Shown: one piece after another, positions 1 through 64,000 of the stretch | Position numbering within the stretch: the first letter of the stretch is position 1 | How the letters are laid out: every line of letters starts with the position of its first letter | From: Botryllus schlosseri | Taxonomy: Eukaryota | DNA length: 64,000 bases | Assembly (NCBI GenBank): GCA_051294905.1 | Contig: CM119372.1 | Span: forward strand, 14,138,001 to 14,202,000 | Reading direction: 5' to 3' | The notes under the pieces: generated by a model | Databases searched by the model: none | Seen by the model: only the letters and a program-made list of their open reading frames with translations | What the model was told of the DNA's origin: nothing | Position numbers and translations under genes: made by a program

Positions 1-294
1 TACTGAAGGCGATTGACGTTAATCGATGTCTGATTAGGCGATCGTACTGTAATTACATATGAAGTATAATTCTATCGGCTAGTTGATTATTTATTGTTTT
101 GTTCCACATTTATGCTAACCTGTAATAATAAGGCGTCTGGTCTGCGCTTGGGCGAGCCAAAAGCGATCGGATGTGAAATCGGCAATACTGAACCGACTTC
201 GCGTCTTCCTGTTGTTTTAGGAGTGCCGATGTGATGCTAAAAATACCTACTCCTCAATATTTCATCAACTGTGTTTGCCTGTATGTCATCTGCG

Positions 295-1548
295 CAGAGG
301 TGGTCACTGGTCAGTAACGAAGTACTTCTACTTTTTTCGAAGTACTCAAGTAGTTTCACTCTACTTCTTGTACTTACTCAAGTAGGTCTGATTTTCGCTA
401 CTTCTACTTCTACTTCGCAATATTTTGTGATCTACTTACTTACTTTTCGCTATTTTCAGTTTGTCAAATAGAAGTAGTTTATTCCTCCATGGAAGATAGC
501 CTGAGGAATTTCGGGGATGTTTTCACGGAGTATCAACATTTAATTTTCATAAAAGTTGAGTTAAGCCCAGAATTTTCGTCGCCCTTCTCGCTCAGTGAAT
601 ACGGAATAACCATTATGATTTCACGAAAGTATCGGTGAATACAATTTAGATAGCGGGTTGGCGTGGTTCCGTTCACACCGCATTGTCGCCCTTCGCTCAT
701 ATGGAATATTTCATCACAGTATATATGGCTCATCGTAACGTTTGAAACTGATGTTTCGCAATCCAGCATTTACTTATCATATCGTAATCTAGCAGTCCAT
801 GGCGTGTCCTAATCTGGAAAAGTTTTAGAGCTGTTTCAGCATATCACCTTTGAAATCTTCTGGACTAAAGACATGAAATACATTTTCTGTTTTTAGAAGT
901 ATCATTTATATTTCAGTTTCAATTCCCAGTATCATATACTTTGAGTTCTAATTATTATCAGTTCTTTTGTCTGGATAACGTACATGTTGAAGTATAAGAG
1001 CAAGTGTAGCTACACAATATGGCATTTTTACGATCCATCATATTTTTTCGTTAATGTTTACTAATCACGCAAAGTGTTTACACCGTTGACTATACAACTT
1101 CTCCGTATTGCTCTTCGACTAAACTACGGGCCTTATAATATGGGGAAGGGCACCATACCATGATATTTTCTAAAACGGGCTGTTCGAGTGAACGGAGGAT
1201 TAGTATCGAATTTCCATATCGATACTATATTTTCATCTCATGATGCGGACGAATGCTCATGCTGTCGAAAATTGGATACCTCCTGGTATGCATCAATATG
1301 AATCAAGCTCGGCACCTTTCGCATATAGCTCAATTTGCACTTTTTGACTATCCATGCGAGCGAATTGCGATCGTTTTCACAACTACTTACTTACTTGAGT
1401 AGATTTAAAGTCAGTCAATTCTACTTCTACTTCAAGTAGTTTTAGGTTGCTTATGGAAGAAGTACTTCTACTCTTACTTGGGTAGATTTTTACGTCGCTA
1501 CTTCTACTTCTACTTGAGTAGCTTTCTTGACTACTTTGACCACCTCTG
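295..1548. mobile_element. Non-autonomous hAT-like element (CAGAGGTGGTCA TIR family), uninterrupted copy
   Basis: TIRs CAGAGGTGGTCA / TGACCACCTCTG; flanks CATCTGCG / GATCTGCG (7/8 TSD); subterminal CTACTT/AAGTAG repeats; colinear with 43050-61041. Confidence 0.85.
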
Positions 1549-2144
1549 GATCTGCGAGATTGATATTGAACTTGTTTTAGCTCCCTTTGAACTCCTATAT
1601 ATGTCTTTACTTGTATAAGATTGTACATGCCTCGAAACTGTACAGTGTACACTGTACATATAGCGACCAAATTTTCTGTAGGCGTACGAATACTATGAAC
1701 TATTGTTACAGATGGCCAAATGTGCGGGCTGACGACACTGCATTTCTGCTGCGTGCTTTCAGTGCTACCTGCCGCAGTACGAATACGTGGGGTACAACAT
1801 AATGACCTGAACCAATGCAGCACCCACGCACAACAATTAGACCATATCACCAGCCAAGTTTCAATACAGCGAATATGTAGTTTTTGTTGTTGTGTGTCAG
1901 TCAGATCAGCTGATTTGGCTGGGCGACTCAACAAAGGTTGGAAAGGTGTGGATTGACAACTATACAACACGGGTTTTATAGTAGTTTTCATCTTCATATT
2001 TTATGAATTACCAGGTGTAGGCTATTTGGACCGTCCTGAGGTGTAAGCGAGTTACGTCCTGTCATTGATCTGATCATGTAACGCTATTGGTACCGTTCTG
2101 CCACGTCGATTGCAAACTGAATTCTGCGAACTCTCCTCCATTTG

Positions 2145-2390
2145 AGTAGCGAGCAGCTGCGTGGTATGCTACGTTATCAATGGGTTTGCCGGTTCGAGTC
2201 CGGCCGAGATAGACTCCAGAATCCGTGGCCATGTGTGGGAGATAGGCCCTATATCTAAGCTCCTCATCGCCATCCCGTCCACGTAGTGTCTCATAAAAGC
2301 CTAGAGCGAAAGTGGGCTGTGCTATTAGTCGGCAGCTCGGGAATTAGAATGAGATTATTGGTCTGCTGTAAAATGACCATATAGGTGTCG
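2145..2390 (+). mobile_element. Probable tRNA-derived SINE
   Basis: Pol III B-box GGTTCGAGTCC at 2191-2201; downstream body (AAAAGCCTAGA..AAGTGGGC.GTGCTA...GCTGTAAA) recurs at ~37465-37545; boundaries approximate. Confidence 0.5.
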
Positions 2391-4284
2391 AAGCTTCATG
2401 TACACTAAACAACATCCTCAATTCGGCTCTGACATTTGTTTCCTAATTCTGGCATGTAATAGTTATGATGTCAAGACATAAGCTTTTTATGTCGATGACA
2501 AATGTAGTTTTGATACTTTCTTCCTGCTGTTGTGACCTTTGAAATCTTGATCGGTTGTATCGCAGCATCCAGAATATTTAGTACAAGGCTACCAACATAT
2601 TCCTGTAGCATGGCCACAAAGCATAATGAAATCATCATGGTCAAATGGAACAAAATTATCTTTGATGACGTATAACTAGAATTATTTTATACGTGTCGCA
2701 AAGATGTACAATGTAGGTTACATTCAATTCAAACATTGCACCGTTATGACGTAATAGCAAGTGCTAATCGAACTTTCGACTCGACACGAAGCTTAATACT
2801 ACACTTGGAATTGAATCAGTCAGCAGATTTATTATTGTGTTAATAATATCTCGCCTTACGATGTATAGAAACTGTCGAATCATGCTATGATTTTTGTTGC
2901 ATCATGTGTGGCTACTGTGTTGGATTTTAAGTTTTCCGTGCTCCCATTAATCTACTCGATATATATATATATATATGTGTTCTTTATTATTCACATGACA
3001 TGAAATGAATTTTGGTCGATTTTATTACTACTGAGTGTTGCCAGACAGTGCTACAGCTGCTGGCTCATCAATAACACTAGCTTAATATTATTAGGAGTGA
3101 TAGTTTTCTTCCATACTCATTATAGACTCTTCGAATCTCCAGCTGTAACCAATAATACTGCGTATCTATTCTGTATTTTTCACTTGTTCGCGATTTTAGC
3201 AGATAACACTATATATATAAAGTATTTACTACACTGTGAAATATAAGTATGACAAGATCTTGATGTTATGTATTGTGTGGCACATGTTACAACGATTGAA
3301 ATACTTGTGTATTAATTGCTCTGTGCAGTCGATTTGGTAGATAGTTCTTCGATTTCTATCACGAATCTTATCATTCGAATCAAAACATGGAATGTCTCGT
3401 TTCATATAGAAACGCATTATGTGAACTCACTCAATATTGTCATTACGCCGTGTGAAATCGAAGTTCACGAAGTGGCATGAAGACGATATTCACCTTCATT
3501 TGTGCAAAGCACGAAAAAGGTTTTAGTAGTGAAATGACCATCACCAACTCTTAATTTCTGAGGCTTTGCCTGAATATCAAATATCCTTCTTTCCCTGATA
3601 TCATAATTTCCACTAGCAATAGCACTTACGGGTTACGATAAACAAGGCAGTCAATCCTATCCTGGATGCTTATCTGCGTGGTGATTTCCAAGCTGTTGCT
3701 CTGATTCGTTCAGTCTGATTACTGGCGCAGTTGTTACGGTCGTTTCAAGAATCTGAGAACACGTATTCACAGCTAATCCGTTGGAACTCTCGCTGAAATC
3801 AAGCACGAAATAGTTTAAGCGATTTTTGATGTTCCTGATTTCGCAACATGGAAACGCATTTTATCTATGACTTCATAAAACGAGTTTGAATGAAGTTTCT
3901 GGTGGATTAATTTCCAACCAAAGCCAATATCTCGCACATTTACGTGCGTTCTTTCTGGATTCACTATATTCTTGGAATTGACTCTCTACCATGGGTCTGT
4001 ATATGTTCACTAAAATGTAGTGTCAACACTAAATTTGCTATAATCGGAATAATCTCTTTAGAACTCGATATCCATGACCTATATATAGATATCATATGGA
4101 TATGTATAATTCCAACTCACTAGTTATCATCTGCACAATGAGACACGCATATAGTGCTATTCGTTCAAAAATGTGATAAATGTTGTCCTAAACTTCAGCC
4201 TTAACTTCAAGTCGACGAATGACTACTGCATAAATCAATAAATGGAAATAAGAGTGGATCAGACAGAAGCGAAAGGTATGTATT

Positions 4285-4654
4285 TAGGGTTGCATTTAAA
4301 ACAAATAGTTGTTTAAAACACTGTTTAAAATTGTGTTTTTTCAAGTTTTGAAATTATGCCATAATTGTGTATTGTGTAAATACACTACAAAAAGCATGTT
4401 GTATGAGCCTGCTGACAATAACCACCCGATGACGCATACGATATTGGATGGTTGGAAACCTCAAAATAGTCAGTTAAACAGCTATAGTACGTAGATAATT
4501 CGTCAAAGGAGCTATATTTAGCCAATATTTTCGTTTGGCAATGCCAGCCCATTATGACGTCACAATTGATTATTCGTGACGTCATTGTTTATAAAAAAAT
4601 AAATTTTTTAAACAAGTTTGTTTTAAATTGATTTTTGCTTTAAATGCAACCCAA
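4285..4654. mobile_element. hAT-like MITE (TAGGGTTGCA TIR)
   Basis: TIRs TAGGGTTGCATTTAAA / TTTAAATGCAACCCAA; perfect 8-bp TSD TATGTATT. Confidence 0.85.
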
Positions 4655-4681
4655 TATGTATTCTGCTTTGTTAATCTATAT

Positions 4682-5497
4682 CAGGGGGGGCCAACCTTTT
4701 TGCTATTCACGGCCGCATTTCGGTTACTCATGTAGCCCACGGCCGCAATCCAGGGGATAGTCGTAATGAACTAAATGGACACCAAATACCCATGTTAAAC
4801 TGTCCAGTGTCCATGTCCATTTCCGGAGAGCTCCGGATTAATCTATTTATTGATATTGGCTTACTATACGCACCGAAATCGCGAATGGGCAATGTTATGA
4901 ATAGTTTCTAGGAATCGTCATGGTCGCGCAATACGCGAACATTTTTTCACTTTCACGAATCAATTTCGTCATTAATATTAGTAGTTTCACATATTACTAT
5001 CAAACATTTATCCTCTTTCAGCCCATGTTATCAGATTCACCGGTAGAGTGGGTGTAGGGGGTGATTTCGAAAATTTAGGGGAAGTTTTAAATTATGATGG
5101 ATCTTCGGGTTGGTTAATTGTTATTAGTCACTTTTTTGCATGCTGTTATTTGTTGACATCCCATCAGGATTGTCGGAATGTCCATATAGTGGAAACATAT
5201 TGGAATCGCCCAACGGTAACAGAAATAAATTTCTTTCTCGAGGAGAACACGAATTCAAGTTGATATTTCTATATGATGCACATAATTTTCCTCTGTTGTT
5301 CACATATGTACTGTGGGGCTCTGGTCGCAAAGGGCGTTACTATATTATAATATAAAAATGAAGTCGTATTGAATCGGGCGCAGCGCGTAGAAAATTTCAA
5401 CAATAATTAAAATCATTCAAGAATTTGAGAGTCAATAGATAAGTTCGATCTGCGTGTCAACGGATTCCCTTCTCAAGCCACAGGTTAGCCACCCCTG
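4682..5497. mobile_element. hAT (Charlie-like) non-autonomous element
   Basis: TIRs CAGGGGGGGCCAACC / GGTTAGCCACCCCTG; flanks ATCTATAT / ATCTTTAA (6/8). Confidence 0.7.
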
Positions 5498-5557
5498 ATC
5501 TTTAAATCGCTAGAGACGCTAACTAAGCGATAGTTCACTCAATTTGAACGACTCAAG

Positions 5558-6105
5558 TAGGGTTGTGTTTAAAATAAAAATCAATTTAAAACAAACATGT
5601 TTAAAACAAAGCCCTTGTTTAAAACATGTTTTTTCCTAAGTCATGACGCCACACATATTCAATTGTGACGTCATAGTGGATTGATATTCCCAATTGAAAA
5701 TATAGGGTAAATATAGCTCCTTTGACGAAATAGGCTTCCAATCCCTGTCATATACGGAACAAAAATAACTTTAACCACGACTAAATTGTCATGCAGCATT
5801 TTTACGGTCGGTTGTAGTCATCATCAGAACATTCATTTCGTAACAATGATCTATATCTACGAACTATAGCTGTTTAACCGACTATTTCGAGGGCTCCAAC
5901 CATCCCATATCCTATATGTCGGCTATATCGGGTGGTAATCGTCGTCCGTAGGCTCATCCAACATGTTTTTGTAAATTATTTACGCAATTATGGCATAATT
6001 ATACAACTTGATAAAACACAATTTAAAGGCCTTTGTTTAAAATACCGTTTAAACATGTTTTTAACAAAAAATTTCAAACAACCATTTGTTTTACATGCAA
6101 TCCGA
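5558..6105. mobile_element. hAT-like MITE, same family as 4285-4654, opposite orientation
   Basis: Left end TAGGGTTGTGTTTAAA, degenerate right end; perfect TSD GACTCAAG; internal similarity to 4285-4654 and to a fragment at ~24600-24791. Confidence 0.8.
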
Positions 6106-9100
6106 GACTCAAGCCCATATATTTATTGTAATGGGATTTTTCTATAACGGTCGCTCGGATTTCAAAAATGTATTTATAAGGTTTTAAATCAGATTGAGTA
6201 TATTCCACACCATCTGAATCTAAAGAGATGATCCAGAGCGGTGGCAGAACATTCACGTCACACGATTATCCAACTTCGCTACTAGTTCTTCCGGGATTGA
6301 AAGTTGGGCGATCTGTCTCTCTCTTTGTTGCCAAATGACCGACTTGATTTTCACTACATTTTCGTTTGCGGGCATGAACTCCAAGGATATCTAGTTTTAG
6401 ATATCCCGATGAAACCCGTTTTAGCCATAGGTTTTTCACAAGCAATTGTTTGAAACACTGTGTTTTAAGGCACCTCTTGATTAAAGGCAACCCAGTGTAT
6501 ATCCGATGCCGAAGTTGTGGCGTAGACGAAGGCGAGTGATGTTGTAACATAACAAGAATATTTAACGGTACTATATGATACGTGGATGGTGTCGGCAGTA
6601 AGTCGTGCTTTTGCGTTATCACATCGCCGATACCCGCCGATACAAAAAAAAGGGATGGTGTCGACTCAAACTTTCAGATTGACGCTATCAAACTCAAAGT
6701 CGGCAGCAGACACCTGAAGTGGACGCAAGAAAGTGAGACGTGTTAACAGCATCGCATATCGAAGGAGAACAGAAACGAAGTACTTATACTCTTTAGGAGT
6801 ACTCAAATGGGTTTTTCATGCTTGTACAGATACTCATGTGGTTATGATTTCAGACAACAGATTTTTCAGTTTGTTAGGCACTTGAACATTTCTACCTCTA
6901 CTTGAGTAGAAATTTATCACGTTATTTCTACTTGAGTACCATGACTAAGTATACCACGTTTGACCCATATCTCTGCGATAGGTGTGAAAGCTGTTCTTTG
7001 GTACACCCAACAGCAGTTCAAATACATTTCCCGCGTTCACCCGTCCAGGGGAATCACGTGTGATGTCACACATCCACTAGCTCGTCGTGGTGGCCTCGAG
7101 TAGAAAAGAACAACTAAATAATTCAAATTCAAATAAATAATTCTAGTTGTCTAATGAGACTAATAGACGTTAATTTAATTGCTTTACCTGAAAATGATAT
7201 AGGGAGATCTGCGTAGCGGCAAACGAGCCAAGCTTGATGTCAACTTATATATATATAAGTCAGAAACATATACGATATCTTTGGCCTAGCTGAGCCTAGC
7301 GTTGGTACAGGATTAAATACTTCCGAAGGTTCGATATGGAAATTGATGAAAAGAATGTGCGAACGTGCTCACGTATGTTTGCGGACCCATGTAAGAACAG
7401 CCGAAATCCAGTCACCGTGCAATTACGATAGCGACTCTTAAATTAATTCAATGAATCGATGAAGTGCTGTCGATATAATTGAGGAACGCTGTTAGTAACG
7501 AACAGCGTTTTTACATTTCTAACAATAGTTAAACAAGCCTATACTTTGTAACTTTTGGCGTTAAACATCTTCACCATTGTGACAAAAGGCGTATATATCA
7601 CGAATATTCTGTAATCCTTCAATGCAACCTTTTGTACCGTGTGCTTTCTAAATGATACGGTAAGACTGTGTGAGATGATACAAACAAGTAAAATCACGAA
7701 TTCTGACGTCAGACATATGACAGGAAGTGGCATATGTTATGCGCATCAAGTCATACAATTGCAACTTGCTCAACATTCGCAAGCAGAAAACCTGAACATG
7801 ACACACTCTAATAATGAGGAGATAATAATTTAGGTAAATCTTAATTACGGTATGTTTTGCTCATGGCCAGTGATCGCATCATGATTTTCTGAACCTTGTT
7901 TTCCCCGATTTTGCTGTAGGGTCAAAAGCCACGCTTGAGAGAACGCCCCGAAGGTCAACATAATACGCGATCGAAGGATCGCTGTATAGTGCCAAGCGGA
8001 GACTACGATATCGTAGGCCCCGTGCCACGCATTTAGAATATGCACTTCAAGTGTTTGAAGGTACCGTCAAGTTTCCAGAGATTAGTAAATTTATTATTTT
8101 CAAATCCAAATCCAAAATGTATTTAATATTTCAGGGATCCTTAAAATATGAGTCGGACATGGGTCGCGAAGGGTATACCCTATACATTTATGTCGCGATC
8201 GCATTAGGGCGATTTTTAATACGTATGTGATATTTGTCCAATATCACCCAAGAAAATTTTTTTCGACAGTTTGTACATTTCCAACGTTATTGTTTTCACG
8301 CAGAAAAGGAGTTACGACAGTATTGCTTGATCATGTAGATCTTTGTCTGCGATTGGCTTCTCTGGAAAACTCTAACCTGGACGACGTTGGCCAGTGTGGT
8401 AGAGAGTGGGAAAGAGCGTGGCCGTAAATGCCCACAAACCTTCGATATCGATATGTCCGGTCGTCAAATTAGTCGGCACCGAATAGTCCCGTCCTTGCAA
8501 TCCAGGCTCCGACCCACAAATGCGGTCCGCATGGAAAATAATGAGCCCTAATTTGAAATCGCGTGCGTCACACATGTTTCATAGAATTACGTTGTACTGA
8601 TTTTCTGTATACTTTTCTATTTCATACGTGTTCGTAAAACGTAGCAAAACCACATTAAAAATACATTATTTTGATGTATGAGGCTTGGGTCGGAAGATTG
8701 CAAACTCAGATTTGTGTCATATATTGTCCAAATCCTATATTTTCAGAATATTTTTGAAAAGTCGCATGTAAATTGATATTTAATTGAAATTCCGTACCAA
8801 AGTGCAAATCCCAACCCAGATTGAAAAATTTCGTGAATGAAAATCCCACCATAATATTCATATCCAAATCCATGCTTATCTCTACAATTTTTCACGGAAC
8901 CGATGAACTCAAGTGCGACGTATGACTCCACTCTATACAATTGAGATACGAAATATATGTCGTCTCGTGAAAATACAAAAATAAAACAGTTGTTAGTGAT
9001 CCGGATCAATTCTGTAGCTCAATATGTATATCTGGTACATTCTATTCGATGGTATACACATCGTTTTACTAGACCAGTCGCTTCAAATATTTCAGAAACT

Positions 9101-11232
9101 TCGGCACAACAGGCGAAGACTGTTTAGAGTGGCTAGTCGAAAATTTGCATACCTACAATCAGTGACGATCGAAATTCGGAAAATATCCTATACCCATTGG
9201 CCTTGGTAACCAAAATATAATTTCGTGAAGTACGAGCCAATCCCATGTACGTGAGAGCAAATTTAATTCAACATTTCTTATTTAAACCACCTGGCACTTT
9301 GCTATAGATCACGAAAACTACCCGCAGTACACTCGTAATCAACGTGACCTTATGAGGGTGTGACCTGATCATTGAGATGGTAATTGGGAGTGTATTACGT
9401 GCGGAACGCTAGCCCGATAATAATAAATTTGCAGCACCGGTCTCCACTCCCTGATTATTCTGAGGTGTCATCTGGCATGTCATATATCGTGACTTTCCCG
9501 ATCTCCCATTACAAATCACTTCGATTCGATTACTTTCGAAGCGAAACGTCTTAAATTTCAATTGCAGAAACAAACGATAGCGCACAGAATAATATTTGAA
9601 TTCTCACATAATCCGTTTTCGCTCATCGTCGAAGATTTTGCGACGTAATTGGTTGATATTGATTGAATATCTATTTTTAACAATGTATTTATTGCTATCG
9701 AAAATATTGTTACTTCAAAACTGCCTCCCTGTATAGGTTATCTGGAGCAGCCCAGAGACGGAAGTGGTTCAAATACGGTTCCTAGTCACGGCAGAAAACT
9801 TTATCGTGTGCACTGTGCATTGTGCATTTGTGCAATGACTTACGTGCCTTGTGGATTATGGAGTTCCGAAAAACATTTGAAAGATGTTTGTCGGATTTGG
9901 GTTCGACAAACCCAAATTGAATCAAAAACCAATGACCCGATTACATCGTTGGAGCATTAGCTATATTATTTCCGAAGTATACTTACTTATGCATCTATAA
10001 TACGCATTATAGGCATAACAGCATAAGCCGATAGTATCATTATCTCCGTCCACCAATAAATGTAACATTTACATATTGTAACTAAAATGATGCGCATCCT
10101 TTATGATTCGGAGAATTAACGACGAACTATATATTGTTTTCTTGTTCATAATGGCCAATCCGAGTTTTATTCGTTCCCGCACTATAGTCCGAAATACACA
10201 TCATTTTGTAGCATAGCCTATTCTTGACAAGTGACGTAATCAATGCTGTTCGTTGATCATTATTATCGTTGTCTGTAGGTAGTTAAGAATAGAGAAAACG
10301 ATTTTCGGTCACACGGTGATAACACGAAGAATCAGGTACAATATTAGGCTACGCCGCGTATAGAAAGCCCATCAGCTTAAATTTGATGAAATTTGTTTAT
10401 TCAATACAGGTCATCACGATGCCAGACATGGATATATTATAGCCTACAGTAGATTTTAATAAACGTATCACGAATAATTCCATATAGTTAACGGCCAGTG
10501 TTTGACTGTACCTGGAAAATCGACATAAAGAGAGCCTCTGGTATCTGTATTCTCTGTGCCATGATGGAATATTTCATCTCTGCAAATCACTATGTAGGTC
10601 AACAGCTCATTGGCATTGATGATTGTTGATGTTTTTCCGGTTCGTCGATGGTACGACTTCACGAATTAGCAATGTTTCAATGATTCGCGCCGTTGTTGTT
10701 GCACGAACCATCGCCACCTTTTTTGCTCCAAATATGTTAATAGCCCAGTCCTCTTTGTTTTTGCCATACATTTACATATCCACCCAATTAAGTCAGGAGT
10801 GGCGAGCCTGCGGAGGCAGGATTGTTGAAAGTGGTCTGTATCAAAATTTCGTGAAGGTATGCGGCATTTGCATAGCAATTTTTCGACGAACTTTTTCGCA
10901 ATAACGAATAATTATTATGTTCCTACTCACCTTAATGTGACGTAATGGTCACTCAATTACGCCTCCTTGAAGTTATAACTAGGGTGATTTTTTTGGCATG
11001 TCAAAAAAGACATAATTTAGTCAAAATTGTAGCGTAAGGTCAAAATATTGTCAGAATTGTGTACCAAGTCGAAAAAAATTTCGTTTTTCGCATTTCGCAT
11101 TTCGTTTTCGTCAAATAAAACAAATTGACATTGTATTATGCTCAACGTACAGCAATATCCTAACTGATGCAAGACTGCTTGGGCATTGGCTCTTATATAA
11201 AGAAGGGCATGATGAAAAATTGTGATGTAGAC

Positions 11233-12288
11233 CAGTGGTTCTCAACGGCCGGTCCGCAGTGACATTCCTGCCGGTCCGCCAGGTATATTACAATTCTATA
11301 CCTTAAATTCAAGATGCAATGCTGAAGGCTTGTCCATTGATAAAATAAATAAAACATCAAATTTTAAACTGATTCAGAACTTCGTGAGGTAACATAACTA
11401 CGTCCTTTCCTTTCCATTAGGGCTGGTAACATGTACGCATGATTTATAGAAATAGACATTTCGGCGTCAGCCATTACCGCGCCACGACGTACCAACACCT
11501 AATGAAGTTTAGGCTAACATGGGACTCCGAAAGGTGTGCTGAAAATTTGGCAGCGAGAAAACCGATTCAGTCATGAAGGATCGAAAATTTTCGCTATTGC
11601 GGCGATCAAGCTACATAAACTCTCTGTTTACACTGAGTAGAATGAATGTGCGGACAAGTGCAGGTGAAAACATCCTACCCACTGTAGGGGCGAAGACCCC
11701 GGAAGTTTGTCTTGTCACCCTGTGGGGGCCCAAGACTAACGGTTTTGCGGGAGGGCTGACGAAGTGCTTTTTCGGCACGGATTGGCGGATGGCCGGTATA
11801 GTTGCTGTATGGTGTTTTCTTGCGGCACGCATTGTATTCGTAGTTTCCAGAGTATCCTATGCGTCCGGTGGCAGTCGGCCATGAGCAAGGTAGCTCGACA
11901 AGGTGCTTGGTTTGACTCCGAAACGCTTCTTCTCTCGATATTGCCAAAGAGAAGAATATTATTCGAGTTGGCGTGGTCGGTTAAACCCACGGCATTCGGC
12001 GCGAAAGACTGTAACTGACAACTCTCGGCGGTAGCACGTTTATCTGGAAAAGGCAATTTTACCTCGACTCAGCAGACTGTGTACCATAAAATCTAATGGA
12101 TGCCATCATGAAGATAATTAATTCCGATCAAAACCCGCTAATTGTCACTCGCTAGCACTATATAATTGCAAAAAGCGGTTGCATACTCTACATTTTAGCT
12201 TCATTTCAAATTTGAAAGCTCACCGGTCCGCCAGGACATTTTTTGAAATTTTACCGGTCCGCGAGGTGAAAAAGGTTGAGAACCACTG
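11233..12288. mobile_element. hAT (Charlie-like) non-autonomous element
   Basis: TIRs CAGTGGTTCTCAAC / GTTGAGAACCACTG; perfect TSD ATGTAGAC. Confidence 0.9.
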
Positions 12289-13500
12289 ATGTAGACAACA
12301 TTGCCAGAATAATGCAACACGGTGTGTCACCAGCAGGGCTTTGGAGCCGGAGCAAGGAGCCGGAGCCGCGCCTTTTCACCGGAGCTGGAGCCGGAGCCGG
12401 AGCTCTACAAAAAATTCAGTCGGAGCTGGAGCCAGTTTTTGTTGGAGTGGCTCCGGCTCCGACGTATTTCGTAGGATGCTATTATATACGCGACAACAAT
12501 ACCTGCTGATTTCACATAATTCAACAGCAGGCCTTCTCAAAATTAAGAATCTTTGCCTCGTTGGCGATTCCTTTTTCGACTAACCATGTTCCTGGGGATA
12601 TAGGGGTATTTGGAGTATTTGGTTGTATTAAGGTGAGCATCGCCTTACTGGACGCTGGGCGGTGCGAAACCCTCGTGGTACAACCGATACTTCCAATCAC
12701 TTGCACACCTAGGAGAAGTAAGGCCGTCAGGCCTTCATGCTCCGACCCGGGATCTGTGTCAGCTTGCCTGGCCAGTATCCCAGTCACAAGTATGGTGGCG
12801 GCGGGACAAGCCTCCGCAGACGCCCCCAGCCAAAGCCTGCTTGTGACAGCCGTTCGAACCTAAAATGGTAGAGAAACTATTGAAGGGAAAAATGGCAACA
12901 CGAAGCAACCTGAAGGGAGCTCACGGGTACTTTCTACCCAAGAGTGACCTATTACGGCGCTTGTGGCAATAGTTACCATGGTGAAATCCCATGGGGCTGC
13001 CACAAGCGTAACGGGGTGGAGGTTTACTGCGGTTCCTCCAGGTTACCCCCAGAACAGTCATATCTTCAGTGTTCAATTTTAATACATGAACGCCGAACCA
13101 TGGTATGCTAGATATACCTGCGAATATTGTGGGTATTCGGCATATACCCGCAATTTCATCATCAGCACAACCTTGTTGGCCAATTGTACGGTTCGAAAAT
13201 AATGATTACTATGTATTACGCGAAATGGGACAGAGGATAAAAACGTGATTTCGTTGCACATGTCGATTGGGGCGGGGCAAAATCAAGTACCTGAGTGATT
13301 CGATTCTGAATCACGTATTACGCTTCGAGTCGAGTCGAGTAATCACAACAGTCTGAACGTCGAGTAACAGTCTGAACGTCGTCGAGGAAGGACGTCCAAT
13401 CCTAATCAACGGAACGTGCGACTGCTGCGACATCGACAGAGGTAGACAGAGCTTGGGCGTCGCCCACCTGTGGGCTTAGGATATACCTTGGATTTACGAA

Positions 13501-14721
13501 ATGGATCGGAATACGAATAAAATGCAAAGCGAACGATACGCAACAGCGTTAAGGAGAAACACTCCTAGACCAGCAGTACATCACCACAGGCCGAGATCAC
13601 TATTTCTTAGAGTGCCTGAGGATGCAAAATATGAAGAAATATGGGACGATCTCTGCGAAAACGAGATAGCCAAACGCTACATCGACAAAATCGAATCCCT
13701 CTGGGAAATGAGAAGGGGAATGTACATCATGTCCTTCTTCAAAAACAAAAACGGCTCAAAAACCAGAGACGCTCTATACGCACAAATAGAGAAACAAGGC
13801 CTAGAAGGCCATAGCTTCAGATATATACGGATGGAACTTCCAAGACCACCAGCCACCCATCTCATAGCAAGCGGAATACCGACAGAAACGGAACCACCAT
13901 CCGTAAGACGAGATATAAACAGCCAAGGCTTCGGCACAGTAGTAGCTCTAACCAGAGTATACAGAAAAAACACTCGAATCTACAATGGGCGAACCAACAT
14001 ATGGGTCGAATCCTTCGATAAGGATAAAATGCCTTCGATTATTTACATCGACGGTTACCCATGCCAAATCAGAACCGCTGAAGACATCTATAAAAAGAGA
14101 TGTTACCTCTGTAACGAGGAAGGCCACGTGGCAAGAGAATGTCAGAGAAAAAACGAGGAAAACAAAAACGAAGAAAACATCGAAACAGATGCAGGCAAAA
14201 ACACAGAAGCCAAAAAATTACCAGAAGAAAACAGAATCAGACTCGGCACTACGAATGACGTCAGACTTGAGCAACCTAGTAACGATAGCCAAAACAACGG
14301 GGCGATATGCGACTGGTTCGTACAAGTCGGAAAAGCCAGAGCGAAGGAAAACAAACGTGTTCATGCGCTCAAAAACAGCAAAGAAACGGAGATAACTTCG
14401 AAACCCAGGAACCAACTACCAAAACCGAAGGTAGGCCAAACAAGAGCACCAATGGACATAGAAGATAGCCCTGCCTCGTCACACATACAGGAAAGGCAAG
14501 GAGACTCGAATCCACGAGTCAGCTCAGAAACCGAACCTTTTGATGACCATAACGAAACGATTATAGACCAAGACTCGCTGGTATCAGAATCTAACAAAAG
14601 AGCCCGAGGGTCGTCCAGCAACGCCAGTGCTGAAACAATATCAGAGAAGAAAACAAAACATGACAGCACAGACGGCTACGATACCGACCTATCGCTATCG
14701 CCAGACAACTCAAAGAAATAA
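13501..14721 (+). CDS. LINE ORF1 protein (nucleic-acid binding, CCHC zinc knuckle), 406 aa
   Basis: CYLCNEEGHVAREC knuckle, preceded by an RRM-like region (IYNGRTNIWV) and followed by a low-complexity charged tail; lies directly upstream of ORF2. Confidence 0.88.
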   Translation: MDRNTNKMQSERYATALRRNTPRPAVHHHRPRSLFLRVPEDAKYEEIWDDLCENEIAKRYIDKIESLWEMRRGMYIMSFFKNKNGSKTRDALYAQIEKQGLEGHSFRYIRMELPRPPATHLIASGIPTETEPPSVRRDINSQGFGTVVALTRVYRKNTRIYNGRTNIWVESFDKDKMPSIIYIDGYPCQIRTAEDIYKKRCYLCNEEGHVARECQRKNEENKNEENIETDAGKNTEAKKLPEENRIRLGTTNDVRLEQPSNDSQNNGAICDWFVQVGKARAKENKRVHALKNSKETEITSKPRNQLPKPKVGQTRAPMDIEDSPASSHIQERQGDSNPRVSSETEPFDDHNETIIDQDSLVSESNKRARGSSSNASAETISEKKTKHDSTDGYDTDLSLSPDNSKK

Positions 14722-17700
14722 TGAAAATCAAAGTAGCCTCGATCAACGTAAACGGACTTTCAAATAGACTGAACGATTTAGAACAGTACATACTCAAATC
14801 GAACCCGGATATACTGCTCATACAAGAAACCCACAGAATCGACAAAACAGCCGCGATGGAATGGGCTGAAAAACTGGGATTCACTATACACCTCAACTCG
14901 AAAAGCAAAAGAAGGCAATTCGACGGCACAGCCATAATGACGAGGAAGGACTGCCAAGGTAAAATCCTTTCACATACTATTATCATAGAAAACAGGGCCC
15001 AATGCCTCCTAATCAGACTAGACCAATGTCCAATAGCTGTCCTGAACGTTTATGTCCCATCCGGACAATCAGGCCCAACCCGAAAAAATAGAACTGACTT
15101 CCTGACCGCGCTAAAAGAATATATCAATGAAATCGATGACTCCATAATTATGGGAGGTGACTTTAATACCATATTAGACAAAAAAGATACGAAAGAAAAA
15201 AGGAGCTTCGAAATTAGAAATGACACAAGAATACTCCAAGAAATAGTATCCCAATCCAATATGGTAGACATCTTTAGACAAAAATATCCCAAAGTCGAAA
15301 TATTCACCCACGTGACTGCCAAAAGCGCCAGAAGAATTGACAGAATTTATGTAACAGAAGAAATAGCTGATGACGTCACGCATTCGGGTCACGAAAATAA
15401 CAACGTAGCAGATCACATAAGCCCCTCCATGACCCTCAGACTCCAACCAGCAACCAAATGGAACAAGAAAAAATGGAAATGTAATAAAGATCTGTTATCA
15501 GACAAGATATACAGAGAAATCATAGCCAATTTTGTCAATACGGAGGAAGCCAATCTAGACAAGCGCGAATCACTCCAAGAGTGGTGGGACGAACTAAAAA
15601 GAAAGATCGCTAACCTAAGCAAAAGGTATGAAATAGATAAGAGAAAAAAGACCGACCCGAGCCTAAAATACCAAAAAGTAAGAGGAAAACTTACGATGCT
15701 AACCCGCTCTGATAATCTTGAAGGAGAAAGAAACTCTCATCGATCGCTGTGGGCGCAGTTCCGAAAAAGAACGAAACAAACCGACATGAAGGAGCTACAA
15801 ATAGACGACGGGACAATAACAACAGACAAGTCCAAGATCGCTAACCATGTCAAATCCTTTTACTCAGAGCTCTGGACGCGCCACCGGATAGACAACACCG
15901 AACAGCAGGCCGGATACATAGCAGAATACGAACCGAACCCGACCCAGCAACATGCGCCTGGAATACAACCGTCGGTACGAAAAGAGGAGGTACTGGAAGC
16001 CCTCAAGTCCATGAACAAAGGGAAATCACCAGGGCCAGACGGCCCTACGGTAGAATTTTATATCACGGTATGGAAAACAATTGGCAGCAAATTAACGCAA
16101 ATTATAAACAACGCAATACTATTCGGAAATATTCCACAAAGCTGGAACGAGGCCAGAATAACCTTGATCCACAAAGGGAAAGAAAAAACAAACATTAAAA
16201 ACTGGAGACCGATATCATTACTGAATATAGATTATAAGATTATGGCTAAAATTCTAAATTCCAGATTATCCAAAGAGATCGTGGACTACATCTTTGAATC
16301 ACAAAAAGCAGGTATCCCTGGCAGACAAATGGACTCCATCCTCAACAACATCCGAGCAACACTGCGTTACTATAAAGAAAAGCGAACAGAAGGATACCTG
16401 ATGACAATATACGCCAAAAAAGCCTTCGATAAGGTAGACCACTGCATGTTGTTTAAAATTCTTGGAAAACTGCCCATCTCCGCACAGACCCTAAATGTCA
16501 TACGGGCAATATACAACAAACCGATGGCTACGATAGAGATAAACGGCCAACAAATAGCCAACATACCATACACGAGAGGCATCAGACAAGGATGCCCTCT
16601 CAGTATGACGCTATACGCCATCAGCGCAGATCCTATGGCCCGTAGAATCAACAACAACAACTCGATAAGAGGAATACGTATTGGAGGAATGTACCACAAG
16701 ATCGACCAATTCGCCGATGACATCACCCTATACCTATCCGACATAGACTCAATAACGCAAGTGCTAAGAGAATACTCGAGCCTGTACCAAGCCACTGGGC
16801 AGGAAATCAATACCGAAAAAACCGAGATCCTACCCATGAACCCTAAATCCCACCAACGACTAAAAGATTCCAGGCACGCCCAGTTCGCAAAAACAAAAAT
16901 TAAAATCCTCGGAATCCACTACGGGGAGGATGCGAATGGAACAAATCATGACAACCTCATAAAAGAAATAAGAAAGCAGGCCGCCAACATCAAATCAAAA
17001 AAGCTATCATGGATCGGGAAAATACAGGCAATCAAGGCATACATAATGACAAAAATAACTTACATATACTACAATATTCAGATCACCGAACAACGAAGAA
17101 AAGAACTGGAAAGGATAATCTACAACATCCTGTGGAGTCCGGAAAACTTGGAGCAGAAATCGAGAATCACTCTAATTAGACCCAAACAGCACGGGGGAAT
17201 AGGGTTCCCGGACGTGGCCAGCACAATACATGCCAGGAACGCCAAGCGCATACAAGAGATCGAATCTATTACAACACCCAGTGAGATATGGCACGCGGAA
17301 GCAATCCATAACATGGGGACCAGGGTGAGGTCTATAAACAATAACCTCTATAACAACTTATATACCCACAGATACGCGCCCTCCCGAGACTGGAAGAAGG
17401 AAATAGACTCATACGAGTCACTGAGAGGAGAAAACACACAAACGTGGAAACTGACCCAAAAAGAGATATACGTCGCACTAATTCGAACCAAAACGCAACA
17501 TGATGACCAAGAAACACCAAATTGGAAGCAAATATGGTTATACGAAGAGGCAATCAAACATCAAATATCAAATATTCAACGGGTAATATCCTACAGAATG
17601 AACACTGAGGCATACTTTTCAGGTGCAAGAAAAAACCAATCTGGATGGGCCAAGAGAAAAGACCAGGTCCTCAAAAACGATTGTAAATTCTGCCGTAAAA

Positions 17701-18014
17701 ACCACGATACCATGTATCACATCTTCAACGCATGTCCAATTTATAAAAAGATATTCTATATCGTCAGGGCGGACATCGAGGACGTAATCGGAAACATCAT
17801 CAACGTGTCCATAGAAGAGATTTACCGAAACATCTACACGGGACCACATAAGAAGATCATCATCACAACCTTCATGAATATGAAGACCGAAATATGGATA
17901 TGGAAGATGACGCTCGATAAGAAAAATGAATACGCAGAAGACGCGAACACCGAAATCGAAAACATAAGACGACGCCTATTATCGAAAACCAGACGACAGC
18001 AAAACAGAAGTTGA
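14721..18014 (+). CDS. LINE ORF2 protein: apurinic-like endonuclease, reverse transcriptase, C-terminal CCHC; 1097 aa
   Basis: EN motifs SINVNGL, LIQETH, NVYVP, GGDFN, RIDRIY, ADH; RT motifs KSPGPDG, WRPISLLNIDYKI, KAFD, GIRQGCPLS, FADD; CKFC..H....C at the C-terminus. Confidence 0.95.
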   Translation: MKIKVASINVNGLSNRLNDLEQYILKSNPDILLIQETHRIDKTAAMEWAEKLGFTIHLNSKSKRRQFDGTAIMTRKDCQGKILSHTIIIENRAQCLLIRLDQCPIAVLNVYVPSGQSGPTRKNRTDFLTALKEYINEIDDSIIMGGDFNTILDKKDTKEKRSFEIRNDTRILQEIVSQSNMVDIFRQKYPKVEIFTHVTAKSARRIDRIYVTEEIADDVTHSGHENNNVADHISPSMTLRLQPATKWNKKKWKCNKDLLSDKIYREIIANFVNTEEANLDKRESLQEWWDELKRKIANLSKRYEIDKRKKTDPSLKYQKVRGKLTMLTRSDNLEGERNSHRSLWAQFRKRTKQTDMKELQIDDGTITTDKSKIANHVKSFYSELWTRHRIDNTEQQAGYIAEYEPNPTQQHAPGIQPSVRKEEVLEALKSMNKGKSPGPDGPTVEFYITVWKTIGSKLTQIINNAILFGNIPQSWNEARITLIHKGKEKTNIKNWRPISLLNIDYKIMAKILNSRLSKEIVDYIFESQKAGIPGRQMDSILNNIRATLRYYKEKRTEGYLMTIYAKKAFDKVDHCMLFKILGKLPISAQTLNVIRAIYNKPMATIEINGQQIANIPYTRGIRQGCPLSMTLYAISADPMARRINNNNSIRGIRIGGMYHKIDQFADDITLYLSDIDSITQVLREYSSLYQATGQEINTEKTEILPMNPKSHQRLKDSRHAQFAKTKIKILGIHYGEDANGTNHDNLIKEIRKQAANIKSKKLSWIGKIQAIKAYIMTKITYIYYNIQITEQRRKELERIIYNILWSPENLEQKSRITLIRPKQHGGIGFPDVASTIHARNAKRIQEIESITTPSEIWHAEAIHNMGTRVRSINNNLYNNLYTHRYAPSRDWKKEIDSYESLRGENTQTWKLTQKEIYVALIRTKTQHDDQETPNWKQIWLYEEAIKHQISNIQRVISYRMNTEAYFSGARKNQSGWAKRKDQVLKNDCKFCRKNHDTMYHIFNACPIYKKIFYIVRADIEDVIGNIINVSIEEIYRNIYTGPHKKIIITTFMNMKTEIWIWKMTLDKKNEYAEDANTEIENIRRRLLSKTRRQQNRS

Positions 18015-19168
18015 AAGAACGCGAAAAACTGTCGAAAAAAAAAAAGTCAAACCACAAACGCGCGCGCGAACGCCTAAAAATATCCGATATATGTAATACG
18101 CATATCGCGAGAATAATGTAATTTGATTATTTTCACCGCAATCTCAAACCATGACGCCAGACTATCACCACTTCTATCTTATTACATCTCATGCATTCAT
18201 GTGTATATATTGAATAAAAATGTGCACCTATACGACCCCACCCCCCCCCCCCCCACCCAAATGCCCCAAACACCCCTTCCCAGCCACCATACAGAGAGCC
18301 CAAGACCACTCCGCCCCATAACCCAACCAACAGTTGACTCTAAACCTGAACCACCTCAAAGCTTAGCAAATCCCGAACAGAAAAACCCGGACCACGCCCT
18401 CTCCATTTGCTAAGTGAAAGAATGAGCGTCATCCTTTCAAAAATAGCACATCCACCCATACCCCACAAGACAACCCCCATCCCAAGATACGTATATCATT
18501 TATTGTAATATTGCACTTCTATACTTATGAAAATAAACCACTAAACCAGTAATCGAGTATCACTCATTATGATGTCATATCAGAATGCACAATATCAAAG
18601 TTCAAATATGTTCCTTTTATGCCATCATAACATAATGGTGCCACAAACATAATGCCTGTTATCCGTCACATTAAAGATAATTTGGTATTTATTCGACCAT
18701 ACAGATTTCATTGTACTTCTTGATAATGTTGTGGGATGGTCATGACTTCGTAAATGTGCTATTTCCAGCAACGTTCGTAGCTTTGTACTACGTCTCGTAT
18801 GCTACGACACGGCCAATCAAGGGTTCAAGGCTTCCTCAGTAGAAAATAGTATCCAAACTATAAGTCTCGTTAGTAAATTAACTTTCAGCTGGTAGGAGCG
18901 CATAATGTCAGTACTCGAAAAAATCTCTTTTACTACTCGACTCGAATCCTTAAAAGTAATAGTCGATTCAAATTCGAGTACTCGAATCATTGTGCCCAGC
19001 CCTAATGTCGATATGACTAGCACGTCCCGAGAAATTCCATCACATCGTTGCTCTGAATCGGATAAGCAAATACTCGTTCTTTCGCGATAGTTTTTAATCG
19101 ATCCGCGAAATTGGACAATGGACAGTGTTATTGTGTATATGCCACTATGCATGCGAATTGGAATTTGG

Positions 19169-20360
19169 TAGGGATGGTGTGAACCTCTAAAAGGTTCAGG
19201 TTCGTGTGAACGCGAACCTTTTTGAAAGGTTCTGTGTGAACACGAACGTGAACCTCATGACGTCACGGGACGTCATATTGCTAATTCCAACCTATCCTTC
19301 AATGAAATGATAGCCTATATATATTAATGTAAACGATACCTAGCGACGAATCGGGCAGCATTACGTCACAATGCTGAAATACATATTGACGTTTTTAAAG
19401 TCGCCAAATGTATCAACTGGGGCAATCAAATGATATAATAATCTCATAAAATCAATATCTTCCATCGCTTTGCCAACAATTTTGACGAGGACTTACCAGG
19501 GAATATAAGGGAAGTAAGGGACGTAGTTTATTTTTGTCTTTGATGTTCTTGCGGCATATACACCGACTCATGATATACACGATCTGATATACACACGATC
19601 TGCGTATATGCATACCATGAGTAGGCTATACATGATGTGCATATGCCGTAAGGCAAGGAAGATGCAGAGTATAGCCTTGTAGCTGTGTTGGGATGACTCG
19701 AGTCATGACTTGACTCAAGTCAGACTCGCGTCACCTTTTTCGTATGACAGATCGGAAAATGTATTCGGCGTCTGAGTATTGCTACATTGATATTGATCAG
19801 AGTGTGAAACGGGTTTCTAAACTTGCTCTCGATATTACCCCGTTAACAAGTTATACAGCAGTAGCCAACGCCTCAATCCCACCGATTTGGTTTTACTGAT
19901 CCAGTTAACATATGAAGTAAAGATTGACCCCATACGCCTGCTAGATTGATTATTGGAATAAGCATCATTCGCTGACTAGGCCCTCGTAGCTTATTTCGAT
20001 CGTGATGTTTTGTGATCGTGGGTCAAGCTCACGGGAGAGAGTCAATAAATATTTCCAAACGAAAAGTTGGATATTTCGAGCAAACTTTTGCAATAAAGCA
20101 AGTAAAACTTTTGAGATTGTCAAGGTACATGCTCGTTTAGTGTTGATTTTTTATGCCTATAGCGCCATGCATATAGAGTGGCCTGCAGTTGAAATGCAAT
20201 AAATTTGAACCAGCGATGTTGTAATGAAGTGAAAATTGTAGCATATGAAAAAGGTTCACAGTGCAGAACCTACCAAGGTTCTGTTGTGAACGCGAACCTC
20301 TAAATTTCCGAGGTTCACACACAGAACGCGAACGTGAACCTCACGTTCACACCATCCCTA
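19169..20360. mobile_element. hAT-like non-autonomous element (TAGGGATGGTGTGAAC TIR)
   Basis: TIRs TAGGGATGGTGTGAAC / GTTCACACCATCCCTA; perfect TSD GAATTTGG; GAACC/GGTTC subterminal repeats. Confidence 0.9.
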
Positions 20361-21130
20361 GAATTTGGTACTGTGCATGATCGTCATTCACTCCAGTAAG
20401 GATTTTCCAGCGTAAATAGGGGATGGCAGAAGAGTAGCCCAAAACGACGTTACACTCAGCAAACATTTGTCGCGGTGCGAGCTACTCAGTGCGATGCCAG
20501 AACCCCATGGTATTTTTATGTTGGAGACAAATTACTGATTTGATACGCGATTTCCAATTTGTAATCATCTGTTTCGTGTATTCATTCTTGAAGTCTGTTG
20601 GATACTCTAGTATTCACGAATTATCGTGCACCGTGACTTATAAATGTGCATAGTTTAATTCGTTACGGCCTCGGTGCAATGTGCTTGGCGCAGTGTTTAA
20701 TTCGATTATTCGATTCGTTTCAACTGAAAAATATTATATTCCGATAAACTTGATCGACACCATTGGCTATTTGGTATAAATCGGATTTCTATTGATCAGG
20801 CCGTGATGCCCGCCCATATTCCTCTTACTGCAGTTACAGTTGAATAATAATCATACATTTAAAGATTGAATTCAGCTGTATATCTTAACGTCAACGAGTA
20901 CAGGGTCAGTGTTAAAACGCCGCTTCAGAATTTTAATGCTGTTCACAGCCATGACATGGAGTAAAGTGCATTCTAGTGCAACTATGATGTTATCGACAAT
21001 TGAGTAATTGACAAATATTCATTATGACGCCACAAGCCGGCACTGCGGCACCTATGTCTTTGTTGCTGCATCCGATGTTACTGACGGCTGACAGACTCTA
21101 GATTACTATAGATAACTAACCAACGGGTAG

Positions 21131-21220
21131 ATTAGCAATCTTTATAGACCAGGTGTGACCAACCTTTTCGGCTAAATTAGCAATCTTTATAGACCAGGTG
21201 TGACCAACCTTTTCGGCTAA
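21131..21220 (+). repeat. Exact 45-bp tandem duplication spanning a flank-TIR junction
   Basis: ATTAGCAATCTTTATAGACCAGGTGTGACCAACCTTTTCGGCTAA occurs twice. Confidence 0.9.
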
Positions 21221-21922
21221 ATGGCCACATGCTGACGAACGAGTGCGCTGTCCACTGGCCGCGCCAAGCGCGTAAAAAGATTTAATAATGAACTAGGTCA
21301 CTAATATCATTACTTGAGTATATCGCGGGTTTACTGTATACCGCCTGATGGGCTCAGTCTGCAAGGACACAACTATTCGGCATCTGGACATATCGATATC
21401 GAAGGTTTCCGCTAATATGTGACAATCATTTTGTGCCTATAGATTTCATCGTCGACGATCTTTCTGCGAGCGCAAACGCGAAAATACTTTCTCTCGTAAT
21501 TGCGAATATAGTTATAGACTCAATCGGCTAAATTAGGCGTTTTTTTCATTTTCAGGAGGGGGTAGGCTACCAAGCAAGAAATTGTGTGACAATTAAATAC
21601 GCAAAGCGTGAAGAAAAATTTTACTACTATTTAAATTATTGTATTGTACGACGACATAGAAAACTGAATGCTATGCTATGCTTAACATGTGACTGGACCA
21701 TGGATCTCCCAATGTGTCGGAACTGATATTTTAGTCATCAACATCCCATGTGTAACGGCCAGACTAATCATATTTTTGGTTGGCCTTGCAAGTTCACAAT
21801 CCAAGCAATTCATTTTCGATAATATAGCAGGATTTCGACAGTAATAGGAAATGACCACGCGGGCCACTCAAAACCTTCTCGCGGGCCACATATCGCCCGC
21901 GGACCGCAGGTTGGCCACCCCA
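21195..21922. mobile_element. hAT (Charlie-like) non-autonomous element
   Basis: Ends CAGGTGTGACCAACC / GGTTGGCCACCCC; flanks TTATAGAC / ATATAGAC. Confidence 0.7.
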
Positions 21923-22848
21923 ATATAGACAGACCCATTCGATAGTTTTCAGAGCCGGAGCTGGAGCTGGAGCCGGAGCAGTGGTAATAATGCGGCTCCG
22001 GAGACGGAGCTAATTTATGATAGAAGAAAGCTCCGGAGCCGGAGCTGGAACAATTCAACATTTATGGCTGCTCCAAAGCCCTCACCAGCAGTGTACGCAC
22101 AACTTCAATGTTGTCAGCCAACAAACTGCTGCTGTTGAACGTTCTTTCTCCATTCTAGGCAAGCTACTTAGTAGGGACAGGCACTTTCTGCCCGATAATG
22201 TAGGAAAGTATCTTTCGTTGTACCACAACAAATTTTAATTATTTCTACCATAATGCGTGATGTAACTAATGGAATTCTTCATAGGTTCAGATTTCGTTAA
22301 AATAAAGTTTTTCCAGTTTTGTCAGTTAAGTCAAAAAGTTTTATTAGGCCAAACTACGTCGCAACGACAGACTGTTCCTGCCAGAAATGAAGGTAAGTGG
22401 TATAATTCTAACATTATGTACGAAAACACCTAATTTACATACATTTGGGCAAAATATAATCAAAATTAAGTTTCAGAAGGTCAAAAAATGTCAAAATTTT
22501 CATTTTTCAGGTCAAAATCTTCCGTTTTTAGGTCAAAACAATCTCCTTCGTTAGAACATATCATTTACCGATGTGGTCAAAGCAGTCAGCTTTCCTTCTC
22601 AAGTAGAAGTACAGGAGTATTGTCGTGAATTTCTACTCAATTAAAAGTAGCGATTTTCAGGATGTGCCAAAACTATTTCAAGTAGTAGTAGAAAATGGAA
22701 GTATGTAATATTAGCAAGTAGATTGGGTTGTTTTCATAACATAACATATTGTAAGGCGACCAATGTAATGTAACACCCAGTGACGAAGTGAAATTTACAT
22801 TGGCAATGCGGAAAGCGTATAGGGTGTGCACTGTCATTACCTAGTTTA

Positions 22849-23811
22849 GGGGAGATGTGGTACCGATGGATCACTGGGACCGAAAATACTTTGAAAATTC
22901 TCTATGATAATTCCATGATTACACTCCGTGAACTTGTCCACAATTGCTTGCTGGCAAAATCTTTCCTCATATACAAAAAAATTCGACGTGCGCGAGCTAT
23001 GGGGTCTCTCACAGATGTTTTTTTGTTTTGGGGGGTGTAAAGTAAATTTATATCGACATATACATTTTTCTTTGTAACCTTCAACACGAACAAACCAGCA
23101 ATCAATTTTATTGTGAAGTGCAGGGCTTGTAGCAGGCTATATAATGGCACCTATTATTTTTTTCAGTACTTTCCTTGAGTGGAATTTTTTTCGATTCATG
23201 TATAAAATTCGTAGGGTGGGGGCCGATGATACAATAGCCAAATCAAGCAAAATAATCAAGCATACTAATCATAAAACAAATGAAACATGCCTAAGTACAG
23301 AAAATCTTTATGTAATAATTGCATATGATGTTTTATCGCTATAACGAGGTGTTTGGAAGTCACACTGTCGATTTTCGGGCACTATGTATGTACCCTCAAA
23401 TTTATAAGTCCGAGCCTAAATCGAAACGTGATTTTAAGACAACATTTGAGTTAATATTTATTCTATTTCTTGACGGTTGCGATCAAACATTCTTCTTTGG
23501 CTTACTGTAGCTTAGATTATAATACTGAGCAATAAAAGTTGTCACATCTGAGGTATTTAGGGTATATGTGTCATAGGTCCCCGGGTCGTGTGCCATTGGA
23601 CCCACCGGGTGGGGACCGATGACACGTTTGAGCAACAAATTTTGAACGTCCATAAATATTTTTTGAAAATACGGATATTCATGTATATGTGCGCGATAGG
23701 TAGAGCTTGTATCAAAGTGCTGAGCCAGCAAAAGACCTGCTGTTTTAGGCTGAACATTTTGGGGCCAGCGATCATTTTCCAATTTTTGATCCATCGGTAC
23801 CACATCTCCCC
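22849..23811. mobile_element. TA-flanked MITE (probably Tc1/mariner-pogo type)
   Basis: 25-bp perfect TIR GGGGAGATGTGGTACCGATGGATCA; TA on both sides. Confidence 0.8.
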
Positions 23812-24807
23812 TACATCAGTGTCCTAGAAGCATAATATTGCCGGATTCATCGACCATGTAGACAAGGAACCTCGTATACGAGCTACAGATATATCTATCC
23901 AACCAACCACCCCTTGGTGATTCTCTGCGGTGCGCGAGTTGATCAATCGATAACTTCGTATTTTACAGTTTCAAAGTATACTTCAAATTCATATAAATAT
24001 GATGGCGAAAGTAACGAAAATCTGTTCTTCCGTAAATGCAAGTTATTTTATGTTCGTTAGTTTTTCATCCTTTCATTTTACCGCGCTATTGTAATGTGAC
24101 ATGCTACAGACGGATATACGCATTAAGCATTCACAAATAGAATTAGTCTTTGGGAATTCCGTGCCCGCCCGAAAATTAATTGAATAGAATGCCATCTGCA
24201 AAGCAACATCTCTTGTTGTCTGTTACCGATGCGGTCTCTTCGATATGGAATGAGAAGCATTTGTTATTGATTGCGGTTAACTTTTCGGCTTTTCGATATT
24301 CTTATACGATGGCGATATCTACTTCAACTTGACTAATACCCTTTTAAAAAGTGTTTTTTTTTTAGTTGTATTATTATGTCATAACTGTCTAAACACTTTC
24401 GAAAAACACGTGGTATGACCCTCCCGGATTATTTGCTTCCGATATAGTTGACATGGCATGGTTGAAACCCTCGAAATCGTCGTCGGTTCAACAGTTATAG
24501 CACGTAGACGTAGATCATTGGTACGGAATGGATGTTCTGATGATGATGACCGCCGACTTATAAAATAATGCATAACAATCTAGCGTTGCTGGTTAAAGAG
24601 ATTTTTGGTTTATTTCTGAAAAGGGTCGGAAGCCTATTTCGTCAAAGGAGCCATACTTACCGTACATCTTCAATTGTCAATGTCAATCCACTGTGACGTC
24701 ACAATTTAAAAATCGTGACGTTATGATGAAAAAAGAACACATATTCTAAACATGTTTGTTTTAAAATGATTTTTGTTTTAAATACAACCCTTTATACAAA
24801 TCGAAGA

Positions 24808-25216
24808 AGGGCTGAGCAAAATCGAATACCAGAGTGATTCGATTCAGAATCGAGTATTATGCTTCGAGTCGAGTTTTCGAGAATCACTCAGTATGACGTA
24901 ATAGCAATATGAATGATATGGAAAGTACAAACATGTTCCAGTTCTAATTTCTTGTTGATTTACCATGCCTCTTTCATTGCGTGACACATGCTGCGGTTTG
25001 GTCACGACTTCGCAGATGTCATTTCCAGTAACATGCGTAGCTTTGTATACTACATTTTTCGTGTGCTTTGATACGACCAGTCGAGATTTTAAGGCTTCCC
25101 CAGTGGAAAATAGTATAATTGTAGCACTCGAAAATATCGTCACTCACTGCACGACTAGAATCATTAGAATTAATACTTGATTACGATTTGAGTGCTCGAA
25201 TCATTGCGCCCAGCCC
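24808..25216. mobile_element. MITE of the same family as 13268-19004, without the LINE
   Basis: AGGGCTGAGCAAAATCG ... CGAATCATTGCGCCCAGCCC; aligns across the LINE insertion point. Confidence 0.7.
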
Positions 25217-25833
25217 ATGGTTTTCATGAATTAAAATGGATCAACAATGCCACCTGACGGATGGCGTACAAGGTTGTAATGAAAATATTTGCACCATCGA
25301 GGGTTGTTGTTGTTGTATCGGTATATTCATGGTGTTTCGGTCATTTTACAACGGGCCTATGTTTCTTATTATGATCTCTGATCTGATAACTAGATAACTT
25401 GTAGCACGGCCCACTTTCGTTCTAAGCCAGTGGTTCCCAAACGGTGGGGAATTCGCCACTGGTGGGGAATTCAATGGTTTTTGGTGGGGAATACGCATTT
25501 GTACAGTATTATATACAGGACAGTCTACATATTCACGGAGACACATGCGTACTTACCGTTACCAGCTAACTGTTCTGGAATGTATGTATCGAAAATTATA
25601 TTGCGTGTTGTTCACAAAACCTCATTTTCAACTCTGGATGGCCAATTATGGCGTCACAAACGCATCCAGCACGACTAGTTTGACCCGAAATAACGCTTTC
25701 TCAAAATTTTGTGCATTACTGGTATCAGTTCACAATACGTTTTATATTGCAGTTATTGGCGATTGTCTTGCGTACTGGTGTGGTTGTGTGTCTTGTATAG
25801 TCTGTGATGACAAAAGTGTTGGGTAGTGAAGAA

Positions 25834-27243
25834 CAGGACCGTAACTGCCGAAGGGGCCGAAAATTATTTCGTGAATTAAAATAAATTATAGAGTATTTTT
25901 TGGAAATTTATGCCACTTTTTCAAAATATTTTTGCGCTGGAGGCGCGATTTAATGTTACCGAATATTGGGTACCCTTCCCCGCGAAAATACGTAGAATTT
26001 ATAGACATGCGGACACTTCGGCGTAGGCCATTACTGTGCCTCGACGCACCGAGACATATGAAGTTATAGGCCATGTAACCAGTGGTGGCTTTTGGGGTGG
26101 GCGAGGTGGGCGGTCGCCCGGGGCCCCCTGGTCGAAGCCCCCCCCCCCCCCTATTTGGATTTTGCGCTTTTTTCAAGGAGAATGACGAATAAACATGGAA
26201 ATCCGTGCACCAAGCAAGAATATGATTCCGTACAGATGTGTCAATCATCATTAAATCACTGCATTTGTTAGAAAAGTCCCGTATCCCGATAATCATCACG
26301 TCTCTGCATGCGGTAGAATTACTTAGTTTTGATGTAGTCTATCCTTGCACACATGCAAAATAGACATGGCCGAATCCAGCAACTGGGCAAACCTTTGCGG
26401 CGGTGAAAGATAGACAATAATAACCGATGCGGAAGGGGGGTCTGGGGGAAGGAGCCCCCCAGAAGTTACGGGTAGATACTTATAGGGGGCCCCGGTAAGT
26501 CTCGCCCAGCCCCCCCCCCCCCCCCCCCCCCACCCCGTTCGTAGGGCCACCACTGCATGTAACATACGACTCCGAGAAGTGTGCCAGAACGATCAGCAGC
26601 GAGAAGAGCTTGGCCGAGAAGGAATGCCCTAGTGGTTACAGAAAACTTCGATTTATATACAATATACTATACATATATGTTTATTTGTCCATAGGCGGCT
26701 AAATGGCTGGCGCCGACTGTTCCTGTCTTGGCGATCTGAACCCCAGAGGACAAATCATTTGCCAGTAAAGCAATACCAATTTGAAATCGTGTGTGCCTTT
26801 TAGTTTTGGCGATTTCCATATCTTTTGAAATAGCAGATATAGGAGGTCACGAAATAGCATAATGTAACGAAGTCAATATACCAAGATGTTTAATACTTAT
26901 TTAGGAGTCTTACCTTTTTCAACACACCTCACTCAGCTCTACCGGTAAATCTGATTACGTGAGAAGAGAGGGGGTAAAAAATTAATAGCAACATATATGC
27001 AATTCCCGATAATATGGACCGATTTAAACATGAATTATATAAATTTTTCGCGCTTCGCGCGTTTAGTCGAAATAAGGCGACGCTCGAAACAGTGGACCCA
27101 ATGTAGCTGATAACTAACGGGAAGAAAGCGTATATGCTCAGGGGGGCTGATGGGGTTCTAGGGAGTGGCCCACAGAAGTTGGGGGAGGGATCCAAGACCA
27201 ACGGTTTTTTTTTGGGGGCTGACGAAGTGCTGTTACGGTCCAG
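25834..27243. mobile_element. hAT-like element (CAGGACCGTAAC family)
   Basis: Ends CAGGACCGTAAC / GTTACGGTCCAG; flanks GTGAAGAA / GTGGGGAA; colinear with 39543-40861. Confidence 0.8.
26080..26555. mobile_element. hAT-like MITE (CAGTGGTGGC TIR)
   Basis: TIRs CAGTGGTGGC / GCCACCACTG; perfect TSD CATGTAAC; a single copy of the site is present in the paralogs at ~39828 and ~40955. Confidence 0.88.
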
Positions 27244-30200
27244 GTGGGGAATGAAGGCTCGGAATAAATCTGAAGTGGGGAATGAAGGCAAAAAGGTTGG
27301 GAACCACTGTTCTAAGCTTTTGTAAGCCTTCATCACGGGGGTCATGAAAAAATTTAAATGCCTCTGTCATCAATAAATCTACTACACTCTACCAAAAGAA
27401 GCAAATCGACATTTAAGCTGCAATCCAATTGAGCCTATATTGTTGTCATCCGTTGCATGCCATTACTTCTGAAGACAAAGCAGCGCGGTCGCTTTTCATC
27501 ACTAAAGCCATCATCTCACAAGACATTATCAGAGCAAAACAAGCTCAACCACGACATTAACTGAATATATGTACTAACCAATAAATGTAGGGATGCGGCC
27601 ATTGATTGATTTTTTTTTTCAATTTTTAAAAGAGGGCCACGGTGCAAAAAAGTCCATTCTAGCACATACAAATTATGAGAAGGAAAGAGTGGAAGGTTCC
27701 TTTTTACCTGAATTGTTTCGAAATTTGTAAATTAAATAGGCCTACTTGCAAACTATAATTGTCCTTCTGTTGGTAGGAAATTTCAAATTGCAGCTCCAAA
27801 TTGCGAATTTCTTTAAATTGCAACTCTATTACGGTGGCGTTCTGAAGAAAATGGCTGCGGCCAAAAATGTTTTCGTTTTGCCCTTCACTTTGAGACCACA
27901 TCATTTTTAGAGTGCAGTGCCCCTTTAAATGAATTTGACGTGTTGCATAGTGACGTGACATTGAGGAATCGGAGTTTTATCTTCGTGCATCTTGAGTAAT
28001 TTCTGTTACGTGAAATCGGACGAGAATAAAGAGAATGGTGTAATAGACCTGCTGATGGTTTGAAAATTTGCCAATATTTAAAAGTGAAGGTTGAGTGAGT
28101 CGTACAAACGCAGAAAAGAGTTGAATTACATACAGTTATATTAACAACAATCGTCAATTTTTATACGCGAGCCAATAAGTCCCCCGCAGTTATGAAGATT
28201 CTCAATTTGTAACGACTTTACGAAGATGCACAAGTCTACTTTTTTTGGCTGATTCATGATGACAATCATTTTGCCACGCTCTAGCATATAAATAGATACG
28301 AGTTATTAGTCGCGATGCTATAAATATAATAGACGGACTAATATAGCCTATATTTATTTATATCAGCTCACGCTATATATAATTAATTAATTATATTTGA
28401 CATGCATGATCGCCGGATTTATCGTTTTCAATTTTTACGACTTTCTTACGTTTCATTCAAATCATTCTACGTCTTGGCATTCAACTTGTCGACGGATAGC
28501 GATAGAGTGGAAATCGTAATATCACAAACACTTTTGTAGTGTTGGCCACCATTATCATATTTGCTAAATTACAATAAGATGAGAATTATGCCTACGCCAA
28601 TATTTGTAAATGCAAGTGATTAGCTTACACCATTTATTGCCGTTCAAGTGATGTTCAAATCAAATTCGAATCAACATCATTTACCGAGTATCTATGGGTT
28701 GTAAGTCACTACCTTCGAATTGTATAATATGTCATTCCGATTTACTGCGAATTTTGACAATTCGAGAGCAAAGACAAGTTATTTCAAAATGTTTGAAGTC
28801 GAGTCACGAATCAATTTTCTTGCAATTTTCAGAGAAACTATAGTAAAATATGATGCGCTAGGTTTCTTTTTTGAGGAGTTCTGTGCATTGCCAATCTATT
28901 CATCAACCATGATCGGGCGGATGAGTATAATGTGGTAGTTGTTTGTGGTATTCGTGGTATTTGTCGACTACTATGGTCAATTGATCATTTACACCATGCC
29001 AATTTTCATCATTCTATTCCGTAGTTAGTTGCCCACTTCAAGGCTTTTATAAGACACCGCTTACATAGATGAGATGGCAAGGATGAGCCTAGATAATCCA
29101 TATTTCTATCAATTATTCAAGTCATCGTCTGATTATATTTCATCTGCCCAACACACTCACACAAATGTACAATGCGATATACATTGAGAAAATCTACTAC
29201 GACTCTTCTCTACTGCGAAAGCGGTTCATTTCGAAATTTCATTCTGATACATTCAAGATATCTTAATTTGGGTAGAGGTCAGCATCGGGCTGAAAATATC
29301 GTCGTCATCGTGATGGCGTCATGCAAGGTGACGCAGCAATATATGATGCTGTATTTTGTGTTTATATAGCTCAGTGGTTTTGCAAACCTCTCAGTCTTCA
29401 ATCTCTCCATGCCTGAGCATCGCTGCTATGCTCCTTCTTATCGCTCCGACCTCCGATGTGCTTTAGCCATAGCGTAAGTCTACCTATAGATAATTAACCT
29501 ACGGACGTTAGCTATCTATAGTCTAACCCTTCGGTATGTCAATTTTCTTCAGCGAGTATTCAGATTGTTTGCAGGATACCAATACCTATAAAGCAGGGGA
29601 GAGGGTTCGGTGCCATTGAGCGCGGCACTGAGAGTGAGTTCATTCGATTTTAATGTGGATATATACAATTAAATAATAATATATGCAATAATTATTGAAA
29701 TAAACCCGAATATTTTCGACTGACACTCGTCAGTGGTCAGTGGAATCGTCAGGAAACAGCAACTCGCAGAGAATTTAAATGAACATTGTATATATATCAA
29801 CAATCAAATCACTAGATGTGATTTTGAGGCACTTCGTTCAACTTCGGCAATAAAGCCACTGTGACAAAAGCAGTTATCAAGTCGGATGCCGTTATCTGTC
29901 AACTATCGCCATGTGGTGTATTGTGGGGCTAAAGGAGTGTATGTTCCGCACCCGTAGCCAAAGGAAGGAAAGGGGCCAGAATCCTCCAAAACATATCTCG
30001 TCGAGTGTCTTGATTGATCGTCGGGTGTCAAATTTGATCACTTATGTTTCAATTCGTACAGGGAGGTGTAATTGCTCAGCCTGGTGAAAGACAAGAGTTG
30101 ACGTAAACTTGGCGAAATGTTACTAACCAATAGGCCTATTCCTTACTCGTTGATCTGATTCAAGTTGCTTCTTCGGAATACTGCTACTTGATTCTGTGGC

Positions 30201-30410
30201 TTCTGACTCCAAACAGCAGTCGTTTCATAATCAATATCATAGCGATCTCACCTGATTTAGTATTTGAAAACTATATTTGCTGCCTTTCTAATCACTTATG
30301 CATAACAAAGACTTCGCAACATCATGTCTGGAATGTATATATGAATTGTCGTCTCGTTTCACATCCCATCTTTTGCAGGTATATTTGTATAAATAACTAT
30401 CCGCGTAAAA

Positions 30411-33400
30411 ATGTCATCTGCTGCACTGTTGATGAAAGTTGTTGCGTCCTCCGTACGTGCTGCGGATAAAGCAGCAGAACTTGTGAGGAAAATTATGAAA
30501 GGAGGTGATCTGGGGATAATCGACAAGGTGCGGTAGCTTACATTGATAAAGAATCAATAGAGTCAATTCTCTTCCTCGTTGCTAAGCCTACCTTGCCAAA
30601 CTATGAATGCTTAAATCCATTAATGCACGATGCATGACTTCCAGGGCGGCTTGAACAACTTTCAAACAGAAGCAGACAGGTCTTGTGAACGGTTAATCCG
30701 TGCGACACTTGCTGCACAATATCCCAATCTTAAAATCATCGGAGAGGAAGATGAAGCAGCGGACGCGAGCTCGGACGCCAAATCTGGAATGGATGACGAT
30801 GTGCTTTCCAAAGCCTGCCCCGAAAGTCTGAAAGATGTCAAAGAAGAACAGGCAGGAGTTCTTTCCGTCCATGTTACTTTGATATTCAGAATTGAACAAT
30901 TTATCTGTGCGCGGGTCAAGATAGGCACTTGCTATTATGCAATTTCTAATCTCGAAAAGCGATATCATTGTCACCAATTCTGCACCGCTGCTTGAACAAA
31001 GTAGAGCGGAGTGAGATGCTTCAGACACTTTGGCTCAAGAATTGAGTATAATACGGTGCAAAGATGTGGCAAGTATCTAGATTTGATCCCAACTCTGGTT
31101 ATACTTGCCCAAAGTCAAGTCGACTCTGCAGGAATAGTTCAAAATCCGTAGCTAAACTACTCCAGATGTGACTCCTAGTCATGAATGCTGTGACGAATAT
31201 TGATTCATAAAAGGATAATTGATTGGAATTCAGTCGCAAACATTAAAATTTGCGATATTTACTGTGGAAAACGGCTAACATACTGTATCCCGTTTAGGGC
31301 ACGGTGGTGACCAGAAGGGGTGTAAGAACTAAGAAGTACTCAGGTAGAAGTAATGCTGCAAATTTCTACTCAAATACAATAAGAAATAGTGATTTCTAAG
31401 ACATGTCAAACTTCAAGTGGAAGAAGAACATGAAGATTTGAAGACAACTCTAATGAGTAGTTTCAGAGAGTAGATATGGTCCACACATGAGTCGTCTAAT
31501 ACTTTTAAGAGCTGATCGAAGGTGGTTACTTTAAAAATTGCAGGGTGCAAAACGCAAAATGACTAATGCCACTACAAATTGGTGCAATTTTTGAAAATAA
31601 ATTCAATTACTGTGATGCACAGGCTATTTCATCCAGTAGCTAAGACATTCATAAACGTGATGAAACATGTCCCTAAACTAATTTGTACTTTATTGAATGC
31701 TAAGTGTAAAAGTGAAGTAGTTTTGTGTACAAAATGGTAGGTAGAAGTGGAAGTAGTCAAAAATCGTAATCACTTCTTGAGCAAGTAGTGCAAGTAGGCA
31801 AAACTTACTTGACTACACCGAAAATGTAGAAGTACTTTATTACTTGCCATCTCTGGTGGTGACACTCAAAAATTCACATATATCCTAGTGAACTTTGCCA
31901 TAAATTGAAGTTGCAAACTTTTGGGCCCTATGATATTCCTCAAGTATGTATGAACTATCAATGCAGTTCACTGCATACAGCAAGACCCAAAGTCTGATGT
32001 AAGACATTGTGTCATGTTCTGCATGCACTACAATGTGTAACTGATGTATAAGTGCAGTTAACATATTTGCTTGTAACTAAACCGCTGGTATTTTCTTTTT
32101 AGATCGTTGTATGGGTGGATCCTTTAGACGGGACTGCTGAATTTACACAAAGTAAGCCTTGAATTTCATGGAATACCGGTACTCATATTTATTGCCCATA
32201 ACATTGTTTGCATACTGTCTCTTGCAGATCTCTTAGACCATGTTACAGTACTGATTGGAATCGCTGTCGACGGCAAAGCTGTAGCTGGAGTCATAAACCA
32301 ACCATTTTACAATTACAAAGCTGGCCCGGATGTGAGTTAACTCTTGTTTTATGTTTGGTTTCCCAGAACTTCGATATACCAGATCAGTACTGTGCAAACA
32401 AGTTGTGCAAACAGGTACTAGCTGCACGTTTTATCGCCAAACATTGTCGGTGACCTACCTACAAATATTTCATGAGCATGGAACGCTTTAGCATATGTCA
32501 CTTCAGCATGTGACTTTATAACCCAAAAACTAACCCGAAACATAACCCTGAAATTAACCCCTAGATATATCCTAACCCCAAGTCCTACCCTAACCCAACC
32601 CTAACCCACACGCTCATGTGTCGCATTCCCAATTGTCGCATCCTATAATGTCACATGTCCACGGACCCAATATTTCACTAAAAATAATGGCATTTTATAC
32701 AATAGCCTACTCACTGTGAGGAAAATCCTATGTGTGAAGTTGATCAGATAGGTCTGCCAAATACCATTAGTTTGTGTATGTGGTAAGGGAAGCGGCCCAT
32801 ATAACTTGGTGTGGCATGTCCTGCATTGATTTGTGGTATGTTTAATATGTGTGTGTCTTCAAGAATTGATTCAAGCATTCGTAAAATTCATGGTGTTTTG
32901 GGTCATCCCATACCTTGGTGCACCAGTACTTGTATCAATGTATAAATATTTTTTCCCTGTATATGACCATAATGCTCATCATTAACATGTCTGTGTTTTT
33001 CTGTTGTTTAAGTAGGCAGTGAATTTAAGACCTTCTATCCCTATTAAACTGACCCCGAGTGTTAGGTGACAATGTTGGGATAATCCGAATCTGGACTCGA
33101 GTTACTGCCTTAATATGACTGAACTTGATTGGGTCCATTCATCAGATATTCTACTTCGTAAAACCTTGTGATTAATACCAATCGTATATTTACTGAATTA
33201 CATTTCCATTCAAGTTTTTATTTATTTTGCAAAGACAAGTAAATTTTGGTCTTGAACTCAACCCAGAAGCATGTTATCTCTGACCTCTGCAAACAAGCAG
33301 CAATCTGTTTCGCCTTTTCTAATTCCATCGCTCTGTGAGGCTGGATTTTCCGCCGTCTATATGGTTAAAGTAAGTAGGCCTATACGTGATCCATCTTACT

Positions 33401-36400
33401 TGGGAGTTAAAGTTAGATTTGCTTTGACGACCCTATATCCAAACACATGATCGTGTTTCAGGTATAAAGGTATGCTCCAACTTAATTTATAGCACATGAA
33501 CACCAACAACGAAACCCCTGTTGCTATTGCATCCAGTTAGCCAATTCTTAATTTCCATTGCTTGATACCGCGGATACCTTGCCAAAGGAAACAGTTGCTG
33601 ACATTAGTCAGACCGCACAACAATGCGGACATTAGATCCATCACGTACATGTATCTCAGTTGCTACTATTTTCTTACGACCTAGTTTTACAACCTCGTAA
33701 ACGTTCAGCTTCCCCCACCTTCTTGAAACTGTAGCCTACACTATTTTACTGTGGTCCGTGATTAATATTGCCTACTCCTTTTCTTCAGGCAACTCTTGGC
33801 AGGACGATATGGGGAGTAGTTGGTGTCGGCGCCTTCGGATTCCAGCGACAAGAACTGCCCGCCGACTCCATGATAATCACGACTACCAGGTCGCATTCAA
33901 ACAAATTAGTCAATGACTGCATCGATAGCATGAAACCGACCGAAGTCATGAGAGTCGGAGGTGCCGGGAATAAGGTTGGTTTGATTCCATTATTAAAAGA
34001 ATTTGGCGTCGATGCATTTGTGGAGATAGGACTTCCACGGCGCATTTCTATTGCTACGGGACTGGTTTATCCATCAGATTGCCAATATCTTTTGGTCGGT
34101 CAGCATTTTACAATACTACAGGACCCTGATGGAAAAAATTATGTTTATGACGCGATCTGTTTGATGAAATGTGTGTGTATCAATATGTGTAACCAGGATG
34201 AAATATTGGGGTGGTGACGAATATTTGTAACAGTGACTTGTGATCGAGGATCCACTGTAAACGCTGATACACACAACACAGACAGCTTTATCATGTACCA
34301 GCGAATAATTAGGGCGAATTTATTTTTTGTTCCCCAAACTTACCCGGTGGCGCATAGGCGGTGGTTTCACTGTGAATCTAGGGACATATCCCTGCAATAT
34401 CGCACATCGTCTATTTCTCTGAAAAAATATTCCATAGCTGTTAAACCAATTGATATTGCTTCCTGTCGTTGGTGGATGGTTCGTTGTAATCTGGCTCGTA
34501 TATTGATCGCTTTGCGTCGACACTCTCGCAACTCTGACCGCGTCTGCAAACACACCTGCGGCATATCCGATCGATGCTATAGCCTACCTTGATATGGTGT
34601 GCACTGTGCAATGCATATATTATGACTTTCGCTGGTCACGTCTCGCGCATTCCATACAATCTTGTGTTCCTCTTTGATGTCAATGGGTTTGGTAGATTTA
34701 AGTTTCTTCGCCCAACAAAATTTGTCACTTTCGCCTTCATTCTTATCTCGCATACATCGCGCACCTCAGACAAGAGTATTCGTCTTCATTAAACATTCCT
34801 GAACATATCCATCGGATTACACGCAATACACGCAATTTCTCAGCTCCATCACGAGCACGACGAGCGAAATGATTGATAAACGAAAAACAACTTCAACGTT
34901 GCGGCGCGGATATCTCGAGGATGAATGACGCTGACTCGGCGCCTTTTCGTTAATTGGATCGTCGAGACGATGCAATTTTCGTATCGTGTCGTCGCGTTGA
35001 AAATTGTTAATGGCGGTGTCGCATGTAGTGCGCTTGGGTGATTTGGATGATAGTTGGTCCGAAAGGCCTGATTCGGATCGCCGTCTATATAAATTTGCAC
35101 GTGTCTGCAACCCCATAAATATATATAAATCAGCGGCTTCGATTATTTTCATTCGCTCTAGACACAATGCACAATGCGATCCACAAGATGCAATGCGATG
35201 TAATGAACAGATATGAGGATGACGAAACTACCATGATAAAGAGAGAGTCCATATCCGTCAACCAAGCGAATCGATGATAAAAAACGCAATTTGCAAGGTG
35301 AAAACGGCGGACTCGATACAGCAGTCATCAAACCCGAACCACCCGGACCAGGCCTAATACATGATAATCTCTCGGCTGTATATTTTAAGACGCACTTCCT
35401 AGCTCTTCGTTCGCTTCCCTTGTATCTGTCCTTCGCCTGGTCTTTCTCCACGCTTTTTTATAGGCGACGTAGGGGAGGAGGAACCCAGAGAAACCTCCGA
35501 CAGTCGATACGTGCTATCACCGAGACTCCTACCGTGGTTAGTGGCGCCGATGACGGTGGATTACCACATTGCCCTTCAGCCTTATTCGCAATGGTACACC
35601 CTTGTAACGTTAACGCAAAATTTGTCCACCCCAGTGCTGGAGTAATGTAAATTGGCACCATCACCGCAAAATGAATTGGGACCTACCAAAATTTTTACAC
35701 GTTTTGAGCGATCATCACACCATATAAACCAATTATTTAACCTAATACTTTATGATTCACAATAACTGATCAGTAGGCCATTTACAATAGTATAAAGTAG
35801 GCTATAAGGTGTAAAGTGAGAAATTCGCAGACAGTGCAACCTCTACGACACCAAGACAATGTGTCTTGTAAAATGTTTTGACTTCATAAATAATTTTACC
35901 TATTTTTTTTTTGCTCAACGCTATAATTTTGACTCTGTCGCCAGAGTCCTCACTCTCAATCCAGTCTCCTAATGTTGCGTCATTTTGCCCTATCAAGCAT
36001 CCTGATGAATAGAAATATGCGAAAGGGGTCATCATTGGTTGCAAGTTGCATTCAGTCTTGGTCGCGGTATCATGTTACATCCTTGTACACCCCATAAACA
36101 CCTTTGAAAAATTCGGGTACACCCTGAGGGCTATGATTCACCCGGTTGAAGAGCACTGGATTTACCGACCACGCCAACCCCGACCTTTTTGCGATGACTG
36201 GTAGACGTCCAAATCAATCACCATTCCCGTTTGTAATAGGTTCTCAAGCTCATCGAAGGAAAAGCGCATGCTTACGTTTTCGCGAGTCCTGGATGCAAGA
36301 AATGGGACACGTGCGGCCCGGAAGCCATATTGCACGCGCTGGGCGGCAAGCTCACTGACGTTCACGGTAGGCAACACTGCTGAGAATGAGAATTGCCATT

Positions 36401-36552
36401 TACTGACACGTACCCCCGTTATAGGAAACGCGTTGCAGTATCATAACGGCGTGAAGTTTCCCAACACGGCCGGCGTTATAGCCGCGTGTTCGCAACACGA
36501 GTGGTTCATCAGCAAAGTGCCCCAGTCTGTGAAAGATGAGATGAAACCTTGA
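30411..36552 (+). CDS. BPNT1: 3'(2'),5'-bisphosphate nucleotidase 1 (PAP phosphatase, inositol monophosphatase superfamily), ~305 aa, 7 coding exons: 30411-30527, 30645-30851, 32103-32151, 32228-32331, 33789-33974, 36240-36366, 36425-36552
   Basis: Spliced translation [39 protein letters not shown] / QTEADR / IIGEED / [15 protein letters not shown] / VTVLIGIA / INQPFYNY / LGRTIWG / [11 protein letters not shown] / VGGAGNK / [22 protein letters not shown]; phases are consistent; all acceptors are AG; exon lengths sum to 918 nt including the stop. Confidence 0.95.
31312..31855. mobile_element. hAT-like MITE in BPNT1 intron 2 (AAGTAG-repeat family)
   Basis: Ends CAGAAGGGG / CCATCTCTG; perfect TSD GTGGTGAC; AAGTAG repeats as in 295-1548. 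Confidence 0.75.
32519..32610. repeat. Degenerate TAACCC-rich tract in BPNT1 intron 4
   Basis: About seven spaced TAACCC / CCTAACCC units; probably internal to a small repeat element. Confidence 0.6.
33241..33440 (+). pseudogene. Decayed hAT (Charlie-type) transposase fragment
   Basis: Translates [20 protein letters not shown], resembling the PFxSTYLCExGFS motif; nearby stops. Confidence 0.5.
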
Positions 36553-38628
36553 CTGACCAGCGTCTTATGATGTGTTCTCGTGCAGAATTTGTTTATTGCT
36601 CTACAATAAGAATAAGCTCTTGCGTTACATGAAATAATACTAGTAATCATGCATTTTACTGCTGCAATCCGCTAATTTTTGAGATTATTATACAATGAAT
36701 GCAAAATTTTTAACAATCGGGGCTGTACGTGTTTCCGTGCTCGACTTGTGGTGTGTTTATGAGCGCTCGTCATCAGGTGACTTCAATTACGAATTGGTGG
36801 GTTGTACATGACCGCGTGGGACGTCGTATGCAATGACATGCGGTGAGTTTCGTTGATGGTGAGGCACTGAACCCGCACTCGCACGTTTGGTGCATGATAA
36901 AGATACGCAAAGATGTGAAAAGGAATAGCAGCCAGCATGAGAAAGTGGTTAGGCGAGAGCATTTGAGATCCGAAAAAGTGGTCACTTGTCGGAAATTCTG
37001 AAAGCTCCGGTACTGGAAAAGGAAAAGTGTGATTTTGAAATTTGTCGACCGATAATAGTACTGTGTTGACTAAAATACGGTCATCACGTTGACCCGACTA
37101 CCGAATTACCCGCTATTTTACGATAATGTGAGGTGTTTACTAAAAAATAGGTCATCGCTTCGACTCCCGAATTACTTGTCGCGACGTATTTTTCGTTGAT
37201 TGTCTTGCCAACTCTGACTTCGCTGAGTCGGAGTCGAATTTTGATCGCATTTGAATACTAGAAAAAGAGGACAATAAATTACCAAAAATGAGGATATTAT
37301 TTAGGCGTCCTCCGAGGACACTTTCAATTTATTGCAAAAATAGGACATATGGTAACCCTATATAAAACCTAAAAGGTTAACTGATTGAGTTGGCGACCTG
37401 TTCCTTAATTATCACAGTATCCGTCTGGCTATCTATGCTCCTGATCCGCGGTAGCGGTGTCTTGCAAAAGCCTAGAAGTGGGCCGTGCTACAGGTCAGCA
37501 GATATGGAATGATAATGTAGGATATCGGCCAGCTGTAAATGGTCATTGCAGTCGAAAAACATCATAAGTGCCACAAACAACAACGCAGGCTATGTAGCTA
37601 AGCTAGCCAACATACAACAATTTAAGGTAGGGGAAATACGTACCAGCTACATAAATAAGAGTATGTATTTGCTGCGCATTACATACCAGTCGAAGCTCCA
37701 CGATTCATGCGACACTGAAATCGATAGCGCGTTTCACTGTGCTGCGATTTGTTGGCGAATAGTGAGTATGAGGCAAATTCATCAGCGCCTGGCTATAGTT
37801 ACTCTGAGCTGTCATTGTACATAATTTCACGGAATTTCATATTCCTTGGTGATTTTGAGTGGGTTCCTGCGCTCTGGGATTGTTAATATTTTTGGAATCT
37901 GTGCGACAATAGCATTTGATTGATACCAATTCGAGCTTTTTGTGATGAATTGCATTGTCGCAGGTGAGGCATGACCCGCCTGTGCCTCACCTCTCCTTTC
38001 GCGCTGTATTTTCGGACAATAAATATGGCAATTGGTGATTTTGGATGAAAAAATGTTCAATTTTAGTTTTCATGAACACAGACGGTAAATATCAGTAATC
38101 ATTGGAGGTTTTCATAATTTTCCTTAATTCATCCTGGCGACAAGGTGAGGCACTGCCTCACTTGCCTCCCCTGACCGCACGTCACTGCCTCGTATCCATG
38201 AATGTTCACTGTTGAATCGATTTATACTACGATAAATCGCACGGTTGCTGAATGAAGGCGCCCTCAGGGAAAAAAAATATCACCTGATCGAAACGTTAGT
38301 GATGTGACTAATTTGTGAGAGGGTGTCGTTTCGGTGCTCCCATTTGTCAGATATCTACATGTTGATTAGATCAGGGGTGTCAAACATACGGCCCGCCGGC
38401 AGCATCCGGCCTGCCAGAAGGTTTAATCCGTCCCGAGAAGTAATTCTGAGTAAATCGAAAAATTCCTATATTAGCACATTTCTAACAAAAGTTGAGATTT
38501 CAAGTAAACATACTTAGACGAAAATATAATCCCTCAAAGACAGCCAATATAGAACATTTTCATAGCATCGGTTGCATTATAAGCATCCGGATGCAGTTTT
38601 GAATTTTGAATCACCATTAGGTCACATT

Positions 38629-41243
38629 CAGGGCCGTAACAGCACTTCGTCAGACCCCCCCCCCCCCCCAACAAAAAAAAACGTCATTGGTCTTGGGCCC
38701 CCATATGATGATAACCGTACTTCTGGGGGTCTTCGCGCTTTACCGCTACTTATCATCTACATTGGGGTGCGTTTACTGAGTCCATTTATCTCGTCTAAAC
38801 GCGCGAAGCGCGAAAATTTTCTGTAATTCATGATGGAATCGGTCAATATGATCGGGAACTGCATTTATATTGCTAGCAATTTTTGTCCCCTCTCTGCTCA
38901 CGTAATCAAATTTACAGGTAGAGCTGATTGAGGTGTGTTTGAAAAGGTAGGACCCCTCAATAATAATTAAACATCTTCGGGCGTATACCCGTTGGCAGGA
39001 ACGAAACAGCACTTCGTCAGGCCCCCCCAAAAAAAACTTGGGTCTGGGGCTCCCATAGGGTGATAAACCTACCCCCAATCACGTTCGCTTTTGCCACGAA
39101 ATCAGTTGTACTGTTTAGTGAGCGAAGCGCGACAATCTTCGATAATTCATGATAAAATCGGTCAATAAGATCTGGAATTGCATATCAATTGCTATCAATT
39201 TCTTGTCCTCAGCTCTGCTCACGTAATCAGATTTTCCGGTAGAACTGAGCGAGCTGCCTTGGAAACTGTAGGGCCCGTTGGTATGACTCCGTAACATGCT
39301 GTTATTTCGAGATCTCCTGTCTGCTATATCAAAAATATAGAATCGCCCAAACGTGTGCTACTAAACCAAAAGACGCACCAGATTTTAAATTAGTATTTCT
39401 TCACTGGCCTCTAATTTTACCCTGCGGGATGATGTTTGTCGTGCGTGATTCAGATTGCCTGGACAGGAACATTCGGTGCCAGTCATTTAGGCACCTATGG
39501 ACACTTAAACCTATTATATGTATTTTGTATATTTATAACAATCAGGACCGTAACTGCCGCACCCCAAATCCCCCAATTGGGGGGGGCGAGCTCAAAGGGG
39601 GCCCAAAATTATTTCGTGAATTAGCATAAATTATAGAGTATTTTTTGAAAATTTATGCAGCTTTTTCAAAAAATTTTCGCGCTATCCGCGCGATTTCAAG
39701 TTCCCGAATATCTTCATTATTGTGTAGCCTACTCTTCACCCAAAATATACGCAAGATTTATAGAAATGAGCATATCGGCGTTGGCCATTACCGCGCCACG
39801 ACGCACCAAGATATAAAGTTTTAGGCAATGTAACATGCGACCCCAAGAGGTTTGCCAGAACGATCGCCAACGAGAAAACCTTGACCGAAAAGGACTGCGC
39901 TTATGCTGATACATATAGGTTTAATTGTCCATAGGCGCCTAAATAACTGGCGACAAATGTTCCTGTCTTGGCAATCTGAACCTCACAAGACAAATACCAT
40001 CTCGCACGAAAAAATTATATGCCGGTGAAGAAATACCAATTTGAAATCGTGTGCGTCTTTTAGTTTAGTACGTTTATGCGATTCTTCATTTTATGATATT
40101 GCTGAGGTCACGAAATAACATCATGTAACGAAGTCATACCAACGGGTCCGCCCGCTCGAAAATGTTTAATTATTATTTACGGGCCCTACAGTTTCCAAGA
40201 CACCTCAGTCAGCTCTACCGGTAAATCTGATTACGCGAGCAGAGAGGACCAGAAATTGATAGCAATATATATGCAATTCCCGATCTTATTGACCGATTTT
40301 ATTATGAATCATCGAAAATTTTCGCGCCTTGCGCGTGCTCACTAGAGAGTACAACTTATTTCGTGGTAAAAGCGACCAACGTGATGGGGGGGGGAGTCCG
40401 TTTATCACCCTATGGGAGCCTAAGAGCCAAGTTTTTCGGGGGGGGCTGACGAAGTGCTGTTTCGTTCCTGCCAACAGGCATACGCCCGGAGATGTTTAAT
40501 TATTATTATTATTGAGTGGTCCTACCTTTTCAAACACACCTCACTCCGCTCTACCGGTAAATCTGATTACGTGAGCAGAGAGAGGATAAAAATTGATAGC
40601 AATATATATGAAATTATCGATCATATTGACCGATTCAATCATGAATTATACAAATTTTTCGCGCTCCGCGCAGTTAGCCGTGAAAATCTCACTCAGTAAA
40701 CGGACACCCACTAAAGATGATAAGTATAGCGGTAAACTGCATGCGTATAGCCTGAGGGGGGTCTGGGGGGCGAAGCCCCCCATAAGTCCATTTTATAACC
40801 CTATGGGGGGCCCAAGGCCAACGTTTTGGGGGGGGGCTGACGAAGTGCTGTTACGGCCCTGATAACAATGTCTTCGGTCCGCATAAGGGCACAGTCCTTT
40901 TCGGCCAAGGTTTTCTCGCTGCCGATCGTTCTGGCACACTTCTTGGAGTCGCATGTTACATGGCCTAAAACTTTATATGTCTTGGTGCATCGTGGCGCGG
41001 TAATGGTCAACGCCGATATGCCGATTTCTATAAATCTTGCTTATTTTTTCTTGGGAGAAGAGTACCCCCAAATCAAGATATCTTGCAATCTGAAATCGCG
41101 CAGAGCGCGAAAAATTTTTGAAAAGTTGCATAAATTTTCAAAAAATACGCCATAATTTATGCTAATTCACGAAATAATTTGGGGCCTCCTTCGAGCTCGG
41201 CCCCCCCAATCGGGGGGTTTGGAGTGCGGCAGTTACGGTCCTG
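38629..41243. mobile_element. hAT-like element (CAGGGCCGTAAC / CAGGACCGTAAC family), outer copy
   Basis: Ends CAGGGCCGTAAC / GTTACGGTCCTG; perfect TSD GTCACATT. Confidence 0.88.
39543..40861. mobile_element. Same-family copy nested in opposite orientation
   Basis: Ends CAGGACCGTAAC / GTTACGGCCCTG; perfect TSD ATAACAAT. Confidence 0.9.
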
Positions 41244-41510
41244 GTCACATTGACAGTTGACAACACATCCCAGGAAGGCGAAAAAGTTTGCTACTGTGCA
41301 CTCAGTTAGGATTATTTTTGGAGTGTTTTCGTTTTTGCGAAACCGGTCTATGTAGGCTACTATACTGTGCGGTATAATGCACTTGCACAGTATAATAGTT
41401 TCATGGAAAATACAATTCAAATATATTTGGTCGCACTGTTGTATACCTTTACCCAAAAGGCCCTAGACCTGGCCCCAGCTTTGGTCTCCAGAAAAACCCG
41501 AATATTGATT

Positions 41511-41563
41511 TAATAATAATAATAATAATAATGAAGGAAGGAAGGAAGGAAGGAAGGAAGGAA
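41511..41563. repeat. Compound microsatellite (TAA)n(GAAG)n
   Basis: Direct reading of the sequence. Confidence 0.9.
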
Positions 41564-42608
41564 TGCACCACTGGACTAAAATTACACTTGTGCGCGTGAA
41601 TCACAGCATGATATCAGTAATTTCGACTCTTCATTTTCGATCATCTCTACCTCTGCTCTGCAACCCTTGCCAATTCTTCATCTACCGCAATTCTGTAATC
41701 TGACCTCTTCATATATTGTATAGGAATAACAATTTGACTGTATTACTGAAATTTTAAAGATTTACTCCAATCTCGCCATTACCCTTTGGGGGCAGGTTGC
41801 TCCCCGGATTATGTGTGTATTTACCAGTTTTACTGTGAATAAAGAATATGAATAATTGCATCGTCCGTGTAGACAGTTAAATCTTTGTATTCCTCACAAC
41901 GAATACGCAGGCACAACTCCACATCACGACTAAAACGACGGGCATGGCATAGAAATATTCCAACTTTTATCGCATTCAATCGTCAATTCATCGTATTTTT
42001 GCAAAAACTACTGTTTGCGAGTAACGCCGTTGTTAGCATAGAGCAGTGGCTCCCAAAATGGGCGCCAGCGCCCCCCTGGGAGCGTTGGCGAGGGTGAATG
42101 GGGCCCTGGGCACGAAATGGGCGATGTGGGGGCGCTGGCTACGAATTGGGCGGTAGGGGGCGCTGAGGGGGAATGGGGGCGGGGGGGTTCAGAGGGCAAC
42201 TGATGAGTAGTGTCGAAACGATTAATGAATATAACAGCATAATATGCAGTAAAGAGTGCAAAATAGTTATTTCAAGGCAATGTATGGTCGATCCACAGGC
42301 GTCGATCTGTTTCAAGCAGCTGTACCAGAAAATTCCTCTGTTACTTGACAATATATATCCTTCCCCTCAATAGACCGATTCAGCAGTCGGCAGAATCACA
42401 AAAAGCGTGGTAGATTGTGTGGTGAGACTGAGAAGTGAGAACTACGATGTATTTGAACACTTACATTGCTGGACAGTTAGGTGCAATGGATTTAAGGAAA
42501 ACTGTCTTCCGCAATTTTAGTCTATGTTTCAAATCGTCGTGAAATTTTCACACTGATACGACCCAGTCCCACAATAGTTCTTATTGCGAGAAAATATATC
42601 GCTTATAA

Positions 42609-42940
42609 TAGGGCTACCATACGTCCTATTATTAAGAGGATTTGTCCTCCTTTTTTTGTCTTTTTTGAAAGTGGCCTCGGAGGACGCCCAAATGTCCTCT
42701 TTTTTGAGATTTTGTCCTCATTTTTGAGAATTTTGTTTAAATATAGGGTAAAATTCGAATGAGATACAGTAAATCAGCACTGAAGTAATGCTCCGGCGGC
42801 TATTTCGGAGCTGAGCCGGAAAGTTGACCTTTTTTTAGTTCACAAAGTCGGGGGAAATTTACAATTTTTCCCGGATTTTACTCCAGCATTGTTTTTGAAA
42901 AAGTGTCCTCTTTTTACATTTCCAAAATATGGTAACCCTA
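42609..42940. mobile_element. hAT-like MITE (TAGGGYTACCATA TIR)
   Basis: Ends TAGGGCTACCATA / TATGGTAACCCTA; perfect TSD GCTTATAA; GTCCTC subterminal repeats. Confidence 0.88.
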
Positions 42941-44036
42941 GCTTATAATTGACGGACGTCAAGTTTTATGAGTCGAATTTATCCTTTTTTGGTAATGATG
43001 AAACCTGATCAAGGTGAAAATATGGCACTGTCTGAATTCAGATTATAAGCAGAGGTGGTCAGTAACGAAGTACTTGTTCAAAGTACTCAAGTAGATTTCC
43101 TCTATTTCTGGTACATACTCAAGTAGGTCTTTTTTCGCTACTTTTACTTCGTATATTTTGTGAACTACTTACTTACTTTTCGCTATCTTCAGTTTGTCAA
43201 GTACAAGTAGTTTAATCCCCCAATAAGAAATATAGGCTAAGGAATTTTGGGGCTGTTGTCACGTAGTACCAAACCAACACATAATTTTCATAAAAGTCAT
43301 GTAATACGCAGAATTTTCGTTGCGCTTCGCGCACAGTAGATATGGAGTGACAAATATGTTTCAACCAAAGTATCGCTGAATATAATTTAGATACTGGGCG
43401 GCTGCGTGGTTCCGTTCACACCGCATTGTCGCCTGTATCAAATATTTCATCACAGTAAGTATGGTCCCCCATAACATTTGAAACTACAGTATCGCAATCT
43501 AGCAATTACCTATTATACCTAGCAGCCCATGACGTGTCCTAATCTGAAAAAGTGAACTTTGACTTTTAACGTTAGACCTGTTTTGGCAGACTACCGTTGA
43601 AACTAATTGAACAAAAGACATGAAATATCTTTTCCGCTTTTTAGAACTAGTATTCGTATTTTTCTTTCAATTTACGAGTATTATACGTTGAGTTCTAATT
43701 ATAGTTTCAGTTCTTTTGTCTGGAGAACATACATGTTGAAGTATAAAAGCAAGTGTAGTGATGCCGTATATTTTCCGAGAATAAAGCTATACACTATATG
43801 GGATTTTTACAATCTGTCATACTTTTAATTGACGTATACTAATCGTGCAAAGTGTTAAAGCCGTATCCGATACAACTTCTCTTCGGCTGAACTAGAGGCC
43901 GTATAATATGGGGGAGGGCGCCATGCCATGATATTCTCTAAAACGGGGTGTTCGAGTAAACAAAGAATTAGTATCGCATTTCCATATCAATCCCACGATG
44001 TTTACGACGGCTTATTCTGTCAAAAACTGACACCTC

Positions 44037-47000
44037 AGTAGTAGTATACGGGTCATTTATACCCCCACCAATAGTCATCGAGTATTTGATCACGTGACAT
44101 CTGTTAGCCAATTAGAATGCAGAACGAAGTGGGCGTGGTTCCAATACGAGAGAGGTTTGGGTTGTGCGAGAGATGGCATAGTTCCAGTCCAGTAACGCTG
44201 AGATATTTATTACGTCATGCTTGCGTAAGTTGATTACCTTCAATATGATTGCGTATTGCAGCATGTTCATGATTACGTCATATGCGTAGTTGATTACTTT
44301 AGTTATTTCGAGAGCGTCTTTGCTTAGTTCCAGTAATGCTGAGGTATGATTACGTCATGATTGCGTCTAGTTCCAGTCCAATAACACTGAGAAATATTTA
44401 CGTCATTATGATTGTGTAGTTGTTCATGTTCATGATTACGTCATATGCGTGGTTCCAATACGAGTGAGGTTTTGGTTGTGTGAGAGATGGCATAGTCCCA
44501 GTCCAGTAACGCTGAGATATTATTACGTCATTATTACGTAGGTTGATTACCTTCAATATGATTGCGTATTGCAGTTAAAGCATGTACAGTATTGATTACG
44601 TCATATGCGGAGTTGATTACTTTAGTTATTTCGAGAGCGTGATTGTTTAGTTCCAGTAATGCTGAGATATGATTACGTCATGATTGCGTCTAGTTCCAGT
44701 CCAATAACACTGAGAAATATTTACGTCATTATGATTGCGTATTGCAGTTGAAGCATGTTCAGTAATGATTACATCATATGCCTAGTTGATTACTTTAGCA
44801 ACGCTGAGATATGATTACGTCAATATTGCGTTGATTGCCTTTGTTATTGCAGTTGAAGCAAGTGCAAGGCAATATATAACGTGTAATATTTATTACATGA
44901 TTATTCGCTGTACGCTGTAGATTGAATATGTCAAAGATTACTGCTAATGATATATACGTCATAATAGATCGTATTGACCCGATGAACTGGTACATGATTT
45001 CAATGATTATTAAAAATAATTTTAATAATATTGTTTATGAATTCGTTTGAATACGTTCACTGTTATAATCTATATGATTTCAATGATTATTAAAAATAAT
45101 TGAAATAAATCTCACAAAGTAATAATATAAAATTTGGCTAATATTGTGAATATCTAATAATCGTGAAAATAGCAAGTATCTCATGTTGATGAAAAAAATC
45201 AGCCCACGTTGTTAGAGAACCAAAACATGATTTTAATATGTTTTAAATATTCCATTTTTTAAAAATATTATTACATTGGTTCTAACTTTGGAATAATAAT
45301 TATTATATTGTTTTCATTATTCATCGAAATCATTGTCGCTTATAACGGTGAACATCTTTTTAATAATATTGTTGCTTTGTAAATATCTTATTGATTTTAG
45401 TTAAATTATCGATTATCTTGTGTTGTTGATGAATTAGTTTGTACAAAAGACGTTCACTGTTATAATCTACATGATTTGAATTTTAATAAAACAATTTTCG
45501 GTTTATTCGCAATCATATGCTCATGTATGCGAAACTGGTATTGCTTTTACATCGCAAATCTAAAAAGGGATTCTAATATCGAGAAAATGTGCCAGGATCC
45601 CAAGGGAGCTCTATGCGTTGTTCTGAACGATTAGTAAATGTCGAGAAAGTATGTTAGGATCTCAAGGGAGCTCTACGCGTTGTTTTGTTGTGAATATGTT
45701 ATCATTGCGAAATTAGCAATTATTTCGTGTTGTTGATGAAAATATTAAGCTTACGTTGTTATAAGCACCAAAACATGATTTAAATATGTTTAAAATATTC
45801 CAGTTTTTAAATAATATTACTTTGGTTCTAACTTTGGAATAATAATAATTAATATTAATAATATTTTTTCAATATTCATTGAAGTCATTGTAGCTTATAA
45901 CGGTGAACATCTTTTGTACAGCAAGCTCCAAGTTTAATTAGAATTAGAGCAACACAAAATTCCAACACCTCGCAACTCTCATGACAGTGCATCGTATCAT
46001 TACACAATATTAAACTTCATTCAATAATCAACATTTAATTGTGACGTCATAAATTCGTATTTTGAATTTTTTGTGATGAGATGAGATTGTTTGATATGCA
46101 AGTCGCGCATGAAGCAGATCTGTCCACCCTGTACTATAGTAATGTGTTAAATGTGTACTCAAATGTATATTGTGAATAAGACCAGTTACGATCCAGCTAC
46201 CGTGTTTGTTAACCCATTGTGAAATGTCTGACGCCATATCTTCACCGTCACACTTATACTCAACGCGAACGCTATATTGTAGCTTAATTTCTTTATGTAG
46301 TACGTGCAAACATATGATGTGTCTCTCTCAATTTACTTTCAAAATTCATATGATACAACAGCATGGACTCTGAATGCCACTTGCAACATATGTATATGTA
46401 TTTGTATGATAATATTAGTAACAGCTGGCCTCTATAGGGAATTAACTGAATACATTCTTTGCCGATGGATAGTGTCGCAGTACCTTACCGTATGCACTAC
46501 AAAACGCTATCATTTTACAGTATTAATGAGACACAAACCAAAGTAAAATTAACAAAAAATTGACTAATATTATGAATATCTTATGATTTTGAGTTAAATT
46601 AGCCATTTTCTTGTGTTGTTATTGTTTCACTATCACTGATTATTCTAATAATATTGTTGCTTTGTGAATATCGTATCAATTTTTTGTTAAATTATCAATT
46701 ATCTTGTGTTGTTGATGAAAATAATTCGCTTGTATAAAATACGTTCACTAATATAATCTACAGGATTTCAATGATTATTAAAAAATAAGCTAATGCAAGT
46801 TTCCAGAATGCTGATGCTGGCTATGCTATTGGAGCCTTTTCAAATAGAATACGCAGTACGATTATCGATGGTGGATGCAAAACAATCCTAATTCTCAACA
46901 AATTTTAATTGTCTCGGAATCATACCTATTGCGATATCAACTCTCCGCATTTTGTTGTATTTAGGGCTATTGCACAAGCTATCTCTAATATGCTGCAATA

Positions 47001-50000
47001 TAGACAGGTTCAAACTTGTCTAGGGTATTCACTTCCCGTCAACTAGCTTTTCAAGACGCATTAATAAGCGCGCGTATTTAATTACCTAATCGTTGGATGA
47101 ATATTCCTGGCAGGCATAGATGTCCCCAGGGAACCGAGCTAACTTCGCTTCTATTCTTTTTACATTGTTTGCAAAGCACGGGTATTTTGTGATTCCATTA
47201 GACTTCAATGGTTCTAGAATACTAAATTAATGAGAGTTGAATAAACCGTCAATTAATTTAGCATAAAGCATATGATATTCATATTACTTAGAGCTTACGT
47301 CGTTGAACAACCCTGATATGATCATACAGCGAAAGTATAGCCCTAAATAGCGGTAATATCTCCCAAGCATAAAAATAACGTGGTCGGAATGTACGTTTAT
47401 TGCAAATTTATCTCTAAACAGAATGATCTGTAGCTTGTCGCATTCGAATTACTGAGCAGAATTGACATAGAACTATTAAGCAAAGCTGAAACATCTTCAC
47501 TTCAGTTATCATTCCCTTGAGACTACTAGTTATAGCAGAGGCAGACAAACTGTGATTTGCGGTTGTAGCACTTCAATGATTTCATGTGCGTTTCGCCATA
47601 TTGTTAAAGAAGTTTAACCTGATTATATATTAATGCATTTATAGCGTATTAGCAATATGCGAATGGTGGCTGTGGCGCTACAGGGTTCAAAATTAGCAAT
47701 TGAACTCTCGAATTGAACCCGATCATCAATCAATGACAAATCATTGTGCTCAACGCTATTTTTATGTGGTTCATTGATTCACAACTTTTACTGATCCACA
47801 AAGCACTTACGTTAGTCTTAAAACCTTCGCTGAACCACAAATTTTCGCTGAGTCATAAAACAAAAAATCTGGCAAAATATACATTCAACTACACATCTAA
47901 TTCTTTACTATAGTACAGGAGTGGGCAGAGCTGCTTCTTGCGCGAGTCGCATATCAAAAATCTTATCTTTAAAAGAACCACAACACAAAAATCCAACATA
48001 TGGATTTATTACGTCTCAAGGAAATGTAGGCTATCGAATGAAATTTATTATTGTGTGATGATAGGATGTGCAATTGTGCATACACGAGGGTTCTAATTCC
48101 AATCTAATTTGGAAAAACTATGTAGCTCTAAGTCAAATTCTAATCTAGTTCTATTCAACCTGTTTCAGTTACACACGCTTTTCAGAGACACTGCGAGCTT
48201 CACGGATTTTTAAATTTTCAAAATTAGGATTGATCGATAAATATGATACTATTTATCACTTGTATAAATATCACTGTGATATCAATCCAAGCTTATGCGG
48301 CTTTGTAATAATTGGTTGTTTAGCAAAATCAATATTATGCTCAAATTATATCAGATATCGCATTGAATATAGCTAATCAAATTTTTATTACATATTAGTA
48401 GCTGCAGTCGGATTTCAACATAACGACCAATTCCGATGCACATGCTACGTTTTCGAAACGACTACGTTACTATTCGATAGCTGGACATATCAGTATTGTC
48501 TTCTAATGACTCGAGTCATTACAATCCTGCTAATGGATTTCTAATTTAAACTTTGACTTGGACTTATCGATCAAGTAGGTAGTGGGGGTACCTGGTTTTG
48601 TTACCAGCCTCGAGGCTATATTCTTTGGCAGCGATGAGGCTATTTATGTTCATCGCTCAGCACTTGACTATGGCGATGTGTATTTAGCACTGTGTATTGA
48701 TAATTACTTGCTTCCGAGAAATAAATAACATTCATTATACGTTAGATGATACTTTCCACAGATATTCTATTATGTGTCTTGAGACTACAGCGAGTTGATA
48801 ATATTAATGCGTACACTTTCAAGAAATAAGGACGTTGCTAACATTCAGATTTTGCGTAAATTTCGCGTGATCAACTATGTACGATTTTTGTGTATTTCAG
48901 ACTATGTATGTTCATGTTCACGAAGACTGCGGTATCGCATGGATAAATGCATCATCGCTAATAAATTACTTGAATGCGACTCGATAACATTTATCCCTTG
49001 TAACGTACTCAAACATGATATTAGGTGTATTTAAGACTATTTATGTTCCTGAGATCTTTGATAGCGCAATGATTCGGTATGATTTCTATATTATTCCACT
49101 CTCGTTATTGGACTGCGGTGTGACGCTGAACCTATCTCGATGCCCGGGCTTCCGCATTAACTTTTTTCGATTTCTTCTGCCTTATGTAGATTTAACATAA
49201 GGAAAGTTATTTCACTCATAAAATTTGAAATACGTATTTGCTCGAGTTAAAGCCATAACGCTTGGAGTGAAATTTTACGAGGTTTTCGTTAATATTCAAC
49301 TGGGCTAATTTCGAAATGTAAATTGAAAAACTCAAATATCGCATAGTAGGACTTCGCAAATTTTCGATATATTTTTGCTATTTTTTCATGGTGACAAGTC
49401 ATTCGGAACGGTGAAATGCATTATAGGAAATAGATGAAACTGGTTCAATTCATCAAGACCCCTGAAAAAAGTACATTGGATTTCAACATTTTATTAGCAG
49501 GTAATCGAAATACCACAAACTGGGCTAACCTTCGGAGTTGTTAAGTAAAGAAGTACTCGTACTTCTTCGGAGTACCCAATACTCTCAAGTCCTTATTATA
49601 TTGGAGTGTTTCAACTTCATGATAGTTATAGTATTAAGCAGAAATATACCTGGAGTACTAATGTTTTACTTACTAGGAAATGACTACTTCTGTCTTATTT
49701 TAAAGGATTCCTCGCTCGACGCGAAATTTTATTAGGTTTTGAATAATATCCAACATGTAGGTTCACTTTGAAGGGTACTTCGTAAAACTCAAATATTGTA
49801 CAGTGAGAGCTCGCAAATTCTCGATGTATTTTTTGGTATTTTTATTGCGGTAAGTCATTCTGCAGCGCGAAAATGCATCGTAGGATATAGATGAAACTGA
49901 CACCGCTCACCAAGACCACTGGACCACTGAAAAAGTACATTTCAACATTTTAGTAGCAGTAAATTCCTAGTAAAGTATAAGAAGTGATGATTTCCGAGTG

Positions 50001-53000
50001 AGTTAAAAAGTAAGTATTGAAGGTATAGTTTGGTCGAAAACCGAAAACTCTGAAATAGAAGTAGATGCAGTGTAAAAAGTTAATCACTTGATTAAGTATA
50101 GCGCAAGCGGACCAAACCTATACTTGAGTACTCCAAAATGTACAAGTACTTCGCTATGGACTCCCTCCACGTAAAAAGTGACTAGGTTTTAGACTACTTT
50201 ATCGGTACTTGACAGTTTCAGTTTTAGATAAAATTTGGAATAAAAACTAGCTCATTCACTCACTTGGAAATCTCTTCTTTAACCTGTACTTGAGCGTAGC
50301 AAGTAAATCTCATTTATTATTAATTCTACACGTACACTTGACCATATTTTATGACTTACATAATTACTTTTCACTATATTTGAAGTCAAGTCTGTCAAAT
50401 AGCAGTATATGTTACGATGAGCTTATATTCGTTCTGTTTGATCATCTTGACTAACGATATTCACGCGGCGAGCTCTCCAGTGATAGCCTTGGGACTTGGA
50501 ACAGTGTTATATGACATCATAGCGACACGAGGTTACGACAGTTTAGAATTAGCTACCTTACGACACCAAATTTCGTTAGTTCATCTCCACCTTCAAATAT
50601 TGTGTTATACAAATATAGTGTATACGCAACAAATACATATATGGCTTTGTTGCTGCAATCTTCAAAAAAAGTACTTCCCTCAGTAAGCAATTTCTCGTAG
50701 GCTATGCATATGCATACAAACGAGGACAGTTACATCAATGAGTGGTACCTTGTTGTATTAAGTAGCTAGTAATTAGTGCATGTAAGTCCGCAGCTACTGT
50801 TCAAGACCTTTTACGCGTTTTTGCCAAGCATCCTCGTAAGGACAGACAGTCCCAATCAGCTAATGTAAGTGTGTGTGTGTAGGCCTATGTATGTATGAGG
50901 GGTCTTATGCCGGTTGACGAATGAAGTTGGTCGTCTATTCTATTCCGAAATAATCAAGTTAGTGGTTTTTAACAGGACCTGACCTCATAGAAACTTCAGT
51001 AGAATAACTTATAACTCCTCATGTTTACTCAAGTAAATCTAATTTGATAATCATGTACTGAATCTTAATTTTCAAACGAGTTCAAATTTAACTCTAACTT
51101 ATGAGATTAAATATAATAACTTTTCACGTTGCAGCGTATTTTACAGCATGAGCCAAGTGATTTCATAATTAACACAAGATAATTAAATGAATTTCTAGAG
51201 GATTATAAGATATTCGTGTCATCCTCCTTCGTATATCATAAAAGAATACCTACTGCAGTCGATTTGTAATTATTTGCGCTGTGTTTGATCAACTCAATCA
51301 TGTTGCAGTGTTTTAATAACGAAACTCTTTTACAGCATAAACCAAATAATTTCATAATAAACACAAGCTAATTGAATGAATTTACTCAAATGTAGTATAC
51401 CGCGCTGATGAGATTAATTATAACATACTTATCATGTTACAGTGGTTTTTCAATAACTAAACTCATTTACAGCATAAGCAGAGTAATTTCATAATAAACA
51501 TAAAATAACTGCTGTCGATGATTTGTACTAATTTGTGGCGTGTACAATTAACTCAAGCAGCTCTAAAACATAGGAAGCAGGGCGATGGGTATTCGTTGAG
51601 TTGAATAAATATAAAAAATATTTCCGCGCCCTTCTAGGTTGTAGGGTTAGGAATAATTAGGTTTAGTAGGGCGCGGAAATATTTTTTATGTTTATTCAAC
51701 TCAACGAATACCCATCGCCCTGCTTCCTATGTTTTAGAGCTGCTTGAGTTAATTGTACACGCCACAAATTAGTACAAATCATCGACAGCAGTTATTTTAT
51801 GTTTATTATGAAATTACTCTGCTTATGCTGTAAATGAGTTTAGTTATTGAAAAACCACTGTAACATGATAAGTATGTTATAATTAATCTCATCAGCGCGG
51901 TATACTACATTTGAGTAAATTCATTCAATTAGCTTGTGTTTATTATGAAATTATTTGGTTTATGCTGTAAAAGAGTTTCGTTATTAAAACACTGCAACAT
52001 GATTGAGTTGATCAAACACAGCGCAAATAATTACAAATCGACTGCAGTAGGTATTCTTTTATGATATACGAAGGAGGATGACACGAATATCTTATAATCC
52101 TCTAGAAATTCATTTAATTATCTTGTGTTAATTATGAAATCACTTGGCTCATGCTGTAAAATACGCTGCAACGTGAAAAGTTATTATATTTAATCTCATA
52201 AGTTAGAGTTAAATTTGAACTCGTTTGAAAATTAAGATTCAGTACATGATTATCAAATTAGATTTACTTGAGTAAACATGAGGAGTTATAAGTTATTCTA
52301 CTGAAGTTTCTATGAGGTCAGGTCCTGTTAAAAACCACTAACTTGATTATTTCGGAATAGAATAGACGACCAACTTCATTCGTCAACCGGCATAAGACCC
52401 CTCATACATACATAGGCCTACACACACACACTTACATTAGCTGATTGGGACTGTCTGTCCTTACGAGGATGCTTGGCAAAAACGCGTAAAAGGTCTTGAA
52501 CAGTAGCTGCGGACTTACATGCACTAATTACTAGCTACTTAATACAACAAGGTACCACTCATTGATGTAACTGTCCTCGTTTGTATGCATATGCATAGCC
52601 TACGAGAAATTGCTTACTGAGGGAAGTACTTTTTTTGAAGATTGCAGCAACAAAGCCATATATGTATTTGTTGCGTATACACTATATTTGTATAACACAA
52701 TATTTGAAGGTGGAGATGAACTAACGAAATTTGGTGTCGTAAGGTAGCTAATTCTAAACTGTCGTAACCTCGTGTCGCTATGATGTCATATAACACTGTT
52801 CCAAGTCCCAAGGCTATCACTGGAGAGCTCGCCGCGTGAATATCGTTAGTCAAGATGATCAAACAGAACGAATATAAGCTCATCGTAACATATACTGCTA
52901 TTTGACAGACTTGACTTCAAATATAGTGAAAAGTAATTATGTAAGTCATAAAATATGGTCAAGTGTACGTGTAGAATTAATAATAAATGAGATTTACTTG

Positions 53001-56000
53001 CTACGCTCAAGTACAGGTTAAAGAAGAGATTTCCAAGTGAGTGAATGAGCTAGTTTTTATTCCAAATTTTATCTAAAACTGAAACTGTCAAGTACCGATA
53101 AAGTAGTCTAAAACCTAGTCACTTTTTACGTGGAGGGAGTCCATAGCGAAGTACTTGTACATTTTGGAGTACTCAAGTATAGGTTTGGTCCGCTTGCGCT
53201 ATACTTAATCAAGTGATTAACTTTTTACACTGCATCTACTTCTATTTCAGAGTTTTCGGTTTTCGACCAAACTATACCTTCAATACTTACTTTTTAACTC
53301 ACTCGGAAATCATCACTTCTTATACTTTACTAGGAATTTACTGCTACTAAAATGTTGAAATGTACTTTTTCAGTGGTCCAGTGGTCTTGGTGAGCGGTGT
53401 CAGTTTCATCTATATCCTACGATGCATTTTCGCGCTGCAGAATGACTTACCGCAATAAAAATACCAAAAAATACATCGAGAATTTGCGAGCTCTCACTGT
53501 ACAATATTTGAGTTTTACGAAGTACCCTTCAAAGTGAACCTACATGTTGGATATTATTCAAAACCTAATAAAATTTCGCGTCGAGCGAGGAATCCTTTAA
53601 AATAAGACAGAAGTAGTCATTTCCTAGTAAGTAAAACATTAGTACTCCAGGTATATTTCTGCTTAATACTATAACTATCATGAAGTTGAAACACTCCAAT
53701 ATAATAAGGACTTGAGAGTATTGGGTACTCCGAAGAAGTACGAGTACTTCTTTACTTAACAACTCCGAAGGTTAGCCCAGTTTGTGGTATTTCGATTACC
53801 TGCTAATAAAATGTTGAAATCCAATGTACTTTTTTCAGGGGTCTTGATGAATTGAACCAGTTTCATCTATTTCCTATAATGCATTTCACCGTTCCGAATG
53901 ACTTGTCACCATGAAAAAATAGCAAAAATATATCGAAAATTTGCGAAGTCCTACTATGCGATATTTGAGTTTTTCAATTTACATTTCGAAATTAGCCCAG
54001 TTGAATATTAACGAAAACCTCGTAAAATTTCACTCCAAGCGTTATGGCTTTAACTCGAGCAAATACGTATTTCAAATTTTATGAGTGAAATAACTTTCCT
54101 TATGTTAAATCTACATAAGGCAGAAGAAATCGAAAAAAGTTAATGCGGAAGCCCGGGCATCGAGATAGGTTCAGCGTCACACCGCAGTCCAATAACGAGA
54201 GTGGAATAATATAGAAATCATACCGAATCATTGCGCTATCAAAGATCTCAGGAACATAAATAGTCTTAAATACACCTAATATCATGTTTGAGTACGTTAC
54301 AAGGGATAAATGTTATCGAGTCGCATTCAAGTAATTTATTAGCGATGATGCATTTATCCATGCGATACCGCAGTCTTCGTGAACATGAACATACATAGTC
54401 TGAAATACACAAAAATCGTACATAGTTGATCACGCGAAATTTACGCAAAATCTGAATGTTAGCAACGTCCTTATTTCTTGAAAGTGTACGCATTAATATT
54501 ATCAACTCGCTGTAGTCTCAAGACACATAATAGAATATCTGTGGAAAGTATCATCTAACGTATAATGAATGTTATTTATTTCTCGGAAGCAAGTAATTAT
54601 CAATACACAGTGCTAAATACACATCGCCATAGTCAAGTGCTGAGCGATGAACATAAATAGCCTCATCGCTGCCAAAGAATATAGCCTCGAGGCTGGTAAC
54701 AAAACCAGGTACCCCCACTACCTACTTGATCGATAAGTCCAAGTCAAAGTTTAAATTAGAAATCCATTAGCAGGATTGTAATGACTCGAGTCATTAGAAG
54801 ACAATACTGATATGTCCAGCTATCGAATAGTAACGTAGTCGTTTCGAAAACGTAGCATGTGCATCGGAATTGGTCGTTATGTTGAAATCCGACTGCAGCT
54901 ACTAATATGTAATAAAAATTTGATTAGCTATATTCAATGCGATATCTGATATAATTTGAGCATAATATTGATTTTGCTAAACAACCAATTATTACAAAGC
55001 CGCATAAGCTTGGATTGATATCACAGTGATATTTATACAAGTGATAAATAGTATCATATTTATCGATCAATCCTAATTTTGAAAATTTAAAAATCCGTGA
55101 AGCTCGCAGTGTCTCTGAAAAGCGTGTGTAACTGAAACAGGTTGAATAGAACTAGATTAGAATTTGACTTAGAGCTACATAGTTTTTCCAAATTAGATTG
55201 GAATTAGAACCCTCGTGTATGCACAATTGCACATCCTATCATCACACAATAATAAATTTCATTCGATAGCCTACATTTCCTTGAGACGTAATAAATCCAT
55301 ATGTTGGATTTTTGTGTTGTGGTTCTTTTAAAGATAAGATTTTTGATATGCGACTCGCGCAAGAAGCAGCTCTGCCCACTCCTGTACTATAGTAAAGAAT
55401 TAGATGTGTAGTTGAATGTATATTTTGCCAGATTTTTTGTTTTATGACTCAGCGAAAATTTGTGGTTCAGCGAAGGTTTTAAGACTAACGTAAGTGCTTT
55501 GTGGATCAGTAAAAGTTGTGAATCAATGAACCACATAAAAATAGCGTTGAGCACAATGATTTGTCATTGATTGATGATCGGGTTCAATTCGAGAGTTCAA
55601 TTGCTAATTTTGAACCCTGTAGCGCCACAGCCACCATTCGCATATTGCTAATACGCTATAAATGCATTAATATATAATCAGGTTAAACTTCTTTAACAAT
55701 ATGGCGAAACGCACATGAAATCATTGAAGTGCTACAACCGCAAATCACAGTTTGTCTGCCTCTGCTATAACTAGTAGTCTCAAGGGAATGATAACTGAAG
55801 TGAAGATGTTTCAGCTTTGCTTAATAGTTCTATGTCAATTCTGCTCAGTAATTCGAATGCGACAAGCTACAGATCATTCTGTTTAGAGATAAATTTGCAA
55901 TAAACGTACATTCCGACCACGTTATTTTTATGCTTGGGAGATATTACCGCTATTTAGGGCTATACTTTCGCTGTATGATCATATCAGGGTTGTTCAACGA

Positions 56001-59000
56001 CGTAAGCTCTAAGTAATATGAATATCATATGCTTTATGCTAAATTAATTGACGGTTTATTCAACTCTCATTAATTTAGTATTCTAGAACCATTGAAGTCT
56101 AATGGAATCACAAAATACCCGTGCTTTGCAAACAATGTAAAAAGAATAGAAGCGAAGTTAGCTCGGTTCCCTGGGGACATCTATGCCTGCCAGGAATATT
56201 CATCCAACGATTAGGTAATTAAATACGCGCGCTTATTAATGCGTCTTGAAAAGCTAGTTGACGGGAAGTGAATACCCTAGACAAGTTTGAACCTGTCTAT
56301 ATTGCAGCATATTAGAGATAGCTTGTGCAATAGCCCTAAATACAACAAAATGCGGAGAGTTGATATCGCAATAGGTATGATTCCGAGACAATTAAAATTT
56401 GTTGAGAATTAGGATTGTTTTGCATCCACCATCGATAATCGTACTGCGTATTCTATTTGAAAAGGCTCCAATAGCATAGCCAGCATCAGCATTCTGGAAA
56501 CTAGCATTAGCTTATTTTTTAATAATCATTGAAATCCTGTAGATTATATTAGTGAACGTATTTTATACAAGCGAATTATTTTCATCAACAACACAAGATA
56601 ATTGATAATTTAACAAAAAATTGATACGATATTCACAAAGCAACAATATTATTAGAATAATCAGTGATAGTGAAACAATAACAACAGAAGAAAATGGCTA
56701 ATTTAACTCAAAATCATAAGATATTCATAATATTAGTCAATTTTTTGTTAATTTTACTTTGGTTTGTGTCTCATTAATACTGTAAAATGATAGCGTTTTG
56801 TAGTGCATACGGTAAGGTACTGCGACACTATCCATCGGCAAAGAATGTATTCAGTTAATTCCCTATAGAGGCCAGCTGTTACTAATATTATCATACAAAT
56901 ACATATACATATGTTGCAAGTGGCATTCAGAGTCCATGCTGTTGTATCATATGAATTTTGAAAGTAAATTGAGAGAGACACATCATATGTTTGCACGTAC
57001 TACATAAAGAAATTAAGCTACAATATAGCGTTCGCGTTGAGTATAAGTGTGACGGTGAAGATATGGCGTCAGACATTTCACAATGGGTTAACAAACACGG
57101 TAGCTGGATCGTAACTGGTCTTATTCACAATATACATTTGAGTACACATTTAACACATTACTATAGTACAGGGTGGACAGATCTGCTTCATGCGCGACTT
57201 GCATATCAAACAATCTCATCTCATCACAAAAAATTCAAAATACGAATTTATGACGTCACAATTAAATGTTGATTATTGAATGAAGTTTAATATTGTGTAA
57301 TGATACGATGCACTGTCATGAGAGTTGCGAGGTGTTGGAATTTTGTGTTGCTCTAATTCTAATTAAACTTGGAGCTTGCTGTACAAAAGATGTTCACCGT
57401 TATAAGCTACAATGACTTCAATGAATATTGAAAAAATATTATTAATATTAATTATTATTATTCCAAAGTTAGAACCAAAGTAATATTATTTAAAAACTGG
57501 AATATTTTAAACATATTTAAATCATGTTTTGGTGCTTATAACAACGTAAGCTTAATATTTTCATCAACAACACGAAATAATTGCTAATTTCGCAATGATA
57601 ACATATTCACAACAAAACAACGCGTAGAGCTCCCTTGAGATCCTAACATACTTTCTCGACATTTACTAATCGTTCAGAACAACGCATAGAGCTCCCTTGG
57701 GATCCTGGCACATTTTCTCGATATTAGAATCCCTTTTTAGATTTGCGATGTAAAAGCAATACCAGTTTCGCATACATGAGTATATGATTGCGAATAAACC
57801 GAAAATTGTTTTATTAAAATTGAAATCATGTAGATTATAACAGTGAACGTCTTTTGTACAAACTAATTCATCAACAACACAAGATAATCGATAATTTAAC
57901 TAAAATCAATAAGATATTTACAAAGCAACAATATTATTAAAAAGATGTTCACCGTTATAAGCGACAATGATTTCGATGAATAATGAAAACAATATAATAA
58001 TTATTATTCCAAAGTTAGAACCAATGTAATAATATTTTTAAAAAATGGAATATTTAAAACATATTAAAATCATGTTTTGGTTCTCTAACAACGTGGGCTG
58101 ATTTTTTTCATCAACATGAGATACTTGCTATTTTCACGATTATTAGATATTCACAATATTAGCCAAATTTTATATTATTACTTTGTGAGATTTATTTCAA
58201 TTATTTTTAATAATCATTGAAATCATATAGATTATAACAGTGAACGTATTCAAACGAATTCATAAACAATATTATTAAAATTATTTTTAATAATCATTGA
58301 AATCATGTACCAGTTCATCGGGTCAATACGATCTATTATGACGTATATATCATTAGCAGTAATCTTTGACATATTCAATCTACAGCGTACAGCGAATAAT
58401 CATGTAATAAATATTACACGTTATATATTGCCTTGCACTTGCTTCAACTGCAATAACAAAGGCAATCAACGCAATATTGACGTAATCATATCTCAGCGTT
58501 ACTAAAGTAATCAACTAGGCATATGATGTAATCATTACTGAACATGCTTCAACTGCAATACGCAATCATAATGACGTAAATATTTCTCAGTGTTATTGGA
58601 CTGGAACTAGACGCAATCATGACGTAATCATATCTCAGCATTACTGGAACTAAACAATCACGCTCTCGAAATAACTAAAGTAATCAACTCCGCATATGAC
58701 GTAATCAATACTGTACATGCTTTAACTGCAATACGCAATCATATTGAAGGTAATCAACCTACGTATTAATGACGTAATAATATCTCAGCGTTACTGGACT
58801 GGGACTATGCCATCTCTCACACAACCAAAACCTCTCTCGTATTGGAACCACGCATATGACGTAATCATGAACATGAACAACTACACAATCATAATGACGT
58901 AAATATTTCTCAGTGTTATTGGACTGGAACTAGACGCAATCATGACGTAATCATACCTCGGCATTACTGGAACTAAGCAAAGACGCTCTCGAAATAACTA

Positions 59001-59263
59001 AAGTAATCAACTACGCATATGACGTAATCATGAACATGCTGCAATACGCAATCATATTGAAGGTAATCAACTTACGCAAGCATGACGTAATAAATATCTC
59101 AGCGTTACTGGACTGGAACTATGCCATCTCTCGCACAACCCAAACCTCTCTCGTATTGGAACCACGCCCACTTCGTTCTGCATTCTAATTGGCTAACAGA
59201 TGTCACGTGATCAAATACTCGATGACTATTGGTGGGGGTATAAATGACCCGTATACTACTACT
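44037..59263. mobile_element. 15,227-bp fully palindromic non-coding element with Polinton/Maverick-like termini
   Basis: Position i pairs with 103300-i from the termini to the centre; arms 44037-51632 and 51668-59263; termini AGTAGTAGTATACGGG / CCCGTATACTACTACT; perfect 6-bp TSD CACCTC (44031-44036, 59264-59269); mirrored short ORFs in the ORF track; no ORF over ~93 aa. Confidence 0.85.
44134..44880 (+). repeat. Subterminal tandem array (~314-bp period) built from TTACGTCA-containing subunits; mirrored at ~58420-59166
   Basis: CGTGGTTCCAATACGAG at 44134 and 44448; ten TTACGTCA octamers counted. Confidence 0.85.
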
Positions 59264-59304
59264 CACCTCCTTGGATGAAGTAATATGAATCAAGCTCTCT
59301 ACAC

Positions 59305-60802
59305 CAGCGGTTCTCAACCGGGGGTCCGCTGACCCCTAGGGGTCCGCGAAGCAATTTCAGGGGGTCCGCGAGACCTCTAAATTTTTTAAATGGTTGATAA
59401 CCTAATTTTTATTTTATTTTTTATTTTGAGAAAGCATGAGGCAGTTTCGCACCACAACTGCTAAAATCTCATGACTCATATCATCATCATAATCGTCTGA
59501 CATGAGCTATCGTTGCGTGGAAATTCATTTTCATTGCTCATTTTCCAATAACCTGCTGATACAAACATATTGCTGTTTAGAGACGTTTTGTTGGGGTTTG
59601 GGGATAAAATAAAAATATGGAGATAGTAACGTCAATAAGGGTGACGTCGTTAATGTCTGCAAAACCTTCTCGATTTGAAGTTGTCTTGTCAGTCTCATCA
59701 AATTAGTGAACATGAACAGTCGTTTGAAATGAAGATCTCCGAAATGTTTCCCTAATTTTTCCCAATGCAGGGATTGAAGCCTCGCCACGCGAAATCCATT
59801 TTATCCTGTGATATACCGCATAACCACTATTGGAACAGTTTATTGGAGTTACAGAACTTGAATATACAATTGAAAAGTATATACATATTGAAATGACAAG
59901 GCTATCGACGGCTGACACTCGTCATAAATCGGACAATGATATACCTGCTCTTAAAGCTCGGCTATTAGTCAGATTTGGCGCATTCTTATCGCGGATGCCC
60001 TATCGACAAGGCTGTTTTTTTAGGAACAAGGAGTGTTTCGTTGCTATCAAAGCATTACGCTCCAGCCCTGAAATTCATATCACCAGTTATATTGGTATGC
60101 AGCCTTGTTTTGTTAATGTTCAATTGTTCATGGTCGAAAATGTTTGCTGGTCAATATATATGTAAACCCGAACAGAACAAGTTGTTTCATAACAGGCTTT
60201 CTAAGGTTAGAAAACTTGAATCCATTCTTTGGCGAATGAAACTTGTCTATGCTTTTAGATTAGGATTTCACTTTGACGGTAGAAACTCTCTGCGGGCCGA
60301 TCAAAATGCCGTCGCGGACCGAATCCGGCCAGCGGTTCGTATGTTGCCCGTCCTTACGGTAGATGCTGGGCGTGATATGTTCATAAAATATATGTTTCCT
60401 CATTTTGGTGCCATAAATGTTGCGATTACACCAAAAGTATCATCGGAAGCGTTATGCGTTAATATTGAATTAGCCGCCATCTATATTTGTGGAAATGGTT
60501 TTTGGCACTACTCGTTCATATCAAAACGAAGACGAGGATTTCCAAGACACGACCACGTACTTCAAGAAATACATAAGCAAAATTAGCTTCGAAATAATAA
60601 AAGTCTACCAATTTCTACATAGATAGTATGATGTTATTTTCAAGAAAAATCATTTATTTTGCTGTTTCTCACAAGCCTCGAGTTCATATTTGCACAAAAC
60701 AGATGAAGGTTGCACCATAATTGAACTAAAACTTGAGGGGGTCCGCGAGGGTCCGTGACGGTCATAAGGGGTCCGCGAAGCCAAAAAGGTTGAGAACCAC
60801 TG
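59305..60802. mobile_element. hAT (Charlie-like) non-autonomous element with transposase debris
   Basis: TIRs CAGCGGTTCTCAACC / GGTTGAGAACCACTG; perfect TSD CTCTACAC; GGGGTCCGCG subterminal repeats; minus-strand remnants YHRIKWISRG (~59790) and LVLFGFTYI..QTFSTMN (~60150). Confidence 0.9.
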
Positions 60803-61882
60803 CTCTACACCTTCCGCATAGCTCCATTTGCAGCTTTTTATAGTTCATGCGAACGAATTACGATCGTTTTCACAACTACTTACTTACTTGAGTAGATTTT
60901 AAGTCAGTCAATTCTACTTCTACTTCAAGTAGTTTTAGGTTGCTTATGAAATAAGTACTTCTACTTGTACTTGAGTAGATTTTTTCATCGCTACTTCTAC
61001 TTCTACTTGAGTAGCTTTCTTGACTACTTTGACCACCTCTGGTAATAAGCTCATGATAGATCAGAGAGATTTGCTAAGACGTGTTCTTTTCCAATTCTCA
61101 AGCTTGCCTGGGCTTGATAGCAGTCCTGCTCGGCGCTCGCATAGGCATAGGCTATATAATTTTGACGTATAAGCATACAGCAATCATCTCGAAAAACTGC
61201 ACATGGATAGTGGATACATGGTAATTTGATTTCAGGATATTCTCCAATCAGAAGTTCGTTACTGGATAATCAGTCCATTCCGTGAAATTTCCAAGCATGA
61301 AATGATTAAAGAGTCATGTATATTGCAGAACCATTTTGCGCTCACGCCAAAGCTCAATATCTGTTACTATCAATCGTTCTGGATGGACAATTGGAAATAT
61401 ATAGAAAAACTCCCCATGGAGTTGGGTTGATTTTTTCCTCATTGCCCCTCCCGGTTTATATTTATTAGAAAGCACTTTCAGTGCCGTGACAAGTGTGGCA
61501 ATGCAGTTTTCAAATACACACTTGTCTTCCTGATCTATGAAGAGAAATGAACTGCCGTGGACTTGACATTCACAATTACAAATTACAAACAACGCCTTAG
61601 CTATCCACGTTCTTGATTAGGAAGTAGTTTTGTAGTATCACTGTCAAAATGTATAGGCGTGTAGCGCAACGTTGTGTTACCGACGAAGAGGCCAACATTG
61701 AGAATTGAGAAGTCGTTCAGTCATCCTGGCGACAGGTGAGGCACTGCCTCACTTGCCTCCCCTGACCCCACGTTACTGTCGCATCACACCTTACGGTGGG
61801 TAAGTACTGCTGTAATGACTATGTTTAGGAGCTTAGCTCCACCTACACCTCGGCTCCTCGCATTTAAAAAGAGCATCAAGAC

Positions 61883-63749
61883 CAGTGTTTCCCAACCGCG
61901 GCTCCAAGCTACCCTATACTTGCGGCTCTGATTTACCTCTGGATATGCCAGAAAAATATGGTAGACAGTTGTTGTTGTTGTTTGTTTCTATGAATAGTTA
62001 TAGTCAATTTCTGCATATAAATGCTAAAAATGGGGATATTAGTTATGTCTAAACTCTAAAGCCACCCAAGGCTGCTTCTGAAAACGGGGAAAGAGAATTC
62101 TTGCAGACTAGCGTCACACGCATGGATGAATACCAGTCAGATATAGGCTAGGGTTACCATATTTCTGTGACCCAAATTCCGGACACTCTTTAGCGCCCAC
62201 TAGTGGATTTCAAAATGAGTCATGAGCACATTGTCTGTCAATATGACGTCACACTAGCAAAGATTTGCTTTTTGACCAGAGGTTGTCACGATCGGGTTCA
62301 GGAGTATGTGGCTGTGTAACCGGGACCGAAACCACGTTTTTTCAGCCCCTTTCCGTCTAAACTAAATAAACAATGATTTTGGGCCCTACATAGGATAATT
62401 GATGTAACTTCATGGGGGGGAGGGGTTGCTATATGCATCTCGTCGTTAAATTTTTTAAATTAATTGTTTCAATAATATTGGTTCTTCCATATTACTATAT
62501 AGTTTGATCCTCTCTCCGCCCACATGATCAGAGTTAGCTGTAGAGCTGGTGGAGGATAATGACTTCGAAAATACAGTGAGCGTAATTGCACATCGTCAAA
62601 TCATCTTCATGTCACACCGATAAAATTGTTTATCAGCCTTATGCCGGTTCGCACCACGGAGCTTTATAAACATCTCACATCCAGTGGTTTCCAACCTTTT
62701 ATGGTCGCGACTCCATCTCAAATTTGAATATGTCCCGTGGCGCAGACGAGCTGATTACTAAAAGAAGTCAGCACATTAGCACATTTGCACAGACTAACTC
62801 ACGGGCTATTTTGGAAGCTGATTACGTTTAATATCTTCGTGGACCCCAGAATAAAGGCAAATGACCACCACGTTTGGAACCAATATCTTTGAATAAAGCA
62901 TTTGGACGGCCTTACCTATCTCTAGGATACCGTTCTTCTATAGTTGCGATTACAACCATGCAGGCTTATCTGAGTAAATGAAGGTTATTTTTATTTATAT
63001 TTTATTGTAGTCTTTGCTAGGGTGGTAGTCCCCATATTAAAACCAATAAATGTGATAGTAAATCGCGCGCAGCGCGAAGAAAAATATCTCTTATAACATA
63101 AATATTCCCAAAAATAATGTAGTTATGTTGATTTACCAAAGTTATTTGAGTCTACGTCAAGCCTTCAAAATTCCGGACATTTAGGCATATGTTAGAAATT
63201 CCGCCCGGACGCAAGTTTGAGAAGTGAAATTCCGAACATGTCCGGGAAACTCCGGACATATATGGCAACCCTAATATAGGCCTATCAATGATGTATCTTG
63301 AGTTCTGCTTGTCATAGACATTTATAGATCACCCAGCTGTGAAGAGTAAATTTCGACACAGTTCTACTGACATCAAAGTAACGGCTCATAGTCAAGTATA
63401 AATCGCAATATTACCAATATTACTCAGCGTATTAAGTGCTGGAGATGTATGAAGACTGAAGAGCTATCACATAACAACACTTGACATAATGATATGCATT
63501 TTCAGTTTATTTCAATGTATAGCACTCGCCAATCTGCGTCTATCAATGCTAAACTACCCGATATAGATCCTGTAGAAGTCTATGTTCATTGTGCATGCTT
63601 TTGAATTAGCTGGATGGTGAAATCCATGTGTCTAGCTACCTTTAAATTTTCGGTATACGTATAGCCTACTCGAGTGATTTCATGCGGCTCCATACGTAAT
63701 CTGAAGTTTGAAATGCGGCTCCGACATTCAAAAAGGTTGGGAACCACTG
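61883..63749. mobile_element. hAT (Charlie-like) non-autonomous element
   Basis: TIRs CAGTGTTTCCCAACC / GGTTGGGAACCACTG; perfect TSD ATCAAGAC; GCGGCTC subterminal repeats. Confidence 0.88.
62149..63273. mobile_element. hAT-like element nested in 61883-63749
   Basis: Ends TAGGGTTACCATAT / ATATGGCAACCCTA; perfect TSD ATATAGGC; TCCGGAC repeats. Confidence 0.88.
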
Positions 63750-64000
63750 ATCAAGACGAACCTGGTCTCGTATAACTGTCGAAAGTCTCAAATTTTGTAT
63801 GAACCTTAACCTCAACAATTATCAACCAGACTAAAAAAACATCAGGAATACCATGCAACATCAAAAGACGTAACAACTGTAAAAAGCGTGTAAATAGAAG
63901 ATTCATACTTTTACTGTTGTCTACATCTGTTGGACATCTAAATGATAATTCTGTTAAACTTCGAAAACTATCAGATGCCTCCCACCGTAATTCAATTAAA

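Follow-up and report, generated by a model that had tools for sequence, protein, structure and literature searches.

Palindromic molecules that replicate through a hairpin are said to have arisen from protein-primed linear replicons in two cases, an adenovirus that gave symmetrical minichromosomes whose replication intermediates are hairpins (Hu et al. 1992) and a hairpin plasmid of yeast (Kikuchi et al. 1985), and Maverick/Polinton elements were reportedly described by Kapitonov and Jurka in 2006. The hairpin route is the one we propose below for a chromosomal element, whereas those replicons were laboratory or plasmid derivatives that had no integrase step, were not endogenous and are not known to spread in a germ line. 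Vertebrate Mavericks have been called by two criteria, an end motif, (AGT)2//(ACT)2 or (AG)3//(CT)3, and a 6-bp target-site duplication; in the sections of the survey used here, intact elements span 12,723-24,620 bp and their terminal inverted repeats 46-1,447 bp (Barreat and Katzourakis 2021, PMC8097293; for the element type see also Jeong et al. 2023, PMC10748475). A Polinton model of excision, annealing, replication and integration has been restated in a preprint (bioRxiv 10.64898/2026.07.28.741278), the relevant part of which also proposes hairpin-based replication for Polinton-related integrated elements, the endogenous virophages and polinton-like viruses of Halocafeteria, whose genomes bear genes and have terminal palindromes of ~52 nt. 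Adeno-associated virus snap-back subgenomes are helper-dependent, fold into duplexes and have a mirror-duplicated end, but they carry viral promoter or gene parts and parvovirus hairpin ends, measure a few kb and, in the portion of the source considered, form no integrated families (PMC8235507). Finally, foldback elements and MITEs are non-autonomous and have long inverted repeats, modular subterminal repeats and a flanking duplication (for foldback elements see PMC6431247).

Within the 64,000-nt stretch of the Botryllus schlosseri genome analyzed here (the window), we characterized a palindrome of 15,227 bp (44037..59263) that resembles each of these systems in part. Its two gap-free arms of 7,600 bp, a non-coding left arm on the forward strand (44037..51636) and a right arm on the reverse strand (51664..59263), enclose a TAGG-rich loop of only 27 nt (51637..51663), where TAGG density is the highest in the window; a telomere-like or quadruplex signal is one possible reading of it, though a similar cluster lies at ~32550. 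The inverted repeat thus makes up 99.8% of the element, and the whole molecule is self-complementary from its motif-bearing end. The left terminus, AGTAGTAGT (44037..44045, forward strand), is the (AGT)n end motif of Mavericks as defined in section 7 of PMC8097293, and the right arm ends in ACTACTACT, giving termini of the form (AGT)3...(ACT)3; for comparison, AGTAGT occurs 17 times on the forward strand across the 48.8 kb outside the palindrome (~3.5e-4 a position). Both the end motif and the 6-bp target-site duplication of Mavericks are present, and the length falls within the intact range, but the usual ~50-1,500-bp terminal repeats around a unique interior are replaced by the 7,600-bp arms and 27-nt loop. 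Judged by their sequence, the ends point to Maverick/Polinton, an assignment absent from the first-pass annotation, which left the element unnamed. Compared with adeno-associated virus snap-backs, the palindrome is larger (15 kb), gene-less and chromosomal, and its helper dependence is a proposal of ours; compared with foldback elements and MITEs, it is far longer, has hardly any spacer and carries Polinton ends with a 6-bp duplication; and compared with the Halocafeteria elements, the whole element is palindromic and the hairpin is central.

The arms themselves have a composite structure. A subterminal block on the forward strand (44068..44963), situated within a 323-bp tandem duplication, contains six CCAAT motifs, one CACGTG, one GC-box-like motif and 11 copies of ACGTCA (CRE/ATF-like), and its content suggests a possible origin or promoter region. 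The outer arm carries modular internal repeats, and a segment bounded by ~190-bp imperfect inverted repeats (77%) at 45991..48067 is possibly an old nested element; a 4-bp duplication flanking this segment was discarded as an insertion mark, because the search that found it would return as good a match by chance. Closer to the loop, decayed scattered pieces at 49539..51045, the same in both arms, are 64-76% identical to the hAT-like family of the host element.

The palindrome interrupts a 1.25-kb, hAT-like non-autonomous element, an uninterrupted paralogue of which (295..1548, forward strand) has the terminal inverted repeat CAGAGGTGGTCA, an 8-bp duplication matching at 7/8 positions and a single target hexamer, TACCTC (1277..1282, forward strand). 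The left part of the interrupted copy (43050..44036) is identical to the paralogue in 783 of 915 aligned columns and ends in the left target-site duplication, CACCTC (44031..44036). Beyond the right duplication, again CACCTC (59264..59269), the host element resumes in register for 35 bp (59270..59304; 26 of 34 columns identical to paralogue positions 1283-1316) before a second, independent insertion and then continues to its terminal inverted repeat (60811..61041; 215 of 228 columns identical), all of these features lying on the forward strand. The second insert is a hAT-like element of 1,498 bp (59305..60802) with terminal bases inverted at 15/16 positions and a perfect 8-bp duplication, CTCTACAC, at 59297-59304 and 60803-60810; a Pfam search of its 205-aa frame returned no family. 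When both inserts were removed, 43050-61041 aligned end to end with 295-1548 (1025 of 1177 columns identical, 87%), a comparison in which the empty site is one paralogue and not an empty allele of the palindrome locus. Among duplication lengths of 2-11 bp tested at the palindrome flanks, only 6 bp gave a match; a 6-bp duplication of whatever sequence would occur at a given junction by chance with a probability of 3.2e-4. The alignment to the empty site scored 30, 48 and 36 with zero, one and two copies of the hexamer, respectively, and of the 11 resume offsets from 0 to 10, offset 6 scored highest. Moreover, the 35 bases past the right duplication were the sole match to the continuation of the paralogue among 127,930 window 35-mers, the paralogue itself being excluded. 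The single hexamer in the paralogue, together with the resumption of the host six bases past the right end, indicates that both outer ends of the palindrome were placed by one integration event.

These results bear out much of the first-pass annotation, which had described one (T)ACCTC in the paralogue, CACCTC-15,227 bp-CACCTC in the occupied copy and a properly oriented continuation of the host; its quoted sequences are present exactly as written, the 8-bp host duplication is eroded to 6/8 as it had said (ATTATAAG/GTAATAAG at 43042-43049 and 61042-61049), and CACCTC is not doubled in the sole uninterrupted family member available. Its conclusion that the palindrome inserted as one unit holds for the two ends but does not extend to a full palindrome at insertion, because the empty site fixes two ends only and not the state of the interior. 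Likewise, the proposal of a younger insertion is supported by the nesting order and the 99.87% identity of the arms, but the perfect duplication from which it had been argued is weak evidence of age, since a 6-bp duplication is calculated to remain perfect in 74% of cases at 5% divergence and in 43% at 13%.

The 10 mismatches between the arms are all substitutions, with no indels, and are unevenly distributed: eight fall within the outermost 2,761 bp, the adjoining 4,812 bp are free of them (P about 5e-4 for a gap of that size) and two, at 51610 and 51633, lie no more than 27 bases from the loop (P about 6e-4), both statistics having been picked post hoc. The decayed host-family pieces show no arm-to-arm mismatch across 49529-50423. 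Clustered mismatches and decayed transposon pieces that are identical in both arms indicate that one arm is a recent copy of the other, and consensus building could also account for the mismatch-free inner 4.8 kb. Five of the 10 mismatches could be polarized using the internal repeats, placing the derived base in the right arm three times and in the left arm twice; none of these derived bases occurs in those repeats, so that conversion by internal repeats is not supported for the five. In yeast, mismatches in the inverted repeats that seed fold-back were corrected in the experiments drawn on here (PMC10622511), and this speaks against the view that the two mismatches beside the loop are left over from such a seed.

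No sign of protein-coding capacity was detected in the arms. The longest stop-free frame of the left arm is 100 aa, against a median of 96 in shuffled sequence, and none of 62 unspliced arm frames of at least 40 aa matched Pfam at E 0.01. Thus, in contrast to Mavericks, these frames include no protein-primed polymerase, retroviral-like integrase, capsid, packaging ATPase or protease, a scope that leaves room for spliced or very short genes. The left arm had no match among phage records, an exact terminal 24-mer had none in viral contigs, and an exact terminal 23-mer and centre 23-mer had 0 and 0 matches in metagenome contigs; by these terminal and centre patterns no relative appeared in either contig set. 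Six viral-contig matches to a terminal 16-mer were dismissed as chance, sharing 12-23 of 64 bases past the seed. The lone Rfam match in 43000-52000, which lies in the host element and is far under its gathering score, was rejected.

Variants of the arm occur in sequencing runs from three further studies. Contigs were compared for the left flank and left arm in four of 20 listed runs, leaving aside small-share seawater runs, and all four contained near-identical and diverged arm variants as well as raised contig depth at 49776-50423. Run X10 yielded a 2,093-bp contig matching the arm with 14 differences, and in runs X5, X10 and X13 arm matches over 212-390 bp had 0-2 differences, with diverged variants alongside. 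Among the matches listed for the four runs there was no second insertion junction, empty allele or loop-spanning contig, nor, with 2,171 further matches lying outside those listed, any loose end at 44036/44037. Coverage of 42000-42647 was nearly absent in run X10, and at 44344 only the other letter appeared in X5, X10 and X13; both observations come from contigs, which show presence and not absence, and carry no weight for polymorphism. A joint between 50190 and 51680 was rejected as support for the loop, its depths in X10 and X13 being equal to those of a joint between 50237 and 49878; a link between 51590-51620 and a high-copy repeat is the better reading of it.

Taken together, we consider it probable that the palindrome derives from a Maverick/Polinton as a fold-back element that is non-autonomous, depends on a helper and was integrated in a single 15.2-kb piece. 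On the model for Polintons, a single strand released by excision or displacement would fold back to give a duplex of 7.6 kb with the 27-nt loop at its closed end, and the open end of this hairpin, to judge from its motif, would constitute a complete origin. The protein-primed polymerase of a helper would copy from there round the loop, producing a 15.2-kb duplex whose two identical ends make it a substrate for integrase, and an autonomous Polinton would supply in trans the retroviral-like integrase that inserts it. Since each displaced strand would snap back and re-form the origin every time, the palindromic shape would be favored. The arms would serve as stuffer, composed of internal repeats and captured host-transposon debris, and would be re-equalized whenever one was the template for the other. 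The centre itself probably originated where captured DNA contained a short, imperfect inverted repeat from which fold-back synthesis was primed.

Arm-to-arm conversion has reportedly been observed in mammalian palindromes, providing a precedent for a different history, in which an element with Polinton ends, and with terminal repeats of ordinary length or of 2.8 kb, inserted a single time and was palindromized or homogenized in place, either through breakage close to the centre followed by fold-back synthesis along one arm and re-annealing at the far end, or by gene conversion between arms. This is compatible with the empty site, and the change from eight mismatches in the first 2,761 bp to none in the following 4,812 bp is what an older outer repeat joined to a newer inner copy would look like; fold-back at short inverted repeats is also a known chromosomal route, as the part of PMC10622511 used here documents. 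Nevertheless, we regard it as unlikely, because a rare repair event would be needed at a very young insertion and the division of derived bases between the arms is consistent with point mutations arising in an element that has two arms. Equally to be weighed is whether real junctions flank an interior that is partly an assembly product, with arms merged in the consensus or the centre replaced by a mirror copy. Long palindromes are difficult to sequence, and both the absence of the loop from the contig matches listed and the mismatch-free inner 4.8 kb would suit such an error, which we judge improbable all the same: substitutions without a single indel are unlike typical long-read error, none of the adapter words compared occurs at the centre, both junctions restore one target site, and the arm sequence recurs in runs of other studies.

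Long modular inverted repeats are a known feature of foldback elements, and the modular outer arm and the failure to identify a helper in the viral and metagenome contigs searched would accord with a giant cut-and-paste element of that type, moved by another transposase and carrying AGT ends by coincidence or convergence. We hold this origin to be slightly less probable still: the palindrome matches Mavericks in its end motif, in the length of its duplication and in its overall size at once, and cut-and-paste alone would not re-equalize the arms. Elements of the hAT type make 8-bp duplications and have a short CAG-type terminal repeat, as do both hAT-like neighbors at this site, whereas the palindrome, with its 6-bp duplication and AGT ends, is not of that type. 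Breakage-fusion-bridge cycles and read fold-back chimeras also usually yield a near-perfect palindrome around a short loop; we give these, and two independent head-to-head insertions, scarcely any credence, as the empty-site alignment already contradicts them. The flanks are not inverted, the host is in register after exactly six duplicated bases, which neither a chimera nor a breakage-fusion-bridge event would restore (as the first-pass annotation had recognized), and the centre contains neither an ACTACT end nor a second duplication.

If the fold-back Polinton derivative is read correctly, it may, more tentatively, represent an undescribed class: endogenous, gene-less snap-back satellites of polintoviruses that are helper-sized, replicate as hairpins from one origin with symmetry regenerated in each round, integrate by the helper integrase and may be packaged in the helper capsid. 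We found no description in print of gene-less giant palindromes of this kind. Near-perfect long palindromes with a short spacer are usually considered unstable, and here an animal genome bears one of 15 kb with a 27-nt spacer. Assembly filters could throw out such palindromes as artefacts, for which the empty site in the same window serves as a clean control. The exit, replication and re-integration of Polintons have so far been modelled from sequence only, and an element that has no genes but retains ends, helper length and a self-complementary body would delimit what is required in cis. The palindrome is the product predicted by the single-strand, annealed-ends model of Polintons, and would make that model testable by observation, through hairpin and dimer forms, patterns of arm mismatches and polymorphic insertions.

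Self-comparison of the window returned a single long inverted match, a gap-free palindrome of 15,227 bp (44037-59263) in which a left arm (44037-51636) and a right arm (51664-59263), each of 7,600 bp and differing at 10 mismatching pairs, flank a loop of 27 nt. CACCTC directly adjoins the palindrome on both left and right, the flanks are not inverted, and of the duplication lengths from 2 to 11 tried at the edges, 6 was the sole match; for a fixed junction, the chance of any 6-bp duplication is 3.2e-4. The palindrome is a real insertion with well-defined bounds.

The element interrupted by the palindrome (43050-61041) is 1.25 kb long, has CAGAGGTGGTCA at its ends and is flanked by an 8-bp duplication; by the customary criteria for such elements it is hAT-like. 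The host element also carries a second, hAT-like insert with a perfect 8-bp duplication (59305-60802), separated from the palindrome by 35 bases. On the basis of a single (T)ACCTC in an uninterrupted paralogue (295-1548), the first-pass annotation had proposed that the palindrome inserted as one unit, and the two sequences it quoted are both present in the window exactly as given. With both inserts removed, the host element aligned to this paralogue end to end with 1025 of 1177 aligned columns identical (the join included one extra base from the second insert), the identical columns being 783/915 left of the palindrome, 26/34 between the two inserts and 215/228 in the rightmost segment. One TACCTC is present in the paralogue; the empty-site alignment scored 30, 48 and 36 with zero, one and two copies of the hexamer, respectively, and among resume offsets of 0-10 the score was highest at 6. 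In addition, the 35 bases 3' of the right duplication matched the paralogue's continuation uniquely among 127,930 35-mers on both strands, the paralogue itself excepted. CACCTC is thus not already doubled in the one uninterrupted family member compared, which is 87% identical. No true empty allele of the locus was seen among the contigs listed.

A single integration event, which duplicated 6 bases, brought in both outer ends of the palindrome. Neither a read chimera, nor a breakage-fusion-bridge product, nor two head-to-head insertions would leave an empty-site pattern with a 6-base duplication. The proposal of insertion as one unit therefore stands for the single event that placed both ends, while the empty site is silent on the interior at the time of insertion. 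The accompanying argument that a perfect duplication indicates youth is weak, because the probability that a 6-bp duplication is still intact is 0.74 at a divergence of 5% and 0.43 at 13%; the host element's own 8-bp duplication (43042/61042) matches at 6/8 positions and that of the paralogue at 7/8. The nesting order and the 99.87% identity of the arms are better evidence that the palindrome is young.

The first-pass annotation offered no identity for the insert, which starts AGTAGTAGT and finishes ACTACTACT. Barreat and Katzourakis recognise vertebrate Mavericks by a perfect 6-bp duplication together with ends of the type (AGT)2//(ACT)2 or (AG)3//(CT)3, and the intact elements they describe span 12,723-24,620 bp with terminal repeats of 46-1,447 bp (PMC8097293); Jeong et al. 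report lengths of 13-25 kb, repeats of 100-1,500 bp and duplications of 5-8 bp (PMC10748475). The palindrome resembles Mavericks/Polintons in its end motif, its 6-bp duplication and its length, which lies within range, and a chance origin of the end motif is unlikely since the 48.8 kb of window outside the palindrome contain AGTAGT 17 times on their + strand. It differs in the lack of detected genes and in having 7,600-bp arms rather than terminal repeats of the published lengths. The longest stop-free frame of the arm is 100 aa, against a shuffled median of 96 (39% of 200 shuffles reach that length), and none of 62 arm frames of at least 40 aa matched Pfam; no gene was found by frame length or Pfam, approaches that very short or spliced genes may escape. 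No Rfam family or match to phage records was found in the arm, and no relative emerged when contigs from viruses and metagenomes were scanned with sequence patterns. The palindrome is not an autonomous Polinton, but it carries Polinton ends.

The outermost 0.9 kb of the arm contains a 323-bp tandem duplication and the motifs CCAAT (6 copies), CACGTG (one), GC-box-like (one) and CRE-like (11). Inward lie AT-rich modular repeats extending to about 46.8 kb, then a 2.1-kb segment whose ends are inverted repeats of 77% identity, and scattered pieces 64-76% like the host hAT-like family (49539-51045). The arms show no differences over 49529-50423, and such identity in old captured debris implies that the capture long predates the copying of one arm from the other. 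All 10 arm mismatches are substitutions. The outer 2,761 bp contain 8 of them and the final 27 bp the other 2, which leaves the intervening 4,812 bp free of mismatches. For 10 points placed uniformly, a gap of this size has P about 5e-4, and 2 of 10 mismatches in the last 27 bp P about 6e-4, both statistics having been picked after the data were seen. We read this clustering to mean that the inner arm was recently re-copied; consensus building during assembly could also have erased inner-arm differences. Internal repeats polarised five of the 10 mismatches, placing the derived base on the right arm three times and on the left twice. Fold-back may have been primed by a short, imperfect inverted repeat of which the loop-side mismatches are possibly a remnant; against this reading, mismatches of that kind underwent correction during fold-back in yeast (PMC10622511).

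Some of 42000-51600 is present in 15 of 20 listed sequencing runs, from 10 studies. Contigs of X1 (which may be the source sample), X5, X10 and X13 were compared with 42000-51710. Arm pieces identical or nearly so to the present copy occur in X10 (14 differences over 2,093 bp; 2 over 381 bp), X13 (1 over 390 bp; 0 over 343 bp) and X5 (0 over each of 276 and 214 bp). These three runs, from three studies besides that of X1, also contain diverged arm variants in the same places (15 differences at 50745-50960 in X5). In X1, contigs with a different letter from the present copy make up >90% of the summed depth at 44113, 44128, 44159 and 44344. Total depth at 44113 is about 7,400, and three listed contigs that differ from the present copy at 0-1 positions have 154-183; since depth is not copy number, we take this only as a sign of a larger family in which the present copy is a minority variant. 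Neither an element-flank junction nor a secure loop-spanning contig was seen among the contigs listed. X1 contigs skip or replace arm segments 47180-48136 and 47058-47112, representing deletion variants within the family. X5, X10 and X13 are filed under three other organism labels, and their arm pieces are 99-100% identical to this non-coding element; these runs may represent closely related species, the same species under different labels, or mixed samples.

Elsewhere in the window, a + strand LINE (13480-18014) has two open frames: the one of 413 aa contains a CCHC knuckle, and the one of 1,116 aa encodes endonuclease and reverse-transcriptase domains. A spliced + strand inositol-monophosphatase-family gene (about 30630-36560; Pfam match slightly below cut-off), resembling BPNT1, has exons at about 30.6, 32.1, 32.3, 33.8, 36.3 and 36.45 kb, located by their motifs; the palindrome is in none of its introns because the gene ends about 7.5 kb earlier. 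A degenerate CCCTAA-like (telomere-like) cluster, whose motif class is shared by the palindrome loop, lies within an intron (about 32520-32620), and diverged inverted-repeat elements cluster at 38628-41243 and 25849-27123, with partial copies elsewhere.

In the Polinton model, as set out in 10.64898/2026.07.28.741278, the terminal repeats of an excised single strand anneal, a protein-primed polymerase replicates it, and integration creates a new duplication. In the case of a full palindrome, annealing would fold this strand into a 7.6-kb duplex closed by the 27-nt loop, with one complete origin; copying around the loop would yield a 15.2-kb duplex with two identical ends, and every displaced strand would snap back, able to restart. 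Symmetrical adenovirus minichromosomes and a yeast hairpin plasmid reportedly offer parallels to such replication through a hairpin. AAV snap-back genomes (PMC8235507) are a further parallel. Loops >12 nt are described as poorer Mre11 substrates (PMC10622511), a property that may aid persistence of a structure with a 27-nt loop. We infer a helper with its integrase and polymerase, the hairpin intermediate and any packaging limit on length.

No wholly palindromic Polinton derivative is described in the titles and abstract openings of the literature searched, and supplements or Repbase reports may list some; 'palindrom' has 0 occurrences in each of PMC8097293, PMC10748475, PMC5499653 and PMC6431247, and the passage matching non-autonomous Polinton/Maverick phrasing concerns Tlr1. 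Both non-autonomous transposons and snap-back genomes have precedents; relative to the literature searched, what is new is their combination in one integrated Polinton-ended element, which, on a tentative reading that falls a little short of an even chance, would belong to a class of endogenous snap-back satellites of polintoviruses.

Follow-up and report, generated by a model that had tools for sequence, protein, structure and literature searches.

A 15-kb non-coding palindrome in Botryllus schlosseri as a probable satellite of a resident Polinton

The 64,000-nucleotide stretch of the Botryllus schlosseri genome analyzed here (contig CM119372.1 of assembly GCA_051294905.1, positions 14,138,001 to 14,202,000 of the forward strand; hereafter the window, in whose coordinates the element is described) contains at 44037-59263 an element that is almost entirely one palindrome. 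This raises the question of what kind of mobile entity can consist of inverted repeat alone, and how it arose and moves. A preliminary description had read it as a Polinton end copied back on itself. Polintons/Mavericks are defined in PMC5499653 by the combination of a pPolB and a retrovirus-like integrase, and an autonomous representative from a lizard is given as 17,487 bp long with a 6-bp target-site duplication (TSD) and a 584-bp terminal inverted repeat (TIR) (PMC3014272).

The two inverted arms, at 44037-51636 on the + strand and 51664-59263 on the - strand, are 7,600 nucleotides each and are separated by 27 nucleotides. Base-by-base comparison of the left arm with the reverse complement of the right one revealed 10 mismatches and no indels (99.87% identity), a degree of similarity far beyond chance; eight of the mismatches fall within the outer 2.8 kb and two within 30 nucleotides of the centre. 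The 7,596-bp arms and ~35-bp spacer given previously describe this structure too, their boundary having been drawn at its innermost mismatch (51633). The termini read AGTAGTAGT, the left one starting with AGTAGTAGTATAC (44037-44049, +) and the right one finishing with GTATACTACTACT, and they reiterate AGT three times, as against twice in the other subfamilies and in the autonomous element discussed below. Directly outside both termini lies the perfect 6-bp TSD CACCTC (44031-44036 and 59264-59269, neither assigned a strand). These features confirm the earlier reading of both ends: bounded by AGT-reiterated termini and a duplicated 6-bp target, the element is a discrete insertion.

Reading inwards along the + strand of the left arm, a family-invariant subterminal 33-mer (44080-44112) containing CACGTG and CCAAT motifs is a candidate cis-acting site. 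It is followed by a subterminal tandem repeat of 323 bp in 1.9 copies (44133-44741, with its mirror copy at 58559-59167), which is rich in ACGTCA-type motifs. A segment at 47500-48743, which both arms carry symmetrically, is also found outside the palindromes at 82-91% identity and probably represents an unrelated repeat nested in them. Further inwards is a non-coding 2.3-kb block (49067-51373, arm positions 5031-7337) that is 93-94% conserved between subfamilies. The strandless centre (51637-51663) is a non-palindromic loop with TTAGG-like units, bordered by TTTCCGCGCCC and GGGCGCGGAAA. As claimed earlier, the element lacks coding capacity: the longest of the 28 stop-to-stop open reading frames of at least 50 aa overlapping one arm is 100 aa, and 27 of the 28 yielded no Pfam match at E<=0.01 (the frame at 44031-44195, which starts in the flank, was omitted). 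Rfam gave no match to the element at E<=0.1, ARAGORN no tRNA and tblastn no trace of the core genes of the autonomous element.

The 33-mer has 46 forward and 45 reverse genomic matches at up to two mismatches (73 of them exact), and the reversed 33-mer used as a control has none in either direction. The conserved centre motif occurs at 28 genomic sites representing about 24 elements (control: 0), and none of the 28 lies inside a polB-holding element; at least 24-26 other loci display the same architecture. All nine further copies that we fetched are near-full palindromes with arms of 6.3-8.0 kb that are 99.65-99.95% identical. The palindromic elements range from about 14.5 to 18.9 kb, as against 17.7-18.0 kb for the autonomous elements. 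Perfect 6-bp TSDs flank nine of nine elements with both ends, and every one is different (C14, whose left end is truncated, stands outside this count), so that the anticipated palindromic copies with distinct TSDs do exist. Near-identical copies occupy different loci; the window copy and C11, for instance, are separated by 5-13 differences over 7,580 positions in each arm pair. A third to a half of the element's 31-mers were also observed in runs that bear the labels of three other organisms.

An assembly artefact, in the form of fold-back chimeric reads or mis-joined repeats, has to be weighed here, as four loci carry double centres 8-12 kb apart, with a 100-N gap between the centres in both of the two examined, no contig among those listed bridges the centre or a junction under a 31-nt rule, and no long read running across an element was observed. 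However, the structure recurs at no fewer than 24 loci on many contigs with unique flanks and those nine different, perfect TSDs, its centre loop is conserved, and arm polymorphisms are common to copies at different loci. So many independent copies, each with its own flanks and TSD, make an artefact very unlikely indeed. Perfect 15-kb palindromes break long-read assemblies, as the false duplications or gaps at four loci illustrate.

The same invariant 33-mer also brackets eleven Polintons of ~17.8 kb in this genome, to which we refer as helpers. The one examined, L052/L053, is about 17,873 bp long with the TSD CAAAAC and a 242-bp TIR at 98.3% identity, and thus has the TIR of hundreds of bp, the 6-bp TSD and the 15-20 kb length of Polintons/Mavericks. 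Its 1,310-aa open reading frame gave no match in a Pfam hmmscan; DxxSLY-, KxxxNSxxG- and DTDS-type family-B polymerase motifs are recognizable in it by eye, and the ESM-Atlas clusters closest to it are annotated with PF03175 (score 0.97, 17 hits). Judged by these motifs and clusters, it encodes a pPolB-like protein, the polymerase expected of a Polinton. The frame has 12 genomic matches of at least 91% identity, with uninterrupted frames of 1,296-1,314 aa. The expected integrase is also present, with an rve domain (PF00665, E=2.1e-13) and a Chromo domain (E=3.1e-10) at L053 1349-2404, as is an A32-type ATPase (Pox_A32, E=1e-5, 25.6 bits vs a cut-off of 22.8); the polymerase, integrase and ATPase genes are all intact. 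A 443-aa frame has a weak DJR-like Pfam match (E=0.15) and DJR-like nearest ESM-Atlas clusters (0.98), in which the family is carried by just 14-24% of cluster members; we treat it as a lead to a candidate DJR-like capsid protein. Pfam detected no adenain-type protease in the helper. With respect to mobilization in trans, it may be noted as circumstantial context that recent palindrome copies occur beside eleven helpers with intact polymerase frames.

Arm positions 1-956 (44037-44992, +) and a further piece at 1462-1605 (45498-45641) match the left end of the helper at 87-90%, and its right end matches arm positions 1-258 only. The left-end homology exceeds the helper's 242-bp TIR and takes in the first 31 codons of its Death-domain frame. 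Hence both ends of the palindrome are helper left-end sequence extending past the TIR, which is what copy-back of one end predicts, and in this respect the preliminary proposal stands. An arm is not simply a copied-back half of a Polinton: ~6 kb of each arm is without similarity to the helper at the DNA or protein level, and by these comparisons recognizable Polinton sequence accounts for no more than some 1-1.6 kb out of 7.6 kb per arm, which the preliminary proposal had not foreseen. The best autonomous match, L052/L053, is 88% identical over arm positions 1-418, which bears out the expectation of an autonomous element sharing this end; about a quarter of the first ~45 positions differ. As no autonomous copy with ends more than 88% identical to the window type was found in the genome, cross-mobilization is assumed. 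The element thus combines the terminal cis sequences and TSD length of the helper with absence of its genes, which fits a non-autonomous Polinton derivative. Based on these observations we propose that it is probably a copy of a non-coding, fully palindromic, non-autonomous satellite family of a Polinton/Maverick active in the same genome.

Inverted arms that are long and non-coding and bear tandem repeats near their ends could alternatively point to a foldback-type transposon of another superfamily, Polinton-like at the tips only; this is highly improbable, given ~950 nucleotides at 87-90% identity to a bona fide Polinton left end together with the same 33-mer, AGT-reiterated ends and 6-bp TSD. 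Another conceivable role is that the host keeps the palindromes as hairpin-RNA (siRNA/piRNA) sources silencing the autonomous Polinton via the shared left-end kilobase. Read-through of a perfect 7.6-kb inverted repeat would yield long dsRNA, the shared sequence takes in the start of the helper's Death-domain gene, and a role of dsRNA is proposed in PMC8235507 for dimeric AAV 5' snapback genomes. Nevertheless, elements that have recently transposed to new sites and acquired fresh TSDs there resemble parasites more than domesticated sequences, and we regard such a role as distinctly unlikely.

A further question is how the arms stay alike. We compared the eight arms of the window copy, C11, C13 and C4a over 114 two-state ungapped variable columns. 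The two lineages are split symmetrically by 88 columns and five more are symmetric within one copy (93 symmetric in all), as against 16 confined to one arm and five shared asymmetries; indels between the lineages and nested repeats are likewise symmetric in both arms. Across three near-identical pairs, eight arm-to-arm differences are common to both members, 28 changes are in one arm only and three are symmetric, and in all three pairs arm-to-arm differences have outlasted transposition. This shows that the arms evolve in concert over long spans, yet are faithfully copied across single transpositions. As differences are inherited through recent transpositions, homogenization appears to be episodic, and it is not automatic in each replication cycle, contrary to a simple hairpin-repair model.

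These data bear on the possibility that the elements move as plain dsDNA via the integrase, with no hairpin intermediate, and that gene conversion between the two arms of a chromosomal copy alone maintains their similarity. Inheritance of arm differences in three of three pairs fits this, local conversion could account for the one or two private changes that are symmetric in each pair, and the six private one-arm changes of the window copy are all confined to the outer 1.5 kb, as conversion of the inner part would leave them. On the other hand, the ratio of 28 one-arm to three symmetric changes since the pairs split implies that conversion in situ is slow relative to mutation, and 93 of the 114 deeper differences are symmetric nonetheless, as are whole nested repeats and indels. 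We therefore consider gene conversion a possible but doubtful explanation, roughly a one-in-several prospect.

The centre bears on the origin of the palindrome. Homologous versions of the loop, together with the GC clamp that flanks it, are found in all subfamilies, even a ~90% divergent one, a homologous loop being present at all 28 sites, and in the pair formed by the window copy and C11 its orientation is fixed relative to the arm polymorphisms. One conserved centre common to all subfamilies indicates a single origin, from which we infer that the palindrome was formed a single time, far back in the ancestry of the family, and has been inherited and diversified since. The suggestion of a one-off snap-back at or just before this insertion is accordingly contradicted. 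The invariable non-palindromic loop and clamp, the doubled length approximating that of the helper and the resemblance of the loop's TTAGG units to the host telomere (TTAGGG) might instead indicate that the replicating unit is an independent linear molecule of 7.6 kb, covalently closed by a hairpin at one end, of which the 15-kb palindrome would be the integrated, unfolded dimer. Against this, the arms encode no resolvase, telomere-resolving or any other gene, and a monomer could pass on the inherited arm asymmetries only by retaining them as heteroduplex mismatches; such a replicon is unlikely.

Returning to a Polinton satellite, its movement can be framed by what is believed of its helper. 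Polintons are thought to replicate by protein priming via a single-stranded racket intermediate, and a panhandle/racket intermediate has been proposed for adenoviruses and Polintons alike; to our knowledge, this mode of Polinton replication has never been tested. The terminal protein and pPolB of the helper would initiate at the two identical left-type ends, and its integrase would insert the 15-kb duplex and thereby duplicate 6 bp of target. Once displaced, a single strand of the full palindrome would immediately fold into a hairpin whose origin is fully duplex, an extreme form of the panhandle/racket intermediate that may bring a replication advantage, and two left ends with a near-helper length may serve encapsidation. 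Arm identity could be renewed episodically by re-copying from one arm or by hairpin/cruciform repair, and the founding palindrome may have come from copy-back of a left-end fragment on a single occasion.

A more far-reaching and, as a whole, rather unlikely reading is that a satellite lineage of a Polinton virus has persisted and evolved over a long time, with a genome that amounts to one self-complementary strand. It would replicate by snap-back hairpins, with priming by the terminal protein and polymerase of the helper, and would be packaged in helper capsids, hence its two left ends and helper-like length. It might spread between individuals or species, as the 31-mers in runs labelled as other organisms may hint. 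Its arm identity would be renewed by occasional copy-back from one arm, and the centre would be a scar left where telomerase healed a broken end, the place of the founding fold-back.

The full-text literature, as searched here exclusive of Repbase and subscription journals, yielded no description of fully palindromic Polinton derivatives. Snap-back-type defective genomes are otherwise not known except as short-lived by-products when adenoviruses or parvoviruses infect cells; the present family suggests that they can become heritable, diversifying mobile elements, and that animal virus-like transposons have satellites of their own. With 24 or so copies or more, a resident helper and measurable arm polymorphism, this family of complete hairpins is a natural probe of the racket model. 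Such palindromes will be misclassified by repeat annotators that look for a coding core between short TIRs.

Among known systems, the window element resembles autonomous Polintons in its 6-bp TSD, 5'-AG...CT-3' ends with short terminal reiteration, similar total length and the ~1-kb left end in common with the resident autonomous element. Unlike them it is geneless, most of its arm is non-Polinton sequence and its inverted repeat, at 7.6 kb per arm, takes up the entire element rather than a few hundred bp. Primate sex-chromosome palindromes, which are immobile and gene-bearing, are kept alike by arm-to-arm gene conversion. Like such large chromosomal palindromes the family shows concerted evolution, with arms more than 99.6% identical despite divergence between copies and lineages, but it is mobile, non-coding and TSD-bounded. 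Tetris is reportedly a foldback transposon. With it and other foldback transposons, which include Drosophila FB (PMC6431247), the element shares long inverted arms, little or no coding sequence and subterminal tandem repeats; it differs in its 6-bp TSD, Polinton ends and helper, and in arms of unique sequence with just one 323-bp x1.9 repeat, as opposed to mostly satellite-like arms of tandem subrepeats. Self-complementary AAV snapback genomes are described as replicating with helper functions (PMC8235507), and PMC5033970, citing Daniell 1976, places the adenovirus packaging domain at the left end and reports left-end DNA in incomplete particles. Such defective genomes share with our family self-complementarity, derivation from one genome end (both arms here being helper-left-specific beyond the TIR), two identical origins, a probable dependence on a helper and a left-end bias matching a left-end packaging signal. 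Viral snap-back genomes, however, form afresh in every infection, turn around at variable points and are not inherited, whereas the window family, with one homologous centre at 28 sites, has a single conserved turnaround and is diversified, integrated in the germline and transposing.

The palindromic element of the window (44037-59263, hereafter W) comprises a left arm (44037-51636) and a right arm (51664-59263), each of 7,600 nt as delimited by a repeat search within the window, with 27 nt separating the two. Position-by-position comparison over the 7,600 nt recovered 10 mismatches and no indels between the arms; 8 of these mismatches fall in the outer 2.8 kb, the other 2 being no more than 30 nt from the centre. 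The preliminary description of 7,596-bp arms around a ~35-bp spacer refers to this same structure cut at the innermost mismatch, and the palindrome is confirmed. The element begins with AGTAGTAGTATAC... and ends with ...GTATACTACTACT, and the perfect 6-bp target-site duplication (TSD) CACCTC reported earlier is indeed found immediately outside both ends. The absence of protein-coding capacity held as well: one arm contains 28 stop-to-stop ORFs of at least 50 aa, the longest being 100 aa, and none of the 27 that were scanned (the 28th, which begins in the flank, was left out) had a Pfam match at E≤0.01. Nor did the arm give any match in Rfam (E≤0.1) or with ARAGORN. A subterminal tandem repeat with a 323-bp unit in 1.9 copies occupies 44133-44741. 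The insertion site of W (43800-44036 and 59270-59400) is itself within another high-copy repeat, with a summed word depth in run X1 of 30,913 for 43800-44073 versus roughly 700-65,000 across bins of the arm. The window additionally contains an apparently intact LINE on the + strand (13480-18014), which encodes a 413-aa ORF1 with a CCHC zinc knuckle and a 1,116-aa ORF2 with endonuclease/exonuclease/phosphatase and reverse transcriptase domains.

Searches of the 495-Mb eukaryotic assembly (219 contigs) established that W belongs to a family and is not a single accident. The terminal 864 nt recovered at least 44 scored matches (40 of 171 candidates scored), mostly as +/- pairs spaced 10.7-32 kb apart. 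All 9 further elements compared are near-full palindromes; their arms measure 6.3-8.0 kb and are 99.65-99.95% identical within a copy, and identity between copies in the terminal kilobase goes down to 84%. As had been predicted for sibling palindromes, perfect 6-bp TSDs, every one different, flank 9 of the 9 elements having both ends (CACCTC, CTTGCC, CTAGAT, GTAAGG, CACGTG, GTCAAC, AGTATG, TGCGAC and ATAATA); this count leaves out a tenth element on contig C14, whose left end is truncated. The larger loci at C15:22.39M (32 kb), C8:4.62M and C16:3.64M, and the arms of a ~90% subfamily, lie outside this comparison. A subterminal 33-mer characteristic of the family (44080-44112) occurs in the genome 46 times in forward and 45 times in reverse orientation at up to 2 mismatches (73 exact), and the reversed 33-mer used as control has no match in either. 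The GC-clamp pattern of the palindrome centre was found at 28 genomic sites versus none for its control; these represent about 24 elements, with 4 loci having two sites each, beyond which there are the C14 element (one clamp mismatch) and a divergent copy (L054). The centre-adjacent kilobase gave at least 105 scored matches from just 40 of 1,305 candidates, and about 14 such loci (~90% identity) fall outside the 33-mer-bounded elements; hence a figure of 24-26 copies may greatly understate the size of the family.

The divergent subfamily comprises L054 (C11:7143900-7145200) and about 13 more loci, including C12:8.85M, C3:16.03M and C25:98k; these loci are ~90% identical in the centre-adjacent kilobase and have a homologous loop and GC clamp, their ends being missed by the 33-mer search. 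The double-centre loci (C2:17.02-17.05M, C4:27.23-27.26M, C8:4.62-4.65M and C16:3.64-3.67M) are 23-28 kb long with centres 8-12 kb apart; in the two that were examined, repeated pieces of arm are separated by a 100-N gap, and these loci look like false duplications introduced by the assembler or scaffolder at the palindrome. In the copies at C15:244607/C15:259838 and C5:2585517/C5:2600742 the two termini of one element are unlike at position 9 (AGTAGTATA... versus AGTAGTATT...), an asymmetry common to both copies.

Every copy shares the same centre, namely a GC clamp (TTTCCGCGCC... / ...GGCGCGGAAA) enclosing a non-palindromic, telomere-like loop of 27-44 nt (51637-51663 in W) with 3-5 TTAGG units, and even the ~90% subfamily retains the loop core TAGGGTTAGG. 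The telomere repeat of the host is TTAGGG (30-mer matches: 3,741 forward and 7,693 reverse, some of them close to where contig C1 ends), and six tandem TTAGG units have just 25 genomic matches. As de novo snap-backs would differ in their turnaround point, the shared centre implies that the palindrome formed once and was then inherited. We accordingly reject a single recent snap-back event, the centre being conserved in all subfamilies; the local snap-back originally envisaged for W is not borne out and the snap-back is instead ancestral.

A locus matching only the first 418 nt of the arm (88%), which starts with AGTAGTATTATAC and continues into genes, led to an autonomous Polinton/Maverick in the same genome, hereafter the helper (C11:2511867-2529739, about 17,873 bp, TSD CAAAAC). 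Its terminal inverted repeat (TIR) is only 242 bp long, with 98.3% identity. An autonomous element sharing the end of W had been anticipated, and the helper does encode a polymerase-like ORF, an rve integrase and an A32-type ATPase. The 1,310-aa ORF displays family-B polymerase motifs by eye, and its nearest ESM-Atlas clusters correspond to PF03175 (0.97, 17 hits). A Pfam scan of this protein retrieved no polymerase family even at E≤5, a PDB sequence search gave no hits at E≤0.01, and a PF03175 profile search of the genome produced no matches, with the positive control likewise silent (0 of 14 genomes). The integrase combines rve (E=2e-13) and chromodomain (E=3e-10) matches, and the Pox_A32-type ATPase match (E=1e-5) lies above the cut-off. 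A 443-aa ORF has a weak Pfam double jelly-roll match (E=0.15) and scores 0.98 to ESM-Atlas clusters with DJR-like_dom on 14-24% of their members, making it a candidate double jelly-roll capsid protein. Pfam detected no adenain-type protease in the helper. Its cargo near the ends, of cell-death and ubiquitin genes, comprises a Death domain (675-983, +) and a BIR/IAP domain (2115-2519, -) in the piece L052, and a UBC E2 (7304-7783, -; E=2e-48) and a Bcl-2 family protein (8276-8794, -; E=9e-20) in the piece L053. The helper polymerase has at least 35 genomic matches, 12 of them with at least 91% identity and uninterrupted frames of 1,296-1,314 aa; 11 of these 12 are within 33-mer-bracketed elements, 10 of which have both ends, at a spacing of 17.3-17.9 kb. 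No polymerase-bearing element contains any of the 28 palindrome centres. The features of the helper agree with those of published Polintons, such as the lizard element for which PMC3014272 gives 17,487 bp, a 6-bp TSD and a 584-bp TIR. Two more pPolB families, with 65-67% and 61% identity to the helper polymerase (e.g. C16:14437283-14441161 and C1:23801822-23805703), number at least 23 scored copies, of which many retain an open frame of ~1,290 aa; the genome-wide 33-mer search placed no 33-mer next to them.

The arm matches the helper at arm positions 1-956 and 1462-1605 (87-90%) and in two short inverted scraps. All these matches fall in the helper's left end, extending past the 242-bp TIR to take in the initial 31 codons of the Death-domain ORF, and arm 1-258 is all that matches the helper's right end; the palindrome is therefore bounded by left ends on both sides, which is what copy-back of one end predicts. 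When every helper ORF of at least 60 aa was compared with six arms by tblastn, no match to the polymerase, integrase, ATPase or capsid genes was recovered. About 6 kb of each arm is non-coding DNA unrelated to the helper. Conservation between subfamilies is seen in the outer ~0.9 kb (84-95%), in some repeated modules between 1.0 and 1.9 kb, and in a 2.3-kb inner block that adjoins the centre (93-94%; arm 5031-7337). The stretch of the arm from 3.2 to 5.0 kb is subfamily-specific and contains a segment recurring elsewhere in the genome at 82-91%; this segment has the look of a nested repeat and sits symmetrically in the two arms.

An alignment of the eight arms of W and of the copies C11, C13 and C4a yielded 114 two-state ungapped variable columns, of which 88 split W/C11 from C13/C4a alike in both arms of each copy, 5 are symmetric within a single copy, 16 are changed in one arm only and 5 have shared asymmetries. 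Indels between the two lineages are symmetric too, and arms within a copy differ at 3-10 positions versus 92-104 between lineages. A mutation arises in one arm, yet the lineage differences are symmetric, pointing to strong concerted evolution. Three near-identical pairs at different loci (W/C11, C15/C5 and C3/C1) have 8 arm-to-arm differences common to pair members, and across these pairs there are 28 one-arm changes versus only 3 symmetric ones. Thus, both arms are copied faithfully at transposition, and their homogenisation comes in episodes instead of accompanying each cycle. The shared differences of the W/C11 pair are inverted along with the loop, which would follow if C11 had simply inserted in the opposite orientation. 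Candidate routes of homogenisation are re-copying from one arm, hairpin or cruciform repair, and chromosomal gene conversion. All 6 private one-arm changes of W are in the outer 1.5 kb, one possibility being polishing noise in the repeat-rich subterminal region. The truncated C14 element (C14:14658677-14673751, L044/L045) has arms differing at 32 positions; its left arm is closer to the C13 lineage (42 differences versus 81 to W) and its right arm to W (73 versus 84 to the C13 lineage), a mosaic which suggests recombination or conversion between different palindromic copies.

Part of 43800-52000 is contained in 20 sequencing runs, and at least half of its words in 4 of them; in runs whose labels name three other organisms the share is 33-49%. 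One contig of organism B spans 45854-47946 with 14 differences, which may reflect close kinship or horizontal spread. The Logan contigs of four runs on 43800-52000 are short, and none of those listed bridges the centre or a junction by a 31-nt rule, the sole listed left-junction contig (43964-44064) having 28 nt on the arm side. In a single-cell RNA run, sampled to about 3%, only 82 reads fall on 43800-52000 and 68% continue into unlike sequence, most of the reads deriving from unrelated repeats. A join of 50190 to 51680 on opposite strands occurs in three runs.

Ends with a reiterated triplet are characteristic of protein-primed initiation by jumping or sliding back, a mechanism established for adenovirus and phi29. 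The terminal AGT is present three times in the W subfamily and twice in the other subfamilies and the helper, and the 6-bp duplication corresponds to that of the Polinton integrase. Based on these ends and TSDs we take W to be a non-autonomous satellite whose replication and insertion are carried out by the resident helper. The displaced strand of a full palindrome would fold immediately into a complete hairpin with an intact origin at its tip, and might represent the limiting case of the panhandle or racket intermediate (for a summary of the Kapitonov-Jurka racket model, see 10.64898/2026.07.28.741278). In adenovirus, according to PMC5033970, the packaging domain lies immediately internal to the left ITR, and left-end DNA is found in incomplete particles; having two left ends and measuring about 14.5-18.9 kb (17.7-18.0 kb in the helper) would, by analogy, suit the palindromes to encapsidation. 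Against the satellite reading, the best autonomous ends among the scored matches are only 88% identical to the W type, and the 33-mer alone is invariant. An assembly artefact and a foldback transposon of another superfamily were both considered and rejected. On balance we regard a family of trans-mobilised palindromic Polinton satellites as the probable explanation, and are less sure of each mechanistic detail. Of the earlier interpretation, the helper and the sibling copies stand, whereas the snap-back moves to an ancestor and most of the arm proves not to be Polinton sequence.

Searches of the open full-text literature, as distinct from Repbase and non-open journals, recovered no account of a non-coding fully palindromic Polinton derivative or family of such. 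Here a non-autonomous Polinton is joined with a snap-back architecture that is now heritable and evolves in concert. A parallel for the self-complementary, helper-dependent form is offered by the AAV snapback genomes documented in PMC8235507. As outlined in the literature, short terminal palindromes occur at the ends of virophages and PLVs, butterfly Polintons have gene-bearing TIRs of ~2 kb, and Tlr1 elements are regarded as 'non-autonomous polintons'; unlike these, the family of W is both non-coding and palindromic throughout.

What the first reader, a model, noticed from the sequence alone, without database searches (positions are those of the whole stretch)
51590..51710. Palindrome centre: short asymmetric TAGG-rich spacer and local mismatches suggest a pre-existing short inverted repeat primed the fold-back
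The centre is AAAAAATATTTCCGCGCCCT-[TCTAGGTTGTAGGGTTAGGAATAATTAGGTTTAGT]-AGGGCGCGGAAATATTTTTT. There are mismatches at 51610/51690 and 51633/51667, whereas the neighbouring arm stretches I compared are identical. Large palindromes seeded by a short IR with a small spacer are established (Tetrahymena rDNA, IR-primed amplification in yeast and mammalian cells). The spacer has telomere-like TAGGGTTAGG and resembles the reverse complement of the TAACCC tract at 32519-32610. A small host repeat may therefore have supplied the hairpin, or this may be a dedicated hairpin/resolution site.
Basis: partly seen in the sequence, partly recalled or inferred. Interest (0 to 1): 0.72.

Follow-up and report, generated by a model that had tools for sequence, protein, structure and literature searches.

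The report
Fold-back tip of giant palindromic transposon
This short stretch is the turning point of a 15-kb mirror-image, gene-less mobile element with Maverick/Polinton-type ends, and it looks like the ordinary scar left where one DNA strand folded back on a 12-letter inverted repeat and copied itself, not like a dedicated cutting site.

Summary
The sequence is as described. It is the centre of a real 15,227-bp gene-less palindrome (44037-59263) with (AGT)n//(ACT)n ends and a 6-bp target duplication, which a paralogous empty site confirms. This scan has reported such Maverick-ended palindromes many times on other DNA of this genome, with loops up to about 1 kb and centre-deleted copies (unchecked notes). 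The centre is a 59-bp cap: 12-bp GC-rich arms around a 35-nt spacer. The spacer is truly telomere-like, but it shares only composition with the 32519-32610 tract. In contigs of 4 of 4 runs the arm segment beside the cap also occurs with another neighbour, and the match ends exactly at the cap's outer edge. In the two runs where placement was unambiguous the contigs fit the right-arm letter, so the 51610 mismatch is probably a later point mutation. Best reading: fold-back priming at a short (8-15 bp) inverted repeat, like known yeast junctions, with the spacer kept passively. A family-wide resolution site is unlikely. The cap was not seen outside a palindrome, but no genome was held to test this.

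The parts
44031..44036 (+). Left 6-bp target-site duplication (CACCTC)
   Evidence: a paralogous empty site at window 1277-1282 carries one copy
44037..51632 (+). Left arm (7,596 bp) of the gene-less palindrome; starts AGTAGTAGT (Maverick/Polinton-type end motif)
   Evidence: end motif as in PMC8097293; 0 Pfam families in 6 of 6 frames; longest stop-to-stop frame 100 aa; no Rfam match
44133..44741 (+). Subterminal 323-bp tandem duplication; ten TTACGTCA motifs start between 44210 and 44815
51139..51511 (+). Three diverged internal repeat units just outside the centre
51584..51620 (+). Arm segment next to the cap; in other copies it is joined to sequence like 50190 onward, so it is not centre-specific. 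Holds the private mismatch 51610/51690
   Evidence: joint 50190-51680 in 4 of 4 runs; orientation fixed for X12 by depth arithmetic
51621..51632 (+). 12-bp GC-rich left arm of the central cap (TTTCCGCGCCCT), candidate pre-existing priming IR
   Evidence: the 59-nt cap folds at -13.9 kcal/mol; no exact copy elsewhere in the window
51633..51667 (+). 35-nt asymmetric spacer, degenerate TTAGGG-like (11 G, 1 C); 27 nt fully unpaired
51668..51679 (-). 12-bp right arm of the central cap
51668..59263 (-). Right arm of the palindrome; ends ACTACTACT
59264..59269 (+). Right 6-bp target-site duplication (CACCTC)

Best explanation
The centre is the one-time fold-back junction that made, or remade, this palindrome. 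A linear non-autonomous Maverick/Polinton derivative carried a short foreign piece: a 12-bp GC-rich inverted repeat (8-15 bp with the tip pairs) around a degenerate TTAGGG-like tract, probably from a small host repeat. During strand-displacement copying or break repair a 3' end folded back on this repeat and copied the arm out to the terminus, giving two identical Maverick ends. A helper integrase then inserted the dimer with a 6-bp duplication. The spacer is passive: it survives because it makes the palindrome less fragile and nothing has to cut there. The displaced strand can snap back into a hairpin duplex whose open end is again a protein-priming origin. Shown: palindrome, ends, TSD with empty site, no genes, cap anatomy, shared arm sequence ending at the cap edge. 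Inferred: that the 12-bp IR pre-existed, its host origin, the fold-back step, helper replication and integration.
For: Clean insertion with Maverick end motif and 6-bp TSD. The arms are identical over 4,812 bp, yet this copy's letter is the minority in run X1 at 21 of the 29 variant columns shown for 50260-51574, and both arms carry it at all 29 (the table showed 40 of 249 rows). So one arm was recently copied from the other, if the assembly is right. Joint 50190-51680 in 4 of 4 runs (depth 108, 35, 19, 156; shorter side 29, 31, 32, 19 letters) starts at the first base outside the 12-bp core. For X12 the depth of the last two bins (5.86, 4.09) matches a contig covering 51680-51711 (5.66, 4.09). 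The 59-nt cap folds at -13.9 kcal/mol, whereas the inner 8-bp stem alone is not predicted to form. Known junctions look like this: a 5-bp IR with a 35-bp spacer in wild-type yeast, and reduced Mre11 activity on hairpins with spacers over 12 nt (PMC10622511); 5-6-bp IRs with 40-80-bp spacers (PMC10766186); longer spacers lower fragility (PMC7999016). The window's other TTAGGG-like tract also lies between short inverted repeats (8 bp, 32507-14 and 32650-57).
Against: The cap was not found outside a palindrome: no exact core elsewhere in the window and 0 hits in viral, metagenome and prokaryote collections, which are the wrong places for an animal repeat. After a fold-back every arm base is a mirror copy, so a 12-bp IR cannot be told from an 8-bp or shorter one, and stems with 7 of 8 pairs and a 20-40-nt spacer fall in 67 of 745 10-bp bins of the arm. 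The joint sides are 19-32 letters at 85% likeness, the range the tool warns about; X5 and X12 reach 31-32. The tool's tables were cut and the call cannot be repeated. The uneven arm mismatches (8 in the outer 2.76 kb, 0 in the next 4.81 kb; P about 0.001) are not explained by one fold-back followed by even decay. They need later conversion or an assembly effect.
Confidence: 0.5

Rival explanations
1. Secondary central deletion. The parent already had long arms around a larger loop, like the roughly 1-kb loops reported for other family members. Breakage at the centre and end-joining removed most of the loop, and the 35 nt are what is left of it.
For: Earlier notes describe 1-kb loops and centre- or loop-deleted copies of 9.3 and 12.4 kb in this genome (unchecked). 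Secondary end-joining at palindrome junctions is described (PMC10766186, passages; the center-break paper was seen as a title only). One X1 contig (depth 8.8) has a joint 51638-51670 that on either reading holds at least 30 of the 35 spacer letters with a changed tip. The outer arms carry more mismatches than the inner arms, as if of two ages.
Against: Deletion alone does not explain 4.8 kb of identical inner arms that share this copy's minority letters, nor a stable GC-rich stem exactly at the edge of the shared sequence.
Confidence: 0.25
2. Dedicated hairpin or resolution site. The cap is a selected element, cut or processed at each cycle like poxvirus concatemer junctions or protelomerase targets (both recalled, no call), so the element lives as a hairpin-ended 7.6-kb monomer.
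For: The spacer is compact and strongly non-random. Single contigs suggest the cap is not private to this insertion: X13 joint 50012-51716 with at least 46 letters on each side reaches into the core on a shorter arm, and X1 holds the spacer with a variant tip.
Against: Other family members are reported with other centres (unchecked). In X12 the spacer has almost no cover although the arms do (a hole proves nothing). The element encodes no enzyme. Strand displacement from two protein-primed ends yields the hairpin form without any cut (inference).
Confidence: 0.1
3. Long pre-existing inverted repeat: a small host element with imperfect arms of 27 bp or more, whose old mismatch at 51610/51690 was carried through the fold-back.
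For: One mismatch within 23 bp of the stem end next to 4.8 kb without any: chance 0.03 (mean rate) to 0.06 (outer rate). Depth near 51680-51750 is raised in X1 and X13 (depth is no copy number).
Against: The segment holding the mismatch occurs in 4 of 4 runs as a one-sided piece with another neighbour, placed on the right-arm letter (no contig fitted two places in X5 and X12). [quoted passage not shown]
Confidence: 0.1
4. Assembly or library artefact: the palindrome, or the perfect identity of its inner arms, comes from fold-back chimeric reads or from polishing with reads that map to either arm.
For: Mismatches survive only near the unique flanks and beside the unique spacer, which ambiguous mapping would also produce (inference). 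No listed contig spans the stretch.
Against: Both outer junctions continue a host repeat whose empty paralogue has a single target hexamer; a chimera would not create a TSD. Many independent loci of this build are reported (unchecked). The doubt therefore concerns the mismatch pattern, hardly the element.
Confidence: 0.05

Closest known systems
Maverick/Polinton elements (vertebrate survey PMC8097293; nematode Polintons 10.1101/2023.08.22.554363; passages read)
   Same: (AGT)2//(ACT)2 end motif, 6-bp TSD, size within 12.7-24.6 kb.
   Different: Inverted repeats of 7.6 kb instead of 46-1,447 bp; the whole element is a palindrome; none of the core genes was found.
IR-primed fold-back inverted duplications (yeast DSB fold-back PMC10622511; ODIRA junctions PMC10766186; passages read; Tetrahymena rDNA seen only as titles in a reference list)
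   Same: Giant identical arms around a short IR with a 35-nt spacer; the spacer length lies in the range seen in nuclease-proficient cells.
   Different: Here the product is a mobile element with integrase-type ends and not a chromosome rearrangement; the parent molecule is not known.
AAV snapback defective genomes (PMC8235507; passages read)
   Same: A self-complementary, helper-dependent genome that keeps only one viral end, duplicated; symmetric form with almost no loop.
   Different: AAV uses Rep and hairpin priming at ITRs. This element has protein-priming-type ends, is 15 kb and is integrated in a germ line.
DINE-1/HINE non-autonomous Helentrons (PMC4067079; passages read)
   Same: 12-15-bp subterminal repeats, a short IR close to the 5' one, short microsatellites and a preference for T-rich sites are a possible model for the origin of the cap.
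   Different: DINE-1's IR lies 3-22 bp from the subTIR, not 35; the paper does not mention telomere-like tracts (0 hits for 'telomer'); no second end or further copy of the cap was found.

Membership tests
Maverick/Polinton | (AGT)2//(ACT)2 or (AG)3//(CT)3 end motif | tested here: met
Maverick/Polinton | 6-bp target-site duplication | tested here: met
   CACCTC on both sides; empty paralogous site with one copy
Maverick/Polinton | Terminal inverted repeats of about 50-1,500 bp around a unique interior | tested here: not met
   arms 7,596 bp, interior 35 nt
Maverick/Polinton | pPolB, integrase, ATPase, protease, capsid genes | tested here: not met
   0 Pfam families in 6 of 6 frames read with X at stops; longest frame 100 aa
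Non-autonomous Maverick derivative | Ends shared with an autonomous Maverick in the same genome | not testable with these tools
   no genome held; claimed by earlier notes for other copies, not checked
IR-primed fold-back junction | Short IR with small asymmetric spacer at the axis of near-identical arms | tested here: met
IR-primed fold-back junction | The same IR and spacer present in a non-palindromic parent | tested here: inconclusive
   not in the window or in public viral, metagenome and prokaryote scans; the adjacent arm segment does occur in another context; host genome not searchable
Dedicated hairpin/resolution site (poxvirus- or protelomerase-type; features recalled) | Centre conserved across the family | tested here: inconclusive
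   single contigs in X1 and X13 suggest sharing within a subfamily; unchecked notes report other centres
Dedicated hairpin/resolution site (poxvirus- or protelomerase-type; features recalled) | Flip and flop isomers of hairpin-ended free DNA | not testable with these tools
   only contigs were served; for fully symmetric arms the isomers are not distinct
HINE/DINE-1 (Helentron) origin of the cap | Paired subTIRs, 3' stem-loop, dispersed copies in TT sites | tested here: inconclusive
   only one 12-bp IR, no second end, no further copy in the window

The most novel reading that the evidence does not exclude
The 59-bp telomere-like hairpin cap is a reusable module: a host-repeat end that, once inside a Maverick derivative, makes the helper polymerase fold back and so founds whole subfamilies of snap-back satellites. 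These would alternate between a hairpin-capped 7.6-kb free form and the integrated 15-kb palindrome, a natural germ-line counterpart of snapback defective genomes for protein-primed virus-like elements.
Probability: 0.15. Interest if true: 0.75.

Novelty: new variant of a known kind. Interest (0 to 1): 0.4.

Why it matters
The junction itself is of a known type. Its value lies in what it says about the family: fully palindromic, gene-less Maverick-ended elements were not described in the papers my searches listed, and their centres record how each was born. With hundreds of copies reported in one genome, a catalogue of centres would directly test fold-back priming against central deletion, and would test the still indirect model of protein-primed, panhandle-type Polinton replication. 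It would also show how a germ line tolerates 7.6-kb arms with a 35-nt spacer, a structure that is fragile in yeast and mammalian cells.

Tried and rejected
Whole-genome search: no genome is held for this window. Pattern scans for the IR with spacer, the spacer, the adjacent arm segment and the terminus gave 0 hits: viral contigs 4 of 4 scans, metagenome contigs 2 of 2, prokaryote genomes 1 of 1. These collections are not expected to hold an animal repeat, so this is no evidence of absence. Earlier-finding look-ups by place near the finding, by sequence, by relatives and by words returned nothing. No coding remnant (Pfam), no Rfam match to E 0.5 over 44000-52000, no promoter or terminator consensus (a bacterial scan of little relevance). 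Spacer as a copy of the intron tract: rejected as unproven. Spacer as fresh telomerase addition: unlikely, only 10 letters match (TTAGGG)n exactly. A two-tier G-quadruplex pattern is present but was not pursued. My first idea that joint 51373-51696 (X13, one contig) is a microhomology deletion was dropped: the tool gives no shared letters and the orientation is open. Low cover of the spacer in X12 and raised depth beside it in X1 and X13 are not used as copy numbers. Of 20 runs listed, 4 were laid.

Full report
1. Observation. The quoted centre is exact. It is the axis of a 15,227-bp palindrome, 44037-59263. The arms pair on one diagonal without indels for 7,596 bp, with 9 mismatches: eight between 44340 and 46797, none in 46798-51609, one at 51610/51690. 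The spacer is telomere-like beyond chance. It is the only one of 103,266 38-nt strand-windows in 1-51671 with five TAGG, and it and the tract at 32587-32607 are the only 9-letter or longer matches to (TTAGGG)n in the window. That does not make them homologous: 181 of 2000 dinucleotide shuffles of the tract align to the spacer as well as the tract does. The tract lies in an intron after a BPNT1-like exon, between 8-bp inverted repeats.

2. The element. It starts AGTAGTAGT, ends ACTACTACT and is flanked by CACCTC on both sides. Both flanks continue a host repeat that has a second copy at the start of the window, and there the target hexamer occurs once (1277-1282), so this is a clean insertion. 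End motif, 6-bp duplication and size fit Mavericks/Polintons (PMC8097293, passages). The repeat length (7.6 kb against 46-1,447 bp) and gene content do not: 0 Pfam families in 6 of 6 frames, longest stop-to-stop frame 100 aa, no Rfam match. The host is an animal, to judge by the BPNT1-like exon and an intact L1/Tx1-type element (the subgroup label is recalled). I had this reading before the first look-up. Earlier notes of this scan describe many such palindromes on other DNA of the same genome, some with loops of about 1 kb holding a small gene, some centre-deleted (unchecked). They gave me the lead to PMC8097293 and the central-deletion rival.

3. What other copies say about the centre. No genome is held. 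Of 20 runs listed I laid the contigs of 4 on 49700-51750 at 85% likeness; the tables were cut (40 of 249 difference rows, 15 of 21 joints) and the call is capped at one. (a) The inner arm is multi-copy and polymorphic. At 21 of the 29 shown columns in 50260-51574 the window's letter is the minority in X1, yet both arms carry it at all 29. If the assembly is right, one arm was copied from the other after this copy diverged from its relatives. (b) A joint 50190-51680 appears in 4 of 4 runs (shorter side 29, 31, 32, 19 letters). Depth arithmetic for X12 shows the contig covers 51680-51711 (expected 5.66 and 4.09, observed 5.86 and 4.09); X5 is compatible but has extra cover. So the arm segment beside the centre also occurs with another neighbour, and the match stops at the first base outside the 12-bp core. 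(c) These contigs were placed on the right arm, and in X5 and X12 no contig fitted two places, so they fit the letter at 51690; the letter at 51610 is probably private to this left arm. (d) Two single contigs suggest the cap is not unique. X13 has a joint 50012-51716 with at least 46 letters a side, which reaches into the core on an arm 1,571 bp shorter; X1 has the matching same-strand joint 50012-51584, with only 25 letters on its shorter side. X1 also has a joint 51638-51670 that on either reading holds at least 30 of the 35 spacer letters with a changed tip. (e) In X12 the spacer has almost no cover, which proves nothing, since records are filtered. Short sides at 85% likeness are the range the tool warns about.

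4. Mechanism. The simplest account is fold-back priming. The 59-nt cap folds at -13.9 kcal/mol; the inner 8-bp stem alone is not predicted to form. Known junctions have the same build: wild-type yeast used a 5-bp IR with a 35-bp spacer, and long spacers reduce Mre11 activity (PMC10622511, passages); ODIRA junctions are 5-6-bp IRs with 40-80-bp spacers (PMC10766186, passages); spacers lower fragility (PMC7999016, passages). The lone 51610 mismatch has a chance of 0.03-0.06 by the arm's own rate. How long the original IR was cannot be read from the product: stems with 7 of 8 pairs and a 20-40-nt spacer occur in 67 of 745 bins of the arm. A resolution site is not needed (inference): with protein-primed origins at both ends the displaced strand snaps back into a hairpin duplex whose open end can prime again, much like AAV snapback genomes (PMC8235507, passages). 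Flip and flop are not distinct for arms that are symmetric to the ends, except relative to arm SNPs.

5. What does not fit. Mismatches are uneven: 8 in the outer 2.76 kb, none in the next 4.81 kb (largest gap P about 0.001; 14 expected at the outer rate). This needs a later arm-to-arm conversion, a younger inner fold-back within older arms, or homogenisation during assembly. The cap was not found outside the palindrome, so its host origin is unproven. A HINE/DINE-1-type end is a model only (PMC4067079, passages).

6. Known or new. The junction type is known. A fully palindromic gene-less Maverick derivative was not described in what my searches listed: 16 papers, listing and abstract starts; 4 papers; 0 papers; passages of PMC6431247 and of the nematode Polinton preprint showed none. 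The library lacks most subscription papers and repeat databases, and I read no supplements, which may list such elements. Tetrahymena rDNA and center-break papers were seen as titles only; poxvirus and protelomerase features are recalled. The family has been reported repeatedly by this scan.

7. Verdict. Observation confirmed, interpretation partly supported. Fold-back at a short IR 0.5, central deletion 0.25, dedicated site 0.1, long old IR 0.1, artefact 0.05. Interest 0.4: an ordinary junction inside an unusual element, useful mainly as one data point for a genome-wide catalogue of centres.

Noticed in passing
window 13480-18014 (+): Apparently intact non-LTR retrotransposon: 413-aa frame with zf-CCHC and 1,116-aa frame with endonuclease, RT and zf-RVT matches; L1/Tx1 label recalled.
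   Followed up: partly
window 59305-60802: 1.5-kb insertion with short terminal inverted repeats and an 8-bp duplication (CTCTACAC at 59297-59304 and 60803-60810), 35 bp from the palindrome's right target duplication, in the same host repeat; hAT-like label recalled.
   Followed up: partly
window 44210-44822: Ten TTACGTCA motifs near the terminus of each arm, against 6 on both strands in the 48.8 kb outside the palindrome; they resemble ATF/CRE sites (recalled) and may be host-factor sites of the Maverick-type end.
   Followed up: no
window 44037-51632 vs 51668-59263: Arm mismatches are confined to the outer 2.76 kb plus one beside the centre; 4.81 kb are identical (P about 0.001). Unexplained: conversion tract, two ages, or assembly effect.
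   Followed up: partly
window 32230-32331 and 32507-32657: BPNT1-like exon; the next intron holds a degenerate TAACCC tract between 8-bp inverted repeats, possibly a small Helentron-type repeat.
   Followed up: partly
window 49838-50251: Part of the arm with about 10-30 times the contig depth of the neighbouring arm in all four runs; many joints lead from 50232-50249 to the inner repeat units, so the family's arms are modular.
   Followed up: no
window 38739-41243: Nested, diverged (about 85%) inverted repeats of several hundred bp, probably older foldback-type elements.
   Followed up: no
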